From positions 11,365-75,364 of IMG/VR virus record IMGVR_UViG_3300028392_000059: 64,000 bases of DNA. One strand, given 5' to 3'. The notes below the pieces were generated by a model that saw only the letters and a program-made list of their open reading frames with translations, had not been told where the DNA came from and searched no databases. Shown here in pieces: positions 1 through 64,000 of this stretch (position 1 is its first letter; every line of letters begins with the position of its first letter). The stretch comes from a virus. Position numbers and translations under genes: made by a program.

Positions 1-3000
1 CTGGAATGCTATCACTTGTGCCAGTTCCCGGACCGCTCACGTGGCCGCCATCAGCAAAGAAGGAACCAATCAGAGTCCCAAAGAGAGCACCAAGACCGCC
101 AGCGGCACCCGCAAGTCCACCCATGCCGCCTCCAGCGCCTCCGAGACTCTTACCAATACCCTTTGTGAGTGTATCAGTGCTTGTCTTAAAAGTATCACCT
201 AAACCCTTGGTAAGTGCATCGGTACTACTACCAAACGTACTCCCAAGAACGTCAGCACCATCTGTAAGACTGCCAGTAATATCACCACCAAGTGCTGCAC
301 CACCTTTACCAAGCAAACCACCAATACCGTTTGAGATAGGCGCAATAGAACCAGACATATCAGGAAGACTGGTTAAGCTATTACCAAGCGCACCAAAATC
401 ACTTGTAAGATTACTACCAACATCAGGAAGACCTGCAAGGCTCATAGCACCACTACCACTAGGATCAAGACCCTGGCCAAATGTCCAAGGAGTTTTACTG
501 CTAGCGTCAAATGCTGATACAGTATCAAACAATGAACCTACACCTGAAGTGTCTTGCTTTTGACCACCAAAAATACTACCATCAAACACACCTTTAATAG
601 CTTTTGTAATGAAGCCATTTTCACCTGTAATAGAATCAGTCATGCTATTTACAATTGTGTGAAGAATATCACTAGAAAGACCATCAAAGATTGTTTTAAA
701 GAAATCACCCTTACCTGTGAAAGCATCGTAAAGTGCTGTTTTAAGATTAGAGTCAAGGCTGGTTGCAATGGTGTCACCAAGCTTCTTGAAGATACTATCA
801 GCGTTTAAGATACTATTTGAAAACTTGTCAAGGTCTTCACGCATATCTTTAAGCTGTTTTGCCAACTTGTCTGTAGGCAGACCATTAGCAACTGCAGTAT
901 CAATCTCTTCCATCTTAGCACGAATATCATCAGCAGCCTTGTTCAGCTTAATTTGCTGCTTAGGCGACGCTGCAATACGTGTAGCTTCAGGAATTAAATC
1001 AGCACGACCTGCAGCAAGTTTATGATCACGAGCAGCAAGTAATGCATCAGACGCTCTAAACAGGTCATGAGGCTTATTCGCATAATCAATAGGCTTAGGT
1101 GTATCTATTGTAGCAATCTGTGGATCAGCTGTAGATGTTTGGCGAGTATCTGCAAAACCAAAATGAATATGATTTTTATGGCTCTTATCGTTAATACCAT
1201 GTGGTCCCATATCAGGACCAAATACTTGCTTAGTACCGCCAGCATTATAACGTGGCTTGATACCATACTTAGCAAGAGCAGCTTCTACAGCCTTTGTTGT
1301 AAGACGAACACCCGGAACACTAAAGTCTAAAGCATGCGGATCAGGCCCATAATGATCTGATACATTACCGTCTGCAGTAAGCCTTTTATGTTTAGCAGGA
1401 TCTTTGATGATAGCAGTTGGCCATTCAGCTTTAATAGCCGACGCTACGTCTTTTGCAGTAAGTGTTGTGGTTTCACTAGTATTAAGTTTACCAAGAAGAG
1501 CTTTAGTATTATCTTCAGTAGCCTTAGTGTTCTTATCAAGAGGCGTAGCAAGGAAATCTTTGAGGTCTTGCCCAAATTCCGTTTTGAACAATTCTTCAAA
1601 ACTCTTACGTAAAGCTTCTAGATCAGCACCAGGTTTAAGAAAGGCATCGTTAATGATCTTACCAAGTCCGGGTGTAAGATTAGGAAGTTCCAAAGCCTTG
1701 CTAAAGAAGTCAGTATTAACAGCGTCACTTGTGATCTTTTTACGTTGATCTTGAGGAAGCTTATTAAATTGACGTTCATTTAAATCAAAGTTAGGGAAGA
1801 TTTCCTTGATCTTAGCAAGACCAGTTTTAGCGCCACGCTCCCAAGCATCAGCAAAGCTATTTGAAATGTCGCTAAACAATGAAATGTATTCGCCAGTTTG
1901 TTTAAGCTTACGCGCAAAAGCAAACGAACTAACACCCGCATCAGCAAACGCTTGAAGCTTAGCTTTTACAGCATCAGCAGCGTTAGCAAGGTACGCAGAA
2001 AATTGAACACCAAAAACACCAGTGTTAACAGCATCAAGTGATGTGCTAAAAGCTTCATTAATACGCTCAGCATACTTGTCAGCTGAAATAGTAAGCTTTT
2101 GAAGCATAACATCACGTTCACGCTCAAGCTTTAACGCCTCAGCCTGAAGTTGGATAGCTTCTTGAAGATTACTAGTGTCATCAGCCTTTAACTTCTTAAG
2201 TTGAATTTTCTTATCAAGCTCAACAAGCTGTTGTAACTGCTGCGTATCAATACGAGCAATAGTAGCTGCATCAGTAAGTCCACTACGAGAAAGACTATCA
2301 AAGAAACCCTTACCGGTGTTACTAAAAGATGCCACAAGCTTTTCACGAATTTTACCAAGCAACTCGGCTTTCTTTGTGAGTAAGCTAGACACATCTTGAG
2401 TAGGTGCGGCCTTCTTTAAGGCTTCTTCAATTTTATGAATTTCAGCAGCAACACTAGAAACATTAGAACGTGCATCTTGGCTTAAACGAGCAAAACTAAG
2501 AGCATTGATTTCAATACCAGCTTCATTAATATCAGCAAGTAATTCTTTAAAACCATAACGATCTTTATGTCGGCTTTCACCACCACTCTTTGTACCTAAC
2601 GCACTCAGTGCCACTTGTGCTTGTGCAGCTTTGTTGGCATTTTCAGTGAGGCTATCCGAAGCCATTTTAATGTACTTAGGATCAACCTTGCCCTGATTGT
2701 CGTTAATATACTTCTGCTGTGAGTAAGCATTAACATTAGCATCACTGATTGTCTTCTGAAGCTTAAGTGCTTTTGTAGAACGTACATTGCTGCTAAGAAT
2801 GTTAGGATCAGTAATACCTGCAAGACTTGCGCCTGCAGCACCACTAATACCATTATCGGTGATTGTTTGAATAGAACGACTTAAAGCGTTTGCAGATGCA
2901 ATCTTAAGATCGTAAGTATCAGAAATAACTTGGCGAAGTTTAGCTTGATAATTCTCTAAAGCAGATGGATCACTACCTAGTTTATTTAAGGCGTTATTAG

Positions 3001-6000
3001 CATCTACAGAGGCTACGTTTACTTCTTGAATTTTCTGAGTAAGATCAACAATATCTTTTGTTGGTAAATTAATATACTCAGACATACTAAGAGTAGGTAC
3101 GTCAAACTTCTGAAGAGCAGAATTAATACCTTCAAGACTAAAATCTTTAGGTGCCATTTTCTGAAGTGACAGACGAGCATCATTAGCTTTGTTACGTAAA
3201 TCTTGAAGATAAGCAGGAGCAGCATCCGACGGTGCACTATCAAGCTCAGCTTTAAGACGTAAATATTCACTAGAAGCTTCTGAAAAAGCTTTAGACGCTT
3301 TGTCACCAGAAATCTTAAATGCAGTCAATGCATCAACAGAAACAGAACCACCAAGAGCGCCACTTTGCTGTTGTGCTTGAGTACCAAGTAAGAGATCGTT
3401 AGTGTTAATGTCAATAAGAGCTTTAGCACTTGCTTCCGTGCTTGCAAGACGTTCTTGAGCAAACTTACGAGCAGATAATGTAGACGAGTCTTGAAAAGCT
3501 TTTTGAGCTTCTAAATGCTGGTCTGCATACAGTTTATATTGTGCAAGATCTTTATCAAGACCGTTAAATTTAGACATGTCATTAGCACTAAAACCAATAC
3601 CAAGATTAGCAGCATCTGTGCCAACTGATTTTAAGCGTTCAGTTTGTTTAGCAATATCAAGTTGATGTTTACCAAGATCAACAACAGCTTTAGCAGCCTT
3701 AATCTTAGCAAGGCCTGCTTGGTCTGCGATAGTTTTCTCACGAAGACTACGTTTAATAAAGTCAGCTTGGCTATTATCACCCTCGTAGCTACGATAGCCT
3801 TCACGTGTAGTTTTAAGAACTCGCGCGCTAGCTTCATTAAACTTCTTTGCAGCGATATCATAATTTACTTGAGCTTGTGACTTATTTACTGCATCAGGAT
3901 TAGCTTGATCATACGCAAGCCTAGCTTTACTCTTTGTAGGTTCATATGCGCCAGGCTTAGCAAACTTATAGTACTTTTCAGCTTCTTTAGAAATGGCAGC
4001 ATCAAAAGTATTATAGCGTTGCGCTTGTGCAATCGAAGGATCTTTGATACGATCACGCACTCCATCGTACAACGAAGAAATACCGCTACCAAGACCTGTA
4101 AGTACATCAATAACAGATGTAACACCTGTAACGTCTTGCACAAACTTACTAATATCTGAATTCAAAAACGTTTTAGCAAGATTAAGAAAACCAATACCAA
4201 GCTGTTCAGCAGCCCACGCAAGTCCACCTACAACAGCCGCTGTATCAACATACAGTTCATGCCCAACAAGCTTCATTGCATCAGAAATACCTTTACCCAT
4301 TTTGTAGAAGACGGCCTCAACGAAACCATCACCACCGGGACCAAAGATAAGTCGACTAAAGTTACCTGTTAACGAACTATCACCACCGGCAATATTCTGT
4401 TGAGCAGCAGCGACACGCTGTTGTGTAACCTCATTACCAGTTTTACGATTAGGATCAATTGTAGCGTATCTAGCAAGGCGATCAAGAACTTCATTATATT
4501 GTGCTTGCGCAAGAAGCTTAGTCTCTTCATTATTACCACTCTTTGCTTTCTCAGCAAGATTAGCAAAGGCGTCTTGCGCTGTTTTTAAGTAACTATCAAG
4601 AGCAGCTTGCTCATCAGCTGACAATTTACCTAAGTCAATATTTTGAAGTTCATTAGCATAGTTAAAATCTTGACCAGCAACTTTATTTTTACCGTAATCA
4701 GTAGCAAGCTTGCTAGATTTACCAACGTCAGTTTTAGCTTCAACACCAAAAAGACCAAGGACATTATCGCCAAGCCATTTAATATTGTCACTAAACTTGT
4801 CGAAGGGGCCAATAAAACCTACAAAAGCAGCAGCAAGTAATGCACCTGTTACAGCAATAGGTACCCAAACGTCAGCAGTAACACCTAATACTACTTCTAC
4901 TAAACCAGCAAATGCGCCCCATACAAGACGACCTGCTCCAAGTAGCATTGCACCAAAACCACCAAGCATACCAAGCAAAGGCTTAAGAAGCTTACCAAAC
5001 GAAGCACTGATACCACCTGCAGCGCCTGCAGCAATATTATCTGTAACAGCGCCTTCAACAGCGCTTACAGGATTTGCTTTATTAGGTTTAGCAATATTCT
5101 TAAGAACATCAGCAAGTTTACTAACACCACCAAGCGCATTTTCAACTGTCATTGCAGCCCAAAATGCTTTAACAGCTTTCATTCGTTCACCCCACCATGC
5201 GGTAGAGAAGATTGGTGAAGCTGTGATAGTCCCTATGTACGTTTTGACATCAGCAGTAGCAGCTTTCCAGCCAGCAGCATTTGCGCCGGGAACAAGGGAT
5301 TTGGTAAGTTCAGCACGTTTAGTAGCAAGTTCAGTAGCCTGATCAGCATTAATCTGTTTAATAAAGCCAGTGCGTGAAGGAAGCCCTTGTGCTTTACGAT
5401 CTTTCTTTGAAATCTTATCGTAATCGTCAAGAGCATACATTTTCTTTTCGCGCTGTAAAGACTTAAAATCTTCTAATTTGCCACCAACAGAATCATTGAT
5501 GAATGAATTCTTCGTTGATTTAAAAGTAGAGAAACCTTTCCATACAGCAGAAAGACCACGCAATGCAGCAGTCAGCACAAGCGTAGATACAGCAATTGTA
5601 CCAATGCTAGAACCAAGGTTACTAAAGGCACCACTTGCAGAAACAGCAGCCTGTGCAGTCCCAGCAAGGCCAATAGTAACACTAATCGCAGCAGCAACAA
5701 GAAATAACTTGCTCTTAAGTAATGTACCAAGGCTCTTAAAGTAAGGCTCAACAAAAGCAAAGAACCTAATCATACTTGCCTTAAGTCCGGAAAGAGTATT
5801 TGCAATTAGTTCTACAAACGTAGCACCAATAATAGCACTTCCAGACTTGATGATAGCAACAAGTTTGATCAGTTTTTCTTTTGTAGACTTACTAATATCA
5901 CCAACGGATAATGTAGGCGTAATGTTAGTGCCTTTTACACTATCTTTCAAATTACGGAAAGACTTCTTAAAATCTGTCTTTTCAAAAGTAGGAATACCAC

Positions 6001-9000
6001 CAGCATTACCCGTTTGTCGCGTAAACAACATGCTTTTGAGATCAATTTCACCAGCAGCATACCGTTTACGATTAGCAATAATATTATCAAAGACATTCTT
6101 GAAGTCATTCTTTACTTCATCAAGTGCCTTTGCGATTGGCCCTTTCTGACGACGAGTAGATGCAGACAACGAAGTAAAAATACCGTCAAAAGAATTTGTA
6201 AATTTATCTATAGCAGTTTGTGGAAGAGCAGCGTGAACTAGTGCAGAGCCAAGTGTACCAACAACGTCACCAACAAGCTTAAGACCTATTGACGAAACGT
6301 CTTTAAGAAACCTAGCACCACCGTCTTTACCAAATATTGCAATGGCAAGAAAAGGAATAGCTGCTTGACTTACTTCAGTAAGTTTAAATGCATCTGTAAA
6401 GCCAAGAGAAATGATACCAGCAGCAAGCGCCGCAAACTTAGGCTCATCAAAGAAATCTGTAGCTAGACGCTTAGTGATATTGAGCTTGGACGCATTACCA
6501 ATTAATGGTCCTGCATAACCTTGAAACAATGCATTAAAAATACCAGCTTTAGGTGCTCGCTTTTCTGTACCTGGACGACCAAAGATAACAGTGAAGATAT
6601 CTTTAAACTTCATACCAGAGAATTTAGCATATGCAAGTGCAATTGCTGCAATAGAACCAATAACACCGTTTGAAAAGATTGGAATGAGATTATCAAAGAA
6701 GTTTAGTGGACCTTGCAGAGCAGGTACTAAACCAACTAAAAAGCTCTCAAGAATACGCGGAAGTGCTTTACCAACAAGAATAATATCTTCAAGCATTGCA
6801 GTAAATAAATGCTTAGCAAATTCTGCACCAATCTTACCTGCAGCATCACCGATGCTAGGGGCAAGCTTTGCAACGGCACCGCCAGTTGCTGTGTCAATAA
6901 CGCTAAGTAAATACCCAATGGCAAATACTTTTCCAACACCTTCAGATTTAACTAAAGCAAATGCAGCATAAAGAATAGATACAAAACTATTTGCAATATT
7001 TTTAGCAGACTCACCCCAATTAATAGACTTGATTGTAAATGCAATTTCAGAGAAAGAAGAACCAAATTTACCAGCAAATGTTTGTACTTTTTCTAAAAGC
7101 TTCTTAAAGACATTAATGATAAAGTCTTTAAATTTACCGATGTAATCTGTAGACGATGATAAACGAGTAGTGTGCTTGTTTACACCATCAACAAGATCGG
7201 GCCAGTAGGAGTGACCAACAACTTTATCCCAGATGTCATAAAAGACACCCTTTACATAAGTGCCAAACTTTTGAATGCGAGATTCTACACCACCAAGATG
7301 TGAGTTAGCATAGTTAAGCAGAGACTTAAACATCTGAATAACATAACCAATAGCAGCATTAGCAGCATTTTTCAAGCTATCAAAAACAGCACCGTAATCG
7401 ATTGTAGTGAGTTGTTTGTAAATTTCTGAAGCAACACCTGTAAAGACACCAACAACACCTGCAGCAATAGACTTCAAAAGACCTAAAACAATACCGACGA
7501 TAGCTTTACCAAGGCCCTTAGAATAACCGTCCAGTGAAGACGATTTTTCTACAATGCCTGTAAATAGAGAAGCTAGACCTTTTGTGCCAGCTACAATACC
7601 ATCTACTAAGCTTTTACCAAAAGCAACACCACGTTTAAAGCTAAAGGAAGCCTTAAAGGTATCACTAACAGTCTTCAAAACAACATACAAACTAACTTTG
7701 ATGTTATAGATGAATTTAGAAAGGTCAGGTGCAATTAAGTCGTCGTACAAACGTTTAGCCGCATCGCCAGCAAGACGGAAATACTGCGCAAGGCGGTCAA
7801 GGCGTGTATCACGAATACGAATAAGCTGATTGTCAATAAGGCCAAGTTTGATTAAGAATGTCTGAGCGGGCCATACCCAACTCTTAAAAAGAACACGCTC
7901 TTTTTCTTTAAAGATGTAATCCCAGTTATCAAGTCGAATAAGATGATTGTCAATAATGTCATTAACTTTAGATAAATTAGCAGCAAATTCTACAATACTA
8001 CGCGATTTAAATAAATCAACAAGAGCACGACCAGCAAAGTTATCGCTGAAAGAGCCTAATGTAAGAGTTTCAGCAACAGCCTCAAGAGAGCGATTTAATG
8101 GAAGCAGTGATTTGTAAATAAACACATCAACAGCTTTACCGCTCTTTGCAAAATTAGCAATGATTGTTTCTTTAAAACGAACAAAAGGTAAAGTAATGTA
8201 TGGAACTGTACGTGCAATATTACGCACAAAGATTTCGAATGTACGTGCAAATTGCGCAAGTGTATCAACAATTGCTTCAACACTCTTACGAGTATCACCA
8301 ACATCAAAGAAGCTATTTTCCTTAGTTGGCTTCTTTACACGAGAGAAAAGTTTTTGAATTAAGTTAGGCGGAACAGCAGCTTCTTGCGACTTACCAAAGA
8401 ACGCTTTGAATTCTTGCAAAATTAATGCGGACTGCTTTTTAAGTTCAGTCTTTGTAGAGCTAACGTTAAATACATCACCAATGTTGAATTTATGCTTATT
8501 AAGCATATCAAGATTAGCAAGGTAGTTGTTAAAAGCATTCTTTACAGTAAGCAGCTTTAGCGTGATGCTATCAGACGAGCCACTAATACCTTTAGCCATG
8601 CTTGCAAAGCTAGAGCCAAGCTTACTTGAAAAACCGATTGCAAGATTGATATCACCAAAGAAATAGCTAAGTGACTGCCTAAGCATATTAAAGCCAGCAG
8701 CAGCACTTACAGTAGTTTTGTTAAAATCTTTATCGGTAGAGTCAGCCATCTTTTCGATAGCTGTAATAACTTGGTCCGCTGTCAACTGCCCATTAGCAGC
8801 AAATTGACGCATTTGCCCAACAGTCAAGCCTAATGATTTTGCAAGACCTTGACCTAAATAGGCCATCTGCTCCATGACAGAGTTGAGCTCTTCACCGCGC
8901 AGCGTACCTGAGCCAATACCCTGACCGAGCTGCACAAGAGCCGCATTAACAGAGTCAATAGAAGAACCAGACAACGTACCAGCTTGCTGAATTGTCTTTG

Positions 9001-9535
9001 TAATCTTAAGAATACGCTGTGAACTTACATTAGCACTTTCAAGCGACTTAGAAAACGTTGTGTAAATAGCAGCATTAGAAGCTAATGACGTACGCGTATC
9101 TTGCGATACTTTAAATAATTCACGTTGACGCTGTGTCAGCTCATACGTATCTTTTGTAACAAGTTTAAGACGATTACGAATAGTGTTAAGATCGTCACCT
9201 GCTTGTGCAAATAGCTGTGTACCCTTTGTAGCAGCAAATGTTGCAGCAATTGTAAGGATAGAGCCTTTAAGCAGACTTAAATTTGCACGCAAATCTGTAC
9301 TATCACTTGCAACGGCGCGTAAAGAAGAACTACCACTGCTACGAAAGTTACGAAATACTGAGCTAGATTCGTTAACAGTACGATTTAGGTCTTTAAAAGG
9401 TTTAGTGTCCACATTGCCAATGTTGTTAGCTTTTGATCCAGTAAGAATCATTTGTGCTAACGAACGATTAAGACTTTTTAAGTCCTGTTGTGCTTTTGTG
9501 GAATTTGTATCGACGTCAATTACAATACCCGACAT
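1..9535 (-). CDS. Tail tape measure protein, >3,170 aa, 3' end outside window; embedded Zn-peptidase-like domain
   Basis: ATG at 9535 (MSGIVIDVDTNSTKAQQDL...). It has the tape-measure N-domain motif (ALVQLGQGIGSGTLRGEELNSVMEQ), WDKVVGHSYWPDLVDGV near 7190-7235 and FADGGHVSGPGTGTSDSIP at the window edge. No long minus-strand ORF is listed here, consistent with one frame lacking a stop. It follows the tail chaperone genes. Confidence 0.92.
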   Translation of the reverse strand, partial: MSGIVIDVDTNSTKAQQDLKSLNRSLAQMILTGSKANNIGNVDTKPFKDLNRTVNESSSVFRNFRSSGSSSLRAVASDSTDLRANLSLLKGSILTIAATFAATKGTQLFAQAGDDLNTIRNRLKLVTKDTYELTQRQRELFKVSQDTRTSLASNAAIYTTFSKSLESANVSSQRILKITKTIQQAGTLSGSSIDSVNAALVQLGQGIGSGTLRGEELNSVMEQMAYLGQGLAKSLGLTVGQMRQFAANGQLTADQVITAIEKMADSTDKDFNKTTVSAAAGFNMLRQSLSYFFGDINLAIGFSSKLGSSFASMAKGISGSSDSITLKLLTVKNAFNNYLANLDMLNKHKFNIGDVFNVSSTKTELKKQSALILQEFKAFFGKSQEAAVPPNLIQKLFSRVKKPTKENSFFDVGDTRKSVEAIVDTLAQFARTFEIFVRNIARTVPYITLPFVRFKETIIANFAKSGKAVDVFIYKSLLPLNRSLEAVAETLTLGSFSDNFAGRALVDLFKSRSIVEFAANLSKVNDIIDNHLIRLDNWDYIFKEKERVLFKSWVWPAQTFLIKLGLIDNQLIRIRDTRLDRLAQYFRLAGDAAKRLYDDLIAPDLSKFIYNIKVSLYVVLKTVSDTFKASFSFKRGVAFGKSLVDGIVAGTKGLASLFTGIVEKSSSLDGYSKGLGKAIVGIVLGLLKSIAAGVVGVFTGVASEIYKQLTTIDYGAVFDSLKNAANAAIGYVIQMFKSLLNYANSHLGGVESRIQKFGTYVKGVFYDIWDKVVGHSYWPDLVDGVNKHTTRLSSSTDYIGKFKDFIINVFKKLLEKVQTFAGKFGSSFSEIAFTIKSINWGESAKNIANSFVSILYAAFALVKSEGVGKVFAIGYLLSVIDTATGGAVAKLAPSIGDAAGKIGAEFAKHLFTAMLEDIILVGKALPRILESFLVGLVPALQGPLNFFDNLIPIFSNGVIGSIAAIALAYAKFSGMKFKDIFTVIFGRPGTEKRAPKAGIFNALFQGYAGPLIGNASKLNITKRLATDFFDEPKFAALAAGIISLGFTDAFKLTEVSQAAIPFLAIAIFGKDGGARFLKDVSSIGLKLVGDVVGTLGSALVHAALPQTAIDKFTNSFDGIFTSLSASTRRQKGPIAKALDEVKNDFKNVFDNIIANRKRYAAGEIDLKSMLFTRQTGNAGGIPTFEKTDFKKSFRNLKDSVKGTNITPTLSVGDISKSTKEKLIKLVAIIKSGSAIIGATFVELIANTLSGLKASMIRFFAFVEPYFKSLGTLLKSKLFLVAAAISVTIGLAGTAQAAVSASGAFSNLGSSIGTIAVSTLVLTAALRGLSAVWKGFSTFKSTKNSFINDSVGGKLEDFKSLQREKKMYALDDYDKISKKDRKAQGLPSRTGFIKQINADQATELATKRAELTKSLVPGANAAGWKAATADVKTYIGTITASPIFSTAWWGERMKAVKAFWAAMTVENALGGVSKLADVLKNIAKPNKANPVSAVEGAVTDNIAAGAAGGISASFGKLLKPLLGMLGGFGAMLLGAGRLVWGAFAGLVEVVLGVTADVWVPIAVTGALLAAAFVGFIGPFDKFSDNIKWLGDNVLGLFGVEAKTDVGKSSKLATDYGKNKVAGQDFNYANELQNIDLGKLSADEQAALDSYLKTAQDAFANLAEKAKSGNNEETKLLAQAQYNEVLDRLARYATIDPNRKTGNEVTQQRVAAAQQNIAGGDSSLTGNFSRLIFGPGGDGFVEAVFYKMGKGISDAMKLVGHELYVDTAAVVGGLAWAAEQLGIGFLNLAKTFLNSDISKFVQDVTGVTSVIDVLTGLGSGISSLYDGVRDRIKDPSIAQAQRYNTFDAAISKEAEKYYKFAKPGAYEPTKSKARLAYDQANPDAVNKSQAQVNYDIAAKKFNEASARVLKTTREGYRSYEGDNSQADFIKRSLREKTIADQAGLAKIKAAKAVVDLGKHQLDIAKQTERLKSVGTDAANLGIGFSANDMSKFNGLDKDLAQYKLYADQHLEAQKAFQDSSTLSARKFAQERLASTEASAKALIDINTNDLLLGTQAQQQSGALGGSVSVDALTAFKISGDKASKAFSEASSEYLRLKAELDSAPSDAAPAYLQDLRNKANDARLSLQKMAPKDFSLEGINSALQKFDVPTLSMSEYINLPTKDIVDLTQKIQEVNVASVDANNALNKLGSDPSALENYQAKLRQVISDTYDLKIASANALSRSIQTITDNGISGAAGASLAGITDPNILSSNVRSTKALKLQKTISDANVNAYSQQKYINDNQGKVDPKYIKMASDSLTENANKAAQAQVALSALGTKSGGESRHKDRYGFKELLADINEAGIEINALSFARLSQDARSNVSSVAAEIHKIEEALKKAAPTQDVSSLLTKKAELLGKIREKLVASFSNTGKGFFDSLSRSGLTDAATIARIDTQQLQQLVELDKKIQLKKLKADDTSNLQEAIQLQAEALKLERERDVMLQKLTISADKYAERINEAFSTSLDAVNTGVFGVQFSAYLANAADAVKAKLQAFADAGVSSFAFARKLKQTGEYISLFSDISNSFADAWERGAKTGLAKIKEIFPNFDLNERQFNKLPQDQRKKITSDAVNTDFFSKALELPNLTPGLGKIINDAFLKPGADLEALRKSFEELFKTEFGQDLKDFLATPLDKNTKATEDNTKALLGKLNTSETTTLTAKDVASAIKAEWPTAIIKDPAKHKRLTADGNVSDHYGPDPHALDFSVPGVRLTTKAVEAALAKYGIKPRYNAGGTKQVFGPDMGPHGINDKSHKNHIHFGFADTRQTSTADPQIATIDTPKPIDYANKPHDLFRASDALLAARDHKLAAGRADLIPEATRIAASPKQQIKLNKAADDIRAKMEEIDTAVANGLPTDKLAKQLKDMREDLDKFSNSILNADSIFKKLGDTIATSLDSNLKTALYDAFTGKGDFFKTIFDGLSSDILHTIVNSMTDSITGENGFITKAIKGVFDGSIFGGQKQDTSGVGSLFDTVSAFDASSKTPWTFGQGLDPSGSGAMSLAGLPDVGSNLTSDFGALGNSLTSLPDMSGSIAPISNGIGGLLGKGGAALGGDITGSLTDGADVLGSTFGSSTDALTKGLGDTFKTSTDTLTKGIGKSLGGAGGGMGGLAGAAGGLGALFGTLIGSFFADGGHVSGPGTGTSDSIP

Positions 9536-9546
9536 CTCAATTCCTT

Positions 9547-9592
9547 AAATAAAAAGCCCCCACCAAGTCCGGTTAAGGAGCCTAGTGAGGGC
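9547..9592 (-). terminator. Probable intrinsic terminator/attenuator upstream of the tape measure gene
   Basis: Sense GCCCTCACTAGG...CTTGGTGGGGGC stem followed by TTTTTATTT. Confidence 0.65.
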
Positions 9593-9597
9593 AAAGA

Positions 9598-9894
9598 TCA
9601 TGCAGATCTTACGATTGTTCCACTAGGGTTAATACCCTTTTGTGATAACAAAGTTTCTTCTATAAAGTAAGCAGGTGCTTGCTCAGATGAACCACTATTT
9701 AAGCGATCTATATACTCTGCGTCATTTGTGATATGTTTACCATCATGTGACCACCGACTTTCAGCAAAACCAGTATCAACAGGTGTTGCTTCTTTTAAAC
9801 GTTCTACAGCCGTGTTTAAGATTTTCAGCTTTTCAGCTTTCATACGGGCGTCTACTTCTTTCTGTAGATCACCCTTCATTTTAACTGTTATCAT
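9598..9894 (-). CDS. HK97 gp10-like tail completion/neck protein
   Basis: TPVDTG motif and YIDRLNSGSSEQAPAYFIE; located in the tail module. Confidence 0.7.
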   Translation of the reverse strand: MITVKMKGDLQKEVDARMKAEKLKILNTAVERLKEATPVDTGFAESRWSHDGKHITNDAEYIDRLNSGSSEQAPAYFIEETLLSQKGINPSGTIVRSA

Positions 9895-10229
9895 AGACTA
9901 ATCTTATCTCCTCCAACAGCATTCATCATTTTCTGGAAGAATGCTGATTGAACCAAGGTATCAGCAGGATTACCTGAGCCCTTTCCAGGATTATAGATAC
10001 GATCAAGACTAGGAAATAACTTCCACGGCTTTTCTTTAACACCTTGTGCTTGAATTATTTTAGAGGCACGATCATCATCACGCCAGCCATAAGGACGACG
10101 TTCAAAATAATCATACCAACCTAATAATTCATCATAAGGCATTTCATCTTTGAGTTTGTAAACAGGCATTCCCAAATGCAAAGCTATCTCATAAAGAGAT
10201 AACTCATCATCTGTTAATCGGACTTTCCC
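9891..10229 (-). CDS. Tail assembly chaperone frameshift extension (lambda gpT-like part of a G-T product)
   Basis: The -1 frame is open from the GGGAAAG site (GKVRLTDDELSLYEIALHLGMPVY...) and continuous with the listed ORF 9891..10181, which has only a TTG start. Confidence 0.8.
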   Translation of the reverse strand, partial: GKVRLTDDELSLYEIALHLGMPVYKLKDEMPYDELLGWYDYFERRPYGWRDDDRASKIIQAQGVKEKPWKLFPSLDRIYNPGKGSGNPADTLVQSAFFQKMMNAVGGDKISL

Positions 10230-10537
10230 TGATCGTTACCAATACCCGAAAACTTCATGATTTCATTAGAGAGCTTCGAAAGCTCATCCATAGGCCAATT
10301 CTCAAAGTGTGCATCTTCAAGATCAGCACCACCTTCAACAGAAGCACGAATAATAGTACGAAGAATATCAAGACCTGCTTCTTCGTCAGTTTCCAGAGCC
10401 TTAGCCTTTTCCTGGATAATCTTAACTTCAGCAACGGTCAGCTTTGCAATCTTAACGTCAGTTCCAATGAACTTGACATTCTTGGTCATGCGGTGACCAA
10501 TAAGAGCCATAATACCAGACTTCATAATATCAACCAT
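10214..10537 (-). CDS. Tail assembly chaperone (lambda gpG-like), 107 aa
   Basis: Likely start MVDIMKSG at 10537; ends ...DQGKSD with the slippery G GGA AAG; lies between tail tube and tape measure genes. Confidence 0.8.
   Translation of the reverse strand: MVDIMKSGIMALIGHRMTKNVKFIGTDVKIAKLTVAEVKIIQEKAKALETDEEAGLDILRTIIRASVEGGADLEDAHFENWPMDELSKLSNEIMKFSGIGNDQGKSD
10223..10229 (-). other. Programmed -1 ribosomal frameshift site GGGAAAG
   Basis: Same heptamer as the lambda G/T site, in the correct phase (Gly-Lys) just before the stop. Confidence 0.85.
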
Positions 10538-10538
10538 T

Positions 10539-10775
10539 TTAATTACCCTTAAACTTTTCCGAATTAGCCTGCTGAAAATCATCAAGCTGCTTACGCATTT
10601 GGTGAAGAATTGCAAGTGTGTTATAGACTTCCAAAGACTTCTCAGGCATGCTGTCAAATTCAGCAACACGATCAAACGTCTTTCGAATACTGATATCAAT
10701 ACTCTTACGCATGTGCTTAGCAGTTGTGCCAAGCACGTAACTCATATCGAAGGGCCGATTGGCTTCTTCAGTCAT
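10539..10775 (-). CDS. Hypothetical protein (78 aa) in tail module
   Basis: ORF with purine-rich RBS, packed between tail tube and chaperone genes. Confidence 0.7.
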   Translation of the reverse strand: MTEEANRPFDMSYVLGTTAKHMRKSIDISIRKTFDRVAEFDSMPEKSLEVYNTLAILHQMRKQLDDFQQANSEKFKGN

Positions 10776-10792
10776 AATCTCTCTTTCTAATT

Positions 10793-10817
10793 GGGGACGC
10801 CCTTGTGAGACGTCCCC
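10793..10817. promoter_or_regulatory. GC-rich hairpin after major tail gene (terminator or mRNA-processing stem)
   Basis: GGGGACG...CGTCCCC inverted repeat; the T-run is on the + side only. Confidence 0.5.
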
Positions 10818-10826
10818 TTTTTAACA

Positions 10827-11414
10827 TTAGATGGTGTAAGCACCCCAGAACTGACCCTGAATAGACAGAGTCAGCGTAGCAGTGTTTGCATCAGTAAGCT
10901 GCGGAGCAACAGTGAGCGCTTCGAACTTACCAACCCAGTAATACTGCGAGTTTTGCACAGTACCAATACCAGCAGCGGTAGAAGCATAAGCTGTTGCAGT
11001 AGTACCAGTCGGCTTAGCATTCATAACCGCAAGGCGGAAAGGATACTGCTTACCGTTACCAACCAGCGGAGCAAGAAGCGAAGTGCTATCAAGACCCCAT
11101 TCGTTGGAAACATAGTTCAGTGTAAGCTCAAGCGAAGGTGCATCCGCCTGACCCTGAACCTGCGAAGACGTTGCCTGACCATAGGTAGGAACGTTAACAA
11201 TATTAGCAGGTGTACCAATCGGAGGATACTCACGAATGTTGTCCATGCTGACAAACGTACCAGCAGCACGCGTACCACCAACAGTAGGGATTTCAGTAAC
11301 AAAGAGAGCCTGCCAACCAGCAGCAGTAGTCGGAAAGGTGGTAACGTCAGTTGTCGGAAGAGCAACGGAGAGATCAGTATAGATACCCGCGCCAATACCA
11401 GAGATATGTGCCAT
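10827..11414 (-). CDS. Major tail (tube) protein
   Basis: 195 aa; NIREYPPIGTPANIVNVPTYG...QVQGQADAPSLELTLNY resembles siphovirus tail tube proteins; high-expression codon usage; position. Confidence 0.85.
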   Translation of the reverse strand: MAHISGIGAGIYTDLSVALPTTDVTTFPTTAAGWQALFVTEIPTVGGTRAAGTFVSMDNIREYPPIGTPANIVNVPTYGQATSSQVQGQADAPSLELTLNYVSNEWGLDSTSLLAPLVGNGKQYPFRLAVMNAKPTGTTATAYASTAAGIGTVQNSQYYWVGKFEALTVAPQLTDANTATLTLSIQGQFWGAYTI

Positions 11415-11416
11415 TT

Positions 11417-11824
11417 TTAATTAACTCCAAACAAATTAAACGGTATTGTGTATTGTGAACGCACAAGTGTCTTGTTGTCACTATCAATGCCCTTAGGCAC
11501 CATAGTGCTACGATCAAACTGCACGTTTCGGCTTGCAGAAATGATTACAGTTTTGTTGCACAGATAATCATCTAGCTTATCAGCTATAGCAGAAGCTCTT
11601 GACGGACCAAGGCCGCTGGCTGTATAGATATCAATAATGACAATACCTGAAATTGAAACACGATTAATGCCCTTACCAGAAGGTATAATCGTTACTTTAA
11701 CGAATTCATCACCAGCGTTTGAAGCTACAACATCTTGCGGAAATGTCTTTATATTTTCGGCTGTCCAGGTATTCAGACCAAAAATTGAAAAGATAGCTTG
11801 CTGTGTAGCACTATATCTTCCCAT
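11417..11824 (-). CDS. Tail terminator/completion protein
   Basis: Likely start MGRYSATQ at 11824; GIVIIDIYTASGLG...IADKLD pattern; immediately upstream of tail tube gene. Confidence 0.65.
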   Translation of the reverse strand: MGRYSATQQAIFSIFGLNTWTAENIKTFPQDVVASNAGDEFVKVTIIPSGKGINRVSISGIVIIDIYTASGLGPSRASAIADKLDDYLCNKTVIISASRNVQFDRSTMVPKGIDSDNKTLVRSQYTIPFNLFGVN

Positions 11825-11825
11825 A

Positions 11826-12179
11826 TTAAACTTCCCTAAAGATATTGAATATCCATACTCTTCCAGTTTCCTTGAGAGCATCACCAATACGCCACGTATT
11901 ACCACTGTAAGAAAGCGTATCGTACAACGACAAACTTCCAACGTCAATGGCTTTTACCATCACCGTCTTTGTGATTGTATTGGAATTCTTTTGAGGCTTT
12001 TTCTGGTCAAGTTCAATCAATTTGATTGTAACAGGAGTGTCAGAAGTTTTAGAAAGTGTACCTGCATTAAAATCAAATGTTGCAGATAATGCCTTTGTAA
12101 ATGTAGCATCTACAGCAAGATCTTTAACTTTGTTGAATGCAGATACAACTTGCCTATCAATCAGCGCAGCATAACTCAC
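11826..12179 (-). CDS. Head closure/head-tail joining protein
   Basis: GTGA overlap with the upstream stop; size and position between adaptor and terminator. Confidence 0.6.
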   Translation of the reverse strand: MSYAALIDRQVVSAFNKVKDLAVDATFTKALSATFDFNAGTLSKTSDTPVTIKLIELDQKKPQKNSNTITKTVMVKAIDVGSLSLYDTLSYSGNTWRIGDALKETGRVWIFNIFREV

Positions 12180-12649
12180 CAAGCCCTCCAAACGTTGAAG
12201 GCACCTTTGTTAATCAGAAGTGGTTGAAAGATACGCTTAACATGTAAGGGTATGACAGACGCATTCCTAATATTGGTAAGATTAATAGGACCAAGCTGAA
12301 GGTTTTCTACCAAACCTGTATTATCTAGAAGACCATCATTGTTTAACAAATGATAGCTAAGCTCATAAGTAGCTGTTAGAATACGCGTTGGCGTAGTATC
12401 AGTATTTACTTGCCTACCTAGACGAGGATCAAAGTATGAGATTATACGCGGAAATGCCAGAAGTTGAGTGTCACTTACAGCAAATCCATCCCATGTCAGA
12501 TTGTCAAGTAAAGCCGTTGCAGTGACCAAAGCTTGTGCTTTTTGTGTATCACTTGCTTGTTCCCAAGCAGCAACGTCTAAACGGTCTGCAAAATAACTAT
12601 TGGCTTCATCAACCGTAACATAGCTATTAACATTTTTGGAAAGTGCCAT
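12176..12649 (-). CDS. Head-tail adaptor protein (DnaT-like/gp15-type)
   Basis: NSYVTVDEANSYFADR...ALVTAT...LAFPR signature; directly after the capsid gene. Confidence 0.75.
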   Translation of the reverse strand: MALSKNVNSYVTVDEANSYFADRLDVAAWEQASDTQKAQALVTATALLDNLTWDGFAVSDTQLLAFPRIISYFDPRLGRQVNTDTTPTRILTATYELSYHLLNNDGLLDNTGLVENLQLGPINLTNIRNASVIPLHVKRIFQPLLINKGAFNVWRAW

Positions 12650-12663
12650 AAGTGACTACTCTA

Positions 12664-13851
12664 TTACTGGTGGAAGATCGGCAGAATACCGAGCGACAGA
12701 GCAGACATAGCCTTACGCTGCCAAATGCCACGCACGTTGGCAATGTTAGCATCAACCATACCAGCGACTGTACGCTTAGTAGTACCATCCATAACCGACA
12801 TATAGTCAGCATCCGACGGGAAAGCTTCTTCAGGACCGGCCCAGCTATAACCAGCAGGAGCGACCACATAACCCCAACGATGCCACACTTCAGTGGTACC
12901 ACCACCCTGATAAGCACCCGGATTACGGAAGATTTCAGTATCATCAGGGATAGCAAGCGATTCCATCGCAAGCGCACCCGGAAGCACGATAAACGATGTA
13001 AACGAGTTAGCCGTAATATCAACACCAGCACCAATATTCAGCTTTGTGATTTCCGCAGAAGTCAAAGCAGTATTAGCACGCGTGTTAATCAGACGAAACT
13101 TGCCCTGGAAGATAGTCGAAAACTCGACATTACCATCAACAACACGATCTTCATCAACAAGGTTAGCCGAACGCAGCGAAGCCATAATAGCCGGGCTGGT
13201 AACAAGGTAAGCATAATCGGGCTCATAGTCTTTATAAGCCATACCAAAGGCACGAATAAAGGCTTCAGCACGAGCAGCACCCTGCACAGCAGCAGTAGCA
13301 GCAATAACAGGAGCAGCACCAAGGTCAACATAGAAACCATAACGACGATCAGTAGGATCATTGTAGAAGGTTTGACCACCAAGACCAGCAGAACCACTAC
13401 CAGTAGCAGCACCGTTAAGCACTTCCGAAACGGCAACACCCTTAAGCACAGACAGAATAGCGTTATGCTCATCTTGTGCATGCGTCTCACCAAAGTCACG
13501 ACCAAGCTTAGCAAGACCATCAACCTGCGTCACAACCTGCTGCAGATTAATCTTTTCATAACCATGCGTACGCACAGTCTTAATGTACTGCTGATAGTCA
13601 GAACCATAAGTGGTCTTGGTACCAGCGGTAGAGTCAGTAAGCGAGGCAACGTTAATGGTAGGGTTCAGCGGCTTAAACCAGCGCATCTGACCAATAAACG
13701 TTTCAGTAGCAGTATCAATCTGCGGGTTACCACTAACAATAGCGGTAGACGACAGCTTCTTTGCATTAGTATAGGCTTCGTCGGAATACGCGCCAAGCGT
13801 CTCCTGAAGCACAAAGTTAGTAGCGCCAGCAGGCGAAACCGGAGTAGGCAT
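12664..13851 (-). CDS. Major capsid protein
   Basis: 395 aa, strongest codon bias in the window, follows the scaffold gene; YQGGGTTEVWHRWGYVVAPAGYSW C-terminal pattern of HK97-fold coat proteins. Confidence 0.88.
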   Translation of the reverse strand: MPTPVSPAGATNFVLQETLGAYSDEAYTNAKKLSSTAIVSGNPQIDTATETFIGQMRWFKPLNPTINVASLTDSTAGTKTTYGSDYQQYIKTVRTHGYEKINLQQVVTQVDGLAKLGRDFGETHAQDEHNAILSVLKGVAVSEVLNGAATGSGSAGLGGQTFYNDPTDRRYGFYVDLGAAPVIAATAAVQGAARAEAFIRAFGMAYKDYEPDYAYLVTSPAIMASLRSANLVDEDRVVDGNVEFSTIFQGKFRLINTRANTALTSAEITKLNIGAGVDITANSFTSFIVLPGALAMESLAIPDDTEIFRNPGAYQGGGTTEVWHRWGYVVAPAGYSWAGPEEAFPSDADYMSVMDGTTKRTVAGMVDANIANVRGIWQRKAMSALSLGILPIFHQ

Positions 13852-13864
13852 TTAATTAATTCCC

Positions 13865-14560
13865 TTAGGCACGCTTACGGAGATTTCCTTCCGCAGCAAG
13901 TTTCAGAACATCAGCCTGAGACATACCAAAGAGTGACTTACCCTTTGTATCTGCAGGTGTTGTAGTTGTTGTAGTTGTTGATGTACCGCCACCAGACGAA
14001 CGCTTAGCCTTAAGCAAGAATGAATTGTCATCGTGCTCTAAGAAAGACTTAACGAATGCTGCAATAGTAACACCGCTCCTATGAACCCATTCACCAGCAT
14101 CATTCTTATGAAGTTCAGATGTAATGTCACGCTTTGCCATTTCAGCAGCTTTGGCATTTCTGAATTCGTATCCTGCAAGAACATTGCTAACGGCAATATC
14201 GCGCGTGTTCACTACATCACGCTCTTCAAGCTCACGAATCTTAGCTTCCATGTCGGCACGCTCACGTTCGAAAGCTTCTTGCAATTTACCTTCATCTTTA
14301 AGACGCTGAGTCTCACGATCACGATCAGCCTTTTCACGTTCAGCAAGCTTCTTTGCGGCATCATCACGAGCAGCATAGGCAGCATCAAGCTTACGCTTCA
14401 TATCTGCTTTAGCTTCGTCAATCGCCTTTTGAACTTCTGTACGCTTGTCTTCAGCTTCAACGGGAGTACCATCTTCGTTCTTTGTCGGATCGTAGTCAGG
14501 ATTATCAATCATCTGACCTTCATTTTCAGGATCAGGGATTTGCTTAGGATTAACTAACAT
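13865..14560 (-). CDS. Capsid scaffolding protein
   Basis: Acidic N-terminus, long coiled coil, SSGGG/T-rich linker and short basic C-terminal helix; upstream of capsid gene. Confidence 0.82.
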   Translation of the reverse strand: MLVNPKQIPDPENEGQMIDNPDYDPTKNEDGTPVEAEDKRTEVQKAIDEAKADMKRKLDAAYAARDDAAKKLAEREKADRDRETQRLKDEGKLQEAFERERADMEAKIRELEERDVVNTRDIAVSNVLAGYEFRNAKAAEMAKRDITSELHKNDAGEWVHRSGVTIAAFVKSFLEHDDNSFLLKAKRSSGGGTSTTTTTTTPADTKGKSLFGMSQADVLKLAAEGNLRKRA

Positions 14561-14574
14561 TATTCTTAGTCCTT

Positions 14575-14610
14575 TGAGTACAACTCATGAAATACAAGAG
14601 CACGGCTCTT
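14575..14610 (-). promoter_or_regulatory. Two tandem triloop hairpins in the scaffold leader
   Basis: Sense AAGAGC-CGT-GCTCTT (14596-14610) and TGAGT-TGT-ACTCA (14575-14587), the latter abutting the AAGGA RBS. Confidence 0.55.
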
Positions 14611-14658
14611 ATACTAAACTATGTAGATATAGGTCATTTCAACACACAAGTTTTCCTG

Positions 14659-14688
14659 ACCCATACCTGGGTTAATTTAACGGGGTCT
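14659..14688 (-). promoter_or_regulatory. Putative phage RNAP promoter (copy upstream of scaffold/capsid)
   Basis: Sense AGACCCCGTTAAATTAACCCA-GGTA-TGGGT; the core recurs at three other intergenic sites. Confidence 0.75.
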
Positions 14689-14691
14689 GCA

Positions 14692-17600
14692 TTACCCGAC
14701 GCCATACCATCCATGATTCTGCTCAAAATCATACGGAGCGTCTTCTAAGATATCCTCAACAGTCAATATGTCTTCTTTGGTAAGAATACGATCACCAACT
14801 TTTGATTTACCGGCGACAGGTATCAGTCCTTTATCAATTGCTTCTTGCAAGTAAGCATCGTAACTTGCTTTTGGAAGACCTCTAGCAAGCATTTCATCTA
14901 GTGTCATTTTAACAACATTGTTAGTTAGCGTCTCGGCGTAAATACCACGAAGGGCTGTACGTCCAGGAAGCAAATCTGCAATGTTAGTAAAGAAAGCATC
15001 GTGAATAGTGCTCGTAGGAACATTATTACGTTTGCCCCATAAATGAAACTTCTTTACAATTACAGCGTCATTAGAGTGATTACCATTAACAGCAAATGCA
15101 GTACGTGCTTTAGTAGCATCTGCAATGTCGTTAATTTTACCTTCTTTGTTAAGAACCTCATCCCACCAGCTAGCAGTAGTCTTTTGAGGTACCATCAGAA
15201 TATTAGTAGTCCAATTACCGTTTGCATCTTTGTAAACAAGACGCTCTTCAAACGTCTGCGTGAAATTCTGCTCAATTACTTTACCATCAAAGTTTACCCA
15301 AGGAACATTTGTCCATGATTTAGGTAGATCATTCATACTTGTATAAGCAACAGACACTTCACTAGCCTTAGAAACATCTTTAAGTGTAGTGATACCAAGC
15401 TTGCTAGCTACATCACCAGCTACACCAAAATCTAACTTCCAAAGCTTACGACCTACAGCACGGTCTTCAGGTATGTCAACACCAAGCAGCAAATCAGCAA
15501 GTCCGCTGTTAGGGTTCCATTTAGAAAATACCTTCTGCAATAGCTGTTCTGTAACAGGTGTATTTGCTGGTAAGCCAAGTACTTGTGATAACACTTTAGG
15601 CAGACGATAACCTTTACTGCGTTTACCACGAAGTGCAAGAGTTGCTACTGTCTTCCAACTGATATTAGCATTTGAAGGTTTAGCATTCGTAAGGTACTCT
15701 TGTGCCAACCTGCCAAAGAATTTTGTAAAGTCCTTAAGAATAGGAACCTGTTCAGCAAGATGATCACTCATGATATTAGCTATCTGTTTGAAGTCATCAG
15801 GTGTTACAATGCGTTCATACGACTGAGAAAGCTTTTCAACAATATCTTTTGTAGCAGGATCAAGAAACCAAAGTTGTTCCATTATCTGGTCGCCAGGGTC
15901 TTGTCCTTTGTTAAAGATATCTCTAACATCATCACGTAAAGAACGTAGCAGTTGTTCGCCCTCAGGGTCATATCGTGCTACACGTGCAATACGCGCATCA
16001 ATTTCGTTGAGAACTTTTTGACGATCTGTAGCAGTAACAACAAGTGTCCCTGAGTCTTTACCAAGCACTTTACCAAGCTTACCTTCTACGTTAAGAATAC
16101 CAGTACGTTCACCAGCACCATAGAAAGTAACCATGTTTTGGGCTTTAGCAGCTTTCTGCAAGTCTTTAAGACCAAGTCCTAACTTTTCATTAATCTTTTT
16201 AAAGCGAGGATCATTATATGTTGATGCTGCAATTTCATCGTATAGACGACGTTTTTGATTAGTCAACACAACATTAGAAAGGCCAGCTAATTGCTTATTA
16301 CGCGTAGTAAGTGCAATAATCTGAGCGCCAGATGAACTAGCGTCTTGTTCCATTGCAAGCGCAGTTTCAAACGTATCTAATGTGCCACCAGCAGCAAGAT
16401 GACGATCTATTTTAGCTGTCTCAATTGCAAAACGAAAGAACTTACCTAACTCTTCACCATCAACACGCTGTACTGTAGGGTCTTCGAGAATAGCGCGTAT
16501 ATCAGCAGGCTTTGCACTGATCATACGTTCACCAATTTCTCGAAGCTTAGGTCTCCAAGTAGCAGCAATCTTACGCCTACCCGTAAATGTAAGACTATCA
16601 TATGGTCCTTCAAAGTGATCGCTAAGACCACCAAGAAAGGCACCAATCTGATCTGTCAAAGCGTCATTACCGTCATTACCGAGAATTTTAACTGCTTCTG
16701 TATTTAAGAAGGGCCTAAAACTCTCACCCGACTGCGGGCTTATAAGACCACGGTCATAAACGCGAGCACGATGGTCAATGAACGGATGATTGCTAAATGC
16801 AGCATCTTTCTCACGTAACCACTGCATAGATTTAAAGCGCTCGTAGGCGTCACCACGAGAACTAATGTAATGCTTGTACTCATTCAAATCATCATAAAAA
16901 GCTGCTTTACCGCGATCATCTTTGAAGTAAAGAAGCTTTTGGGTAAAGTCATAAAAGTCCGGATCAACCTTATACTTTGTTTTAGAAGCCCACGTTAGTG
17001 CATCAACGAGCTGCTTGTCAACAAACTTAACAGGGAAATCGCTATATGATGACGTAGAGGTAATTGGGATACGCGTATCATAAAGGCCGAGAACGCCCCT
17101 GTCGATGAAATACGTCTTGTAGCCTTCGCGGAATAGCAGACGATTTTTGTCATTTATAACTCCAACACGTAATCCAAGCTCAACTTGCCTTGTAAGCTTT
17201 GAATAGGCAGCAATACGAGGATCAATAACATTTACATAATATGATACAGTGTCATAGTACGGACCGAAATATGCACCAGACAGGCGTGAACGCATTCTAC
17301 GCTTTTGAACACCAAATGTATCAATCTCAAACAGATGCCCAGCTTTCTTCTCAAGAATGTTAAGACCCGTTTGATACCATTGTTTGCGATTACCATTAAG
17401 ATTTGCAAGATTATAAAGATCACGACCAAGTGATACAGCAAGCGAGTCTCTATCAGGAGAATCAGCCATACCAAGCTTATGTGCAAATCTAAGGTAAAAC
17501 TGCTGCATTTGTGAGTCGTCAATCCGACCACGTAACCGTAAAGGGATTGTAGTGTCGAACACGCCTTTAAGTTCAGCAGCTATTTGAGGAGCTACTCTAT

Positions 17601-19344
17601 CTTCCCATGCATTGCGTGCTACAATATTCTTAACAAAGTTTCTTTCAAGAGTGTCAAGCTGTGTACGACCAAGAACAGGATCAATGTAATCATCGTCTAC
17701 CAGCTTTTTGAGAACATCTTGCCCTTTACGGATTTGAGTTTCAATAGCGTCAGAGACATTCATAACATCAAACTTAACTTGTGATTGCGCTACAGCTTTA
17801 AAGTTACCCCAAACTTCACGGTTATCTCGATAACGGCCGATTACAACACGAAGGTTATCAGCAATAACAGCACGCTCATTCATACTAAGCTTTAAAGAAA
17901 CATCGTCAAGAACTTTATTAATGAAAGCTTTGTCATCGTCTTTAAGGCTTACACTCTCATTTACACGACGAACAGCACCTTCAAAGACTTCAGCGTTAGG
18001 TTGATACAAACGAACGTCATCATACCTACCTGTAAGCGGATTGAAACGCAACTGCTCTTCAGTAGGAGGAGATTGGAGTACTCTACGCTTTGTAGCTTTC
18101 TTCGTATGCAAGAGTGTACCACGATAGTTTGTCAATGATAACGTACCATCAAGCTCACCTGCTTGCAACAAATAATAGTCTACAAGAGTATTACGCATGT
18201 TATATAAATCTTCAGGCGTAGCAGCGCCAAGTTGCATAGCATCTAGTTTAGCTTTTGCATCGGCAAATTTACGTGTATCACCAGGGATTGTATAGCTATC
18301 AGCAGTCAGCTGACGAAGCTCTTTGATACCAATTGTGTTACCGTTCGGATTGCTAAACTTGTCAACAGTCAGTTTGTTTGTATTCAAAAGATCAACTGAC
18401 TTGTAATCACCAAGATGACGCAACTGTACATCCGAAGGTTGACGCTTAAGCCAATCATTATAGCTTTCTCTTAACGGTGTCTGACCGTCATAGTATGCTT
18501 GTTGCTTCGGCGTGAGGTTTGCAAGGTTTCTTTTTCTTACTTCCGCAGCACTTTCCAAAGAACCAATATCAGACCAAGACTTAAACACAGGTATAGTCGT
18601 AGAACGACAGTTCCAGTGAGCAGGCGGTAGGTGCTCCACATCACCAACGGGGTAAATAACGCCGTCCCTATGAGAGCACAGAGGAGTAGTCCTTGAATCG
18701 AGAACGGCCACATACTGCCACCCATTAAGGGCTTTCTCATTAGCTTTGTAAACTTCATGATCCGCCTGTGCATGTACTGATGTGATACTTGTAGTAACCA
18801 GCGACTGTGCTTGGAAACGTGTGATTTTGTGAACGTTACCACGACGTACATCAAGAGCAATATCAGTTGCTGTTTTACCTTCTGAGATACCTTTACGAAT
18901 TACAGCTTCAATACGTTGCTTTTCAAGAACAGACATACCGGCCCAACTTTGTGACAATGTCTTATCATTATACAAAGGACGTTCAAGCACAACTTCTTCA
19001 GCAACACGACGAGTAGGTCTTTGTGTGCGCCAAATCTTACCCATTACAGATTCCATGTTTTGATAAGCAAATGATGCTTGATCAGCAAACAAATCTAGTA
19101 ATGAACGACGGTGAGTAGATTGTAATTCGGTATATGTATCTACGAGTTCTTTATCAATTGCTTCTCGTAGTGTTTCAAGACCTTTGGCAGATGTATGAGC
19201 ATCTTGAATGAGCTTGTCAAGTCTAACTGTATGGCCGTCAATAACTAACGAAACCTTACCTTGTACTCGACGCTCATAAAGACGAATCATCGCCGCTCTA
19301 TCAACAGCCTTGTCGTAAAGTTGTGTGTTAGCATTAACGGCCAC
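14692..19344 (-). CDS. MuF (SPP1 gp7-like) head morphogenesis domain fused to a T7-family single-subunit RNA polymerase; putative virion RNAP
   Basis: N-terminal WQYVAVLDSRTTPLC...PPAHWNCRS (MuF). C-terminal DHRARVY, QDASSSGAQ (motif A), KAQNMVTFYG (motif B), NHSNDA and IHDAF (motif C). Confidence 0.9.
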   Translation of the reverse strand: MAVNANTQLYDKAVDRAAMIRLYERRVQGKVSLVIDGHTVRLDKLIQDAHTSAKGLETLREAIDKELVDTYTELQSTHRRSLLDLFADQASFAYQNMESVMGKIWRTQRPTRRVAEEVVLERPLYNDKTLSQSWAGMSVLEKQRIEAVIRKGISEGKTATDIALDVRRGNVHKITRFQAQSLVTTSITSVHAQADHEVYKANEKALNGWQYVAVLDSRTTPLCSHRDGVIYPVGDVEHLPPAHWNCRSTTIPVFKSWSDIGSLESAAEVRKRNLANLTPKQQAYYDGQTPLRESYNDWLKRQPSDVQLRHLGDYKSVDLLNTNKLTVDKFSNPNGNTIGIKELRQLTADSYTIPGDTRKFADAKAKLDAMQLGAATPEDLYNMRNTLVDYYLLQAGELDGTLSLTNYRGTLLHTKKATKRRVLQSPPTEEQLRFNPLTGRYDDVRLYQPNAEVFEGAVRRVNESVSLKDDDKAFINKVLDDVSLKLSMNERAVIADNLRVVIGRYRDNREVWGNFKAVAQSQVKFDVMNVSDAIETQIRKGQDVLKKLVDDDYIDPVLGRTQLDTLERNFVKNIVARNAWEDRVAPQIAAELKGVFDTTIPLRLRGRIDDSQMQQFYLRFAHKLGMADSPDRDSLAVSLGRDLYNLANLNGNRKQWYQTGLNILEKKAGHLFEIDTFGVQKRRMRSRLSGAYFGPYYDTVSYYVNVIDPRIAAYSKLTRQVELGLRVGVINDKNRLLFREGYKTYFIDRGVLGLYDTRIPITSTSSYSDFPVKFVDKQLVDALTWASKTKYKVDPDFYDFTQKLLYFKDDRGKAAFYDDLNEYKHYISSRGDAYERFKSMQWLREKDAAFSNHPFIDHRARVYDRGLISPQSGESFRPFLNTEAVKILGNDGNDALTDQIGAFLGGLSDHFEGPYDSLTFTGRRKIAATWRPKLREIGERMISAKPADIRAILEDPTVQRVDGEELGKFFRFAIETAKIDRHLAAGGTLDTFETALAMEQDASSSGAQIIALTTRNKQLAGLSNVVLTNQKRRLYDEIAASTYNDPRFKKINEKLGLGLKDLQKAAKAQNMVTFYGAGERTGILNVEGKLGKVLGKDSGTLVVTATDRQKVLNEIDARIARVARYDPEGEQLLRSLRDDVRDIFNKGQDPGDQIMEQLWFLDPATKDIVEKLSQSYERIVTPDDFKQIANIMSDHLAEQVPILKDFTKFFGRLAQEYLTNAKPSNANISWKTVATLALRGKRSKGYRLPKVLSQVLGLPANTPVTEQLLQKVFSKWNPNSGLADLLLGVDIPEDRAVGRKLWKLDFGVAGDVASKLGITTLKDVSKASEVSVAYTSMNDLPKSWTNVPWVNFDGKVIEQNFTQTFEERLVYKDANGNWTTNILMVPQKTTASWWDEVLNKEGKINDIADATKARTAFAVNGNHSNDAVIVKKFHLWGKRNNVPTSTIHDAFFTNIADLLPGRTALRGIYAETLTNNVVKMTLDEMLARGLPKASYDAYLQEAIDKGLIPVAGKSKVGDRILTKEDILTVEDILEDAPYDFEQNHGWYGVG

Positions 19345-19348
19345 AGTT

Positions 19349-19624
19349 TTATCCTTTTAGCTTATCACGAATAACTAAGTAAAGCCAGATAATGTTACCT
19401 ATTAAGAGAACAATACCGGCACTTAGTGCGAACCAATAGTGTAAATCAGCAAAGAAGAAAATATTCCAAACGCCCCAAGCTATGTAAAAGCCTGTCATGG
19501 GCCAAGAAATACCCTTTACTTCGCGATCTTTGATGTATTGAAATACATTCATCCAAGCGATAATTGCTCCGACACCCTCAAAGAACATTACAATTAAGTC
19601 ATTGTTTAACACAATACTTTCCAT
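19349..19624 (-). CDS. Small 3-TM membrane protein, PQ-loop/SemiSWEET-like
   Basis: Three hydrophobic segments; NVFQYIKDREVKGISW loop after the first helix. Confidence 0.5.
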   Translation of the reverse strand: MESIVLNNDLIVMFFEGVGAIIAWMNVFQYIKDREVKGISWPMTGFYIAWGVWNIFFFADLHYWFALSAGIVLLIGNIIWLYLVIRDKLKG

Positions 19625-21278
19625 TTATAATGTTGATAGTTAAGCTCTGATTGTTATCAAAGAGAATAACATGAGAGTTAGTCCAATTGGTACCTGGTGA
19701 TGTTACATAGAACTGCGTCCTAGGTGTACTCGTTCCTGCACGTTTTACAGTACCCCAAGTGGTAGCAGAGTGGTTATGACCTAATACACAAGGCATACCA
19801 ACTTTTCTAAATTCTTTATTTGATCGAGTAGGAACACCCTTAGGCCCAAGATCACCATGCATATTAAGCAAGTGTCCGGCAACAATATGGTTCTCAGTGC
19901 GATCAAGTGCTTTAAAGCGATCGATGTTTTGAGAATTTAAGTATAGAGCTACAGGATCGCTAGTAGCAGCATAAACTTTAACAGGATTACGCTCTTTAAT
20001 GTCAGCAACAACCATGCTAAAGAGCGTGGAGCCAATTTCTAAATTAGCATCATCTTTAGTCCATCGCATCGTATCAATATATTCATTGACATATTCAATG
20101 TGATTAGATGCCACAACAAAGATTTCAGCGTCAGTACGTTCTTTCATCCAATTGATTTCAGCAACAGCCGACTTCAATTCTGTATCAAGGCTGTCATAAC
20201 CAAGTGGTGCTTTCCAAGCGCGTCTAGTAGCTTGTTTAATTTCCCATTTAGACACGCTGTCACAATCTACAAAATCATGTAAATATACACGTTCTGGGTT
20301 AATGGTGGGAATAAGTTGATTAAAGGTAACATCACGAACAACAGGATCAGTTTTACCTGTATGCCAGTCACCCAGAACAATAGCTTTAATAGCGTTAGTG
20401 TGTGGTTTAATTACAGTCTCACCACTATAATAGAATGAGCCACCGCTACGATGATCTAGATCATAACAGCCATTATTTTTGTCAGCAAACAAATGATAAT
20501 ATTGTGTAAAACCATCACCATCGCAGTTCAGTACTACAGCACCATACACATGATTGTGCATAGCAACAGCACCAGTGCGATCTTGTTGTCCAAGCTTGTC
20601 AAGTGTATATGTGGGATGTGTAACAGCACATGATGTCATAATAGCTTTAGGATAGCAATCAACAATCATTTGATGTTGTAATTCTGCAGCGGGTGCCGCA
20701 AAGATTTGATGTGTATTACCACCAAGTTCACACAAAGAGTCTGTAAGAAAGCGTTCTAACGTTGGACGCAAGCGTTCGGTGTTGAGATTAAAGCTGCCAT
20801 TACACACAAGCATGTCGTAAAAGAGAATTTTACCCTTAAGACGATTTGGAAAAAGTTGTGTATATTTACCATCAATAAACTTAACAGGACCGTATTTGAT
20901 TGGTAATACTACTAACACAGCATTTTGATGTTTGCAATATGTTTCAAGTGTAGTAAGCCAATCATTGTTCAACGAGCCACCAAATTGAGCAGCAGTAACA
21001 ACAATTTTCTTAGCGTTACGAACAAGCTTATCACTAACCTTAAAAGCATCTAATTGACGTAAAGCACGTTGTGGTACGGGAATACCAACACCATCTGCTC
21101 TACGCCAGATCAGCTCAGGCAGCTTGTTCTTATCCTTTATTTTATTATATTCTTTTACAAGCTTGAGGATGTCTTCTTCAGGACAATCCAAAGCACGAGC
21201 AATATCATGATAGCTTGTAAACGATACAGCATCATTCCAAACCTTAACGAAAGCTTTTGCTTGATCAAGCTTCTTCAT
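19599..21278 (-). CDS. Calcineurin-like metallophosphoesterase, T5 A1-like
   Basis: Likely start MKKLDQAK at 21278; motifs GDWH, HDFVD, SNH, MHGD, GHNH; middle region IVVTAAQ...LETYCKHQNAVLVVLPIKY recalls the T5 A1 family. Confidence 0.65.
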   Translation of the reverse strand: MKKLDQAKAFVKVWNDAVSFTSYHDIARALDCPEEDILKLVKEYNKIKDKNKLPELIWRRADGVGIPVPQRALRQLDAFKVSDKLVRNAKKIVVTAAQFGGSLNNDWLTTLETYCKHQNAVLVVLPIKYGPVKFIDGKYTQLFPNRLKGKILFYDMLVCNGSFNLNTERLRPTLERFLTDSLCELGGNTHQIFAAPAAELQHQMIVDCYPKAIMTSCAVTHPTYTLDKLGQQDRTGAVAMHNHVYGAVVLNCDGDGFTQYYHLFADKNNGCYDLDHRSGGSFYYSGETVIKPHTNAIKAIVLGDWHTGKTDPVVRDVTFNQLIPTINPERVYLHDFVDCDSVSKWEIKQATRRAWKAPLGYDSLDTELKSAVAEINWMKERTDAEIFVVASNHIEYVNEYIDTMRWTKDDANLEIGSTLFSMVVADIKERNPVKVYAATSDPVALYLNSQNIDRFKALDRTENHIVAGHLLNMHGDLGPKGVPTRSNKEFRKVGMPCVLGHNHSATTWGTVKRAGTSTPRTQFYVTSPGTNWTNSHVILFDNNQSLTINIINGKYCVKQ

Positions 21279-21504
21279 AAGTCTTCTCAAAAATGTCAGG
21301 CTTACACGGATAGAATTCACCATTAACACCACGAATGATGTAATCATAGAGCTTTGCTGTCATTACACCTTTAAGTGTGATAATCTGCAAACCACCACCA
21401 GGTGTATACTTAATATTATTTCCAGCAAAATCGCCTAACGCGTGTAGATTCATTCCTGTCCATTGAACAGCTTGAATCTCAACTGGTAGTTTCCGGTACC
21501 TCAT
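21265..21504 (-). CDS. Conserved phage protein (RKxPVxIxAVQW...YPCKPDIFEKTYE family)
   Basis: Recognisable widespread phage family, function unknown. Confidence 0.75.
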   Translation of the reverse strand: MRYRKLPVEIQAVQWTGMNLHALGDFAGNNIKYTPGGGLQIITLKGVMTAKLYDYIIRGVNGEFYPCKPDIFEKTYEEA

Positions 21505-21889
21505 TCTTTTTCTTTCTGACGCGTGTCACTTTAAGACTAAGTGCGTCCATTGTAAACTCAACTAAATAATCAAGCAAATACGCATGTGCTTCTCTACCGG
21601 GCTCATACTCACCAACGTCTTCATGTATCATTTGTGTAACATGAAGGCATTCATGTGCAATCACAGAAGCAGCGTTATCAACCATATCAGGAGGAAAACG
21701 CATTACAATACACTGACCTTTAGGGCTATCAAAGTTCCATGTAGATGCGTAGCCCTGAGCCATGTCTGTTTGACGAGCATCTTTAAAGCCAACGGCTTCA
21801 AGGCCTGCATACATGGCCTCAGGGTTATCACATACACCAACCATTGTATTATAGGGGACCGCTTGGATCCACCTAATTTTATCTAGCAT
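21479..21889 (-). CDS. Putative HExxH metallopeptidase-like protein
   Basis: IAHECLH followed by EAHAY. Confidence 0.5.
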   Translation of the reverse strand: MLDKIRWIQAVPYNTMVGVCDNPEAMYAGLEAVGFKDARQTDMAQGYASTWNFDSPKGQCIVMRFPPDMVDNAASVIAHECLHVTQMIHEDVGEYEPGREAHAYLLDYLVEFTMDALSLKVTRVRKKKNEVPETTS

Positions 21890-23538
21890 TATTGCTTACC
21901 TTTAAGCTTTGTATTCATTTGGTTAGCAAAATCAGACTGTTTCTGATTAAATTGGTCTTTTGGTGTAATAATAGACTCATCTTTGCTAATTTCTATCTGT
22001 CCTTCATCATCATCATAATCGGGAGGTAACAGATCATTTTGCTTAAGAATAAGAAGCCAGATAGTACGCGGAATAAGACCCTGTTGGTACCATTCAGTAG
22101 CTAAGCGAAGCCAATCTGCACCATGTGGCATAGGATTGAAATCACTAGATAGCTCAAAATCAATATCAGCGGCCTTAAGCTCAATATCATAATACCAGTT
22201 AAGCATGAAGCAAATAACTTGCCGCATAGTATTACTGACTTTAAGATTTAGAGAACCAAGTTGAGCAGTTTGAGCAGCATTACGTATTTCAAGGGCTACA
22301 CCTGATTGATCACCATGCTCAGGAGCAAGCATACGTACACCAAGCTTTGCAATTTCTTCATAACCTGAAGCAATAGCCTTTTCCATGTCTTGAAGAGCGT
22401 CTGTAGGCGTCTTAAGAACATCAGCTTTGTCTTCAGGGTTAGGAAGCAAAATCCAAGAGCCTAGACCACCACTGACAATCTGGTCAAACTTTGCATCGTC
22501 CATAGATGAACAAATAACAGGTGTATAAGTAGCGGCACCATACATAAGGTGATTACGACGAGAGATCTTATTGTAAAGCGCAATCTCTTTATCAATAATA
22601 GGAGTAAGTAGAGGAATCGTACCATCTACACTACCATTCAAAGGCCACGCAGGAATAACCATAACAGGCTTATCATTAATGATAACAGGAATTGTGTCAA
22701 TCAACTTAAACACAGGACGCTTAGCGTTGTTGACAATTGTATGTCCACCCTGCACACCAACAGCTTCACGAGAGTCTTCAAGCTCAAATACACGAACTTG
22801 ATATTTACCGTCAGGTGTTAGCTCATGTACCCACACTGTTTCAACGTACTTAGGGTGAAACTCGTAGATATCATCATCGTATCGCTGTTGATACCCTTTT
22901 ACAATGACGCGATCAAGAACAGTACGCCCATTAGGATCAGTGCGTGTGCGAGTGTTGATAATGTTCTCAGCTCGATGAAGAACCGGATATGGTTTAATAG
23001 CTTTACGATCTTCAATTGACATTTCCTCATCAATGCGAGGATAATCTACAAAGATCCATGCTCGACTTGTTTGTACTTCTTCCCATAGTGCTGCGTCAAG
23101 AAAAGCAGACATTGCACTATCGTCCTTGCCGAACTCATGCATAAGCCACTTTGCAGCATCTTTTTCAACATCATCAGGAAGCTTTAGTGTTGGCTGCTTA
23201 CGAAGAAGGCCACCTACTAGCGTCTTGCTAAATTGTGCAGTAATACCAGGAAGTTCAGCTTCAGCCTTGTAAAAGTTATATTGTAACTGCGACATAGAAG
23301 GTGAGAAGGGAATGAGCAAGTTTGTAAAGTTAACAGTATCAATTATACTATCGAAGTCCTTCACAAACTGCTCACCATTACACACTGCGCGACTCTTAAG
23401 CCATACGTATACGAGTGAACGATACGCATCAGATGGATCAGCTACAGTCTTTGTTTGATCAGCAGCCGAAGTCTGAACGACAGATGACTTAACAGAAAAT
23501 CCAGCTGACTTTAACGAATTGAAAGTAGCCTCATCCAT
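21889..23538 (-). CDS. Portal protein (DUF4055-type)
   Basis: 549 aa; LVGGLLRKQP, RAWIFVDYP and YPVLHRAENIIN; position in head module. Confidence 0.85.
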   Translation of the reverse strand: MDEATFNSLKSAGFSVKSSVVQTSAADQTKTVADPSDAYRSLVYVWLKSRAVCNGEQFVKDFDSIIDTVNFTNLLIPFSPSMSQLQYNFYKAEAELPGITAQFSKTLVGGLLRKQPTLKLPDDVEKDAAKWLMHEFGKDDSAMSAFLDAALWEEVQTSRAWIFVDYPRIDEEMSIEDRKAIKPYPVLHRAENIINTRTRTDPNGRTVLDRVIVKGYQQRYDDDIYEFHPKYVETVWVHELTPDGKYQVRVFELEDSREAVGVQGGHTIVNNAKRPVFKLIDTIPVIINDKPVMVIPAWPLNGSVDGTIPLLTPIIDKEIALYNKISRRNHLMYGAATYTPVICSSMDDAKFDQIVSGGLGSWILLPNPEDKADVLKTPTDALQDMEKAIASGYEEIAKLGVRMLAPEHGDQSGVALEIRNAAQTAQLGSLNLKVSNTMRQVICFMLNWYYDIELKAADIDFELSSDFNPMPHGADWLRLATEWYQQGLIPRTIWLLILKQNDLLPPDYDDDEGQIEISKDESIITPKDQFNQKQSDFANQMNTKLKGKQ

Positions 23539-23541
23539 GGT

Positions 23542-23709
23542 TTAGGCCTTCATTGCAGCATTGAACTCTTCGAGAGTTCCAATAAAGTTTTCACCAGACG
23601 TATGGTTGACAGCCACCAATGTGACACCATCTTCATTGTCCATAGTGAGATTCCAGTTGCAAGGAACACGATCCTCGAACTTGGTAACGGGAGCGACAGT
23701 AATGTCCAT
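23542..23709 (-). CDS. Hypothetical protein, 55 aa (MDITVAPVTKFEDRVPCNW...)
   Basis: Hand-translated; exactly fills the gap before the portal gene. Confidence 0.65.
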   Translation of the reverse strand: MDITVAPVTKFEDRVPCNWNLTMDNEDGVTLVAVNHTSGENFIGTLEEFNAAMKA

Positions 23710-23711
23710 TT

Positions 23712-24260
23712 CTACGGCCATGGTTTTCTTAGTCCTTTAATGATTACTGAATCAGCTCTTGAACCTTTGTATAGAGCTGTTCTTGTGAGACTGCCCTTAT
23801 AAGCAGTTACGGTTGTGCCAGAGAATGTCCAGCCGGTATTATTGCCACCATCAGTAGAATTAGCAGCAAACCATGTACTTGCAGGTGTTGCGTTAATATT
23901 GCTGATTGTGTCATAATTTACAGTTACAGTTCCAGTCCCTGAGTAATTTAATGTAGCATCGGTAGCATTGATAGAACGTGTTAAACTTGCGTTATTTAAA
24001 CTAAAGTTTTTAACGTTCATCGCAGTAGAGCTAAAACCATATTGAGACTTAAAGCCAAAACTAACAGTAACGCTAGAAAGTCCTGTAGTGATATTACCTA
24101 ATGTTAAACCTTCATAAAGAATTTCAGTAGGTGCGTTGCTGGCAATTTCTAAAGTGACACCACTCCAGTCGCCTTGCTCAGGACCACCTATCCATAGAGT
24201 ATTGCTGGCAGAGCCTGATAGTTTTAATGTGCCAGTACCAGAAGCAGCAAGTTGTCCCAT
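23712..24260 (-). CDS. C-terminal partner of the beta-solenoid fibre/adhesin protein
   Basis: Same S/T/G/N-rich beta repeats; ends the domain with ANSTDGGNNTGWTF; TAATG overlap with upstream ORF and GGAGG RBS. Confidence 0.65.
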   Translation of the reverse strand: MGQLAASGTGTLKLSGSASNTLWIGGPEQGDWSGVTLEIASNAPTEILYEGLTLGNITTGLSSVTVSFGFKSQYGFSSTAMNVKNFSLNNASLTRSINATDATLNYSGTGTVTVNYDTISNINATPASTWFAANSTDGGNNTGWTFSGTTVTAYKGSLTRTALYKGSRADSVIIKGLRKPWP

Positions 24261-27208
24261 TAGTCGCCTCCACTACTAGAATAGTAGTTTGGATCACCGC
24301 CATTTTGAAAATTGCCGCTTGTAATTTCTAACGTACCGCTATTAAAAAAGATGTTAGTAACAAATGTGTAAGTATAAGAAATTGTGTTACACTTAAGATA
24401 AAACCCATTTAAATTAAGATGAGACACAAATGACAGTATACCGCTAGTAGTAAGATCACTAGATAGAAGAATAGTAGTACCTACAGCGTAACCTACTGTA
24501 ATATTACCAAAAACCTTGCCAGAGGGAATGGTAAGAGTAGCACCAGTTAAAATTAATGTTAAACCACCAACATTACAATTGTTACCAAATATTGCAAAGC
24601 CTGTGCTCACAACTTGAAGCGTACCTGCGATAACACCATTATAATTTGTAGAATCAAATCCCGCAACAAACTGGAAGCTATTGCTTATACTTACAGTATC
24701 CGAGCCACTATCTAAATAAAAATATAATGGATTACTTCCAGGAATAATCGTACGAGTGCCAGTTGTTGGGTTACCAGATAAGTAGATTCCTCCACTATAT
24801 TGATTACCATTTCCTGAGTAAACTGTAGTATTCGTACCTGTCAGAATGTGTTTGCTATATGCAGCACTACAGTCAAGAATACCTGAATTACTTAAAGTGG
24901 CAGAGGTAAATGTATAACCCGCATAAACAATAGTAGCACCAGCATTAACAGTAACAGTACCACTTATACTACGGTTAGCTGGTAATGTAGTTGTTGATCC
25001 AGTGTTTGCAACTAAATTTGTAATAGTTATCTGTGAACTTGCGGGTAAAGTAAAACTTACATACCCACCAATATTCATAGTAGTTGTAGTTATTTTGTAG
25101 CTATTATATACAAAAGTTACAACAGAAGATGCTGCCAGTGTCAACGATGTTAACGTAATATTACTAGATAATGTAAAAGTAATAGTACCATTTAATGTAA
25201 GATCACTATACGTTAATGTATAAGAGCCATATGAAATGGTAGCACCAGCAAACAGGCTTAGCGAGTAAAATGACATATCATTTGGTAATGTAAATGCTAC
25301 ATTTGCTGCTAATGTTAAAGAGTTAGAAGGATTTAGTACAGTATAACCACCTGTATAGAAGGTAAGGCTCACTGTATTGTTAATCTTCAAATCAGTACAA
25401 ACAAGAATATTTGCAAAATAGGTACTATTATTTATAACAGCTGTATAAACGACTACAGGATTAACACTATAGTTTATGTTACCGCCGCTAAATGTTAGAG
25501 TATTAAATGTTGTAGTTCTAGAATTAGTGTTAAGGAATAATGTACCGCCCGTAAGTACACATTGATCAATAGTAACTGCTGACGGCGGTGAGAACGTAAT
25601 TGAACTTGTAAAAGTAACAACGCCAGTCCCTACAACAAACCCGGCAAAAGCACTACCAAATGTGATATTACTGAGTGTAAAGCTACCATTTAAATAGCCA
25701 CTAAATACGCTCAAATCTAACGAACCAATAAAAGGCCCATAAATAATGGCACTACCGTTTCCACTAGCTTTAACATTAATGGCAATACTAGAAGTATACG
25801 TTCTAGCTGCAGAACCGGCACCATTACAGTTAAACACAAAACCAGAGGGGATTGTACCACCAGTTACACTAATAACAGTGCCACTAGCACCAGTTAACGT
25901 AATACCACCGCTAGTCGCAGATATAGTGCCACCGGTCATATTAAGCGATGGTGATGTTATTGTAATTGAGCTTATATTAAACGTACCAGCACTAATAGTC
26001 AACGAGGCAAGTGTACGTGCAGTATCTGCAATAGTAGTTATACCCGATTTGCTTAAATTAAGCCCCAGCGAATACAAAATAAAAGGCAGCGTATTATTTG
26101 CCTGCGGTGACCATACAAGTGCACTTGTTGTTGTAGAACTAATAAAAGAAGGTAAGGCTGCAGTAGCAAGAGTACCAGTCATTTTACCAGAACCAGACAC
26201 AACACCGTCTATACTTACACCAATGAAATTAGCAAGATTGACAGTATCAGCAAGCGTGTTAATATACAGTACAACATCACCAGTCGTAACATTCACTGTT
26301 CGAGTACCTGTGGTACCAGTCGATGAAAACGTAACACTCAAGTTACCGCTAGGGCGTGTACCGCCTGTAACAGTCAATGTAGCTGTACCACTACCACCTG
26401 AACACGTAACAGTATTAGAGCCCATTGTAAGGACACCACCTGTTTGTGAAAAAGTGTTACAAGTTAAATTACCATTAAATGTAATATTACCCGACACAAT
26501 ACTAATAGGAGCAGTTGTTGTGATACCACCAGAAAATGTAACAGTATTACCTCCACCAGCGTCTACAGTAACACTACATGTTAATGACGCCGTAGGTACA
26601 GTAATAGAACAAGCGGTAGATACGAGTATAGCTGATGACGTTGCAGTACCAGCAATTTTACTGCTAACCGTCGTTACAATACTTAAACCACCCGCTTGTA
26701 GCGTAAGTATATCTGCTGAGCCTAGTGTAAGTGTTACAGGTCGTTTAGTACCCGTATTGTCTGTTGTATCAACGATACTCAAACCATAGATAGTACGAGA
26801 CACTGTAGTGTTCATTGCAACAGATTGTGCTAACGAAGCGTTTGTAGTTACATAACACATATCACCTGTAGTAGGTGCAGAAGCAGCAGTAGCTTCAACA
26901 GCTAAAATAGGTTGCGATGTAAAGGCAGCTGTACTTGCAGTTAATGTATACGTACCTGTACCATCCGAATTTGCAGCTGTATTGGATGAGATAATACCAC
27001 AAGCAACCATTGCTGTAGCAGTGTTATACCGATACAGACGATAGCCATTAGGTAGTTTACCGTTACCATCACCAGCGGTTACAGTTAATGATGTACCTGT
27101 AGTATTGATTTGAGCAGTCACGCGGCGAGGACCATTAGCAAACCAGTTTGTAGTACTTGAAATAGAAGCAGATGTATTAGCAAGCATGAACAGATATCTA
27201 TCAGCCAT
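24260..27208 (-). CDS. Large Thr/Ser/Gly-rich beta-helix fibre/adhesin-like virion protein (982 aa)
   Basis: Very few charged residues; repeated LTxTGGT/ITFxG beta-strand units as in autotransporter-like solenoids. Confidence 0.65.
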   Translation of the reverse strand: MADRYLFMLANTSASISSTTNWFANGPRRVTAQINTTGTSLTVTAGDGNGKLPNGYRLYRYNTATAMVACGIISSNTAANSDGTGTYTLTASTAAFTSQPILAVEATAASAPTTGDMCYVTTNASLAQSVAMNTTVSRTIYGLSIVDTTDNTGTKRPVTLTLGSADILTLQAGGLSIVTTVSSKIAGTATSSAILVSTACSITVPTASLTCSVTVDAGGGNTVTFSGGITTTAPISIVSGNITFNGNLTCNTFSQTGGVLTMGSNTVTCSGGSGTATLTVTGGTRPSGNLSVTFSSTGTTGTRTVNVTTGDVVLYINTLADTVNLANFIGVSIDGVVSGSGKMTGTLATAALPSFISSTTTSALVWSPQANNTLPFILYSLGLNLSKSGITTIADTARTLASLTISAGTFNISSITITSPSLNMTGGTISATSGGITLTGASGTVISVTGGTIPSGFVFNCNGAGSAARTYTSSIAINVKASGNGSAIIYGPFIGSLDLSVFSGYLNGSFTLSNITFGSAFAGFVVGTGVVTFTSSITFSPPSAVTIDQCVLTGGTLFLNTNSRTTTFNTLTFSGGNINYSVNPVVVYTAVINNSTYFANILVCTDLKINNTVSLTFYTGGYTVLNPSNSLTLAANVAFTLPNDMSFYSLSLFAGATISYGSYTLTYSDLTLNGTITFTLSSNITLTSLTLAASSVVTFVYNSYKITTTTMNIGGYVSFTLPASSQITITNLVANTGSTTTLPANRSISGTVTVNAGATIVYAGYTFTSATLSNSGILDCSAAYSKHILTGTNTTVYSGNGNQYSGGIYLSGNPTTGTRTIIPGSNPLYFYLDSGSDTVSISNSFQFVAGFDSTNYNGVIAGTLQVVSTGFAIFGNNCNVGGLTLILTGATLTIPSGKVFGNITVGYAVGTTILLSSDLTTSGILSFVSHLNLNGFYLKCNTISYTYTFVTNIFFNSGTLEITSGNFQNGGDPNYYSSSGGD

Positions 27209-27212
27209 CTTA

Positions 27213-27596
27213 CTATCCCATCAGTGTATAAAGAATGGACCCTGTAGCAGGTGCTGTACCAAAGTTGTTAACAATGATAGCATTAGCTGACGAAGGATAC
27301 CAATCACAATAGATAGGGTAACCCGTTGTAGAGTCTCTAAAAGCCATAAGTAAGCTAGTAGTATTTAAATTATGAGTAATTGTAAATGTTACAGCACTAC
27401 CATTACCTATGCTACCAGATAAGATCGATACAGCCCTAGATGGAATCCATTTAGTGCCATCCCATTGAATACGATCACCAGTAGCAGGTGTGCCTGTAAC
27501 CTCAATTTTGTCAGTATTTAAATTACTAAAATTACTATCGACTTCAGTATTCGTCAACGGAGAGCCTTTAGTAGCTCTACTGACAATTGTAGACAT
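27213..27596 (-). CDS. Putative fibre/appendage protein
   Basis: Start MSTIVSRATKGSPLTNTEVDSNFSNLN (fibre-attachment-type N-terminus); C-terminal FTITHNLNT module. Confidence 0.6.
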   Translation of the reverse strand: MSTIVSRATKGSPLTNTEVDSNFSNLNTDKIEVTGTPATGDRIQWDGTKWIPSRAVSILSGSIGNGSAVTFTITHNLNTTSLLMAFRDSTTGYPIYCDWYPSSANAIIVNNFGTAPATGSILYTLMG

Positions 27597-28045
27597 TACT
27601 GTGCTGTAACTTTCCAAGTAACAGTCAGCGAGTCACTAGCGCCCTTATTTTGCACAGAGAACACAGTACGATTAAGCATAGTGCCTGCGCTAGAGGCATT
27701 AAAGATACCAGCTTCAGTAATAGCACCAGTAGCCGTACCTGCAGGAAATGTAGCTACATACTGAACACTATCATTTGCTACGTTTGTAGTAACAATTGTT
27801 GTGCTTGTAAGAGCAACACGAGCAAGTTCTGTAACAAGTGCAGATTGAGTTGCACCTGCAGCAGTGGCACTTGTACCAACAGCCATATGTGACATTGCAG
27901 TAGCTGTGGCATCTTTCATACGACTGGCAATATACGCAAAGCCACCATTAACAATCAAATTGTTGTAATTGTATTCATCCACGCTGCCATCTTCACGTTC
28001 GAAGCGCAACGTAAGCTCACCCTTAAGTTCAAGGTTGTCAAGCAT
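27596..28045 (-). CDS. Putative virion structural protein (149 aa)
   Basis: NLIVNGG...MAVGT...ITEAGIFNASSAGTMLNR...LTVTW pattern of phage fibre-associated proteins. Confidence 0.6.
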   Translation of the reverse strand: MLDNLELKGELTLRFEREDGSVDEYNYNNLIVNGGFAYIASRMKDATATAMSHMAVGTSATAAGATQSALVTELARVALTSTTIVTTNVANDSVQYVATFPAGTATGAITEAGIFNASSAGTMLNRTVFSVQNKGASDSLTVTWKVTAQ

Positions 28046-28047
28046 TA

Positions 28048-28839
28048 TTAGGGTATCCTTAATATTGTGCCTACGTAATCGCTCTCAAAGTAAGAAGCAG
28101 ACGTATAGGATTGATTTATCAAAACAAGCGTTTCACTTGCTGTTGTTGTTTCGTTTATAGCTTTACCAAATGTAAGCGTAACACCATCACTCATACTAGT
28201 AGATTCTTGCGTACTAGTAGAAAGCGCCGTACCTGCACTCACAAGGTTATTGCTAACGATTTCGCTAATGTTTGTATAATCAATGAGAACCATTGACTTG
28301 TCAAACACAATGGTATCTGATATGGTAGATGCATCTGTTTTTGTAGAAGCAGTGTTTATTGACACAACTTCTGTAGATGTAACATAATCAGTAATGCTTT
28401 TAGCAGTATCAAATGTCAAATAATCATTTGTACCTACAGTGTCATTAATGATTTTTGAAACATCAAACACAACAAGCTCATTGTTTGAAAACACATCAGT
28501 ATAAACTTTGCTTGCACTAAATGTAATAATTTCAACAGGGTCAACAATATCTACAGTACCGCTAGGATTAGACAGTTCAGGAAACCGCTGACTGGCATTA
28601 TCAATGTCAATATTAAAAGTGTTAGTGTTAGTGTTTGTATCGACTTGATAACCTTTTATAGTAACACTAACAGCTTTTGATTGAGCATCAGCAACGACAG
28701 GCTTTGTTTTAAAATCAGGTAAAACATTAACCTTGTCAGCCTTAGTAGCGACTACGGGTGTGGTTACAGCAACAGCTAAAGTAGGCGAGGCTACAGTTGA
28801 AGCTAATTGCTTGTTGCCTATTGTTACCTGATTAGCCAT
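28048..28839 (-). CDS. Thr/Ser/Asp-rich repeat protein, probably structural
   Basis: About 19-aa repeats of the form ..FDxSKxxxDxxxxxD/E. Confidence 0.55.
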   Translation of the reverse strand: MANQVTIGNKQLASTVASPTLAVAVTTPVVATKADKVNVLPDFKTKPVVADAQSKAVSVTIKGYQVDTNTNTNTFNIDIDNASQRFPELSNPSGTVDIVDPVEIITFSASKVYTDVFSNNELVVFDVSKIINDTVGTNDYLTFDTAKSITDYVTSTEVVSINTASTKTDASTISDTIVFDKSMVLIDYTNISEIVSNNLVSAGTALSTSTQESTSMSDGVTLTFGKAINETTTASETLVLINQSYTSASYFESDYVGTILRIP

Positions 28840-28841
28840 GT

Positions 28842-29426
28842 TTACACCACGTCAGTAGGACTGAATTGAATTTCAATCATACCCCTAAGCGGCTTCCATG
28901 TTTTGACAATAATAGAGTTAGTAGGTTCAGTGACACGAAGTTCAAAGAAGCCATACACATGCGACATTACTGTAGGAGCAACACCCCAAGTATTACCTAG
29001 TGTAGACGGGAATTGCACATACACATAGTTAAGCTGTGTCTCTTGCCAGTATGGATCAACATCAGGCGTAGTAGCACTGACACGATTAACACCAGTAAGG
29101 AGCTTGTAATACTTGCTATTGTACAAAACAACATTCTCAATGCTGTAAGATGTAGCAGCCGCCCAATTACCACGTAGCGTAGGCACACGAACAGTAAGTG
29201 TAGTCTGTACACCACTAGGCTTTACTGTAGAAGGCTTATCGGACTGTGCAGCAACATTATCTGCCTCAATCACAACAGCTTCATAGGTGTACCCAGCAGT
29301 GGCATCAGTAAGAAAGTTCAAAAGAATAGGGTACTCTAGTTGCTCGCCTTTGACGAACGACCATAAAACAGAACCACTATCAGAGATAAGGTCTGTCTTG
29401 ATGTCATTAAGTTTACTGCGTGCCAT
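28842..29426 (-). CDS. Virion-associated protein with inserted carbohydrate-binding (CBM5/12-like) module
   Basis: RGNWAAATSYSIENVVLYNSKYY...PDVDPYW. Confidence 0.55.
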   Translation of the reverse strand: MARSKLNDIKTDLISDSGSVLWSFVKGEQLEYPILLNFLTDATAGYTYEAVVIEADNVAAQSDKPSTVKPSGVQTTLTVRVPTLRGNWAAATSYSIENVVLYNSKYYKLLTGVNRVSATTPDVDPYWQETQLNYVYVQFPSTLGNTWGVAPTVMSHVYGFFELRVTEPTNSIIVKTWKPLRGMIEIQFSPTDVV

Positions 29427-29610
29427 GTGTTTGTTCCATCACAGTTAAAAGGCATGGACCATCAAGATTGACAATCGTGCCATTTTCTAGATGGACAGGA
29501 TAAGTCCAAGATCGATCGTCGGTAAGTAGATGAACACCAGATTTGATATCATCAACACAAAGACGACCATACGCTGTATCACGATATTCGGGAAACAAAG
29601 AAAGTTGCAT
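29413..29610 (-). CDS. Hypothetical protein (65 aa)
   Basis: ORF with RBS, tightly packed. Confidence 0.55.
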   Translation of the reverse strand: MQLSLFPEYRDTAYGRLCVDDIKSGVHLLTDDRSWTYPVHLENGTIVNLDGPCLLTVMEQTHGTQ

Positions 29611-29612
29611 AA

Positions 29613-29942
29613 TTACACCTTATCTTGCTTCTTATCCAACTTAGCGTAAATTGAATCAAGCTTAGTCAGCAAAGGTACCAATGCCTCCTTTAGCTCATTT
29701 TTGGTTACGTATTGCTGTGCTAGAAGCAGTTCTAAATTGCCAATACGATCTAAGCGTTCAAGTATCTCATGACGAGTCCTGTCGCTTTCTATGTTGGTAC
29801 GGTACTCAGACACAAGCTTAAGCTCTAGGCTGTTAATCCTATTATGGTCTCTTTGCTGCTGTCCCCAGACGGTATTAACCCACCAAGTAACACCAGCAAG
29901 AATAATAGCTAACATCCCAGAGAAAATGGTTTGATTGTCCAT
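29613..29942 (-). CDS. N-terminally membrane-anchored coiled-coil protein
   Basis: One TM helix, then a duplicated LELxLxxxYxT unit; TGATG overlap with terminase stop. Confidence 0.6.
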   Translation of the reverse strand: MDNQTIFSGMLAIILAGVTWWVNTVWGQQQRDHNRINSLELKLVSEYRTNIESDRTRHEILERLDRIGNLELLLAQQYVTKNELKEALVPLLTKLDSIYAKLDKKQDKV

Positions 29943-31267
29943 CAAAAATTAAATCCTCTAGAAGAAGCTCGCTTAGCCGACCTAATAGGAAATCGGTATT
30001 CTGTAGCGTAACGAACACCATCAGAGAAGTGCTCAACACCCTCCTTCTTATCGATGGTAGCAGTATTAGAATTATTGTCCACCCACTTTGTACGCTCCAT
30101 AGAAGATATGAGATTTGTACATTTAGGATCAAAGAACATAGACATTTCACCAGCAGCTGTCATTAGCTGAGCATTGACTGCATTAACAGAGTCAATCATA
30201 CCTGGTGCTTTATTATGTGCTAAGCAGACAATACCTTGTGATTCTAAGATAGTAAAATCGGATCGACCAACAGGTGCAGAAGACTGACGTCTACGACCAG
30301 TAGGATCGGGATAAGCAAATATTTTATTAGTAGGGTACCTACCCCGAAGAGCAATAGCAAGCTGTTCTGTATCAGGATGACCCATGAGCTCATCAAGGTA
30401 ATGTGTTTGTTTACCTCGTATAGCAAATACTGAAGAAGCTTGGATACCCACGTTAAAGTCGATACCAACATGTACATCTTCTTTCTCGCTGAATGGCTCA
30501 AGTGTACGCACATGTTTTTTACGATCAAAACAATAAAACACACTATTACCAGAGTCTTTGAACTGAGCAAGATACTCAGAGGCAAATGAACGAGGATCAA
30601 TAGTGTGTCGTAACGATTCAATTTCTACAGGATCTAGGAAAGGCGACCCTGTATAGTCGTAATGGTAAGATCCCCAAGCAGGATCCTTCTCGCTGTAGTG
30701 ATGGATTTCATGGAAGAAATCGTAGCCATTAGGTGTTGACGCGATAAGAGCGCGACCTGGAGAGCGAGCACCATATCGTAAAGCATTTTGTGGGCTCCAA
30801 CGTGTTGATATGCATGGACGGATAACAGACTCCCAAGCTTTCTTAGGAGCAATACCACGTGTACATGATGTGATTTCGTCCCAGCCTACAAAGTAATAAC
30901 CTTTACCACGCATACGCTCAACAGCCTCATAAGACAACAAACGAAGCTCTACATTATTTGGTAGAACAAAACGTCCTTGGTCTTGTGAACTCTTAATTGC
31001 ATACTGCTCAAGGCCCATATCGTAGGCAAGGACAGGATAGTAGATATCAGTCACCTGATCATACGTAGGAGCAATAATAGCAACACGTTTGTTAGGGACA
31101 TCGGCTGGTAATGCCATAAGTTCGAAAGCAGCAGTTGTTGCAGCTGTAGCAAGGAAGTAGGATTTACCCCAACCACGAGCACAGCAAACAGATATAAACC
31201 GATGCTTCATGTCAATAAACATGTCTTCAAAGGCTTCTGTTTGACCTTCGTGTAAATATACGCTCAT
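29942..31267 (-). CDS. Terminase large subunit
   Basis: LHEGQ, Walker A CARGWGKS, Walker B VGWDE, STPNG, nuclease GIDFN and HFSDG. Confidence 0.93.
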   Translation of the reverse strand: MSVYLHEGQTEAFEDMFIDMKHRFISVCCARGWGKSYFLATAATTAAFELMALPADVPNKRVAIIAPTYDQVTDIYYPVLAYDMGLEQYAIKSSQDQGRFVLPNNVELRLLSYEAVERMRGKGYYFVGWDEITSCTRGIAPKKAWESVIRPCISTRWSPQNALRYGARSPGRALIASTPNGYDFFHEIHHYSEKDPAWGSYHYDYTGSPFLDPVEIESLRHTIDPRSFASEYLAQFKDSGNSVFYCFDRKKHVRTLEPFSEKEDVHVGIDFNVGIQASSVFAIRGKQTHYLDELMGHPDTEQLAIALRGRYPTNKIFAYPDPTGRRRQSSAPVGRSDFTILESQGIVCLAHNKAPGMIDSVNAVNAQLMTAAGEMSMFFDPKCTNLISSMERTKWVDNNSNTATIDKKEGVEHFSDGVRYATEYRFPIRSAKRASSRGFNF

Positions 31268-31596
31268 TACCGAAACATTCGTTCATACTCTTCAAAAGGC
31301 ATACTCATTGTAACAGTAAGGCCTTCTTTACGATGCTTCATACGACGAGGGCTGTCATGAACGCCAGAACAATAACCATTACACATGTCATTACCTGGAC
31401 GACAGTCTTTGCCACATACAGCAACACCATTCACAACTTGATGTGGACCTCTAACAGTAATCTCAACATCATCACCTTTACGGTTAATGCTGACGTATTC
31501 AGGATAGAAACTATTAGGTGCTGTATACGCAGCTATGTTCTTTAAACCACACATATCACATGCCTTTGCAGAGCAATTACGACAATGATCAACCAT
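31267..31596 (-). CDS. Cys-rich hypothetical protein
   Basis: Likely start MVDHCRNC; several CxxC/CxxxC pairs. Confidence 0.55.
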   Translation of the reverse strand: MVDHCRNCSAKACDMCGLKNIAAYTAPNSFYPEYVSINRKGDDVEITVRGPHQVVNGVAVCGKDCRPGNDMCNGYCSGVHDSPRRMKHRKEGLTVTMSMPFEEYERMFR

Positions 31597-32017
31597 CATC
31601 ATCTTCCTTATCGCCAGTGTGATAAACAACACCTTTTTGAGTTGTATGGACAACAAAAGCAGGAAGTACTTTCTCTTCAACAACATTATGTTCAGGCACA
31701 CGGCCATAGCCATAACGAAGGAGATTGTTAGCAATCCGCTCTTTCTTGTCTAATAGATTGTTAAGTAGATCAGATCGCCATGTTAATGGTTTCTGTGTAG
31801 AAGCACTATACACAACGATCTTCCCATCGCGAATGTCGTATTCACGCTGAATGAGCTGTTCTATCTCACGATACGTCTTAACAAGTTCGCCAATGGGATC
31901 ATAATTTAACACACGAAGACGATCTTTAGACCTTTCGCTACCACCATGATAGCGCATAGCCTTTGTACCGTTACCGTATGCTCCTGGTTGTTCAATAACA
32001 ATGTCTGCAGCTGACAT
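31589..32017 (-). CDS. Probable terminase small subunit
   Basis: First gene of late module, 142 aa, helical, near terL; assignment is positional. Confidence 0.55.
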   Translation of the reverse strand: MSAADIVIEQPGAYGNGTKAMRYHGGSERSKDRLRVLNYDPIGELVKTYREIEQLIQREYDIRDGKIVVYSASTQKPLTWRSDLLNNLLDKKERIANNLLRYGYGRVPEHNVVEEKVLPAFVVHTTQKGVVYHTGDKEDDDG

Positions 32018-32080
32018 GGGACTCGTTTCTCAGTTCGACGATGGAGGAAAAATCAACTAACAACTAAACTCGACAGAGTT

Positions 32081-32332
32081 CATTAAGTTAACGGTGTCGA
32101 CCAACAATTATGCACATATTTCTTTGTACCTTGCAGTGTACAGTTTGAGAATAACATGAATTTATCCACGTTTGTACCACTTATGGCCTTAGACTTTGTA
32201 CCTTTTAATAGTTATATTATATATTTATATTAAGGAGGATACATCATCTACAACTTAACATTGAGGGTGAACCCCCCAGCGGGCAGCTAATCATTAATTT
32301 AACGGGGTCTACCAACATTTGTGCACACATTT
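32081..32332. repeat. Degenerate 41-bp direct repeat (32081-32121 and 32292-32332) containing the promoter core
   Basis: CATTAAGTTAACGGTGTCGACCAACAATTATGCACATATTT vs CATTAATTTAACGGGGTCTACCAACATTTGTGCACACATTT, 6 mismatches. Confidence 0.8.
32294..32310 (-). promoter_or_regulatory. Putative phage RNAP promoter (copy upstream of terminase/late genes)
   Basis: Sense AGACCCCGTTAAATTAA, identical to 14672-14688. Confidence 0.72.
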
Positions 32333-32364
32333 TCAATACAAAAAATTCGCGTTATCGGCCAGAG

Positions 32365-32442
32365 CGAAAAAAAAAAAAGATTGTGTCCCCAACACACCAC
32401 TCAACCAACCCGCAATGGGGTCAATCAAATGGTGTGTTGGGG
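32365..32442 (-). terminator. Long hairpin plus T12 tract ending the accessory region
   Basis: 13-bp inverted repeat CCCCAACACACCA (32387-32399)/TGGTGTGTTGGGG (32430-32442), then sense T12-CG. Confidence 0.65.
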
Positions 32443-32447
32443 TTTTG

Positions 32448-32642
32448 TTATTGTGTTTGCGCCGCTAACTTAGCAGCTTGTATTGTCATGTGTTCTGTTA
32501 CAACACCTTTTGGTGATGCCAACCTAACAGGTGTTTTTGAATTAAGTTGAAATATCTCCCAACCATTTTTTATTTGTAGTTCGTTGTATGGTCCTTCGTT
32601 TATGTCACAACGCCAACCATCAGATGACATCATCCAACTCAT
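32448..32642 (-). CDS. Hypothetical protein (64 aa)
   Basis: ORF track; ATGA coupling. Confidence 0.6.
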   Translation of the reverse strand: MSWMMSSDGWRCDINEGPYNELQIKNGWEIFQLNSKTPVRLASPKGVVTEHMTIQAAKLAAQTQ

Positions 32643-32800
32643 GGTAAAGCTAAACGAGCAACAAGTGCAGCCTTGTATGACGACATAGCAGCTTGCTGAA
32701 GATACAGTAGCCGACGATGCTCATTTGAAAGCTCAGAGGTATTAAGAAAGTTTTTAAGCTTTACAAGCTTGTCAGACAAATCTTCAAGCTCTTTATTCAT
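32639..32800 (-). CDS. 53-aa helical-hairpin protein (crAss001_48-like)
   Basis: Hand-translated MNKELEDLSDKLVKLKNFLNTSELSNEHRRLLYLQQAAMSSYKAALVARLALP. Confidence 0.6.
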   Translation of the reverse strand: MNKELEDLSDKLVKLKNFLNTSELSNEHRRLLYLQQAAMSSYKAALVARLALP

Positions 32801-32973
32801 CCCCAGCCCCCAAGCCATAGTTCAAGCACAACAGAGACGTATGTAAGTGCACCAAGAATGATACCTGCTTGCCACTTACCTTCTGTAAATGCAATAAGGG
32901 TTGCAAAGAAAGCGATAAAGATAAAGAATGCAACTATAACCATTGCAAGAATAAGTGCTGCAAGAAGAAACAT
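32797..32973 (-). CDS. Small 2-TM membrane protein (58 aa)
   Basis: Hand-translated hydrophobic ORF coupled to next gene. Confidence 0.55.
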   Translation of the reverse strand: MFLLAALILAMVIVAFFIFIAFFATLIAFTEGKWQAGIILGALTYVSVVLELWLGGWG

Positions 32974-32975
32974 AA

Positions 32976-33179
32976 TTACACCTGTTCGTGATAAACGATG
33001 ATACCCTTGATAGCATAAATAAGCATCATGGTGTCACCAATCAATAGCATAAAGCCAAAGATACCAGTAAACCATTCATCCTTACCAAGTGCATCAAATA
33101 TTGCATAAATAAAACCCCAACCAAGCAGTACTGCAAGAACAACACCAATAATCGAAAGTGCGAGAAGAAATACAATCAT
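32976..33179 (-). CDS. Small 2-TM membrane protein (67 aa)
   Basis: Two hydrophobic helices. Confidence 0.6.
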   Translation of the reverse strand: MIVFLLALSIIGVVLAVLLGWGFIYAIFDALGKDEWFTGIFGFMLLIGDTMMLIYAIKGIIVYHEQV

Positions 33180-33322
33180 TTTTTAATCCTTTTAAATACA
33201 CAAAACCATGTGTGCTCTCTAAGTGTAAAATTTACAAGTTCCCAGCCGTCGTCACCAAGTTTATTTAACTCGGTCGTGTATGGTCGGCCTTCAAAACTTA
33301 CGATCTTATATTCAAACTGCAT
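33176..33322 (-). CDS. DUF4177-like small protein (48 aa)
   Basis: Hand-translated MQFEYKIV...ELNKLGDDGWELV...FKR. Confidence 0.6.
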   Translation of the reverse strand: MQFEYKIVSFEGRPYTTELNKLGDDGWELVNFTLREHTWFCVFKRIKK

Positions 33323-33926
33323 TATGAATTGCAATTTCAATACCATTTAGTTGTTGACTAATTTCAAGATTGTAGTAAAAGTTGCCATTATGTGAAAACA
33401 CAACAGGCGCTTTTGGAGAGTGCTTTTGAAGTTCTTCAATAAGTGTTTCTACTGTATAACGCTTGTCTATAACAATCGAAAACTTTCCACCGTCATCGAT
33501 AATCTTTACAATACCACACGTGTTAGCTCGAAGTTCATTCAACAGCTCTTCAACAGCAGCTGATTCATCTACTACACTAACAGGCTTTTTATCATTAGCC
33601 CCACGTGGTGTGTACGACTTAGTTTCAATTTTAGAAAAATCAAGATCAAAGATCATAATTTCATTAGTGGAATCGCATTCAATAGGTGTTTTTCCAAACT
33701 TAAAATCAAGACCTATTGTTCCTGGAATAGCTGGACGACACACATAACCACCTTTACTAGTCTTGTAAAAGGAAACAGCTCTCTCTACACTATAAGACTG
33801 GCGCTTCTTATAAAGATAGAGCTTTCCATCAATTACAGTGCAAAATACGGTGTTGTTTTCATTACCGAAATTTTCATCGGCATAAATTGAAATACCAGCT
33901 GTAGTATTAGAAATAAAGAAATTCAT
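33312..33926 (-). CDS. Hypothetical protein (204 aa)
   Basis: ORF track; coupled to neighbours. Confidence 0.65.
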   Translation of the reverse strand: MNFFISNTTAGISIYADENFGNENNTVFCTVIDGKLYLYKKRQSYSVERAVSFYKTSKGGYVCRPAIPGTIGLDFKFGKTPIECDSTNEIMIFDLDFSKIETKSYTPRGANDKKPVSVVDESAAVEELLNELRANTCGIVKIIDDGGKFSIVIDKRYTVETLIEELQKHSPKAPVVFSHNGNFYYNLEISQQLNGIEIAIHNAV

Positions 33927-34636
33927 CAGAAAAGATCCTTCAAAGAAATATGAAAACGATACTCTTCAGGAATAATATGCCACACTTTCATAAAGAGTGC
34001 ACGATTGCCACGTGTGAGTACTTGCATCAAGTCGACCTTCTCACGAAGATACATTGAAGCAAATTTAGCATCGGCTTCTGCAATATCACGTGTGTTAGAA
34101 TACAAATCAGCAAGCTTAATTGTATGCACTTCAGAAGGTGCACTAGCAAGCCTAACTTTGGAAGCAAACTTACGTTCTGAACGATTACCTTCTTCCATGT
34201 CAGACAGATAGCGAACATAAGATGCTACATCAGTACCGAACATGCTGCTGATTTCATCATACGTGACACCACAATCTTCAATGACATCGTGAAGAACGGC
34301 AGCACACTGCATATCTTCATCACCACCATATTCACGCACAAGCATCATAACTTCGATGGGATGAACAATATAAGGTTCACCTGTATATTTACGCTGCTGA
34401 TTTTTATGAGCCTGAGCAGCAAATACAACTGCATTATTAACGCGTTCCATAGGTGTCTCCTTTTGTAGAATGTCTTTTACAATAAATAGAGCATCGCTTC
34501 CAATATCGCCAATGACATAGCGTAGAATATCACTATGCGAATGTTCATCTGTGAAGAATATAACGAGTTCATCTGTTTTATTCGTGAAAACGCTCCCTGG
34601 TGGTATAACACCAGGGCATAGTTTAATTTCGCTCAT
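33926..34636 (-). CDS. HD-domain (p)ppGpp hydrolase-like protein (SpoT/Mesh1-type small alarmone hydrolase); strong internal start at 34450
   Basis: AHKNQQRKYTGEPYIVHP, AAVLHDVIED and IKLADLYSN; AAGGAG RBS precedes MERVNNAV. Confidence 0.82.
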   Translation of the reverse strand: MSEIKLCPGVIPPGSVFTNKTDELVIFFTDEHSHSDILRYVIGDIGSDALFIVKDILQKETPMERVNNAVVFAAQAHKNQQRKYTGEPYIVHPIEVMMLVREYGGDEDMQCAAVLHDVIEDCGVTYDEISSMFGTDVASYVRYLSDMEEGNRSERKFASKVRLASAPSEVHTIKLADLYSNTRDIAEADAKFASMYLREKVDLMQVLTRGNRALFMKVWHIIPEEYRFHISLKDLF

Positions 34637-35061
34637 TGTAGCCTCCACACCTCAACAGGAAGGTCGCTCCAAACATCAAAGTAACAGGATACCTCAACAG
34701 CTTTTTGAGCAGAGGCACCCATTTCCATTGCGCCAAGAGCAAAGTCACAACCTGAACCGATAGCAAAGAAATCAGCCTTTAGCGGGCCTGATAGCATTTT
34801 ATGATCGGTTGCAAAGAAAACATCACCATTTAGATGTACAGCAAGTAATGAAAAAGCATCAGGTAGAATGAGACTACTGTCCTGTGTTTCGTACCAATTA
34901 GCTACATATTCACCACCACCTGGTGTTGTAGAACTAACACCAATCAACGTACCGTTTTGTAAACGTTTGATCTTCGATTTACGGCCAATCGGATATTTTG
35001 AACCTGAATAAGCTCTTGTATCACCAGCCATAAGACCATTTCTATAAGCAATAGTAGTCAT
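34633..35061 (-). CDS. HslV/proteasome-beta-like Ntn peptidase
   Basis: N-terminal M-T-T-I-A nucleophile; AGDTR; AIGSGxxFALGAM. Confidence 0.75.
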   Translation of the reverse strand: MTTIAYRNGLMAGDTRAYSGSKYPIGRKSKIKRLQNGTLIGVSSTTPGGGEYVANWYETQDSSLILPDAFSLLAVHLNGDVFFATDHKMLSGPLKADFFAIGSGCDFALGAMEMGASAQKAVEVSCYFDVWSDLPVEVWRLQ

Positions 35062-35062
35062 A

Positions 35063-35398
35063 TCAACCTATCAGTTCAAAAATGTGACCTTTAGCGTTAG
35101 TTTCCCAACCTTCAATGTCAGCAATCTTTTCTACAGTACGCCGAAATGCACGTATTTCGTATTGTTTAAGCGCTTCACGTAAATGCTGAATTATTGTAAT
35201 ATTTTCTGCACAAGGAGCTTGTACATTTAGAAATAGTTGGCGATCAATCAATGCTCTAATAACTTCTTGTGATGAAGGCCCAGGAGAGTCACCATATTCT
35301 GGGTTGATTGTACCATCACAATAAAACATTAGCTGATATTTTGTTGATGCTTTTAAATCATCAAGCTCATAATGATGACCTGGTACTATAACTTTCAT
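35063..35398 (-). CDS. Tad1-like nucleotide-signal sponge (candidate anti-Thoeris/anti-CBASS)
   Basis: PGHHYEL...GPSSQEVIRALIDRQLFLN...PCAENITIIQHLREAL...R..RR matches the Tad1 layout as remembered. Confidence 0.6.
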   Translation of the reverse strand: MKVIVPGHHYELDDLKASTKYQLMFYCDGTINPEYGDSPGPSSQEVIRALIDRQLFLNVQAPCAENITIIQHLREALKQYEIRAFRRTVEKIADIEGWETNAKGHIFELIG

Positions 35399-35562
35399 TT
35401 GGGTTTCTCCGGTAGGTCTTGGATGATTTGTTTCATCTTATCTAAGCAGTGTAGTAACTTTGTTTTAATCTCTGTATTCATTCCACGGTGAATAAGAGCA
35501 TTGTGAAATCGCCAAAGAACTTCGCTTAAATAACCATTAAAAGTTGATACAGCTTCTTCCAT
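35395..35562 (-). CDS. Hypothetical protein (55 aa)
   Basis: Hand-translated MEEAVSTFNGYLSEVLW...; RBS and ATGA coupling. Confidence 0.55.
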   Translation of the reverse strand: MEEAVSTFNGYLSEVLWRFHNALIHRGMNTEIKTKLLHCLDKMKQIIQDLPEKPK

Positions 35563-35576
35563 AGGATATTCCTTTT

Positions 35577-35604
35577 GAGGGTGATCCTATTAAAGATCAC
35601 CCTC
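35577..35604. promoter_or_regulatory. Perfect 10-bp hairpin between genes
   Basis: GAGGGTGATC-ctattaaa-GATCACCCTC. Confidence 0.55.
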
Positions 35605-35613
35605 TGAAGTTAA

Positions 35614-36027
35614 TTAGTCGAGTGCAGCAAGCTTACGCTCAAGTTCTTCAAGAGAAGCTTCCGTAAGCTGTGCATCCTTCTTTGCACCAATAGCATCAAG
35701 AAGCTTACGACGCTCTTCAGTACGCTCACGGCGACGAGCAGCTGCAGTCTTCTCTTCAAGCTTCACAGCAATGATATACTTAACGATTTCAAGCTTAGTC
35801 TCAAGCTCAACCTTTTCATCACTGTTAGAGCTAGGCTTTACGAACGACTCTTCACTAATTTCCTTGAGATTAGCATTGATGCCACGTGCAACGGTATCAA
35901 GATTAAACCCATCAGCACTTTCAAGCTTAAGATCCCAAAGTTGTTCAGTAGTGATAATACCACGAATAGTAGTATAACGGTACTTGTTACGAAGTGCGGT
36001 TTCAAACATGTTCATTTTATTCTCCAT
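35614..36027 (-). CDS. Conserved phage coiled-coil protein (137 aa)
   Basis: FETALRNKYRYTTIRGIITTEQLWDL family pattern. Confidence 0.75.
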   Translation of the reverse strand: MENKMNMFETALRNKYRYTTIRGIITTEQLWDLKLESADGFNLDTVARGINANLKEISEESFVKPSSNSDEKVELETKLEIVKYIIAVKLEEKTAAARRRERTEERRKLLDAIGAKKDAQLTEASLEELERKLAALD

Positions 36028-36185
36028 TATGAAAGTTCATATGCATTATCAAAATCACCCCTAGGGTCTACAGTAGCATAAGCATCTGCGTATCCCTCAG
36101 AATAATTACAGTCTTCATTTAAACAAACATCTGCTCTCATTGATTGAGCAAGTGTGTTTTGATTACATTGTGGGCATCTTGTCAT
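36027..36185 (-). CDS. Small Zn-ribbon protein (52 aa)
   Basis: Hand-translated MTRCPQC...CLNEDC; TAATG and TGATG overlaps. Confidence 0.55.
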   Translation of the reverse strand: MTRCPQCNQNTLAQSMRADVCLNEDCNYSEGYADAYATVDPRGDFDNAYELS

Positions 36186-36403
36186 CAGCTTTTACAATCA
36201 CAAACAACACATTGAAGATTAATTTCAATGACATTGACAGCAGAGTCACGATCAAACATCATATTCTTTACATCTTCAAGTGTACAATCACTGAAATTTT
36301 CTTCAAGAGCTACATTGATTGCTTCAACTTCGTTTTGTGCTTTGACCTCTTTAAGCTTTAATTCATTATCAAAGAAGTCAATATATGCTACGATGTACCT
36401 CAT
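36185..36403 (-). CDS. Hypothetical protein (72 aa)
   Basis: ORF track; coupled. Confidence 0.6.
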   Translation of the reverse strand: MRYIVAYIDFFDNELKLKEVKAQNEVEAINVALEENFSDCTLEDVKNMMFDRDSAVNVIEINLQCVVCDCKS

Positions 36404-38367
36404 CCGAATACTACCTCAAATGGACGCTTGTCAACAACAATTATCGCCGAGTCCTTTTTAGTGGAAGAGAATCCAAGGCCACTAAGCTGGCTCTCTGAAG
36501 GAGGACACTTGGTTTTGTCAGCAAGTACTTCAAACACCTTGCGATGAGCATCAAGATCGCCACGAAGAAATTCATTATAAATTCCCCGCGCGGCATCGTC
36601 TGTCTTGCATCCTTCCAGAAGGAAAAACCAATGCTTATTCCCAACAGCATTATCATCCCAATAATTAGGGCTAAGCATGATCGAATTAATATTGACCAGA
36701 TTTCCACTAGTAAGTCCCCACTTAGTTTGAGCAATACCCTCGTTTGTGACATCAGGTGCATTCTTAAGGCTTGTAATTGCATTGTTCTTTACATCGAACG
36801 TTGCAATTTCTTGATAACCACGTACAGGTTTGTTATACACAAACTGCTGCTTAGTGCCAATACCCTCAATATCAACAGTACAACCAACGTCAATAGATTC
36901 ACGAGGTGTGAAGTTATGAACAATGATTTTATATCTACCATCAACCATCTTGGTGAAATGAATGTTTTCAACAGCGTCTCGACGATCACCACTAATGTTC
37001 ATATCAACGTCAAGAATACCATATCGGCCATATTTTCTCTGATAACTAATACGATCGACCGGTGTTTCAATGTGGATATCAAGGTCGTCTGTGTTGAACC
37101 AAGCAAGAGATACACGGAACAGTGCATCAACATTGCCACCAGCAGCTTTAACGCGAGCCTTTACAGAGTCAGCAACGTTACCGTCGTATGACCAAGCAAA
37201 GTTGTTATTCCACTTAAACAAAGGTGCACCCGTCTCACCATCTGCTGTAGTGATTGTTACGAAGTTACCAAAATGTTGGGGCTCAACAAGCAGCTGAAGT
37301 TCTTTCTTTCCAGGAAGAACGTGCTCAAAGAAATCACTAACACTAACCTTTGTAGGTGATTCAATTTTAATATGATTAGCCGGTTTGATCTGATCTGCAA
37401 GAAGATCATGAATACCACCCTTCATATTACCAACCACACGGTTAGAAACATAAAGAACATTATTCACTGAAACATCAGAAATGTTTGCAAGGCGACGCTT
37501 AATATTTACGCCAAGCTTTTCAATCTTTTCTGCCGCTTCATTGATCATCTTTGTAGTAACAAGAGACTTTGGCCGCTTATAATTTGTAGGCGCAACCATT
37601 GCTTCGTACTTACTAACAGCAACTGCAAGATCGGTACCCTCGGAGATAGCGACAAGCAGCGTACCAATACTGGTACCACGAATATGCGCAATGTTATTAT
37701 ACTTTTCAAGATTTGCCCACACCCACATTGTCTTTTGAAATGTTGCGTTGTAAGCAATAAGAGCTTCTCGGAGAGACCTTAACGATCGAATATTTTCCAT
37801 ACCACGATAAATATCGTTATTATTTGTTAGTTCAATAACGGTATTAACAGTCTCAACGCTAATTTCATTCAGCGCACGTTGAAAGACATTAAAAGAAGTA
37901 TTAATGCTACCACGATCAGCATCAGGTTTAACAGAATAATGCTTACGACCGACAGCGCCATGGAAGTGATTCCACTTACGCGAAGTCTCAGTGTCGTAAT
38001 TATATTCAACACCGTATTGGCGCTCCTTAGTACGATACACAGAGACAATAGGTGCTTGACGCACAATGTCGCGCATTGTTTCAGCAACAACATTGTACGG
38101 GTACGGCAGTGTGTTGTAATTATCCCAGACAGTAATAATTACGTCGCCGTCAATAGAAACAACAGTGCCAAGATTGCGAATGAAATTCTTACAACAGTTA
38201 CAGTCGTGTTCGGTGCGTTGACGAAATACTTCATTTGTTCCCTCCGGAAAAGCTGCAAGATACGATGCAAAGATGTCTTGAACGTCTACTTTATAGAGTT
38301 CTTGTGAAGACATCTGCGTGTACTGATCATGAACGCTCTTTGAGAATGTAGGAAAATCAGCCGACAT
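36400..38367 (-). CDS. Conserved large phage protein with YfaP/DUF2135-like domain (655 aa)
   Basis: EHDCNCCKNFIR N-terminus; SLAWFNTDDLDIH...LDVDMN...AVENI. Confidence 0.7.
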   Translation of the reverse strand: MSADFPTFSKSVHDQYTQMSSQELYKVDVQDIFASYLAAFPEGTNEVFRQRTEHDCNCCKNFIRNLGTVVSIDGDVIITVWDNYNTLPYPYNVVAETMRDIVRQAPIVSVYRTKERQYGVEYNYDTETSRKWNHFHGAVGRKHYSVKPDADRGSINTSFNVFQRALNEISVETVNTVIELTNNNDIYRGMENIRSLRSLREALIAYNATFQKTMWVWANLEKYNNIAHIRGTSIGTLLVAISEGTDLAVAVSKYEAMVAPTNYKRPKSLVTTKMINEAAEKIEKLGVNIKRRLANISDVSVNNVLYVSNRVVGNMKGGIHDLLADQIKPANHIKIESPTKVSVSDFFEHVLPGKKELQLLVEPQHFGNFVTITTADGETGAPLFKWNNNFAWSYDGNVADSVKARVKAAGGNVDALFRVSLAWFNTDDLDIHIETPVDRISYQRKYGRYGILDVDMNISGDRRDAVENIHFTKMVDGRYKIIVHNFTPRESIDVGCTVDIEGIGTKQQFVYNKPVRGYQEIATFDVKNNAITSLKNAPDVTNEGIAQTKWGLTSGNLVNINSIMLSPNYWDDNAVGNKHWFFLLEGCKTDDAARGIYNEFLRGDLDAHRKVFEVLADKTKCPPSESQLSGLGFSSTKKDSAIIVVDKRPFEVVFG

Positions 38368-38746
38368 CTGTTTGTTCCTCTAGCTTCGTTGTGTCAAGGC
38401 TGTAATGATAAGCAATAATACGCATTCCACTAATAAACTTTTCCATAAATAATCCTGCGCTTCGAGCAGCATTGTCATGGACATTTTGAAGCCGTGATAG
38501 GAAATCAAGATTATTCGTAGTGGATTCTATACCAGCCGCATCAACCATAGGCTTCGGTATATTTCTAATACCACACAGCTTATCTTTCCACATATCAATT
38601 TGGTCATCAGGAACAAGAACGCCTACAGCACAACGTAATTTATCATCTGTGAGATAATAACACTTACCAGTTGCTGAGATTGCTGGCTTGCCTTGTGCAA
38701 ATATCTTTTCAACAACAGTGTCAAACCACTTTTGGTATTTATTCAT
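38357..38746 (-). CDS. Hypothetical phage protein (CxY...RCAVGxLxPD family)
   Basis: ORF with AAGGAA RBS. Confidence 0.7.
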   Translation of the reverse strand: MNKYQKWFDTVVEKIFAQGKPAISATGKCYYLTDDKLRCAVGVLVPDDQIDMWKDKLCGIRNIPKPMVDAAGIESTTNNLDFLSRLQNVHDNAARSAGLFMEKFISGMRIIAYHYSLDTTKLEEQTDVG

Positions 38747-38757
38747 GGTCTTTTCCT

Positions 38758-38985
38758 TTAAAGTAGAATATCAGCAGCACTGTTTTTCTTTTGTACAGGT
38801 TTTGGGCTAGTATCAAAAAGCTGCTGAAGTTGAGTTAATACGCTAGCTTCATCAAGTCGACATTGAACAAGATCAATACTATTATCAGCATCAATTACAG
38901 CAACAACATCAAGATGCTGAAGCGCAATACTGTACAATGTCACTTGGAGATACCTCTCACGGCTAATAATAAGCCAATTAAGCAT
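38758..38985 (-). CDS. Hypothetical protein (75 aa)
   Basis: Start MLNWLII behind AGGAGG RBS. Confidence 0.6.
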   Translation of the reverse strand: MLNWLIISRERYLQVTLYSIALQHLDVVAVIDADNSIDLVQCRLDEASVLTQLQQLFDTSPKPVQKKNSAADILL

Positions 38986-39152
38986 CAGCTTCCTCCTATG
39001 ATTTTTCCATCTACTTTGAAAGTGGTTGCTCGTGGGTATACGTTCACGGTTGCTACACCGCAAGCAATATCTCGGGTATCTCGAAAGTCTATTTTGACGT
39101 TTAGGTGTTCGGGTATTTGTTTAAGTTTCTGAATTAACTCGTTTAATAGCAC
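38985..39152 (-). CDS. Hypothetical protein (55 aa)
   Basis: Hand-translated GTG start, MLLNELIQKLKQIPEHL...; TGATG overlap. Confidence 0.5.
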   Translation of the reverse strand: MLLNELIQKLKQIPEHLNVKIDFRDTRDIACGVATVNVYPRATTFKVDGKIIGGS

Positions 39153-39345
39153 GACGTTTCTCGCTCAAGAGTTTCTTTATTTGTGAAATAGCTTGTGCAA
39201 GTGTATTACCATAAGCATACACGAACCTGATATCATCCGCCCATACTTCAATAATAAATTCCCCATTATATCCAATACTAGCACGTGTAGCTTTAAACAT
39301 TTTAGTCAATTTGACTATATCTGCACCAACAATTTTAGTGTACAT
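39121..39345 (-). CDS. Hypothetical protein (74 aa)
   Basis: ORF track. Confidence 0.6.
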   Translation of the reverse strand: MYTKIVGADIVKLTKMFKATRASIGYNGEFIIEVWADDIRFVYAYGNTLAQAISQIKKLLSEKRRAIKRVNSET

Positions 39346-39346
39346 A

Positions 39347-39949
39347 TCAAAACTCTATAAAGTAATTTGTGAACTCTTTTCCATTCTTAACGCTTACACG
39401 TGCAGACCAGAAACCACGAAGGTCACCCTCTTTAAGGACAACACACGCCTCTTTATAAGAAATACGTGCTTGGTCCATCAAAGCCTCTGTGAACAAACGG
39501 TGTGTGAGAGCAGAGTCACCCAAGATACGCTTTGCACAAGCAAATAGCCGCCGCCTATCAAGGCCAGCCAAGGTATCAGTAAACTCGCGAGAAACAGTTT
39601 GATACTCATCGTTTTCATCTTTCGACCAGTACCTTCGTCGTTCACCCTCATTAATAAGCTCCGCACTCTTTTCATCAGTAAGTTCAAATTTCTTTGCAAC
39701 TTCACTAATAAGTTTTTCATAAGTATAAGGACCAGCGTCAACAACGTCTTTGATGTTAACAAGTTTAAACGGCAGAGTAACATTATCTTTTGAAATCTCA
39801 AGAATAACGTATTCACCACCACTGTCAAGTGACAGCTTAGCTTTTTCTAGAACAGTATTAATAAACGTTTCATTGAATATGCTCATTACTGCTGGCTCTT
39901 GTTCTACGTACTGATACGTAACTGACCAATCGTACATTATGGGTTCCAT
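39347..39949 (-). CDS. Hypothetical protein (about 200 aa)
   Basis: ORF track. Confidence 0.65.
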   Translation of the reverse strand: MEPIMYDWSVTYQYVEQEPAVMSIFNETFINTVLEKAKLSLDSGGEYVILEISKDNVTLPFKLVNIKDVVDAGPYTYEKLISEVAKKFELTDEKSAELINEGERRRYWSKDENDEYQTVSREFTDTLAGLDRRRLFACAKRILGDSALTHRLFTEALMDQARISYKEACVVLKEGDLRGFWSARVSVKNGKEFTNYFIEF

Positions 39950-40173
39950 CGAACATGAGTGTGATCACCAGATTCAAAAGTCTTTAGCATTGCAGCAGCT
40001 TCTTCCTCTGTACGAAAGTAACCGCTATCTCGTGAGCCTGGTTCATCAAAACCAAATTCAGAATTATGGTAAGTTGTACCAACATAATAACCTGCTGGAG
40101 ACTTCATTACTTTTAATTCGCTGTAACTATCAGCTTCTTCTAGATCAATTCGTGTTACTTGCAAACTTTTCAT
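39937..40173 (-). CDS. Conserved small phage protein (SxAGYYxG...EPxSRxSxY)
   Basis: Recognisable family, function unknown. Confidence 0.7.
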   Translation of the reverse strand: MKSLQVTRIDLEEADSYSELKVMKSPAGYYVGTTYHNSEFGFDEPGSRDSGYFRTEEEAAAMLKTFESGDHTHVRWNP

Positions 40174-40343
40174 GGCTTTTCTTCATGAGTATATTCAACA
40201 TAAACACACTTCATAACATAGGCTTTCTTTACATTTTGCGTGACAGCCCTAACGCGTGCTTCGCCAGCTTGGCATTCAAAAAGAGTTTCATAAGCGTGAT
40301 ACTGAGGTTGAAAACCAAGTATAAGTACTGCTGTTAACCACAT
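40170..40343 (-). CDS. Hypothetical protein (57 aa), possible signal peptide
   Basis: Hand-translated MWLTAVLILGFQPQ...C...C; overlaps both neighbours at start/stop. Confidence 0.55.
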   Translation of the reverse strand: MWLTAVLILGFQPQYHAYETLFECQAGEARVRAVTQNVKKAYVMKCVYVEYTHEEKP

Positions 40344-40564
40344 TACGAATTCCTAATATCTGGAAGAAAGGGAACTTCAGATTCACCCCAAAATGTCCAA
40401 CGCCACTTAGTGAAGCCTTTTTCACCGTCAGAAAGGTATGAACTATCAATCATACACTCAACACTTTCTGAACGTCGTTTAAGAAAACGAACAGGCAATG
40501 GCGGAACAGTAATAGTTTCAAGTGGTGCACCAAAGTCAAGTTGCGGCATAGATTTTTCTTTCAA
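40343..40564 (-). CDS. Hypothetical protein
   Basis: ORF track. Confidence 0.55.
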   Translation of the reverse strand: MKEKSMPQLDFGAPLETITVPPLPVRFLKRRSESVECMIDSSYLSDGEKGFTKWRWTFWGESEVPFLPDIRNS

Positions 40565-40585
40565 TATTTACGTTGATTTCTTTTG

Positions 40586-41185
40586 TTACTTAACCTCATT
40601 AACTGCGTGCTTAATCTTCACATTTGCAGCAGCAATATCATTCGGGCAAGCTACACTAACAACAGTAGCAGGTAGACGATAGGGCGATGTAAACAGATTA
40701 GGCTCAGACATGCTAGTAGAAGCTTCACCTGTTTCGGGATCAATCATCTTGATAACGCTAGCCGAACCTGAAGACGGGTGGTAAAGACCATCAGGATCAG
40801 GCTGCGCCATCATGTATGTACCATCTGCTGTCATATCGTCAGGACCAAAACGAAGGTACTGAGGGAACTCAGGCGCGGTAAACTGTGTACCCATAGAAAT
40901 AGAATAACCTACCGCCTGACCAATACAGATGAACTTACCGTCAAGCCCTTGCGCGTATACATACGTAAGGACAGTCTTGTCCATATCTTCGTATGCATCC
41001 TTCAGTACCTGACGCTGGGAGTAGTTGGTAACAGCAGGATAACCAACCTTACGATCACCAGCATTCATTGTACCACGAGTTGCCTTACCCTGACGCATTG
41101 CTGCAGGATCAGAAGTCTGCCAATCACCACAGGCAGAAAGAAGCGACATAAGAGCGACTGCAATAATAAACTTACGCATGATCAA
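40586..41185 (-). CDS. Putative lipoprotein
   Basis: MRKFIIAVALMSLLSAC lipobox. Confidence 0.7.
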   Translation of the reverse strand: MIMRKFIIAVALMSLLSACGDWQTSDPAAMRQGKATRGTMNAGDRKVGYPAVTNYSQRQVLKDAYEDMDKTVLTYVYAQGLDGKFICIGQAVGYSISMGTQFTAPEFPQYLRFGPDDMTADGTYMMAQPDPDGLYHPSSGSASVIKMIDPETGEASTSMSEPNLFTSPYRLPATVVSVACPNDIAAANVKIKHAVNEVK

Positions 41186-41490
41186 TATTCCTTTGCTTCA
41201 GTGATGCAAGTCTGGTTATCAGGGAGAACGATACCTTTGAAAGTATCTGCAGTCGTTCGAATGAGTGCTGCAAGTCCCTTCTTGTTACTGTCTTCCTTGT
41301 GAAACTCATAGCAATAATGTGAGAGATCGCGATTGACACCTTCATTATATTCACGACTAGTGTCGTAAACTTGTGAACGTGTTTCTTCACGAACCTTTTG
41401 AATCTGTCGATCTGCAAAAAGGCCAAAGGATGTAAGTGCAAACCAAACAACGATAACAGCAAAAATGCCGAGGATAACATTTTTAATCAT
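41182..41490 (-). CDS. Membrane-anchored protein coupled to the lipoprotein gene
   Basis: N-terminal TM helix; two Cys. Confidence 0.65.
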   Translation of the reverse strand: MIKNVILGIFAVIVVWFALTSFGLFADRQIQKVREETRSQVYDTSREYNEGVNRDLSHYCYEFHKEDSNKKGLAALIRTTADTFKGIVLPDNQTCITEAKEY

Positions 41491-41750
41491 ACAAGCTCCG
41501 TCCGTGTAACTGCATTTGTTTCAAGCACTTCAAGTGCCTGGAGAACATAAAACTTTTGGCCAGGGTTGTTGGCAGCTAAGCGTGTAGCTTCTGTAACAGC
41601 CGCTGCACGTGACTGATGGCGAACAGCAGGTGCTCTTCCACCTTCACCATACACCATGTAAAATGCTCGTGTCATAGTTTTCTTTTTCCTTTCTTCTGCC
41701 ATACGCTCATTAAAATCGTATAGTGCTTGAACAGCAAGTGGATTAATGTC
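41487..41750 (-). CDS. Hypothetical phage protein (start uncertain)
   Basis: APAVRHQSRAAAVTEATRLA...PGQKFYVLQ family pattern. Confidence 0.6.
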   Translation of the reverse strand, partial: DINPLAVQALYDFNERMAEERKKKTMTRAFYMVYGEGGRAPAVRHQSRAAAVTEATRLAANNPGQKFYVLQALEVLETNAVTRTELV

Positions 41751-41976
41751 CATTGAACAAGCTTTCAATAGTGTTAAGACTCGTACGAAATGCTTCAAGA
41801 GGAATAGTGTTAGCAAAAGTAATCACAATATCAGGCTCTACAACAGGCGCAAACAAACGTTCGCCTACTACGGCAAGTTCTTCATTCTTAAAGAACATGA
41901 TAGCAGGCTGCATTTCACCATGATAACCTGCAACAAGCGTCCATTCACCGTTACCAACATTAATTTTAGTTTGCAA
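41743..41976 (-). CDS. Hypothetical protein (77 aa)
   Basis: ORF track. Confidence 0.55.
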   Translation of the reverse strand: MQTKINVGNGEWTLVAGYHGEMQPAIMFFKNEELAVVGERLFAPVVEPDIVITFANTIPLEAFRTSLNTIESLFNGH

Positions 41977-42451
41977 GCATATTTCCTAACGCAATAGCTG
42001 AGAGAATAAGTGCGACAATATAAGGCCACACTGGTGGTTCGTTTGGTGGAATTGTTGTAACGTCTTTATAGTGTTTAAAGAACACTTTGCCTTCATTATT
42101 ATATTCTACAGTTATACAATTACTATCTGTAGATTTTTTAGGACGAAACAACATGCCATTAAAGAAACAATCGGAACGCGATTGATATGCTTTTTGCCAC
42201 TTGATACCGTTGTCTAATGTAGCATCATGTTCTTTTGTTTCATGTACCAGGTTAGCACGTGCTTTATCACACTCTGTTTTGTAATGTGCAACAAGTGTTT
42301 GAAGACTAATAAGATGATTTGTGAGAAAATTCAAAACATAGTACATTGTCAAATGACTTTGAACAACTGTACCATTGTTTGAAATTGTAAATTCTCGTCT
42401 ACCTTCAATCTCTATTAACTCTCCTGAAGTAGTTTCAAAGGCTACTTTCAT
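41966..42451 (-). CDS. Hypothetical protein with C-terminal TM anchor
   Basis: Start MKVAFET behind GGAG RBS. Confidence 0.6.
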   Translation of the reverse strand: MKVAFETTSGELIEIEGRREFTISNNGTVVQSHLTMYYVLNFLTNHLISLQTLVAHYKTECDKARANLVHETKEHDATLDNGIKWQKAYQSRSDCFFNGMLFRPKKSTDSNCITVEYNNEGKVFFKHYKDVTTIPPNEPPVWPYIVALILSAIALGNMLAN

Positions 42452-42746
42452 TGATTTTCTCCAGATACCAAAGATATGCTGTTGTTGCACCAATCAAACC
42501 TACCTTCCACCCTAGAAGCTTACCTTTCTTGTAAGCATGGAGCGTCGGAGCAGCTACGATTTTACAACGATGCGCAATATCCGCGTAAGTATCAATATCA
42601 ACTGTATAGATATCAGTCTCGACAATTTTAAGCCGATTGAACAAATCCACTGAAGGACTTGCCCAATCGGCCCAAAATAATACTAAAGCTGTATCTAACG
42701 AAGATATTGTACTATCAAACGTATCAGATACAAGCGGTTTAAGCAT
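42435..42746 (-). CDS. Thioredoxin-fold protein lacking both active-site cysteines
   Basis: LVLFWADWASPS in place of WxxWCxxC; TVDID and IVAAPTL cis-Pro loop. Confidence 0.75.
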   Translation of the reverse strand: MLKPLVSDTFDSTISSLDTALVLFWADWASPSVDLFNRLKIVETDIYTVDIDTYADIAHRCKIVAAPTLHAYKKGKLLGWKVGLIGATTAYLWYLEKINESSL

Positions 42747-43046
42747 TTACAGTGTCTTCAACACTTCATCAACGTTTGCAAAAAGCGGATGGTTAGACTG
42801 CTCCAAAGCCTTGCGAATGACTTCCTGACGCTTATCAGAAGGCCAATTAATAGAACCTTGAATGACCACATTAAGAACGTCGGCAATCACTTCGATAGTG
42901 TTCTCAGGATGGATTGCGAAGTGCGCGGCCATAGTGTCTACTGAACTATTGACGTCAGAGGGTGTGACGACGACCGCCGGAGCACTGGAGGCATCCGCAG
43001 GTGCATTTCCCGCACCGTTGTCTTCCACGAAAAATTCTTCAGCCAT
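42747..43046 (-). CDS. Acidic hypothetical protein (99 aa)
   Basis: ORF track; GAGG RBS. Confidence 0.65.
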   Translation of the reverse strand: MAEEFFVEDNGAGNAPADASSAPAVVVTPSDVNSSVDTMAAHFAIHPENTIEVIADVLNVVIQGSINWPSDKRQEVIRKALEQSNHPLFANVDEVLKTL

Positions 43047-43239
43047 TAATCAATTCCTCTTCATTGGTGAAATCAAGATAATCATTGCGCATTGCAATCT
43101 TATCTTCTAGTGGCGCATTTAGATAGCCGTTGAAACCATCTATATACTCTTGTGGTTTAGTGGATAGCAGCGGATTAAGCCCAAGATGAGCAGCATTCCA
43201 TCCACTAGTGTATGTATCAGAAAATGGTGGCGTTGGCAT
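43039..43239 (-). CDS. Hypothetical protein (66 aa)
   Basis: ORF track. Confidence 0.55.
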   Translation of the reverse strand: MPTPPFSDTYTSGWNAAHLGLNPLLSTKPQEYIDGFNGYLNAPLEDKIAMRNDYLDFTNEEELING

Positions 43240-43633
43240 ACGTTACACCATTATACCTAATTTTGAAAGTAGCACCTTCGTTATTCAACGCGTCTACAAT
43301 ACCATGAATATTAAAACGTGATACATGAATATAGAGTGTATTCAAAATATCTTGCACATCACGTTTTCTATCATCATTCAAAATGTTGTAACGCAACACG
43401 AGCGCATGAATAAGAGCATACAACGCTTTGTTAAGGTCGTTTACACCTTCATTTGTGACTTTGGAACCGTTACCCCATTTTGCATTTTTAAGTACCGTGT
43501 TTGCGACCTTAGTTGCAGCACGATACAGATGATTAGTGTCCATAGAGTATGGATCATTTAGGCGACCATTGCTGTCTACCCATTTAAAATCATGCGGGAT
43601 TTTACCCTGCAAGATATGTGTGTTAATGAACAT
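43217..43633 (-). CDS. Hypothetical protein (138 aa)
   Basis: ORF track; GAGG RBS. Confidence 0.65.
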   Translation of the reverse strand: MFINTHILQGKIPHDFKWVDSNGRLNDPYSMDTNHLYRAATKVANTVLKNAKWGNGSKVTNEGVNDLNKALYALIHALVLRYNILNDDRKRDVQDILNTLYIHVSRFNIHGIVDALNNEGATFKIRYNGVTYANATIF

Positions 43634-43648
43634 AGTGTATCCTCTAAA

Positions 43649-43722
43649 TGGTGCTCTTACTCAGAATCGAACTGAGATATCCGCGTTACAAAGGCGGCGC
43701 TCTACCATTGAGCTATAAGAGC
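43649..43722 (-). tRNA. tRNA-Thr (anticodon TGT), CCA encoded
   Basis: GCTCTTA-TA-GCTC-AATGGTA-GAGC-G-CCGCC-TTTGTAA-CGCGG-ATAT-CTCAG-TTCGATT-CTGAG-TAAGAGC-ACCA. Confidence 0.92.
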
Positions 43723-43723
43723 A

Positions 43724-43809
43724 TGGTGCGCATGACTGGACTCGAACCAGCACGTCTAAAAGACACAAGATTTTAAGTCTCGGGCGTCTACCAATTCCGC
43801 CACACGCGC
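43724..43809 (-). tRNA. tRNA-Leu (anticodon TAA), long variable arm, CCA encoded
   Basis: GCGCGTG...GAATTGGTAGA...CGAGA-CTTAAAA-TCTTG...GCTGG-TTCGAGT-CCAGT-CATGCGC-ACCA. Confidence 0.93.
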
Positions 43810-43815
43810 ACTGAG

Positions 43816-44196
43816 CTATAAGATCAAAAGCTTTTTATACCAATCAGAGATATATGTGTAGATACTTGGAGCACATTCTCTTAAACGTGCCCTTCCTGTA
43901 CCTATACCATCTTCTGGCCAGTAGACTGTTTTACCTGCTTTTAAATGACGTTGCAACTTCAAAAAAGCTGTATCAATTTTCACTTGCACTTTAAAGAAAT
44001 CATCTTCAGAAAAGAATGCTTCAGCTTTATTACTCGGCAACCATTTTGTTGGGATACCTACAGTATTAGGCTCACCGCATGCTTCTTTAGCTTGACCACG
44101 CCACCCGTTACCTTGCATATTACTACCATACACAAAAATATCGTCTGGATGTGCTCTAATAAATTCTCTAGTGTAGTGTTTGATTTGCTTAATCAC
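43816..44196 (-). CDS. Conserved phage protein, possible divergent macrodomain-like fold
   Basis: IFVYGSN..G.G..GQA...GIPTK...GIGTG. Confidence 0.55.
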   Translation of the reverse strand: MIKQIKHYTREFIRAHPDDIFVYGSNMQGNGWRGQAKEACGEPNTVGIPTKWLPSNKAEAFFSEDDFFKVQVKIDTAFLKLQRHLKAGKTVYWPEDGIGTGRARLRECAPSIYTYISDWYKKLLIL

Positions 44197-44748
44197 GCAG
44201 CTAACGACGCACTATTTGCATGATACGCAGTCGAATGAATGAAGCCTGTCTCAGTGTAAAAACCCCAATCACGGTCTTTTTGCAATGATGCAAACACAGT
44301 CAAACAACCTGGCGATGTATCTACAATAGCATGAACAGAACTACTATCACGTAGAATGATATCACCCTCATGGCGTCTTTCGACGCCAATGAACTTATTG
44401 CTACCTGTTTCATACACATTTTCATCGTACCAACCAGATACAATTAAAGATGCATTTGGCCACGGATGGCAATGAGGGTCATCACGATCAGGGCGCGCGT
44501 ATTGATGAATATAAATGTTTTCTACTTCTGACGCCATCACACCAAAGTAATGCAAAGGCATAGAAGGGTCATCATACACAGGTACCATAGCCTTACGACT
44601 CAACATCCATCGGTTAATGTATGGTGAACCGTTACGACTAATGATTTGATTAGGCGTTCTACTATTAACAATGCCGCTAACAAAGTTTTGAGCAAAAACC
44701 TAAAAGGATAGGTGGAAGTGCTTCTCGCACAACAGTAAAGTCAGTCAT
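44193..44748 (-). pseudogene. Cupin-like gene interrupted by a 1-nt frameshift near 44694-44698
   Basis: The coupled ATG at 44748 is out of frame with the cupin body (HCHPW...H) by one extra T in a T5 run. Confidence 0.55.
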
Positions 44749-44921
44749 TCAACAACCTTTAGTGGAGGTAGGCTTGCGCGTAATTCTCGACGCTCACTCC
44801 TAAGTCTTTGAAGTTCTATCGAAGCATCGTAATTAGTAGCCTTACCATCGCGCTGCTCTTTCTTGACAAACAGAATTCGATCTGATATTTGGTTTAATCT
44901 TTTGAGAGTATCCGTGACCAT
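44745..44921 (-). CDS. Hypothetical protein (58 aa)
   Basis: Hand-translated MVTDTLKRLNQISDRI...; ATGA overlap with next start. Confidence 0.5.
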   Translation of the reverse strand: MVTDTLKRLNQISDRILFVKKEQRDGKATNYDASIELQRLRSERRELRASLPPLKVVE

Positions 44922-45183
44922 ACATTAGCCTCTTAGCTTCGTCTCTACTAACACCTAAGTCTTTAGCAATGATATCATAAAAGCTTTTACCATGACAACG
45001 CACAGGTAGCATAATTTCTGCACAGGGATTTGTTTCAATCTGAGCAGAGCGACGATCACCAGCATTGTAAATAGCTTCGTATTCTTGCATAAACCTTACA
45101 TCATCAATGCAATACTTACGATATTCATCAACCCAAACGTCACGATTAAAGCTGTAAGACTCAAAGTCCCAAGTTAGAAAGGG
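44842..45183 (-). CDS. Motif-mosaic reading frame (DNA polymerase- and RNR-like motifs); first ATG at 45090
   Basis: WDFESYS, YRKYCIDDVR, TNPCAEI and DIIAKDLGVSRDEAKRLMYG in one open frame. Confidence 0.5.
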   Translation of the reverse strand, partial: PFLTWDFESYSFNRDVWVDEYRKYCIDDVRFMQEYEAIYNAGDRRSAQIETNPCAEIMLPVRCHGKSFYDIIAKDLGVSRDEAKRLMYGHGYSQKIKPNIRSNSVCQERAARW

Positions 45184-45446
45184 CTGCCAACAAGTTCGTT
45201 TACCTCTTTTTCGAAAGTAGTAATAGAATCAGTATCGAGCAAATGATCATCATCATCTGTAGCGAACGAAAACAGACGCGTATTAAGATCATTGACTTCA
45301 GCCAGCTTTTCGTTAAGCCTCTTAATTTCTGCTTCAATACTGACAACAGATTTGTTCAAACGAACATGAGAGGCCTCAAGACGTTTAGCACCTTGATCGC
45401 GAGCGGCTTCACGAGTATCATTAAGATGTTCTTCAAAATATGACAT
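45174..45446 (-). CDS. Coiled-coil hypothetical protein (90 aa)
   Basis: Start MSYFEEHL behind AAGGA RBS. Confidence 0.65.
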   Translation of the reverse strand: MSYFEEHLNDTREAARDQGAKRLEASHVRLNKSVVSIEAEIKRLNEKLAEVNDLNTRLFSFATDDDDHLLDTDSITTFEKEVNELVGSPF

Positions 45447-45469
45447 AAATATTCCTTTTATTTGCATTT

Positions 45470-45500
45470 AAAATGGGGAGACCAAATTAATGATCTCCCC
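45470..45500 (-). terminator. Probable terminator
   Basis: Sense GGGGAGATCA-TTAATT-TGGTCTCCCC-ATTTT. Confidence 0.65.
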
Positions 45501-45510
45501 AAGGTATTGA

Positions 45511-46086
45511 TTACGCAGTGCCAGCAGGTGCTTCGGCAGCAGCCTTAGCTTCCTTCTCAGCCTTCTGCTTTGCACGGTAGGCTTCAAGTGCATTAACAGC
45601 ATTCGGCGAAACTTCACGCTTCACAACACCAGCCTTATAAGCGGCAAGGATAGGCTCCTTGTTCTCAATGATAAAGCCAGCAAGCTTTTCATTACCGTCA
45701 GCAGCAGTCGTGAGGATTTCAAGCGCAGCAGCACTCTTCTCTTCATCAGTCATGCGCTTAACCGACGGCCAACGGAACGAAGTAGCGATAGCCTCCGAAT
45801 TGTCAATAATAAACTGGGTGTCCTTAGCACCAGCCTTAGTGACAGCGGCAAGAGCTGCTTCCAGCTTCTTGATATCGCTCTTGGTAACACGCTGAATAAC
45901 GCCAGCTTCAAACGCGGTTTCCACAGTTTCCTGATTATCAACCAGCCACGAAACAAGCTTATCGTTGTCTGCGATAAACGTCTTCAGGGCTTCTGTAATC
46001 TTCGGACGACGCATAAAGGCCATAGCTTCAGCCTTGGTCTCAAAGCTCTGATCGCCAACCTGGAAAACCTGCTTAAGTTCAGTCAT
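45511..46086 (-). CDS. Highly expressed hypothetical protein with internal helical repeats (191 aa)
   Basis: Start MTELKQ behind GAGG RBS; capsid-like codon bias; own promoter motif and terminator. Confidence 0.75.
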   Translation of the reverse strand: MTELKQVFQVGDQSFETKAEAMAFMRRPKITEALKTFIADNDKLVSWLVDNQETVETAFEAGVIQRVTKSDIKKLEAALAAVTKAGAKDTQFIIDNSEAIATSFRWPSVKRMTDEEKSAAALEILTTAADGNEKLAGFIIENKEPILAAYKAGVVKREVSPNAVNALEAYRAKQKAEKEAKAAAEAPAGTA

Positions 46087-46176
46087 GTTAATGTATTCCT
46101 CTAAACGATAAAAAATATGCACCCTACAATGTGGGCATATCATAATGAGATAAGTGAATTATCCCGAAGTCCCTAT

Positions 46177-46204
46177 CCCACAAGTGGGTTAATTTAACGG
46201 GGTC
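46177..46204 (-). promoter_or_regulatory. Putative phage RNAP promoter
   Basis: Sense GACCCCGTTAAATTAACCCA-CTTG-TGGG. Confidence 0.75.
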
Positions 46205-46372
46205 CGGGAGGGTTGGCCACTTGGCTCGTAATCGTTCAGACAAAAGAAAGCGAGTTGCCCAGACTTATATAGCTCGCACGCTTGTAACAGATCTTTAGTA
46301 TTTCGTAGCACAGCTGACGGTATATGTGTGCTCAGTGTCTAGAATACTTTAAGAAAGTTACGGGCACTTAGG

Positions 46373-46654
46373 TTACGTTGTAATCTTCAACTGAGTATTG
46401 ATACGATCCCTAATATCAACAGCAATCGCGTGCCACAGCTGAGGTGACACAATTGCCATACTTTCAGGATCTTCTGGTCCAGGCGCACTAGCAGCTACCG
46501 TAGTAGAGTAATGCCGGATAGCTTCCATAATGAACGCTTGACACATACCACCATAAGGTGATACATTCATAATGTTCAAAATAAAACCTTCATTAGTATT
46601 AAAACGAGGTTGCTTTGCTCGCTCTACTCGAATTGCATCTTGGATTGAAGTCAA
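46373..46654 (-). CDS. Hypothetical protein (93 aa)
   Basis: ORF track. Confidence 0.6.
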   Translation of the reverse strand: MTSIQDAIRVERAKQPRFNTNEGFILNIMNVSPYGGMCQAFIMEAIRHYSTTVAASAPGPEDPESMAIVSPQLWHAIAVDIRDRINTQLKITT

Positions 46655-46869
46655 GTTCTTTTCCCTGCAAAGTCTTCAGGTATGATATAACCCAGCATAA
46701 TACCATCGCAAAACCACATACCCCAGCCAGCTTTAATGATTTCTTCACAAGACCATTTACGACCAGCAGAGTCAATCCAACGATAGCAATGCCAGAAGAA
46801 TGCTGGAAACTTACAGTGTCGCTGGATCATATGATAAGCAATGCCGCGATAAAGCTCAGGTGAGTACAC
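46651..46869 (-). CDS. Hypothetical protein (72 aa)
   Basis: ORF track. Confidence 0.5.
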   Translation of the reverse strand: MYSPELYRGIAYHMIQRHCKFPAFFWHCYRWIDSAGRKWSCEEIIKAGWGMWFCDGIMLGYIIPEDFAGKRT

Positions 46870-47080
46870 CTACAATATCCTTTGGATGTTCTACAGAAGC
46901 CTTAATGTAAGAGCCGTCTGCAAAGTACGTGTCAAGCTTACCATTATCAGAAATGATAAATTGAGACGTTTCACTTACTTTTGCGAAGTCACGAGTGTTA
47001 CGTTGACCTGCCATCTTTCGAATAACAGAGACTTTACGACCTTCTCGTGTCTTGTACGTTTTACCAACTTCAATTTGCAT
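46856..47080 (-). CDS. Conserved small phage protein (IEVGKTYKTREGRKV family)
   Basis: Recognisable N-terminal pattern. Confidence 0.6.
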   Translation of the reverse strand: MQIEVGKTYKTREGRKVSVIRKMAGQRNTRDFAKVSETSQFIISDNGKLDTYFADGSYIKASVEHPKDIVGVLT

Positions 47081-47399
47081 CGCGAGCATTCTTTGCAATG
47101 TCAACTGCCTTACGAGCAGTAGAAATCAGCTTATCAGTGTGCAATGCTTTAATTTCATCGAGAGCATCACGATACTTGTCGCCACGATCACGAAGCTTTA
47201 CAGTTGTTTCCTTATAACCCTGCAATGTCTGTTCTTTGCTGGCAAGCCTACTTGCAAGATCGTCAATTGAAAGCTTTGTAAGACTGTGGCTTTCAATCTC
47301 TGCAAACAAGTCGTTAACAGCTTGCCTTGTGCCTCCTGAAAGAATAAAGCAGGCAACAATGAGAAAAGCAATTACGAGGCATAGTGCAAAATAAATCAT
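47070..47399 (-). CDS. Membrane-anchored coiled-coil protein
   Basis: N-terminal TM helix followed by heptads. Confidence 0.6.
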   Translation of the reverse strand: MIYFALCLVIAFLIVACFILSGGTRQAVNDLFAEIESHSLTKLSIDDLASRLASKEQTLQGYKETTVKLRDRGDKYRDALDEIKALHTDKLISTARKAVDIAKNARDAN

Positions 47400-48376
47400 T
47401 CTTCAAATACCTTATCAATGAGAATACCAAGGTAGGTAGCGTCAACCTTACCTTCAGCATTTTTAAGTTCAGAAATTAGCTGACTCATATAAGCCATATC
47501 TACACCAATCAGCTGCTCTTTAAGTACAGACCTGTTCATAAGGTCAACGCCCTGAAGCTGAATGATAATCTTAAGCATTTGACCAGCAGAAATACGCCAG
47601 CCACGCTTGATAAACTTACGTGTACGAAACAATGATGCAACAGGGTACAGTGAACCCTTGTACACTAATGTCTTCGAAAGCATACATTCAAGTGCTTCGG
47701 GAGCTACAGTGACTTCCTTGGTAGAGTGATCGTAGTAGCCCATTGCATGTGCAAAATCAAATGTACGGTGAATTTCTGAAGGGTTACCCCAGAAACGAAT
47801 AATCAACTGAATTTTATCAGACAACGTAATTGCATTATCTGTAAGAAACACAGGACGGTACTTAGGTTTCTTAACAGAAGGTTTCAATTCATCAGCTGCA
47901 TCTTCTGCAAACCCTGCAGGGTCTTCAAGAGGTACGTCATTGCCAAGAAGAAAATCTTCTGCTTCAAATTCAGGCTGGCTCTCAAAATAGTTGTAATCTA
48001 CACCTTGGTCTTCTTCTGCTGTGCCTGCAGATTGCATCCAAATGACTACACGCTCTTCTTCTTCACCAAGGATATTCTTTACTGTAATGGTCTTAAGTTT
48101 AGGCGCGTAACCCTTAACTTTAGCCTTAAGATCATTGTTGCTATTGAACTCAGCGATATAATACTCCGCAACAGCAATAGCAGTTTCTTTGTTGCGAAAG
48201 TAAATATCGTAATCGTTTACCTTTTCACCAATCAACATTGATGCAATAGAACCACCTGTTACAATGGTGTTATGCTTAGCAATGTTACGGACGCTTTCAT
48301 CTTTAATTGACTCTAGCCACTTATCTACTTCACGTGAAATAATGAGGCCAATTGTACGCTTACGAAGTCCACTCAT
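47396..48376 (-). CDS. Pol-beta-fold nucleotidyltransferase-like protein
   Basis: Start MSGLRK; VTGGSIAS...DYDIYF, IQLI, FDF, RxxKFxxRGW. Confidence 0.65.
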   Translation of the reverse strand: MSGLRKRTIGLIISREVDKWLESIKDESVRNIAKHNTIVTGGSIASMLIGEKVNDYDIYFRNKETAIAVAEYYIAEFNSNNDLKAKVKGYAPKLKTITVKNILGEEEERVVIWMQSAGTAEEDQGVDYNYFESQPEFEAEDFLLGNDVPLEDPAGFAEDAADELKPSVKKPKYRPVFLTDNAITLSDKIQLIIRFWGNPSEIHRTFDFAHAMGYYDHSTKEVTVAPEALECMLSKTLVYKGSLYPVASLFRTRKFIKRGWRISAGQMLKIIIQLQGVDLMNRSVLKEQLIGVDMAYMSQLISELKNAEGKVDATYLGILIDKVFEE

Positions 48377-48666
48377 TTGGTATCCTTGGGAATTACAAAG
48401 AGAAATGCGGGCGTACGACACACACTATTTCGAATGTGATACGTACGCGCTCTATACTCTGGATGCACTTGATTGTTGTTTGCACGCTCGGAGCATGTAC
48501 GTCCTGTTCGTACTTTAGCTCCGTCAGGGATTTGCTCTGCTGCAAGTAGTACAGAGTTTTCGTACACTTCAAGAACACGTCGTCGTCGAAGGTCTACACG
48601 AGAAATACAACCTGTTTGTAGTACTTCATCACCAACTTTAATTTCAGTACCTTCAAAGTCTTGCAT
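48373..48666 (-). CDS. Hypothetical protein (97 aa)
   Basis: DFEGTEIKVGDEV N-terminus; coupled. Confidence 0.6.
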   Translation of the reverse strand: MQDFEGTEIKVGDEVLQTGCISRVDLRRRRVLEVYENSVLLAAEQIPDGAKVRTGRTCSERANNNQVHPEYRARTYHIRNSVCRTPAFLFVIPKDTK

Positions 48667-48925
48667 TACGTTCGCCTAGCATTTCATCAATCAACGTCAA
48701 GTTAGTTGTATAAAATTCATCAACTACCGTAACGTCAGAATAGCACAAAATATTATCACCGTCGCGTGTAATAAAGAATGGTCGACGCGCAATTGTCTTT
48801 TTGCGTACTTTAGCACGAACAGCGTTACCATCTTCATCAAAGTCTACAGAAATAAGCATGTCACATATCCATTTTGTCTCGAAAACCGAGTGCTCTGGCT
48901 TGTCTAGGTTTATCTTTAGCACCAT
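48653..48925 (-). CDS. Hypothetical protein (90 aa)
   Basis: ORF track. Confidence 0.5.
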   Translation of the reverse strand: MVLKINLDKPEHSVFETKWICDMLISVDFDEDGNAVRAKVRKKTIARRPFFITRDGDNILCYSDVTVVDEFYTTNLTLIDEMLGERNARL

Positions 48926-49760
48926 GTGGAAAATGACGAAACTTAAGGTACTTACCTTTATCTCGTGGCCAATGGTGCCAGATATCTTGAAGTTGATCTG
49001 CGGTAAAACAACCTGGAGCTACACTAATAAGGTCACCTTTAAAGCTGACTTTAAACTTACCAGTAGAATCTGCGCCTACTTTACCTTCTTTAGATGAACT
49101 TCGTTTAGCATTACCTAGGGCATCTCTAGTTTGTTCGTTGTTATTAGTCTGTTTCTCTACAAGATCTTCTAGAATGCCTTCATCATCTTGCTCCCTCTTG
49201 ATTTTGTAAACGAGTCCTTGAAGAAATGTTCCTCGGCCACATTTATAATGCCCAATAGGGCTTTTAGCAATGACGCCTTCATAACCTGCTTCAAGAAATT
49301 CTGCTTCAGCTTCTAGTAGCTCATCTTCATTTTCAACAGAACGTTGAGGTACAAGCGTGTACACATCAAAGTCTTTGATAACTTCAAAAAGCTTCTCTAA
49401 ACGCTGATAGAAAGGTTTAATTAACCAGTCATCATGCGTGTAATCGAATACATAATACGATATATCACCCGGTTTATCTCCTGACATAATATGTGATTGT
49501 GATCGATTGTACACACCGAAATCTGTAGCAACACCAGCGATTAACTCACCGTCAAGATGATCAACCATGGTGAATTCTTCTTGCACTTGCAAAGATGGAA
49601 TTTCAATAAGCTTCCTAGAAAGCATTCTACCACCTTTAGTAAGACCTCTAATACCATCATACTTAGGTGATACCATAAGTGGGTATTGAAGTTTACCAAA
49701 GAAGTTAGGGACTTTCAAAGGACTTTCATTAGGTGCAAGCATTGGTCCTTTAAAGAGCAC
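48861..49760 (-). CDS. ATP-dependent DNA ligase
   Basis: PMLA, KYDGIR (motif I), LDGEL, VFD, EGVI, YKIK; likely GTG start at 49760. Confidence 0.92.
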   Translation of the reverse strand: MLFKGPMLAPNESPLKVPNFFGKLQYPLMVSPKYDGIRGLTKGGRMLSRKLIEIPSLQVQEEFTMVDHLDGELIAGVATDFGVYNRSQSHIMSGDKPGDISYYVFDYTHDDWLIKPFYQRLEKLFEVIKDFDVYTLVPQRSVENEDELLEAEAEFLEAGYEGVIAKSPIGHYKCGRGTFLQGLVYKIKREQDDEGILEDLVEKQTNNNEQTRDALGNAKRSSSKEGKVGADSTGKFKVSFKGDLISVAPGCFTADQLQDIWHHWPRDKGKYLKFRHFPHGAKDKPRQARALGFRDKMDM

Positions 49761-50067
49761 AAAGCCACTCCGTATGGTACTTAAGCTTATATTCAATACG
49801 CTTAGCAATAGCGTCTTCATCAAGTCCAAGTTCTGTGATTGCCAATCCACACATTGCAATAATATCTGCAATTTCTTCCTGGAGCCACTGTCGATTAGGC
49901 TTTAGTGTAGTAGGCTCAACTTCATCAACACCTTGAATAATACAACGACTTGCTGCTGATCCACCTTCGTTAAGCTCTTCACCTAGTTTACCAAGACAAG
50001 CCAATATTTTCTTATCTGTAATAGGCTGCCAATGCGATGGCCTACCTTTATAATATTCTTCTGTCAT
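49750..50067 (-). CDS. MazG-like NTP pyrophosphohydrolase
   Basis: KLGEELNE...EEIADI. Confidence 0.7.
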   Translation of the reverse strand: MTEEYYKGRPSHWQPITDKKILACLGKLGEELNEGGSAASRCIIQGVDEVEPTTLKPNRQWLQEEIADIIAMCGLAITELGLDEDAIAKRIEYKLKYHTEWLCAL

Positions 50068-50080
50068 ACATTTTCCGTTT

Positions 50081-50108
50081 AAAAGGGAGGCCAAATTAAT
50101 GACCTCCC
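50081..50108 (-). terminator. Probable terminator
   Basis: Sense GGGAGGTCA-TTAATT-TGGCCTCCC-TTTT. Confidence 0.7.
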
Positions 50109-50112
50109 TGTA

Positions 50113-50343
50113 TTAAAACTTAGTAGCTTTTACAATATCTTTCATAATGATTTCAACATCACTGTTGTCTAGCATCATTACATCTTCAACTGTAATAGGC
50201 TCATTATCTATTAGAGTAATAGCTGCAAGTAGTACAGCACGTTGCATAGGTAATGGTTGTTGGTTTGCAAGCAAAACATCACCATACTTAGGTCGTCTGT
50301 ATTCCGCACATCTGCCATCAATTAGATAATGCGCTCCTACCAT
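50113..50343 (-). CDS. Hypothetical protein (76 aa)
   Basis: Likely start MVGAHYL just after the RNR stop. Confidence 0.55.
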   Translation of the reverse strand: MVGAHYLIDGRCAEYRRPKYGDVLLANQQPLPMQRAVLLAAITLIDNEPITVEDVMMLDNSDVEIIMKDIVKATKF

Positions 50344-50344
50344 C

Positions 50345-52282
50345 TCACCTGATCGGACATGCACCTGTTGCGCATTCGTCTCCACCTTCGAATTCGGCAG
50401 CATTAACCGACTCGATAAGCCTAGTTTTCGCAACAAGCTCATTGTAAGCATCTTCAGTTACTTCTTCATACGGTGCTTGATCAAAACCGTGCCCACTGTG
50501 CAAGAGGAAAGATAAGCTCTTATGAGAACCCCGATAATTAGCTTCAAGATACTTTCGAATCTCAGGAAGCTCTTCAAGCTTATAATATACAGTACAGCTT
50601 ACACTGTTATCAGACCACTCTGCCTGAAGCTTTTGAACAACCTTAAGCTGATCAATAGCAGACATTTCACTGGCCATAACAGCATTATCAGGGTAGCGAT
50701 AAGGGAAAGTAACAATTACTGAGCCATAATCGGGTGTACCATCAAAGTTACGCTTATACTCGACAGGGTACCCATGGTCACGACAAACCTCAACAAGAGG
50801 ACTATCAGATGCAACTGTGATACGACGATACATAAAGCGTGCATAGCCTGGATGACATCCAGGAAGCACACCAGGCAGAAGACTAAGAGTACCCGACGGC
50901 TTAACGGTGGTAAGCTTAATCGAGGGATTCATCTTCTTGATTTGACTATACTCAAGGTCAAAAGCACGCAAATGGTCATAGCCGTTAGAAAGCCAATTCC
51001 ACTGAGCCTGACTTGCTTGAAGGACACCGGTTACACCAATACCCATACGCATATTGCGATGCACAACAGCTTCTGTATCGCGATTGTGGCAAGGTAGCAT
51101 CAGCGAATGTTTGTTGATGCGATAGATGAGTTCAAGGATATCAAGAAATTCTACGTAGCTATCGACATTAGGCATGAAAACTTCTGCTAGGCAGCACGTT
51201 TCCTTGTCTTCGAGCGACTGCTCTGCGCACGGATTGTAGCCTTGCACATTTGCATCTGGATAGTCATAGTCTCCAAGGCGGCCAACAGCCCTCGACAATT
51301 CGAGGTTGATAAGTCCATAGGGTTCGCCCTTACCTTCATACCCGTCCCAGAAATAATCATGAAGCTCTCCAATGTTAGAACATGCAACAGAATTATTAGA
51401 CATAGAGCGCCACTTAGGAATGTTACCCAAGTCCCACCGCTTAGCCAGCAAGAATTCAATATCATCAGGATCGCCAATAGCAATCTGAGCAGACCTACGA
51501 ACGTTACCAGCAACAATGATCCAAGCAATGAGGTTCATAATATCAAGTGCATCAACTGGCCTGATCTTCTTACCCGCACGCTTAATCAGAATGTTACTGA
51601 TTTCGTTAATACCCCAAACGAGGTCTTCAGGCCCACTAGCTGTACCACCAAAACCTTTGATAGGAGTACCCTTACCACGGATAGCGCCTGTCCAGTAGGT
51701 GAAATGACCCTTATCAGTCTCTTCAGACAGAAAAGCAGCCTTAAGTGTTTTGCCAAGAAACTTTACCCAACCCTCACGACTATCAGGGATGATAAAATCG
51801 GCACCAGCATCTTCAACGCGTGTGGGTGCTTTAAACCAAGGCTTTACTTCAGGAAGTTTGTTAACGTGTTCACGCTGAATGTTAAAGCCTACACCTGAAC
51901 CAAGTGCAAGCATATCCATTGCCCAACAGAATGGACGAATAGGATGGTCAACAACTGTAAATGCACAATTCTGCAGAGAAGCAAGACCGAGACGATCTAC
52001 AGTACCAGTACCAAGTTGCCAAAGAAAACGGCCAGCAACAGAGCACTTAAGCTTCAGCATATAATCGCGTAGACGATTTTCTTCATCAACTGTGAAACCA
52101 ACATTAAGCTGCGTACGACAAGCATTAATAATACGCTCTACCGTGTCAGTAAACTCTTCTGTCTTACCAAGAGAATTACCATCTTCATCAAACAAAGGTC
52201 TAGCATAAGTACGCTTGTACGTAAGATATCCAACAGGACTCCAAGGCGTCTTAATATCATTCATAATTACGGTTTCACCCAT
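50345..52282 (-). CDS. nrdJ: Class II (adenosylcobalamin-dependent) monomeric ribonucleoside-triphosphate reductase
   Basis: TYKRTYAR, NCAF, GNVRRSAQI, NPCAEQ, CCLAE, TVKPSGT and C-terminal CATGACPIR; no beta subunit nearby. Confidence 0.92.
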   Translation of the reverse strand: MGETVIMNDIKTPWSPVGYLTYKRTYARPLFDEDGNSLGKTEEFTDTVERIINACRTQLNVGFTVDEENRLRDYMLKLKCSVAGRFLWQLGTGTVDRLGLASLQNCAFTVVDHPIRPFCWAMDMLALGSGVGFNIQREHVNKLPEVKPWFKAPTRVEDAGADFIIPDSREGWVKFLGKTLKAAFLSEETDKGHFTYWTGAIRGKGTPIKGFGGTASGPEDLVWGINEISNILIKRAGKKIRPVDALDIMNLIAWIIVAGNVRRSAQIAIGDPDDIEFLLAKRWDLGNIPKWRSMSNNSVACSNIGELHDYFWDGYEGKGEPYGLINLELSRAVGRLGDYDYPDANVQGYNPCAEQSLEDKETCCLAEVFMPNVDSYVEFLDILELIYRINKHSLMLPCHNRDTEAVVHRNMRMGIGVTGVLQASQAQWNWLSNGYDHLRAFDLEYSQIKKMNPSIKLTTVKPSGTLSLLPGVLPGCHPGYARFMYRRITVASDSPLVEVCRDHGYPVEYKRNFDGTPDYGSVIVTFPYRYPDNAVMASEMSAIDQLKVVQKLQAEWSDNSVSCTVYYKLEELPEIRKYLEANYRGSHKSLSFLLHSGHGFDQAPYEEVTEDAYNELVAKTRLIESVNAAEFEGGDECATGACPIR

Positions 52283-53949
52283 GTTGTCTCAACTTTTGTA
52301 AATTCATCTTCAACGGGAATAGCCGTCAATCGCCCTGTTGATTGATTATACATAGCACCACGAACAATACCTGTAAGACCGGTTGTACGTGCTTTCAACA
52401 CTGCCATGTTAATTGTGTTTCTTGTGTTATCATCTTCTGCATTCATATCACGTGCAAAGCCAATGATATCAAAGGAAATCTGCTTGATTGAACCAGAGCC
52501 TTTGATGTCATCCATTGTAGGAATCTTACCTTGTTCAAATGATACTGCACCTTGACCTACTTTACGTAAGTGAGATACAAGACCAATCCAAACAGGGTAC
52601 TTCTTTACAAGAGCAAGAAGATCGTTCATGATCTTATCTTGCGCTTCATTACCGTGTAACTTGTCAATACCTTCAGAGACAAGGATTGTAATGTGGTCAA
52701 TGAGAATATATCGACATCCCATCAAACACATATATTCTATTTTGTCAATTATTGAAGAATCATTTACAGCGCCTTGATGGTCCAACATCATGATACGCTC
52801 TTCTTCATCTTCAGAACCGAATAACTCGTTAAAACCTACTTCCAGTTCTTCAAAGGACATTTCTTCATCGGAAGTATTACGTGATAGCTGCATACCTGAC
52901 AGCCTACGTGCTTCTGCTTCAGGCGACTCTTCAAGTGATGCAATACCAATCTTATCTTCAACAGGTGCTGTCTTTTTAATGTGAAGAATTATTTCGCGTA
53001 GCAGCGTAGATTTACCGCTACCAGTACCTGAAGTAAACAATGTAATCTCGCCGAAGCGCATACCTTTAAGCTTTGAATTTACACCAGCCATACAATCAGG
53101 ATATGGAAGAGCACGTGTTTCATTGAACGCTCTCATACGTTCTTTTAGAGTTGAACGTGTAATAATACCTGAAGGAATGACAGGAGCAGCATCAAATATT
53201 GGCTGCATTACAGCATCAATACCAAGTGTACAATGAACTTCGTTAGCATCTTTACACGTAGGATGCGACGCAACTTTTACTTTGTCAATGCCAATGATTT
53301 TGATAGCTTTATCAAGAGCTTCTTTACCCTTTGTATCGTTATCAAACCAAAGAATAACTTCATCAAAGCTACGAACCCATTCACGTTGTTCAATCAGAAG
53401 CTTAACATTCGTAGCACTACCCATTGTTACAACAGGATAAATTCTGCTATAACGCTTTTGAGAAGCTAGTGCTACAGAACACATATCAATTTCACCTTCA
53501 GTGATGATAAGGCGTTTACCACCACCACTGAATTTAGTTTGACCACAAAGTTCTGTAAGCGTACCTAAACGCGTGAATTTCTTTCCATCAACAATTCGAA
53601 TGTTGTAGCCATCACCGTAAGGATAGTAATGAGCATCAATATCACCCTTGTCGTTGTAAGACACATGAATTCCGAAAAATTCAGCGACATCTTTAGTGAT
53701 CTTACGATCTTGGAAACCACGAATAGGTAAATCAGGAACTTCAGACAGAGATACGCGTGCAACGTATTCTTTTTCTGCCTTAGGTACTTTAGGCGTCTTG
53801 TTAAGACCTTTTTCTACTTGCTCTTTAGTGAACTGACGATCACAAGAGAAACATCTTGCACCGCCATCTTCGTACACTTGCATTGCATCACTTGACGCAC
53901 ACATCACTTGATCTAGACAGGGTTGATCTTTAATTACAATCGTTCCCAC
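52267..53949 (-). CDS. DNA primase-helicase (T7 gp4-like)
   Basis: Zn-binding Cys pairs, TEGEID, FDND, KDANE, GTGSGKST, IDHI, VSHLRK, KGSGSIKQ. Confidence 0.94.
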   Translation of the reverse strand: MGTIVIKDQPCLDQVMCASSDAMQVYEDGGARCFSCDRQFTKEQVEKGLNKTPKVPKAEKEYVARVSLSEVPDLPIRGFQDRKITKDVAEFFGIHVSYNDKGDIDAHYYPYGDGYNIRIVDGKKFTRLGTLTELCGQTKFSGGGKRLIITEGEIDMCSVALASQKRYSRIYPVVTMGSATNVKLLIEQREWVRSFDEVILWFDNDTKGKEALDKAIKIIGIDKVKVASHPTCKDANEVHCTLGIDAVMQPIFDAAPVIPSGIITRSTLKERMRAFNETRALPYPDCMAGVNSKLKGMRFGEITLFTSGTGSGKSTLLREIILHIKKTAPVEDKIGIASLEESPEAEARRLSGMQLSRNTSDEEMSFEELEVGFNELFGSEDEEERIMMLDHQGAVNDSSIIDKIEYMCLMGCRYILIDHITILVSEGIDKLHGNEAQDKIMNDLLALVKKYPVWIGLVSHLRKVGQGAVSFEQGKIPTMDDIKGSGSIKQISFDIIGFARDMNAEDDNTRNTINMAVLKARTTGLTGIVRGAMYNQSTGRLTAIPVEDEFTKVETTWVKP

Positions 53950-54446
53950 TATTCCTCAAATTTATCCATGTCAATCACACGTTGAAGTCTTTCTTTATGT
54001 CTAGCTGTTATACCTTCTTTGACATTCCAAGAGATTTCTTCAATACGAGTGTTGTACCATTTACTTGTGGTGGGTGCTTCTACGTGACAAAGTGACCACG
54101 TTTCAGCATAACTTACAGCGCCTCTTGCAACATACTCTTCAAGACAAATACATTCAAAGTCTTCCCATGGGCGTTCTTGTAGCATAAGCTTCAAAGTACT
54201 AGAAGATGATTGGTATTCTCGCCAATTAGACTCTTGGCCTTTAGTGAGACGACCATTACTTTTATAGAACTTTTTACCTAAATAGAAACGCCCAAGGTAG
54301 CTATCTCTGATAACATACACAAAACCGCAAACTTTGCCTGTACCCATTTGCTGAGGAAACTTCCAATGTCCATTGGGTTTCACAATTGCTTTCTTAGGTA
54401 AGACAAAGCTGCTGTCAGGTATGTCACCATCAAATTTTGTAACCAT
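53949..54446 (-). CDS. GIY-YIG family nuclease-like protein
   Basis: GFVYVI...FYLGKK...WREYQSS...E...YN. Confidence 0.65.
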   Translation of the reverse strand: MVTKFDGDIPDSSFVLPKKAIVKPNGHWKFPQQMGTGKVCGFVYVIRDSYLGRFYLGKKFYKSNGRLTKGQESNWREYQSSSSTLKLMLQERPWEDFECICLEEYVARGAVSYAETWSLCHVEAPTTSKWYNTRIEEISWNVKEGITARHKERLQRVIDMDKFEE

Positions 54447-55291
54447 TATTGTTCAATCTCTTGTACAATTGGCCAATCTGAAAGATCAAACCAATCGCCA
54501 ATAAAGCGTTGAATATGTATCATTTTACCATTAGCAAGAAGCCATTGTTTCCAATCGTCCTCATAAATGCTCATATACATTCCAACAATTACTTCCTGAT
54601 ACTCAGCAACAGTAGTACATTCTGCTAGAGCTTTTTCAGCTTTCTTAGGTCCAACACCAGGAAGTCCTGGAATATTATCAATTGGATCGCCCTTAAGAAG
54701 CTGCTCGTAGTAAAACCTATCTGCCTGTTCTTGCGTGATTTTAGAAAATTCACGCTTCTTTAAATTATAGTGAGTACCAGGAATACACAAAAGATCTTTA
54801 TCAATAGAAGCAATCACAAAGTCTTGATTTTTCAATCGGCATTCATTTGACCATATACGAATTAAATCGTCGGCCTCACAACCTATAGAATAAATTGCAA
54901 TACCACTATCAACAGCTAATTCGCGAATGAACGGAACAAATTCCGACATTTCGCTTGGTTTACCTTGTCGGCTTGAGTGCTGTTTATAGTCAGGATACAA
55001 TTTAGACCTGAAGTTGCCTGGACCTTGAACTGCTAACAAGTAATCTGTGCAATAAAGTTCTTCTAGAAGCTCTTGCACTTTACGTTGAAAACGAGCCCAC
55101 GATTCAATCTTATATCTAGCGTTTTCAGCTTTGGTGTATTCTTTAACGACCCTGACAGCTTTACCTGTTTCAGGGTCCATATTAAATACACGCTCGCCTT
55201 TAATGTTTACGTTATTTTCCCAACGAGGCTCGAAGCAAAGATAACATAACACATCGCCGTCAATGATTGCTATTCGGGAGTTAGAAGTCAT
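54446..55291 (-). CDS. 5'-3' exonuclease (T7 gp6/FEN-like)
   Basis: IDGD, NFR..LYPDYK, EADD, DKDL, GDPIDNIPGLPGVGPKKA. Confidence 0.92.
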   Translation of the reverse strand: MTSNSRIAIIDGDVLCYLCFEPRWENNVNIKGERVFNMDPETGKAVRVVKEYTKAENARYKIESWARFQRKVQELLEELYCTDYLLAVQGPGNFRSKLYPDYKQHSSRQGKPSEMSEFVPFIRELAVDSGIAIYSIGCEADDLIRIWSNECRLKNQDFVIASIDKDLLCIPGTHYNLKKREFSKITQEQADRFYYEQLLKGDPIDNIPGLPGVGPKKAEKALAECTTVAEYQEVIVGMYMSIYEDDWKQWLLANGKMIHIQRFIGDWFDLSDWPIVQEIEQ

Positions 55292-55517
55292 ACTTTACTT
55301 CAACTGCTTTCAAATTACGAGAAAGCGCAATCTCTTTGAGCAAACCAAAGTCTTTTATAAGATGGCAGTCATTTACGTAGAATATTAGTGATTTACGTTC
55401 AACACCACGTATTTGATCTGAACAAGTAATGTATCTAGCATCACTTGGAGGTACGCTAAATATCTCACAAAATCGTTTAAACTCAAATCGATTACGCGCT
55501 ACAACTCTAATAATCAT
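55281..55517 (-). CDS. Hypothetical protein (78 aa)
   Basis: ORF track. Confidence 0.55.
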   Translation of the reverse strand: MIIRVVARNRFEFKRFCEIFSVPPSDARYITCSDQIRGVERKSLIFYVNDCHLIKDFGLLKEIALSRNLKAVEVKYDF

Positions 55518-55525
55518 ATTAAGCC

Positions 55526-57511
55526 TTAGTGAACGTCGTACCAGTTTCGTCCAATAGCTTTACTACCATCCATAATGGTAATACCGAAAAGCTCTGCACC
55601 GTCTTTGAACGATTGCCTACCAATTTCAGCGGCTTGCTCAGCATGTTCGTCAGGAACGAGGTAGTCAATCTCGTCATGCATAAAGATGCAAGGAATATAA
55701 GGAATTCCTGCAGCTTCAAGCCTTTCCATTGTCAACATTGTTGCTGCTGAACAAGTAATCTTTTCTGTAGATTGCAAGAGATAAACAAGAAGTTTGTGGA
55801 AAGAATCAACATAAACACGACCACCACAAAGTGAAGGAATCCAGCCATCACCATACTTTGAGGAAGCACCATACAGATTTTCAAGCTTAGTAAGAAGATC
55901 TTTAAAACCTGGGACAGCCTTAGTAAAGCCGGTTTTTAGCTTGTTACCATTTTTACCATCTGCTGTACCAAAGATGTAAACCCACATCTTCTTACCAGAA
56001 GCACCAAACAAGAATGCGTAGAGCACACGTTTAGCTGCTGCACGTTTAACAGCAAAGATAGCTGCTTGTGCAGATTCTGACCCACTACGAAGATATTCTT
56101 CTTTACTAGCGTAGTTTGATGAAAATTCTTCTTTGATCTGTGCTTTATCAGATTTGATGATCCATTCAGACCAATCGAAACCCATACTTGTTAACACATT
56201 ATCAAGAATATTAGCATTAAACTTATGGATGTCACCAGTGAGAAGTGTGTTAGTAAACTCTTCGTCACCAAGAAAATGTGCAAGACCTCGTGCTTGGTTA
56301 GAAGCAGAATCACAACCAATCAATGACCATCCTGGCATACTACCGAACAATTCGCGCATTTCACGACCGTAAGGCGAGTTTGTGGAAGGTACATTAACAA
56401 TAATAGAATGTGTTGCACGCATACTTGGCGTACCAATTGTTTTACAACGACCTCTTAGTAGGTTATTCTCATCAACAGTCTCTAACCAGCCTTTAAGAAC
56501 ACCGTAACGTGAAACAGCAGTTAAGTATTCTTTGTAAAGCTTACCATCACCACCAAGAAATTCAAGACTTTCCTCAGTAATTTTAGGTGATGTTTCAACT
56601 TTACGCTTTAGCTCAGGATCCCACTTTGTATTGTATTCAAGTGGTTCCCAACCATTACGATAGAGAAAGATTTTAACGTCTGTGCTAGAAGATAGCTGAA
56701 GTGGTTCTACGTCTACACGCACATATTCGCCAGCAACAGGGCGTTCTTCGCCTTCATAGCCTGAGCATACATCAATACCAAACCAATTAGCTGTATGCTG
56801 GTCATAAAAGCCTGATTTAACCCATTTAGGGTGCTTTGTATGAACAATACCAAGTTTCTTGTCTTTTGGTGTTGCCTTATAGCCAAGCTTATACTCAAGT
56901 TGTGCTGTCGCATCTTCCAATTCTTTTTCAAGAACAATACGAAGCTGCTTAGCTTTAGGTGTGTCAAACGGCCATCCATGATAGTACGCAAGCGAACACC
57001 ACTTTGCAACAGCGGTTTCACAACGCATGTACGTCTTCATTAAAGGATTTTTAGCACAAGCTTCAAGCATTTCAGCACGAAGCTGGCTATATACTTCTAC
57101 TGTAAGTCTAACGTCTTGCAAACAGTATTTACGCATTTCTTCACTATACTGATGAAACTCATGAAAATCACCTTTAGGCGAATTTAAAGCTTCACCCCAG
57201 ACCTCAAGCCCATGGCCCTTGTCACCAAAGCGTCGATAGTTAAGAACACGTGACATAAGAACAGTATCGTGAATAACGCAGGTTTTAGGAAACTCATAAC
57301 CAAATAGTTTCCTTAGGACAAAGTTGTCGTAGTCTATAATATTATGACCAACAATAAGCGTGGCTTTATCGAAGTGTTCTTTCCAACCGAAGTCACCTTC
57401 TAGCCAGTAGTACATCTTCTCTTCATCGAGATTGTATGCAGCAAGTATCCACATACGCGTAACTTTATCATGCAGATTGTCACACTCAATGTCATAAACC
57501 CATCTTGTCAT
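55526..57511 (-). CDS. Family A DNA polymerase with 3'-5' exonuclease (T7 gp5-like)
   Basis: DIE, GHNIIDYD and YCLQDV exonuclease motifs; motif A CDSASNQAR, motif B RAAAKRVLYAFLFG, motif C HDE. Confidence 0.94.
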   Translation of the reverse strand: MTRWVYDIECDNLHDKVTRMWILAAYNLDEEKMYYWLEGDFGWKEHFDKATLIVGHNIIDYDNFVLRKLFGYEFPKTCVIHDTVLMSRVLNYRRFGDKGHGLEVWGEALNSPKGDFHEFHQYSEEMRKYCLQDVRLTVEVYSQLRAEMLEACAKNPLMKTYMRCETAVAKWCSLAYYHGWPFDTPKAKQLRIVLEKELEDATAQLEYKLGYKATPKDKKLGIVHTKHPKWVKSGFYDQHTANWFGIDVCSGYEGEERPVAGEYVRVDVEPLQLSSSTDVKIFLYRNGWEPLEYNTKWDPELKRKVETSPKITEESLEFLGGDGKLYKEYLTAVSRYGVLKGWLETVDENNLLRGRCKTIGTPSMRATHSIIVNVPSTNSPYGREMRELFGSMPGWSLIGCDSASNQARGLAHFLGDEEFTNTLLTGDIHKFNANILDNVLTSMGFDWSEWIIKSDKAQIKEEFSSNYASKEEYLRSGSESAQAAIFAVKRAAAKRVLYAFLFGASGKKMWVYIFGTADGKNGNKLKTGFTKAVPGFKDLLTKLENLYGASSKYGDGWIPSLCGGRVYVDSFHKLLVYLLQSTEKITCSAATMLTMERLEAAGIPYIPCIFMHDEIDYLVPDEHAEQAAEIGRQSFKDGAELFGITIMDGSKAIGRNWYDVH

Positions 57512-58099
57512 TTATGCTTTTGCAGCCTTATCAGCAGCATACTTCTTTGCAAGAATAGTCTCAACATCTGCAACACGCACAGGCTCATAATTATTAGTCA
57601 TAATAGCTGTTGCAAACTTATGATACCAAAGAGACTTCTCCATTTCTTGAAGTTCGTCGTCTTTCATACCCATGCGTGACAGATACTTATCGCAGCACAT
57701 GTCCATGACAGCCTGTACGAATGCACGCATATTTTGACGCCAGAAAGGCTTATACTGCAGATGTTCAAGCCACTGGATGGTGTCAGTTACGTTACCGTCA
57801 CCGTCTTTAATGATTAGCAACTGCTTATAGTGCGAAGGATTGATTGCGTCTTTTGCAGGCGCTGTAATTTTATCTACGCGAATTGTACCGTCCATGACCC
57901 AATGCTTTCTTTCTTCTGCTGTTACCCAAGCTTCATAATCTTCGTAAGACCTAAAGGGAAGTATTTCTTTAGAAATTCCTTCTCCTTTGTAACCTACATA
58001 ATAACCACGCTGCCAGTCATCTTCATGAATACCTTCTTGTGGCACTTCTGTTGGAAAACCTGGAGAACCATTAATGTAATATTGAAACTTCATAAACAC
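57512..58099 (-). CDS. DUF3310-like protein (T7 gp1.7 nucleotide-kinase-related)
   Basis: DAINPSHYK...KYLSRMGMKD...QEMEKSLWY. Confidence 0.65.
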   Translation of the reverse strand: MFMKFQYYINGSPGFPTEVPQEGIHEDDWQRGYYVGYKGEGISKEILPFRSYEDYEAWVTAEERKHWVMDGTIRVDKITAPAKDAINPSHYKQLLIIKDGDGNVTDTIQWLEHLQYKPFWRQNMRAFVQAVMDMCCDKYLSRMGMKDDELQEMEKSLWYHKFATAIMTNNYEPVRVADVETILAKKYAADKAAKA

Positions 58100-58105
58100 C
58101 TCGTT

Positions 58106-58145
58106 TATAAGGGATCACCTAGATTTCTCTAAATGATCCCTTATA
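58106..58145. promoter_or_regulatory. Long hairpin after the SSB gene
   Basis: TATAAGGGATCA...TGATCCCTTATA 12-bp stem. Confidence 0.55.
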
Positions 58146-58153
58146 CTAACTAA

Positions 58154-58702
58154 TTAATAGACTTCTTCAGCGTCAACCTTTGGGGTCTTCTTGAAGTCTT
58201 CACCTGCTTCAGCATCTTCATCAGCAGGGACAACGCGTTCAGTCTTAGCCTTCTTAAACTCATCTTCACGCGGCTTAGGCGTATACACAATGTGCTTAGT
58301 CAGCTGAACGCCCATAAGGACTGTGGCCTTGCCAGACTTACCGGACTCTGCGTCACTGTAGTTATACTGGTAAATTCGAATGTTTGCAATCGAACCATTA
58401 CCAATAGTGTTGGGATCAACGGGATCGCACTCACCGTCAATAACACCTACAATACTACCGTCTTCACCGTCAGCCTTCTTGGACTTCTTACGGAGATTAG
58501 CACGGTAGTAAAGAACAGGACCATCATCATCTTCACGATGAGCAACAACCTTGATACCCAAAGCTTCCCACTCGGCCTTCTGTTCCTTGCTCTTTGTACG
58601 GAGCTGAACTTCCCAAGTTGGATTCTCTTTGTTGTATCGGTTATTAGGGTGAGCCGGGTCAAGCTTAGCGAACCAAATTTCACAGTCGTGGAGAATAGCC
58701 AT
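58154..58702 (-). CDS. Single-stranded DNA-binding protein (T7 gp2.5-like)
   Basis: Start MAILHD; IGNGSIANI...LMGVQL; acidic tail ending in an aromatic residue. Confidence 0.8.
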   Translation of the reverse strand: MAILHDCEIWFAKLDPAHPNNRYNKENPTWEVQLRTKSKEQKAEWEALGIKVVAHREDDDGPVLYYRANLRKKSKKADGEDGSIVGVIDGECDPVDPNTIGNGSIANIRIYQYNYSDAESGKSGKATVLMGVQLTKHIVYTPKPREDEFKKAKTERVVPADEDAEAGEDFKKTPKVDAEEVY

Positions 58703-58733
58703 TTTATACCTTCGCAATATATCAGTAATACTT

Positions 58734-58760
58734 ACCCATGATGGGTTAATTTAACGGGTT
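58734..58760 (-). promoter_or_regulatory. Putative phage RNAP promoter (upstream of replication module)
   Basis: Sense AACCCGTTAAATTAACCCA-TCA-TGGGT. Confidence 0.72.
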
Positions 58761-58801
58761 CAGCACTTGCGAAAGTTCGTTCTTAAGGTAATCGTAGTCG
58801 A

Positions 58802-59407
58802 TTAAGCAGAAGGCATTAGAACAGCAGACTCTTCATTAAGAATACCAGCATTAACAAATTCACGCTCACTTGATGTTAGATGCGGCATTGACGCTTCTAT
58901 GTCACCTGTAGCACGCCATTTAGCGTCTTCTTCAGGAGTAAAAGGAATTAGTCGGGTCACATCAGCACAAGAAAATGGAGAAACACGAATAACACCATTC
59001 AATGGACCTCTGAATGAATGCCAATATTTACCATCTTCATTGTTTTTAATAACTGTCATACCAACATTCGGCACTAAACTGAAAATTTCTAGTGGAATAA
59101 GGTAAATCTCTCCGCCAGCATTATTTGTAGCTAGCATTGCAGCTATCCAACTTTTTGAAGGTAAATACCAGATTGCATCAAATGTCGGTGTATTAGTAAG
59201 AATACAGACACCATCTACACCTTTGACCTGCAGTATATCGGTCATGTTTTCGACAATGTTTACGTTACCACCGAAACACTCATCTAATGTACTCTCAGGG
59301 TATTCTGCAAGTTGTTCACTTACAGCCGCTTTAAATTCCAAATGAATTTCTTCATTGAAATTAGCAAGTTCATCAAATGCTTTAAAGATAATCATAAGTT
59401 TCTCCAT
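58802..59407 (-). CDS. Hypothetical protein (about 200 aa)
   Basis: ORF track; C-terminal MPHLTSSEREF motif. Confidence 0.65.
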   Translation of the reverse strand: MEKLMIIFKAFDELANFNEEIHLEFKAAVSEQLAEYPESTLDECFGGNVNIVENMTDILQVKGVDGVCILTNTPTFDAIWYLPSKSWIAAMLATNNAGGEIYLIPLEIFSLVPNVGMTVIKNNEDGKYWHSFRGPLNGVIRVSPFSCADVTRLIPFTPEEDAKWRATGDIEASMPHLTSSEREFVNAGILNEESAVLMPSA

Positions 59408-61647
59408 TAAACAAAACAATACTCGCTATCTAGTACAAGTGACAAGTCAAGTGTACCTAATTGAATTTTAGAAATATCACCACCAATATCTTCCATTAAA
59501 GATGCCAATGGATCAGCTTCATACAATTCAAGAAAAGTTTGTCTAACAATGTTAAACAACTTGGGCATATCCGCAAGTAAACATCCAAACGAATCGTGGA
59601 TTGTCGTAATGGGGAAATCTGCCTTGCACACAGTTATTGTCAAATGAGCTGCATCTAGAGAGTGGATTGCGTTTGGGCTTGCACCTGATACTTGCTTATT
59701 CTTTGAGATGACTTGATCTTCAAGGAAACATACAGCAAGCTGCAAACTATTTTCAAAGTAGCCGGTCGATAATCGAGGGCCTTTAGGTGGACCATACTGT
59801 ACCCAAATCTTTTTTGATTTTCCTTCAGTGTAATATTGTACAACAGGAAATTTAGTGATTGGTACTGTCCAGCTTAGGAACTCGCCACGATCTTCGGCAT
59901 CTTTGCCTGCCTTTTCAAATACAGAAAGTAGTCGCATAGGTTTTTGTAAAGAACGTCTGCAATCATCGTAAACAATTCTACCAAGGTATGCACCCCAACC
60001 ATGCTCCATGAACAGTAGTTTTTCAATACCATGTTTCTTAGAGTCATCAATTTGCTGTTGGCCAAGGCCATAAGGTGTACCACCGTAAGGTAGTGTCATT
60101 ACATTTCGTTTAACAATCTTTCGACGTTCTTTAAGGTCTGTTACAGAGGCCCAATAAACGGGAGCTGCAATAGCGGCAACTCTCTCATTTTGCTTCTTAA
60201 ATTCTTTAATAGCTTCTACTAGCACTTTACGATGCTCTGAACGGGGTTCAGTAGCTTGTATCTGCTTTTTAAAATCCATCAAAGTATCAATGTATATGTT
60301 ACATACGTCAATCTCTTCTTGAGAATACTCGCTGATTATCTCAGCAAGCCGAGCCCATACATGCTCAGCAACATACTTGTAGAGATCACCAGGAAGTTCC
60401 TGAGGGATTAGATTAACGTGAGGCGCGGTGTGCTCATCGCGGGTGAGTGCAGAAAGATGCTGCGATCCATTGTTAGAGCCATCAATGTATACTTCGAGGC
60501 TCGACTCGTAGTTGTAGTTTTTATAGTCGCCTCCATTGACAGTTTGCCACATCCTCAATTTCATAAGCTCATTACAAGCTGCTAGAAATTGCCAAGGCTT
60601 ATCTGCTTTCATCCATCCTTGATTTACTTTAGGATTTTCAGCATACGACAGAAAAAGCTCTTCGTTATCTACACACCACTCAAAACGATCTTTTAATGGT
60701 ATTTTATCTGTCTTGGCTTTATCACTACGTCCAGCGTCATTTGCCCAATTTGAAGCAATTGAGATCATTAGCCAGAAATAACCATCTTCACCAATAGCTT
60801 TCTTATCTTTACGTAACAACAAGCCACGTGCAAGATCAGAACCTTGCTCATGCAAATAAGCTGTAGTTGGATACTTACGACCGCGAAAGTCATAATAGTA
60901 AAGATGGTAAAACGTACTGTTTAAGAAACGTCTTGCAATATCACCAATTGCTCGTGCTTCTCTAAGTTTAGTCGTCTTTGCTTCTATACTAGTTTGTTCC
61001 CAGATATCAGCAAAAGCGTCTGTTTTGTTTCTTAGAGCCCACAAATGCAGCTTATAAATGTCTTCATTAATACGCCAACCAACTTCTTGAGCTCTATTCA
61101 AGCACTCAAACAGCATTGGGTGTGTTTCAGGAAGAACAATATCGAGAACATCTTTGCTACCTGTTTTTATCATCACTGCGCCGGTTTCATGTCTTGTACT
61201 TGTCCAAGGCGCATATGCTGATGTTGCTGGTAGCTTTTCAACAGAAGATGATGTAACCGTAGACCAAAGACTGCAAATGCTTTCATCATCAATGACTTGA
61301 ACTACATACATAGCATGACTTTTAGAGCCTTGGCCGAGCACTAGCTGTATCATCATTAACTTTTCAAAAGACCATAATAGAAACACACCTGTCTTAGCAG
61401 CCAACGCAGAATCACGTTTCTGTTTAAGCTTAGTGCGAACTGCATGGCCAATAGCACTTGCAATTTCAGTCAAATAAATGGATTGATTGCCGTTACCACG
61501 TTTGATACGTGTATACAAGTATGTTACAGAAATGACAGTGTCAAGGTAATCATCAATAGAAAAGTCTTGAAGAAATTTCAAAGGATTTTGAGGAGCGACT
61601 TCTGTTTTAATCCGCTCTTCAATATCAGCGCGTAACCTCTGTCTCAT
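59407..61647 (-). CDS. T7-family single-subunit DNA-dependent RNA polymerase (746 aa)
   Basis: DFRGRKY, DGSNNGSQH, RKIVKRNVMTLPYG, PNAIHSLDA, IHDSF. Confidence 0.95.
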   Translation of the reverse strand: MRQRLRADIEERIKTEVAPQNPLKFLQDFSIDDYLDTVISVTYLYTRIKRGNGNQSIYLTEIASAIGHAVRTKLKQKRDSALAAKTGVFLLWSFEKLMMIQLVLGQGSKSHAMYVVQVIDDESICSLWSTVTSSSVEKLPATSAYAPWTSTRHETGAVMIKTGSKDVLDIVLPETHPMLFECLNRAQEVGWRINEDIYKLHLWALRNKTDAFADIWEQTSIEAKTTKLREARAIGDIARRFLNSTFYHLYYYDFRGRKYPTTAYLHEQGSDLARGLLLRKDKKAIGEDGYFWLMISIASNWANDAGRSDKAKTDKIPLKDRFEWCVDNEELFLSYAENPKVNQGWMKADKPWQFLAACNELMKLRMWQTVNGGDYKNYNYESSLEVYIDGSNNGSQHLSALTRDEHTAPHVNLIPQELPGDLYKYVAEHVWARLAEIISEYSQEEIDVCNIYIDTLMDFKKQIQATEPRSEHRKVLVEAIKEFKKQNERVAAIAAPVYWASVTDLKERRKIVKRNVMTLPYGGTPYGLGQQQIDDSKKHGIEKLLFMEHGWGAYLGRIVYDDCRRSLQKPMRLLSVFEKAGKDAEDRGEFLSWTVPITKFPVVQYYTEGKSKKIWVQYGPPKGPRLSTGYFENSLQLAVCFLEDQVISKNKQVSGASPNAIHSLDAAHLTITVCKADFPITTIHDSFGCLLADMPKLFNIVRQTFLELYEADPLASLMEDIGGDISKIQLGTLDLSLVLDSEYCFV

Positions 61648-61790
61648 CTATGTGATATCACCTTAATAGCAAAAAGAAGTGCAGCTATGGCTCCAATAAT
61701 CATAGCTAGTTTAGCAGCAGCAGCGAATACTACAATGAAAATAACGCTCTTGCTAATTAAACTAGTTAGATCATTTTTACCTTTTTGCAC
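61644..61790 (-). CDS. Small membrane protein (48 aa)
   Basis: Hand-translated GTG start with GGAG RBS; ATGA overlap with RNAP start. Confidence 0.5.
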   Translation of the reverse strand: MQKGKNDLTSLISKSVIFIVVFAAAAKLAMIIGAIAALLFAIKVISHR

Positions 61791-61821
61791 TTATACTCCA
61801 ATTTATTTTTGTTTAATCATC

Positions 61822-62163
61822 TTACATATTTTGAAAACAAAAGTTTACGCTAGCTACAATCAAAGCCATTTGGAGTGTATTTGAAGTCACGCTACTGTCC
61901 CATGTAAAGTCTCTATGGTAAATGTCTACAGTAACCTTTTTGTTGAATATTTGAATACTAATACCAACTTCACCAAAATCTAGTGAAGGTACAACTTGAA
62001 AAGCTGAACTAATATCATTAATATAGTCAAGTGGTACCAACGATTTTACACCAGGAAGCCAAGCATGAATAGCTTCATTTTTAGCCTCATCAGATCGTTC
62101 TGAGTGAAGAAAATCTAAAAGGTCTTTAGTAGACTCTTTAGAGCCCATCAAAATTGAAGTCAT
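61822..62163 (-). CDS. Hypothetical protein
   Basis: ORF track; start uncertain. Confidence 0.55.
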   Translation of the reverse strand: MTSILMGSKESTKDLLDFLHSERSDEAKNEAIHAWLPGVKSLVPLDYINDISSAFQVVPSLDFGEVGISIQIFNKKVTVDIYHRDFTWDSSVTSNTLQMALIVASVNFCFQNM

Positions 62164-62314
62164 GAACAAGTCTCCCTAAGCCAGCTTTAACAAGTTCTTT
62201 TTGGCAACCATTACATGACACTCTGTCACCAATATTTGCTGCTCGATCTGGTGGACCTTTCTGAAGCTTGCCACAAAGAAAGTTCAGTGTATTGTATGCA
62301 GCGTGTGTAATCAT
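62138..62314 (-). CDS. Small Cys/His protein (58 aa)
   Basis: Start MITHAAY behind GAGG; H..C..CxxC. Confidence 0.55.
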   Translation of the reverse strand: MITHAAYNTLNFLCGKLQKGPPDRAANIGDRVSCNGCQKELVKAGLGRLVHDFNFDGL

Positions 62315-62321
62315 AATGCCT

Positions 62322-62378
62322 CGAAAAAAAAAAAATAATAAGAAAAATTTGAACAGTTTTATGTCATGTTCAGGACAG
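62322..62378 (-). promoter_or_regulatory. Compact RNA structure followed by T-rich tract and T12-CG
   Basis: Sense TGTC-CTGAACAT-GACA-TAAAAC-TGTTCA then TTTTTCTTATTA-T12-CG. Confidence 0.5.
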
Positions 62379-62381
62379 TTA

Positions 62382-62561
62382 TTATTTAAAGTTCTTTGCA
62401 AACAGTAGCAATGTAAGTGCAATTATACAATTGCGAACAACACCAATAGTCGCTGCTGTAAGCTTGTATGCACCATAAGCTGGAACTTTAAACATTAGAA
62501 AGATGAAAAAGGCACCACCAACAAGACATAGTGCCGTGAAAACACTTTTTGTTAGTGTCAT
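62382..62561 (-). CDS. Small membrane protein (59 aa)
   Basis: Hand-translated hydrophobic ORF. Confidence 0.5.
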   Translation of the reverse strand: MTLTKSVFTALCLVGGAFFIFLMFKVPAYGAYKLTAATIGVVRNCIIALTLLLFAKNFK

Positions 62562-62725
62562 TCTTCAATCTTCCAAGAGATTGTACCAATACGGCCTTCT
62601 TTCGAAACCTTGGTGATTGTACGCCACGCAAGGATACTCGAAACGATGCTAATGACACATCGTACAGAAATAATGGAGAAACCGATGACGATAACCCACC
62701 AAAGAGTTGCGATTGACTGAAACAT
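62558..62725 (-). CDS. Small membrane protein (55 aa)
   Basis: Hand-translated; ATGA coupling. Confidence 0.5.
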   Translation of the reverse strand: MFQSIATLWWVIVIGFSIISVRCVISIVSSILAWRTITKVSKEGRIGTISWKIEE

Positions 62726-62727
62726 GA

Positions 62728-62940
62728 TTAAACCTTTCTAGAACCAGGCATTGTGCATTTTGTCTTCTTTGCGTTCGGCATGAACGGAACAAATGCCTTC
62801 TGACGAGCACTGAGCCGACGCATTGCTTTACGAAGTTGACGACCACCCGGATATGGTTGGCCCTCACGCTGCCGAGGCGGCATAGTGCAAGGAATCTTAA
62901 CTTTATCCGGATCCATCTTATCGCGTGCATCACCAAACAT
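62728..62940 (-). CDS. Small basic protein (70 aa)
   Basis: AAGGAG RBS; Arg/Lys/Pro-rich. Confidence 0.65.
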   Translation of the reverse strand: MFGDARDKMDPDKVKIPCTMPPRQREGQPYPGGRQLRKAMRRLSARQKAFVPFMPNAKKTKCTMPGSRKV

Positions 62941-62992
62941 GTATATTCTCCTTTTGTTAGGTATATTAGTATACCATATAAGATACCAATAT

Positions 62993-63184
62993 TTACGCGT
63001 TTATTGAAATAATATCTTTCATAGCAAAGTCACGGATTTCGCCTTTATCAATATCCCATGCTTTGAGAAACCATTGTGGTGCTGGGTGCCAGCCAGTAGC
63101 GCCATAAAAGACATTAATAGGCACAATATCACGTGTGCTTTCAACGTCTTTGTAATTCTTATATTCAATCCGTAGGTGCGACAT
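62993..63184 (-). CDS. Stand-alone WYL-domain protein (63 aa)
   Basis: IEYKNYK...RDIVP...QWFLKAWDIDKGEIRDFAMKDI. Confidence 0.75.
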   Translation of the reverse strand: MSHLRIEYKNYKDVESTRDIVPINVFYGATGWHPAPQWFLKAWDIDKGEIRDFAMKDIISINA

Positions 63185-63413
63185 ACCACGTTACCTTAAA
63201 AAGCTGATAGTCTGAATAGTGACCAAAGCTAGTCACTTCAAAACCATTCATGTTAAGAATAGATGTACGAAGCGAGTCGTATTCAGCAATGATAAGCACT
63301 TCAGAAAAACCTGCGGTAGCAGCTCTCATGATAGACTTATCAATATCGTCTGTAGACGCAGCAATGCCTCCTGAGATATGCATAAGATCGCGAGCATTTT
63401 GTGCAGTAATCAC
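63165..63413 (-). CDS. Hypothetical protein (82 aa)
   Basis: ORF track; AAGGA RBS. Confidence 0.6.
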   Translation of the reverse strand: MITAQNARDLMHISGGIAASTDDIDKSIMRAATAGFSEVLIIAEYDSLRTSILNMNGFEVTSFGHYSDYQLFKVTWYVAPTD

Positions 63414-63510
63414 CGGAGTATCCTTATGAGTGTTGAAAGAATGCCAATAGTGGTTTTCTTTTTGTATTTAGCTTTGAATTTGAATGTTGGTGGTTTCTTT
63501 TTGTAAGCCA

Positions 63511-64000
63511 TTAGATGAGACCTTTCAACTGACTAAGTCGAAAGTTCACATAGTCTACTGTAGGCTTATCATACAAACCATCAAGACTGGGAACCTCTTT
63601 ACAACTGCCTTTTCGATAAGCTTTAGTAGGCACACCAATCTCATACTTATCAGCTTGTTGAATCAGAAGAAGAATTGTGGAAGGATCGGTGATACTAATT
63701 GTATGAACATCGAGTGCGTCACACCAATACTTATCATCAGCTTCGTAAACATGCCTATCTGCTACATACAAAGCTGTTTCACGCTTCCACGTAAAACCGT
63801 CGCCACCATTCAAAGGAGTATTATACTCAAACAATTGATATGGTGACGCAATACTTGTTTTATCTGGTGCAACCTCACCAAATACTGTGTTTGTCACAGA
63901 GCCTCGAAGCACCCACGTAAGAAAATCGTAACGATGATCATGTGGCACAACGGCTTCAGGAATTTTTGCAACGTCACCTTCAAAGAAATATGCTTTGACA
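63511..64000 (-). CDS. Cupin-like protein, 5' end probably outside window
   Basis: PHDHRYDF...VLRG...VHTI; the frame appears open to the window edge. Confidence 0.55.
   Translation of the reverse strand, partial: VKAYFFEGDVAKIPEAVVPHDHRYDFLTWVLRGSVTNTVFGEVAPDKTSIASPYQLFEYNTPLNGGDGFTWKRETALYVADRHVYEADDKYWCDALDVHTISITDPSTILLLIQQADKYEIGVPTKAYRKGSCKEVPSLDGLYDKPTVDYVNFRLSQLKGLI

Follow-up and report, generated by a model that had tools for sequence, protein, structure and literature searches.

A MuF head protein fused to a T7-type RNA polymerase in a freshwater siphovirus, a candidate capsid-carried transcription enzyme

The stretch of DNA analyzed here, called the window, spans 64,000 nucleotides of the complete 75-kb genome of a long-tailed freshwater siphovirus (CheckV, 100% complete). 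Its head module reads portal, a 136-aa ORF, a 582-aa T5-A1-like protein, a 91-aa ORF, the fusion gene that is the subject of this report, scaffold, and major head protein. The gene order of the genome is T7-like (early genes, RNA polymerase [RNAP], DNA polymerase A, primase-helicase, exonuclease, and ligase), the tape measure protein is 3288 aa long, the layout is lytic, and no integrase was found among the proteins scanned. The relevant genes and protein parts are as follows.

21889 to 23538, minus strand: portal protein (phrog_145; PF13264)
19599 to 21347: 582-aa T5-A1-like protein
14692 to 19344, minus strand: MuF-RNAP fusion gene, 1550 aa, GTG start; an ORF without internal stop, with Pfam and PHROG matches
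17467 to 19344, minus strand: residues 1-626, a long-form minor head protein of MuF/SPP1-gp7 type (phrog_241, AF2 model, BFVD)
18592 to 18918, minus strand: Pfam Phage_Mu_F core, residues 143-251 (Pfam and homologue alignment)
14695 to 17487, minus strand: T7-type single-subunit RNA polymerase part, residues 620-1550
13865 to 14560, minus strand: scaffolding protein, 231 aa, directly after the fusion gene
12664 to 13851, minus strand: major head protein
59407 to 61647, minus strand: free T7-like RNA polymerase, 746 aa, downstream of both copies of the early motif P_E described below (PF00940, E 8e-66; phrog_414, E 1.6e-114)

An earlier note on this DNA had reported the 1550-aa ORF, which proved to be real, and had placed it between portal and scaffold. 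The scaffold gene does adjoin it, but three ORFs intervene on the portal side.

Both profiles that the note had proposed for searching score above their Pfam cut-offs. Phage_Mu_F (PF04233) matches residues 143-251 over its full profile length (E 1.8e-13; 51.7 bits, cut-off 29.6), and RNA_pol (PF00940) matches residues 1397-1488 (E 6.5e-6; 25.7 bits, cut-off 22). In the PHROG search, phrog_241 (head morphogenesis) spans residues 5-626 (E 3e-62) and an RNAP match is also returned; the Pfam and PHROG searches revealed no domain beyond MuF and RNAP. The N-terminal part was modeled by AF2 with a pLDDT of 84.8, and in structure comparisons against BFVD the model of residues 1-640 resembles stand-alone head-morphogenesis or minor capsid proteins of 600-690 aa across their entire length (E 1e-11 to 1e-16), as well as MuF-ART fusions, such as those of Xanthomonas phage Xp12 and Microbacterium phage Percival. 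From about residue 620 the chain is the N-terminal domain of the polymerase, whose alignment to T7 RNAP starts near T7 residue 120; the first ~120 residues of the T7 enzyme have no counterpart. The region of about 500 residues once described as unassigned, for which a structure model had been suggested, is thus divided between a long-form MuF protein, up to about residue 626, and the polymerase.

When the single fusion sequence was compared with solved structures, no sequence-level match was found. The family profile matches T7 RNAP in the PDB with an E-value of 1.1e-18 (HMMER), aligning DxRGRVY, motif A, the H784 region, and motif C, and the C-terminal part keeps the right-hand polymerase fold (thumb, palm, fingers) together with the N-terminal domain. 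The gene product is confirmed as a long-form MuF head protein joined to a divergent, compact T7-type DNA-dependent RNA polymerase. Within the MuF core, VAVLDSRTTPLC occupies residues 212-223 and PPAHWNCRS residues 240-248, and ten positions (L215, D216, T219, C223, P240, P241, H243, C246, R247, and S248) are invariant among 31 homologues. The polymerase motifs lie at these positions.

16756 to 16779, minus strand: IDHRARVY, residues 856-863, corresponding to T7 D421-x-R423-x-R425-V-Y; R861 invariant
16318 to 16350, minus strand: motif A, EQDASSSGAQI, with invariant catalytic D1001 (T7 D537)
16111 to 16155, minus strand: motif B, KAAKAQNMVTFYG, with invariant K1067-x7-Y1075-G1076 (T7 K631/Y639/G640), assigned by the K-x7-YG pattern and invariance only, not by HMMER alignment to T7
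15064 to 15087: H1423/D1426 (T7 H784 region)
14989 to 15009, minus strand: motif C, TIHDAFF, with invariant catalytic D1449 (T7 D812)

Every MuF and RNAP motif quoted in the earlier note is therefore present, including both catalytic aspartates. D1001, K1067, Y1075, G1076, D1426, D1449, and R861 do not vary among the 31 homologues, even at identities down to 21%. Phage_Mu_F was found in all 31 and RNA_pol in 27 of them (best RNA_pol E 1e-25), and purifying selection acts on both halves of the protein. Judged by these residues, the active site of the fused polymerase is intact and the enzyme is apparently active.

The fusion is the sole MuF gene in this complete genome, so the MuF function of the head must come from it. 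The fused and free polymerases of the phage share only motifs A and C in a BLASTP comparison. Two conserved promoter-like motif classes accompany these two polymerases. P_E is a bipartite 28-nt early motif, with the consensus GCG-N9-GTATCTTATATGA, present in two to three copies per genome, all of them where the early region starts. P_phi is a contiguous 19-nt T7-style motif, A.CCCGTTAAATTAACCCt, which heads middle and late operons.

Genome positions 2052 to 2078, outside the window: P_E copy 1, just past the endolysin gene
62975 to 62998, minus strand: P_E copy 2, GCG-N9-GTATCTTATATG, some 35 nt ahead of an early ORF that has a Shine-Dalgarno sequence; 0 expected by chance
58746 to 58761, minus strand: P_phi, GAnCCCGTTAAATTAA, the first copy past the free RNAP gene
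46189 to 46204, minus strand: P_phi copy
32294 to 32309, minus strand: P_phi copy that heads the late region (terminase and structural genes), with a 2-mismatch twin at 32083 to 32098
14672 to 14687, minus strand: P_phi copy a few bases past the fusion stop codon, before the scaffold and major capsid genes

In related loci, P_E occurs 85 times in 802 kb, every time on the coding strand. These copies precede the free RNAP gene by 0.7-5 kb, with the exception of a one-mismatch copy in locus L028 about 6 kb downstream of it. Orphan copies of P_E are also seen in bacterial chromosomes, namely those of Brevundimonas and Sphingomonas isolates and of Sphingomonadales and Cellvibrionales MAGs. Downstream of the free RNAP gene, P_phi is the only conserved motif. 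It also stands ahead of the lysis cassette, itself located upstream of the early region, and read-through from this copy could supply early genes later in infection. Position and parsimony, and these only, suggest that P_E is read by the fused polymerase and P_phi by the free one.

The reading preferred here, which is considered probable though far from secure, is that the fused RNAP is carried in the capsid and starts early transcription at P_E, which switches on the free polymerase that reads P_phi. SPP1 gp7 reaches the procapsid interior via the portal at low copy number and helps infection to begin, and delivery of C-terminal cargo has been proposed for gp7-like proteins (PMC6316719; PMC5576092; PMC5512222). 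By analogy, the fusion would be made late from the head operon for the next infection cycle, and its MuF part would dock on the portal during procapsid assembly and place a few copies inside the capsid. Ejected together with the DNA or just before it, the polymerase would then initiate at the bipartite P_E. The early transcripts would carry the gene for the second, free T7-like polymerase, which would read P_phi before the operons for replication, lysis, packaging, and the capsid, among them the one that contains the fusion gene. Portal docking, packaging, ejection, catalytic activity, and the assignment of promoters to polymerases are all proposed here, packaging and ejection by likeness to SPP1 gp7 and N4.

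This proposal fits the computed data because the fusion is conserved, is the sole MuF protein, and belongs to a late head module, and because the free polymerase lies behind a separate early promoter class. The view of the earlier note, that MuF packages and delivers a polymerase for host-independent early transcription, is thus partly supported, and transcription-driven DNA entry by the fused polymerase may be considered by analogy with SPP1 gp7 (PMC6316719) and N4. Several points count against the preferred model. Besides the positional basis of the promoter assignment and the possible read-through from the P_phi copy ahead of the lysis cassette, a folded 175-kDa protein would have to leave through a very long tail, P_E would have to lie at the genome end that enters the cell first, the Pfam RNA_pol score of the fusion protein in the window is weak (25.7 bits), and the host polymerase could still read P_E.

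The last of these points underlies an alternative that is unlikely but must be weighed, in which the fusion is packaged and yet host RNA polymerase reads P_E and starts the infection, as for T7. The capsid-borne enzyme would act otherwise after entry, where it might pull in the remaining DNA, prime replication, or transcribe from P_phi until the free enzyme has built up. P_E can indeed be read as TTGCGG-N16-TATGAw, a weak sigma-70 promoter; the version in roseophage DSS3_VP1 contains a perfect TATAAT, and the gene order resembles that of T7, which uses the host polymerase first. However, the best-conserved positions of P_E are the upstream GCG, unlike the TTG of a sigma-70 -35 element, which is itself not conserved, and a 13-nt block that spans the would-be spacer and -10. 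Furthermore, phages whose hosts differ widely have the bipartite motif in common, the early region shows no excess of sigma-70-like sites (11 observed versus 16.7 expected), and there are just two conserved motif classes for two phage polymerases.

It is less likely still that the polymerase domain is tethered to the portal and functions late, in the cell that produces the virions, rather than as an early-transcription enzyme, with its presence in the virion being optional. T7 RNAP has a role in the maturation and packaging of DNA. This precedent and the expression of the fusion gene from the late head operon are compatible with such a role, in which the polymerase might link transcription with the processing of concatemers or with packaging initiation. 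Yet a free phage polymerase is already there late in infection, and the early-restricted P_E and the polymerase that starts infection would be left unexplained. Also, MuF proteins with other enzymatic C-termini are understood as delivered cargo (PMC5512222; PMC5576092).

The weak RNA_pol score and the failure of the single sequence to match solved structures could be taken to mean that the polymerase module is a relic without catalytic activity that only extends MuF structurally or for DNA binding, but this is very improbable given that both catalytic aspartates, the Lys, Tyr, and Gly of motif B, and DxRxR are invariant across very divergent homologues and that the full polymerase fold is retained. 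An assembly or gene-calling artefact has practically no chance of being the explanation and is refuted because the same uninterrupted ORF occurs on hundreds of independent contigs and because Logan contigs from separate freshwater runs, X1 (16654-17583) and X3 (17389-18036), cross the domain junction near window position 17440 with zero differences, which also removes the assembly chimera that had been named as grounds for refutation.

The MuF-RNAP design is widespread. The census of fusions that the earlier note had called for yields at least 475 protein clusters at 90% identity, and the polymerase clade of the fusion occurs only as the C-terminal part of proteins of 1300-2070 aa; an apparent exception of 785 aa was rejected as a mis-called ORF of 1504 aa. 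Both the fused and the free polymerase are present in all five near-complete relatives checked.

Among known systems, N4 gp50 (Schitoviridae) parallels the arrangement inferred here in being a capsid-carried T7-superfamily RNAP with few dedicated early promoters and a relay to a second phage polymerase, and it is likewise encoded among late virion genes. However, gp50 is about 3500 aa long, with its RNAP in the middle and no MuF fusion, and N4, a podovirus, has dedicated ejection proteins. The early promoters of N4 are hairpins, whereas the P_E logo has no conserved inverted repeat. An N4-like polyprotein with a central RNAP and an MPTase domain was rejected, since the protein has 1550 aa and a MuF-type head protein explains all of its N-terminal part, and N4 mini-vRNAP did not emerge as the closest relative of the fused module. 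Thermus phage P23-45, a siphovirus with a very long tail, offers another parallel. Its virion RNAP is fused to a structural protein released from the particle at infection, and this RNAP transcribes pre-early genes including the one for a second, non-virion phage RNAP (PMC10770324; bioRxiv 10.1101/2022.12.01.518664). There a two-barrel RNAP is joined to the tape measure protein, in place of a right-hand polymerase of T7 type on a portal-associated MuF head protein. T7 itself shares the fold, the catalytic motifs, the contiguous phage-specific middle and late promoters, and the replication module, but its RNAP is free, made early, and absent from the virion, and host polymerase starts the infection.

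MuF polymorphic toxins and "polyvalent" fusions similarly join an N-terminal MuF domain to enzymatic C-terminal cargo thought to be injected, and RNA polymerase is not listed among the MuF fusion domains in either survey (PMC5576092; PMC5512222). A polymorphic toxin in the sense of Jamet et al. (2017), with a toxin and a small immunity gene in temperate phages, was rejected, as the C-terminus is an RNAP, the layout is lytic, and the gene after the fusion encodes the scaffold rather than a small immunity protein.

A true homologue is present in the roseophages DSS3_VP1 and DSS3_PM1 (Naomviridae), where KNU84_gp108 shows 32% identity over 91% of the protein. DSS3_VP1, which holds the closest homologue among cultured phages, has the same synteny (portal, fusion gene, scaffold-like gene, and major head protein), a free RNAP, and the same replication gene order. 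This phage, whose host is Ruegeria, carries a P_E-like motif where its early region starts, again spaced as GAG-N9-GCATCT, and a P_phi-like T7-style motif (…GCGTTAAAGAggg) past its free RNAP gene and ahead of its portal gene. The roseophages differ in being dU-DNA phages, and the deaminase gene of DSS3_VP1 (annotated deoxycytidylate deaminase) lacks a homologue in the genome studied here. KNU84_gp108 carries just the annotation "head morphogenesis," and no polymerase is mentioned in the papers on these two phages. Full-text literature searches found no paper that describes the MuF-RNAP architecture, in line with the earlier statement that no experimental characterization was known.

Virion RNAPs let a phage start its program independently of the host, and those known so far belong to N4-like, crAss-like, and jumbo phages and to P23-45. 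The preferred reading, if true, would add a compact T7-type virion enzyme that rides on the commonest portal-associated head protein. It is possible, albeit doubtful, that P_E and the capsid-borne polymerase form a self-contained "ignition system" that runs the whole gene program without host polymerase and for which orphan chromosomal P_E copies act as tripwires; satellites or defense islands could then sense infection when the injected polymerase reads such copies. Because candidate promoters have been defined for both polymerases, the model is directly testable, and DSS3_VP1 on Ruegeria pomeroyi DSS-3 provides a cultured and tractable homologous system. The siphoviruses that carry the fusion are a large group, mostly freshwater and marine. 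If the model holds for them, MuF would be able to deliver a large enzyme of about 100 kDa, beyond small toxins, and these phages would offer two new orthogonal polymerase-promoter pairs.

The MuF head-protein domain and the T7-type RNA polymerase (RNAP) lie in one uninterrupted reading frame, which confirms the observation made in the earlier note:

14692-19344, minus strand: MuF-RNAP fusion gene, a single ORF of 1550 aa with a GTG start

Pfam places Phage_Mu_F at residues 143-251 of the fusion protein (E 1.8e-13) and RNA_pol at residues 1397-1488 (E 6.5e-6), both exceeding the curated cut-offs. PHROGs matches are to phrog_241 (head morphogenesis) at residues 5-626 and to phrog_414 (RNA polymerase) at residues 834-1081, and every sequence motif quoted previously is found in the protein. 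The fusion is real and not an assembly chimera, since Logan contigs from separate freshwater metagenome runs span the domain junction with no differences.

For the polymerase half, residues 620-1550 were folded with an alignment of 41 homologues (pLDDT 83.7, pTM 0.83), and the top Foldseek matches of the resulting model are T7 RNAP and the yeast and human mitochondrial RNAPs (E about 1e-16). Structural alignments at full length extend to T7 RNAP residues 118-122; the first ~120 residues of the T7 enzyme have no counterpart in the fused polymerase. A phmmer search of PDB sequences with the single fusion protein gave no match, and the family profile matches T7 RNAP with an E-value of 1.1e-18, aligning the DxRGRVY motif (T7 D421/R423/R425), motif A (D537), the H784 region and motif C (D812). 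Residues D1001, K1067, Y1075, G1076, D1426, D1449 and R861 are invariant among 31 full-length homologues, down to 21% identity. By its fold match, its T7-aligned motifs and these invariant residues, this half is an almost full-length T7-type polymerase that appears to be active. Judged by sequence, it is very distant from the free RNAP of the same phage; the BLASTP alignment between the two is confined to motifs A and C.

The model of residues 1-640 (pLDDT 84.8) yields no significant Foldseek match in the PDB, and there appears to be no solved MuF structure. In BFVD, the same model matches stand-alone 'head morphogenesis' or 'minor capsid' proteins of 600-690 aa over their full length, as well as MuF-ADP-ribosyltransferase fusions. 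Thus, the stretch of about 500 aa between the two domains does exist, but it is not unassigned as had been thought, consisting of the C-terminal portion usual for long MuF proteins, followed by the polymerase N-terminal domain. The MuF signature (L215, D216, T219, C223, P240, P241, H243, C246, R247 and S248) is invariant in the 31-homologue alignment, and the genome encodes no other MuF protein. The gp44 protein of phage 80alpha, which serves as both a minor capsid protein and an ejection protein and whose gene likewise sits between those for portal and scaffold, is solely a positional analogue, as its source paper does not show MuF homology.

The profile searches and census of the fusion proposed in the earlier note matched both domains and revealed a widespread family. 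A word-indexed search found at least 475 clusters at 90% identity that match the polymerase part, nearly all of them 1520-1575 aa long and carrying both Pfam domains. When 1.84 billion cluster representatives were searched exhaustively with phmmer, 148 matched the polymerase and none was a free-standing member of its clade; in every long match (proteins of 1300-2070 aa) the polymerase region begins at residue 610-1300. One 785-aa match that resembled a free-standing polymerase comes from a 1504-aa ORF whose gene had been called too short. The only GenBank phages to carry the fusion protein are EBPR siphovirus 1 (56% identity) and the roseophages DSS3_VP1 and DSS3_PM1 (32% identity); it is annotated there as a head protein. 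In EBPR siphovirus 1 (locus L001) and in the contig of the related locus L016, an inserted ORF interrupts the gene between motifs A and B, near residues 1050-1073; in EBPR siphovirus 1 (gp47/gp48/gp49) this insert is an HNH endonuclease. This arrangement suggests insertion of an intron or homing endonuclease, and inserts may also be present in some homologues of 1650-1700 aa.

The window covers bases 11365-75364 of an IMG/VR record of 75,364 bp, for which CheckV gives a completeness of 100%. In total, 89 of 101 ORFs (greedy ORF call) are on the minus strand. The contig ends were rejected as physical genome ends, since the left end continues from the right end in close relatives, and by this comparison the map is circular or permuted; translation across the joined ends revealed no continuous ORF. 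In transcription order, small early ORFs are followed by the free RNAP gene, replication genes (nucleotide kinase, DNA polymerase A, 5'-3' exonuclease, primase-helicase, ribonucleotide reductase and ligase) and two tRNA-like sequences. Next come a switch region, terminase, a 982-aa protein without known function, portal and a T5-A1-like protein, and then the fusion gene, scaffold, major head protein, adaptor, tail, tape measure, tail fibre and the lysis cassette.

59407-61647: free T7-like RNAP, 746 aa
43634-43815, minus strand: two tRNA-like sequences recognized by eye, intergenic, in the replication module
36400-38367, minus strand: 655-aa protein with no Pfam match, 46% identical to gp032 of DSS3_VP1
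31735-32447: non-coding switch region of 713 bp, with a long terminator hairpin and T12 run
19599-21347, minus strand: 582-aa T5-A1-like protein (phrog_1745, E 5e-66; tblastn matches to T5-like A1 genes)
genome 11033-20899, minus strand: 3288-aa tape measure protein, covering the first 9535 bases of the window and beyond (L091:134-10000 in locus coordinates), with PF20155 at residues 109-297

The length of the tape measure protein implies an unusually long tail. The 'DNA transfer protein A1' of T5 is pre-early, whereas the gene for the homologue here is one of the late head genes, lying between those for the portal and MuF-RNAP; its product might be a second packaged protein.

Two promoter-like motifs are conserved in these phages. 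The bipartite early motif, P_E, with the consensus taaa.tGCGgaAAaa..gGTATCTTATATGAaaa, emerged when the sequence ahead of the free RNAP gene was compared between this genome and 40 relatives. It occurs 85 times in 802 kb and never on the opposite strand. Each genome has 2-3 copies. They lie 0.7-5 kb ahead of the free RNAP gene, with the sole exception of a one-mismatch copy in the related locus L028, about 6 kb downstream of that gene. The first copy is usually right behind the terminator that closes the lysis cassette.

62975-62998, minus strand: P_E copy in the window (0 expected by chance)
genome 2052-2078, minus strand: P_E copy outside the window

Downstream of both copies are strong Shine-Dalgarno sites (AAGGAG, GAGGAG; 62937-62992 and genome 2015-2052). 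They argue against a Bacteroidota host, even though two database homologues carry the label 'Flavobacterium sp.'

The contiguous motif, P_phi, with the consensus A.CCCGTTAAATTAACCCt, is the sole conserved motif downstream of the free RNAP gene. All six copies in the genome are intergenic and on the coding strand, with four exact 13-mers observed against 0.07 expected, and its 65 occurrences in 69 related loci include none on the opposite strand.

58746-58761: P_phi after the free RNAP gene
46189-46204: P_phi
32294-32309 and 32083-32098: P_phi pair at the head of the late region, 211 bp apart, between the strong terminator of the switch region and the terminase genes
14672-14687: P_phi immediately past the fusion gene stop codon, in front of the scaffold and capsid genes
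genome 3089-3104: P_phi before the lysis cassette

Of 59 P_phi instances, 21 have a perfect stem of 4 bp or more behind them (9 of 59 when shuffled), which rules out a hairpin as a general part of the motif.

As here, both promoter classes are present in DSS3_VP1, a cultured roseophage. The P_E-like sequence AAGTGAGAAAACTAAGGCATCTATAATGA, with the same spacing, occurs twice just after a terminator at the start of the early region, and a third P_E-like copy precedes gp032; the P_E-like sites are at record positions 35809, 36256 and 67793. The P_phi-like sequence ATAGGGTGCGTTAAAGAggg is found after the free RNAP gene and ahead of the portal and tail genes. The possibility of dU-DNA, known from Naomviridae, was considered too; tblastn with the DSS3_VP1 gene that bears the annotation deoxycytidylate deaminase found no homologue in this genome. 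Papers on DSS3_VP1 do not mention an RNA polymerase.

The phage encodes a pair of polymerases, and its conserved promoter classes are likewise two. Because the free RNAP gene sits behind P_E, whatever reads P_E must be present at entry. The main rival explanation is that this reader is the host polymerase. The information content of this motif is highest at GCG and across a 13-nt block, not at a sigma-70 TTG and -10 hexamer, and sigma-70 sites are fewer in the early region than in shuffled controls. An 18-base form of P_E (GCG-N2-AA-N5-GTATCTTATATGA) has 41 exact matches in GTDB species genomes, where roughly 17 are expected under uniform base composition, and many of these matches are in high-GC Sphingomonadales and Brevundimonas genomes. 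Carriers include Brevundimonas and Sphingomonas isolate chromosomes and Sphingomonadales and Cellvibrionales MAGs, and the orphan copies often keep consensus positions beyond those in the pattern. In Brevundimonas terrae, the surrounding PIN/GNAT, ASCH and HAD domains and small unknown ORFs do not reveal the nature of the element. These copies could mark satellites or defence islands, or could be host clues.

The most economical reading is a relay that begins with the fused polymerase. This enzyme would be produced late, from the head operon, and its tie to the MuF family would place it inside the capsid by analogy with SPP1 gp7. No RNA run was listed for this sequence. To our knowledge, MuF/gp7 is the one protein family known to enter the procapsid via the portal, in few copies, and to act at the start of infection, as SPP1 gp7 does (PMC6316719). 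The capsid-borne enzyme would then read P_E, leading to expression of the early genes and the free polymerase, which would in turn read P_phi. Packaging, ejection, catalytic activity and the promoter assignment are what we infer here. The virion RNAP proposed in the earlier note is partly supported, with strong support that is wholly computational. For DSS3_VP1, the relay predicts rifampicin-resistant starts at the P_E-like sites and later starts at GGGTGCGTTAAAGA that need new protein synthesis.

Full-text searches of the literature turned up no paper describing a MuF-RNAP fusion. Many MuF fusions have been listed, and N4-like virion RNAPs said to be restricted to N4-like phages (Iyer et al. 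2017); polymerases are unmentioned in another account (Jamet et al. 2017). The proposed relay would work like that of N4 and like the virion RNAP of P23-45, which is fused to the tape measure (PMC10770324); both the carrier and the enzyme type differ here. The fusion protein would belong among the virion-delivered phage RNA polymerases, an already known kind.
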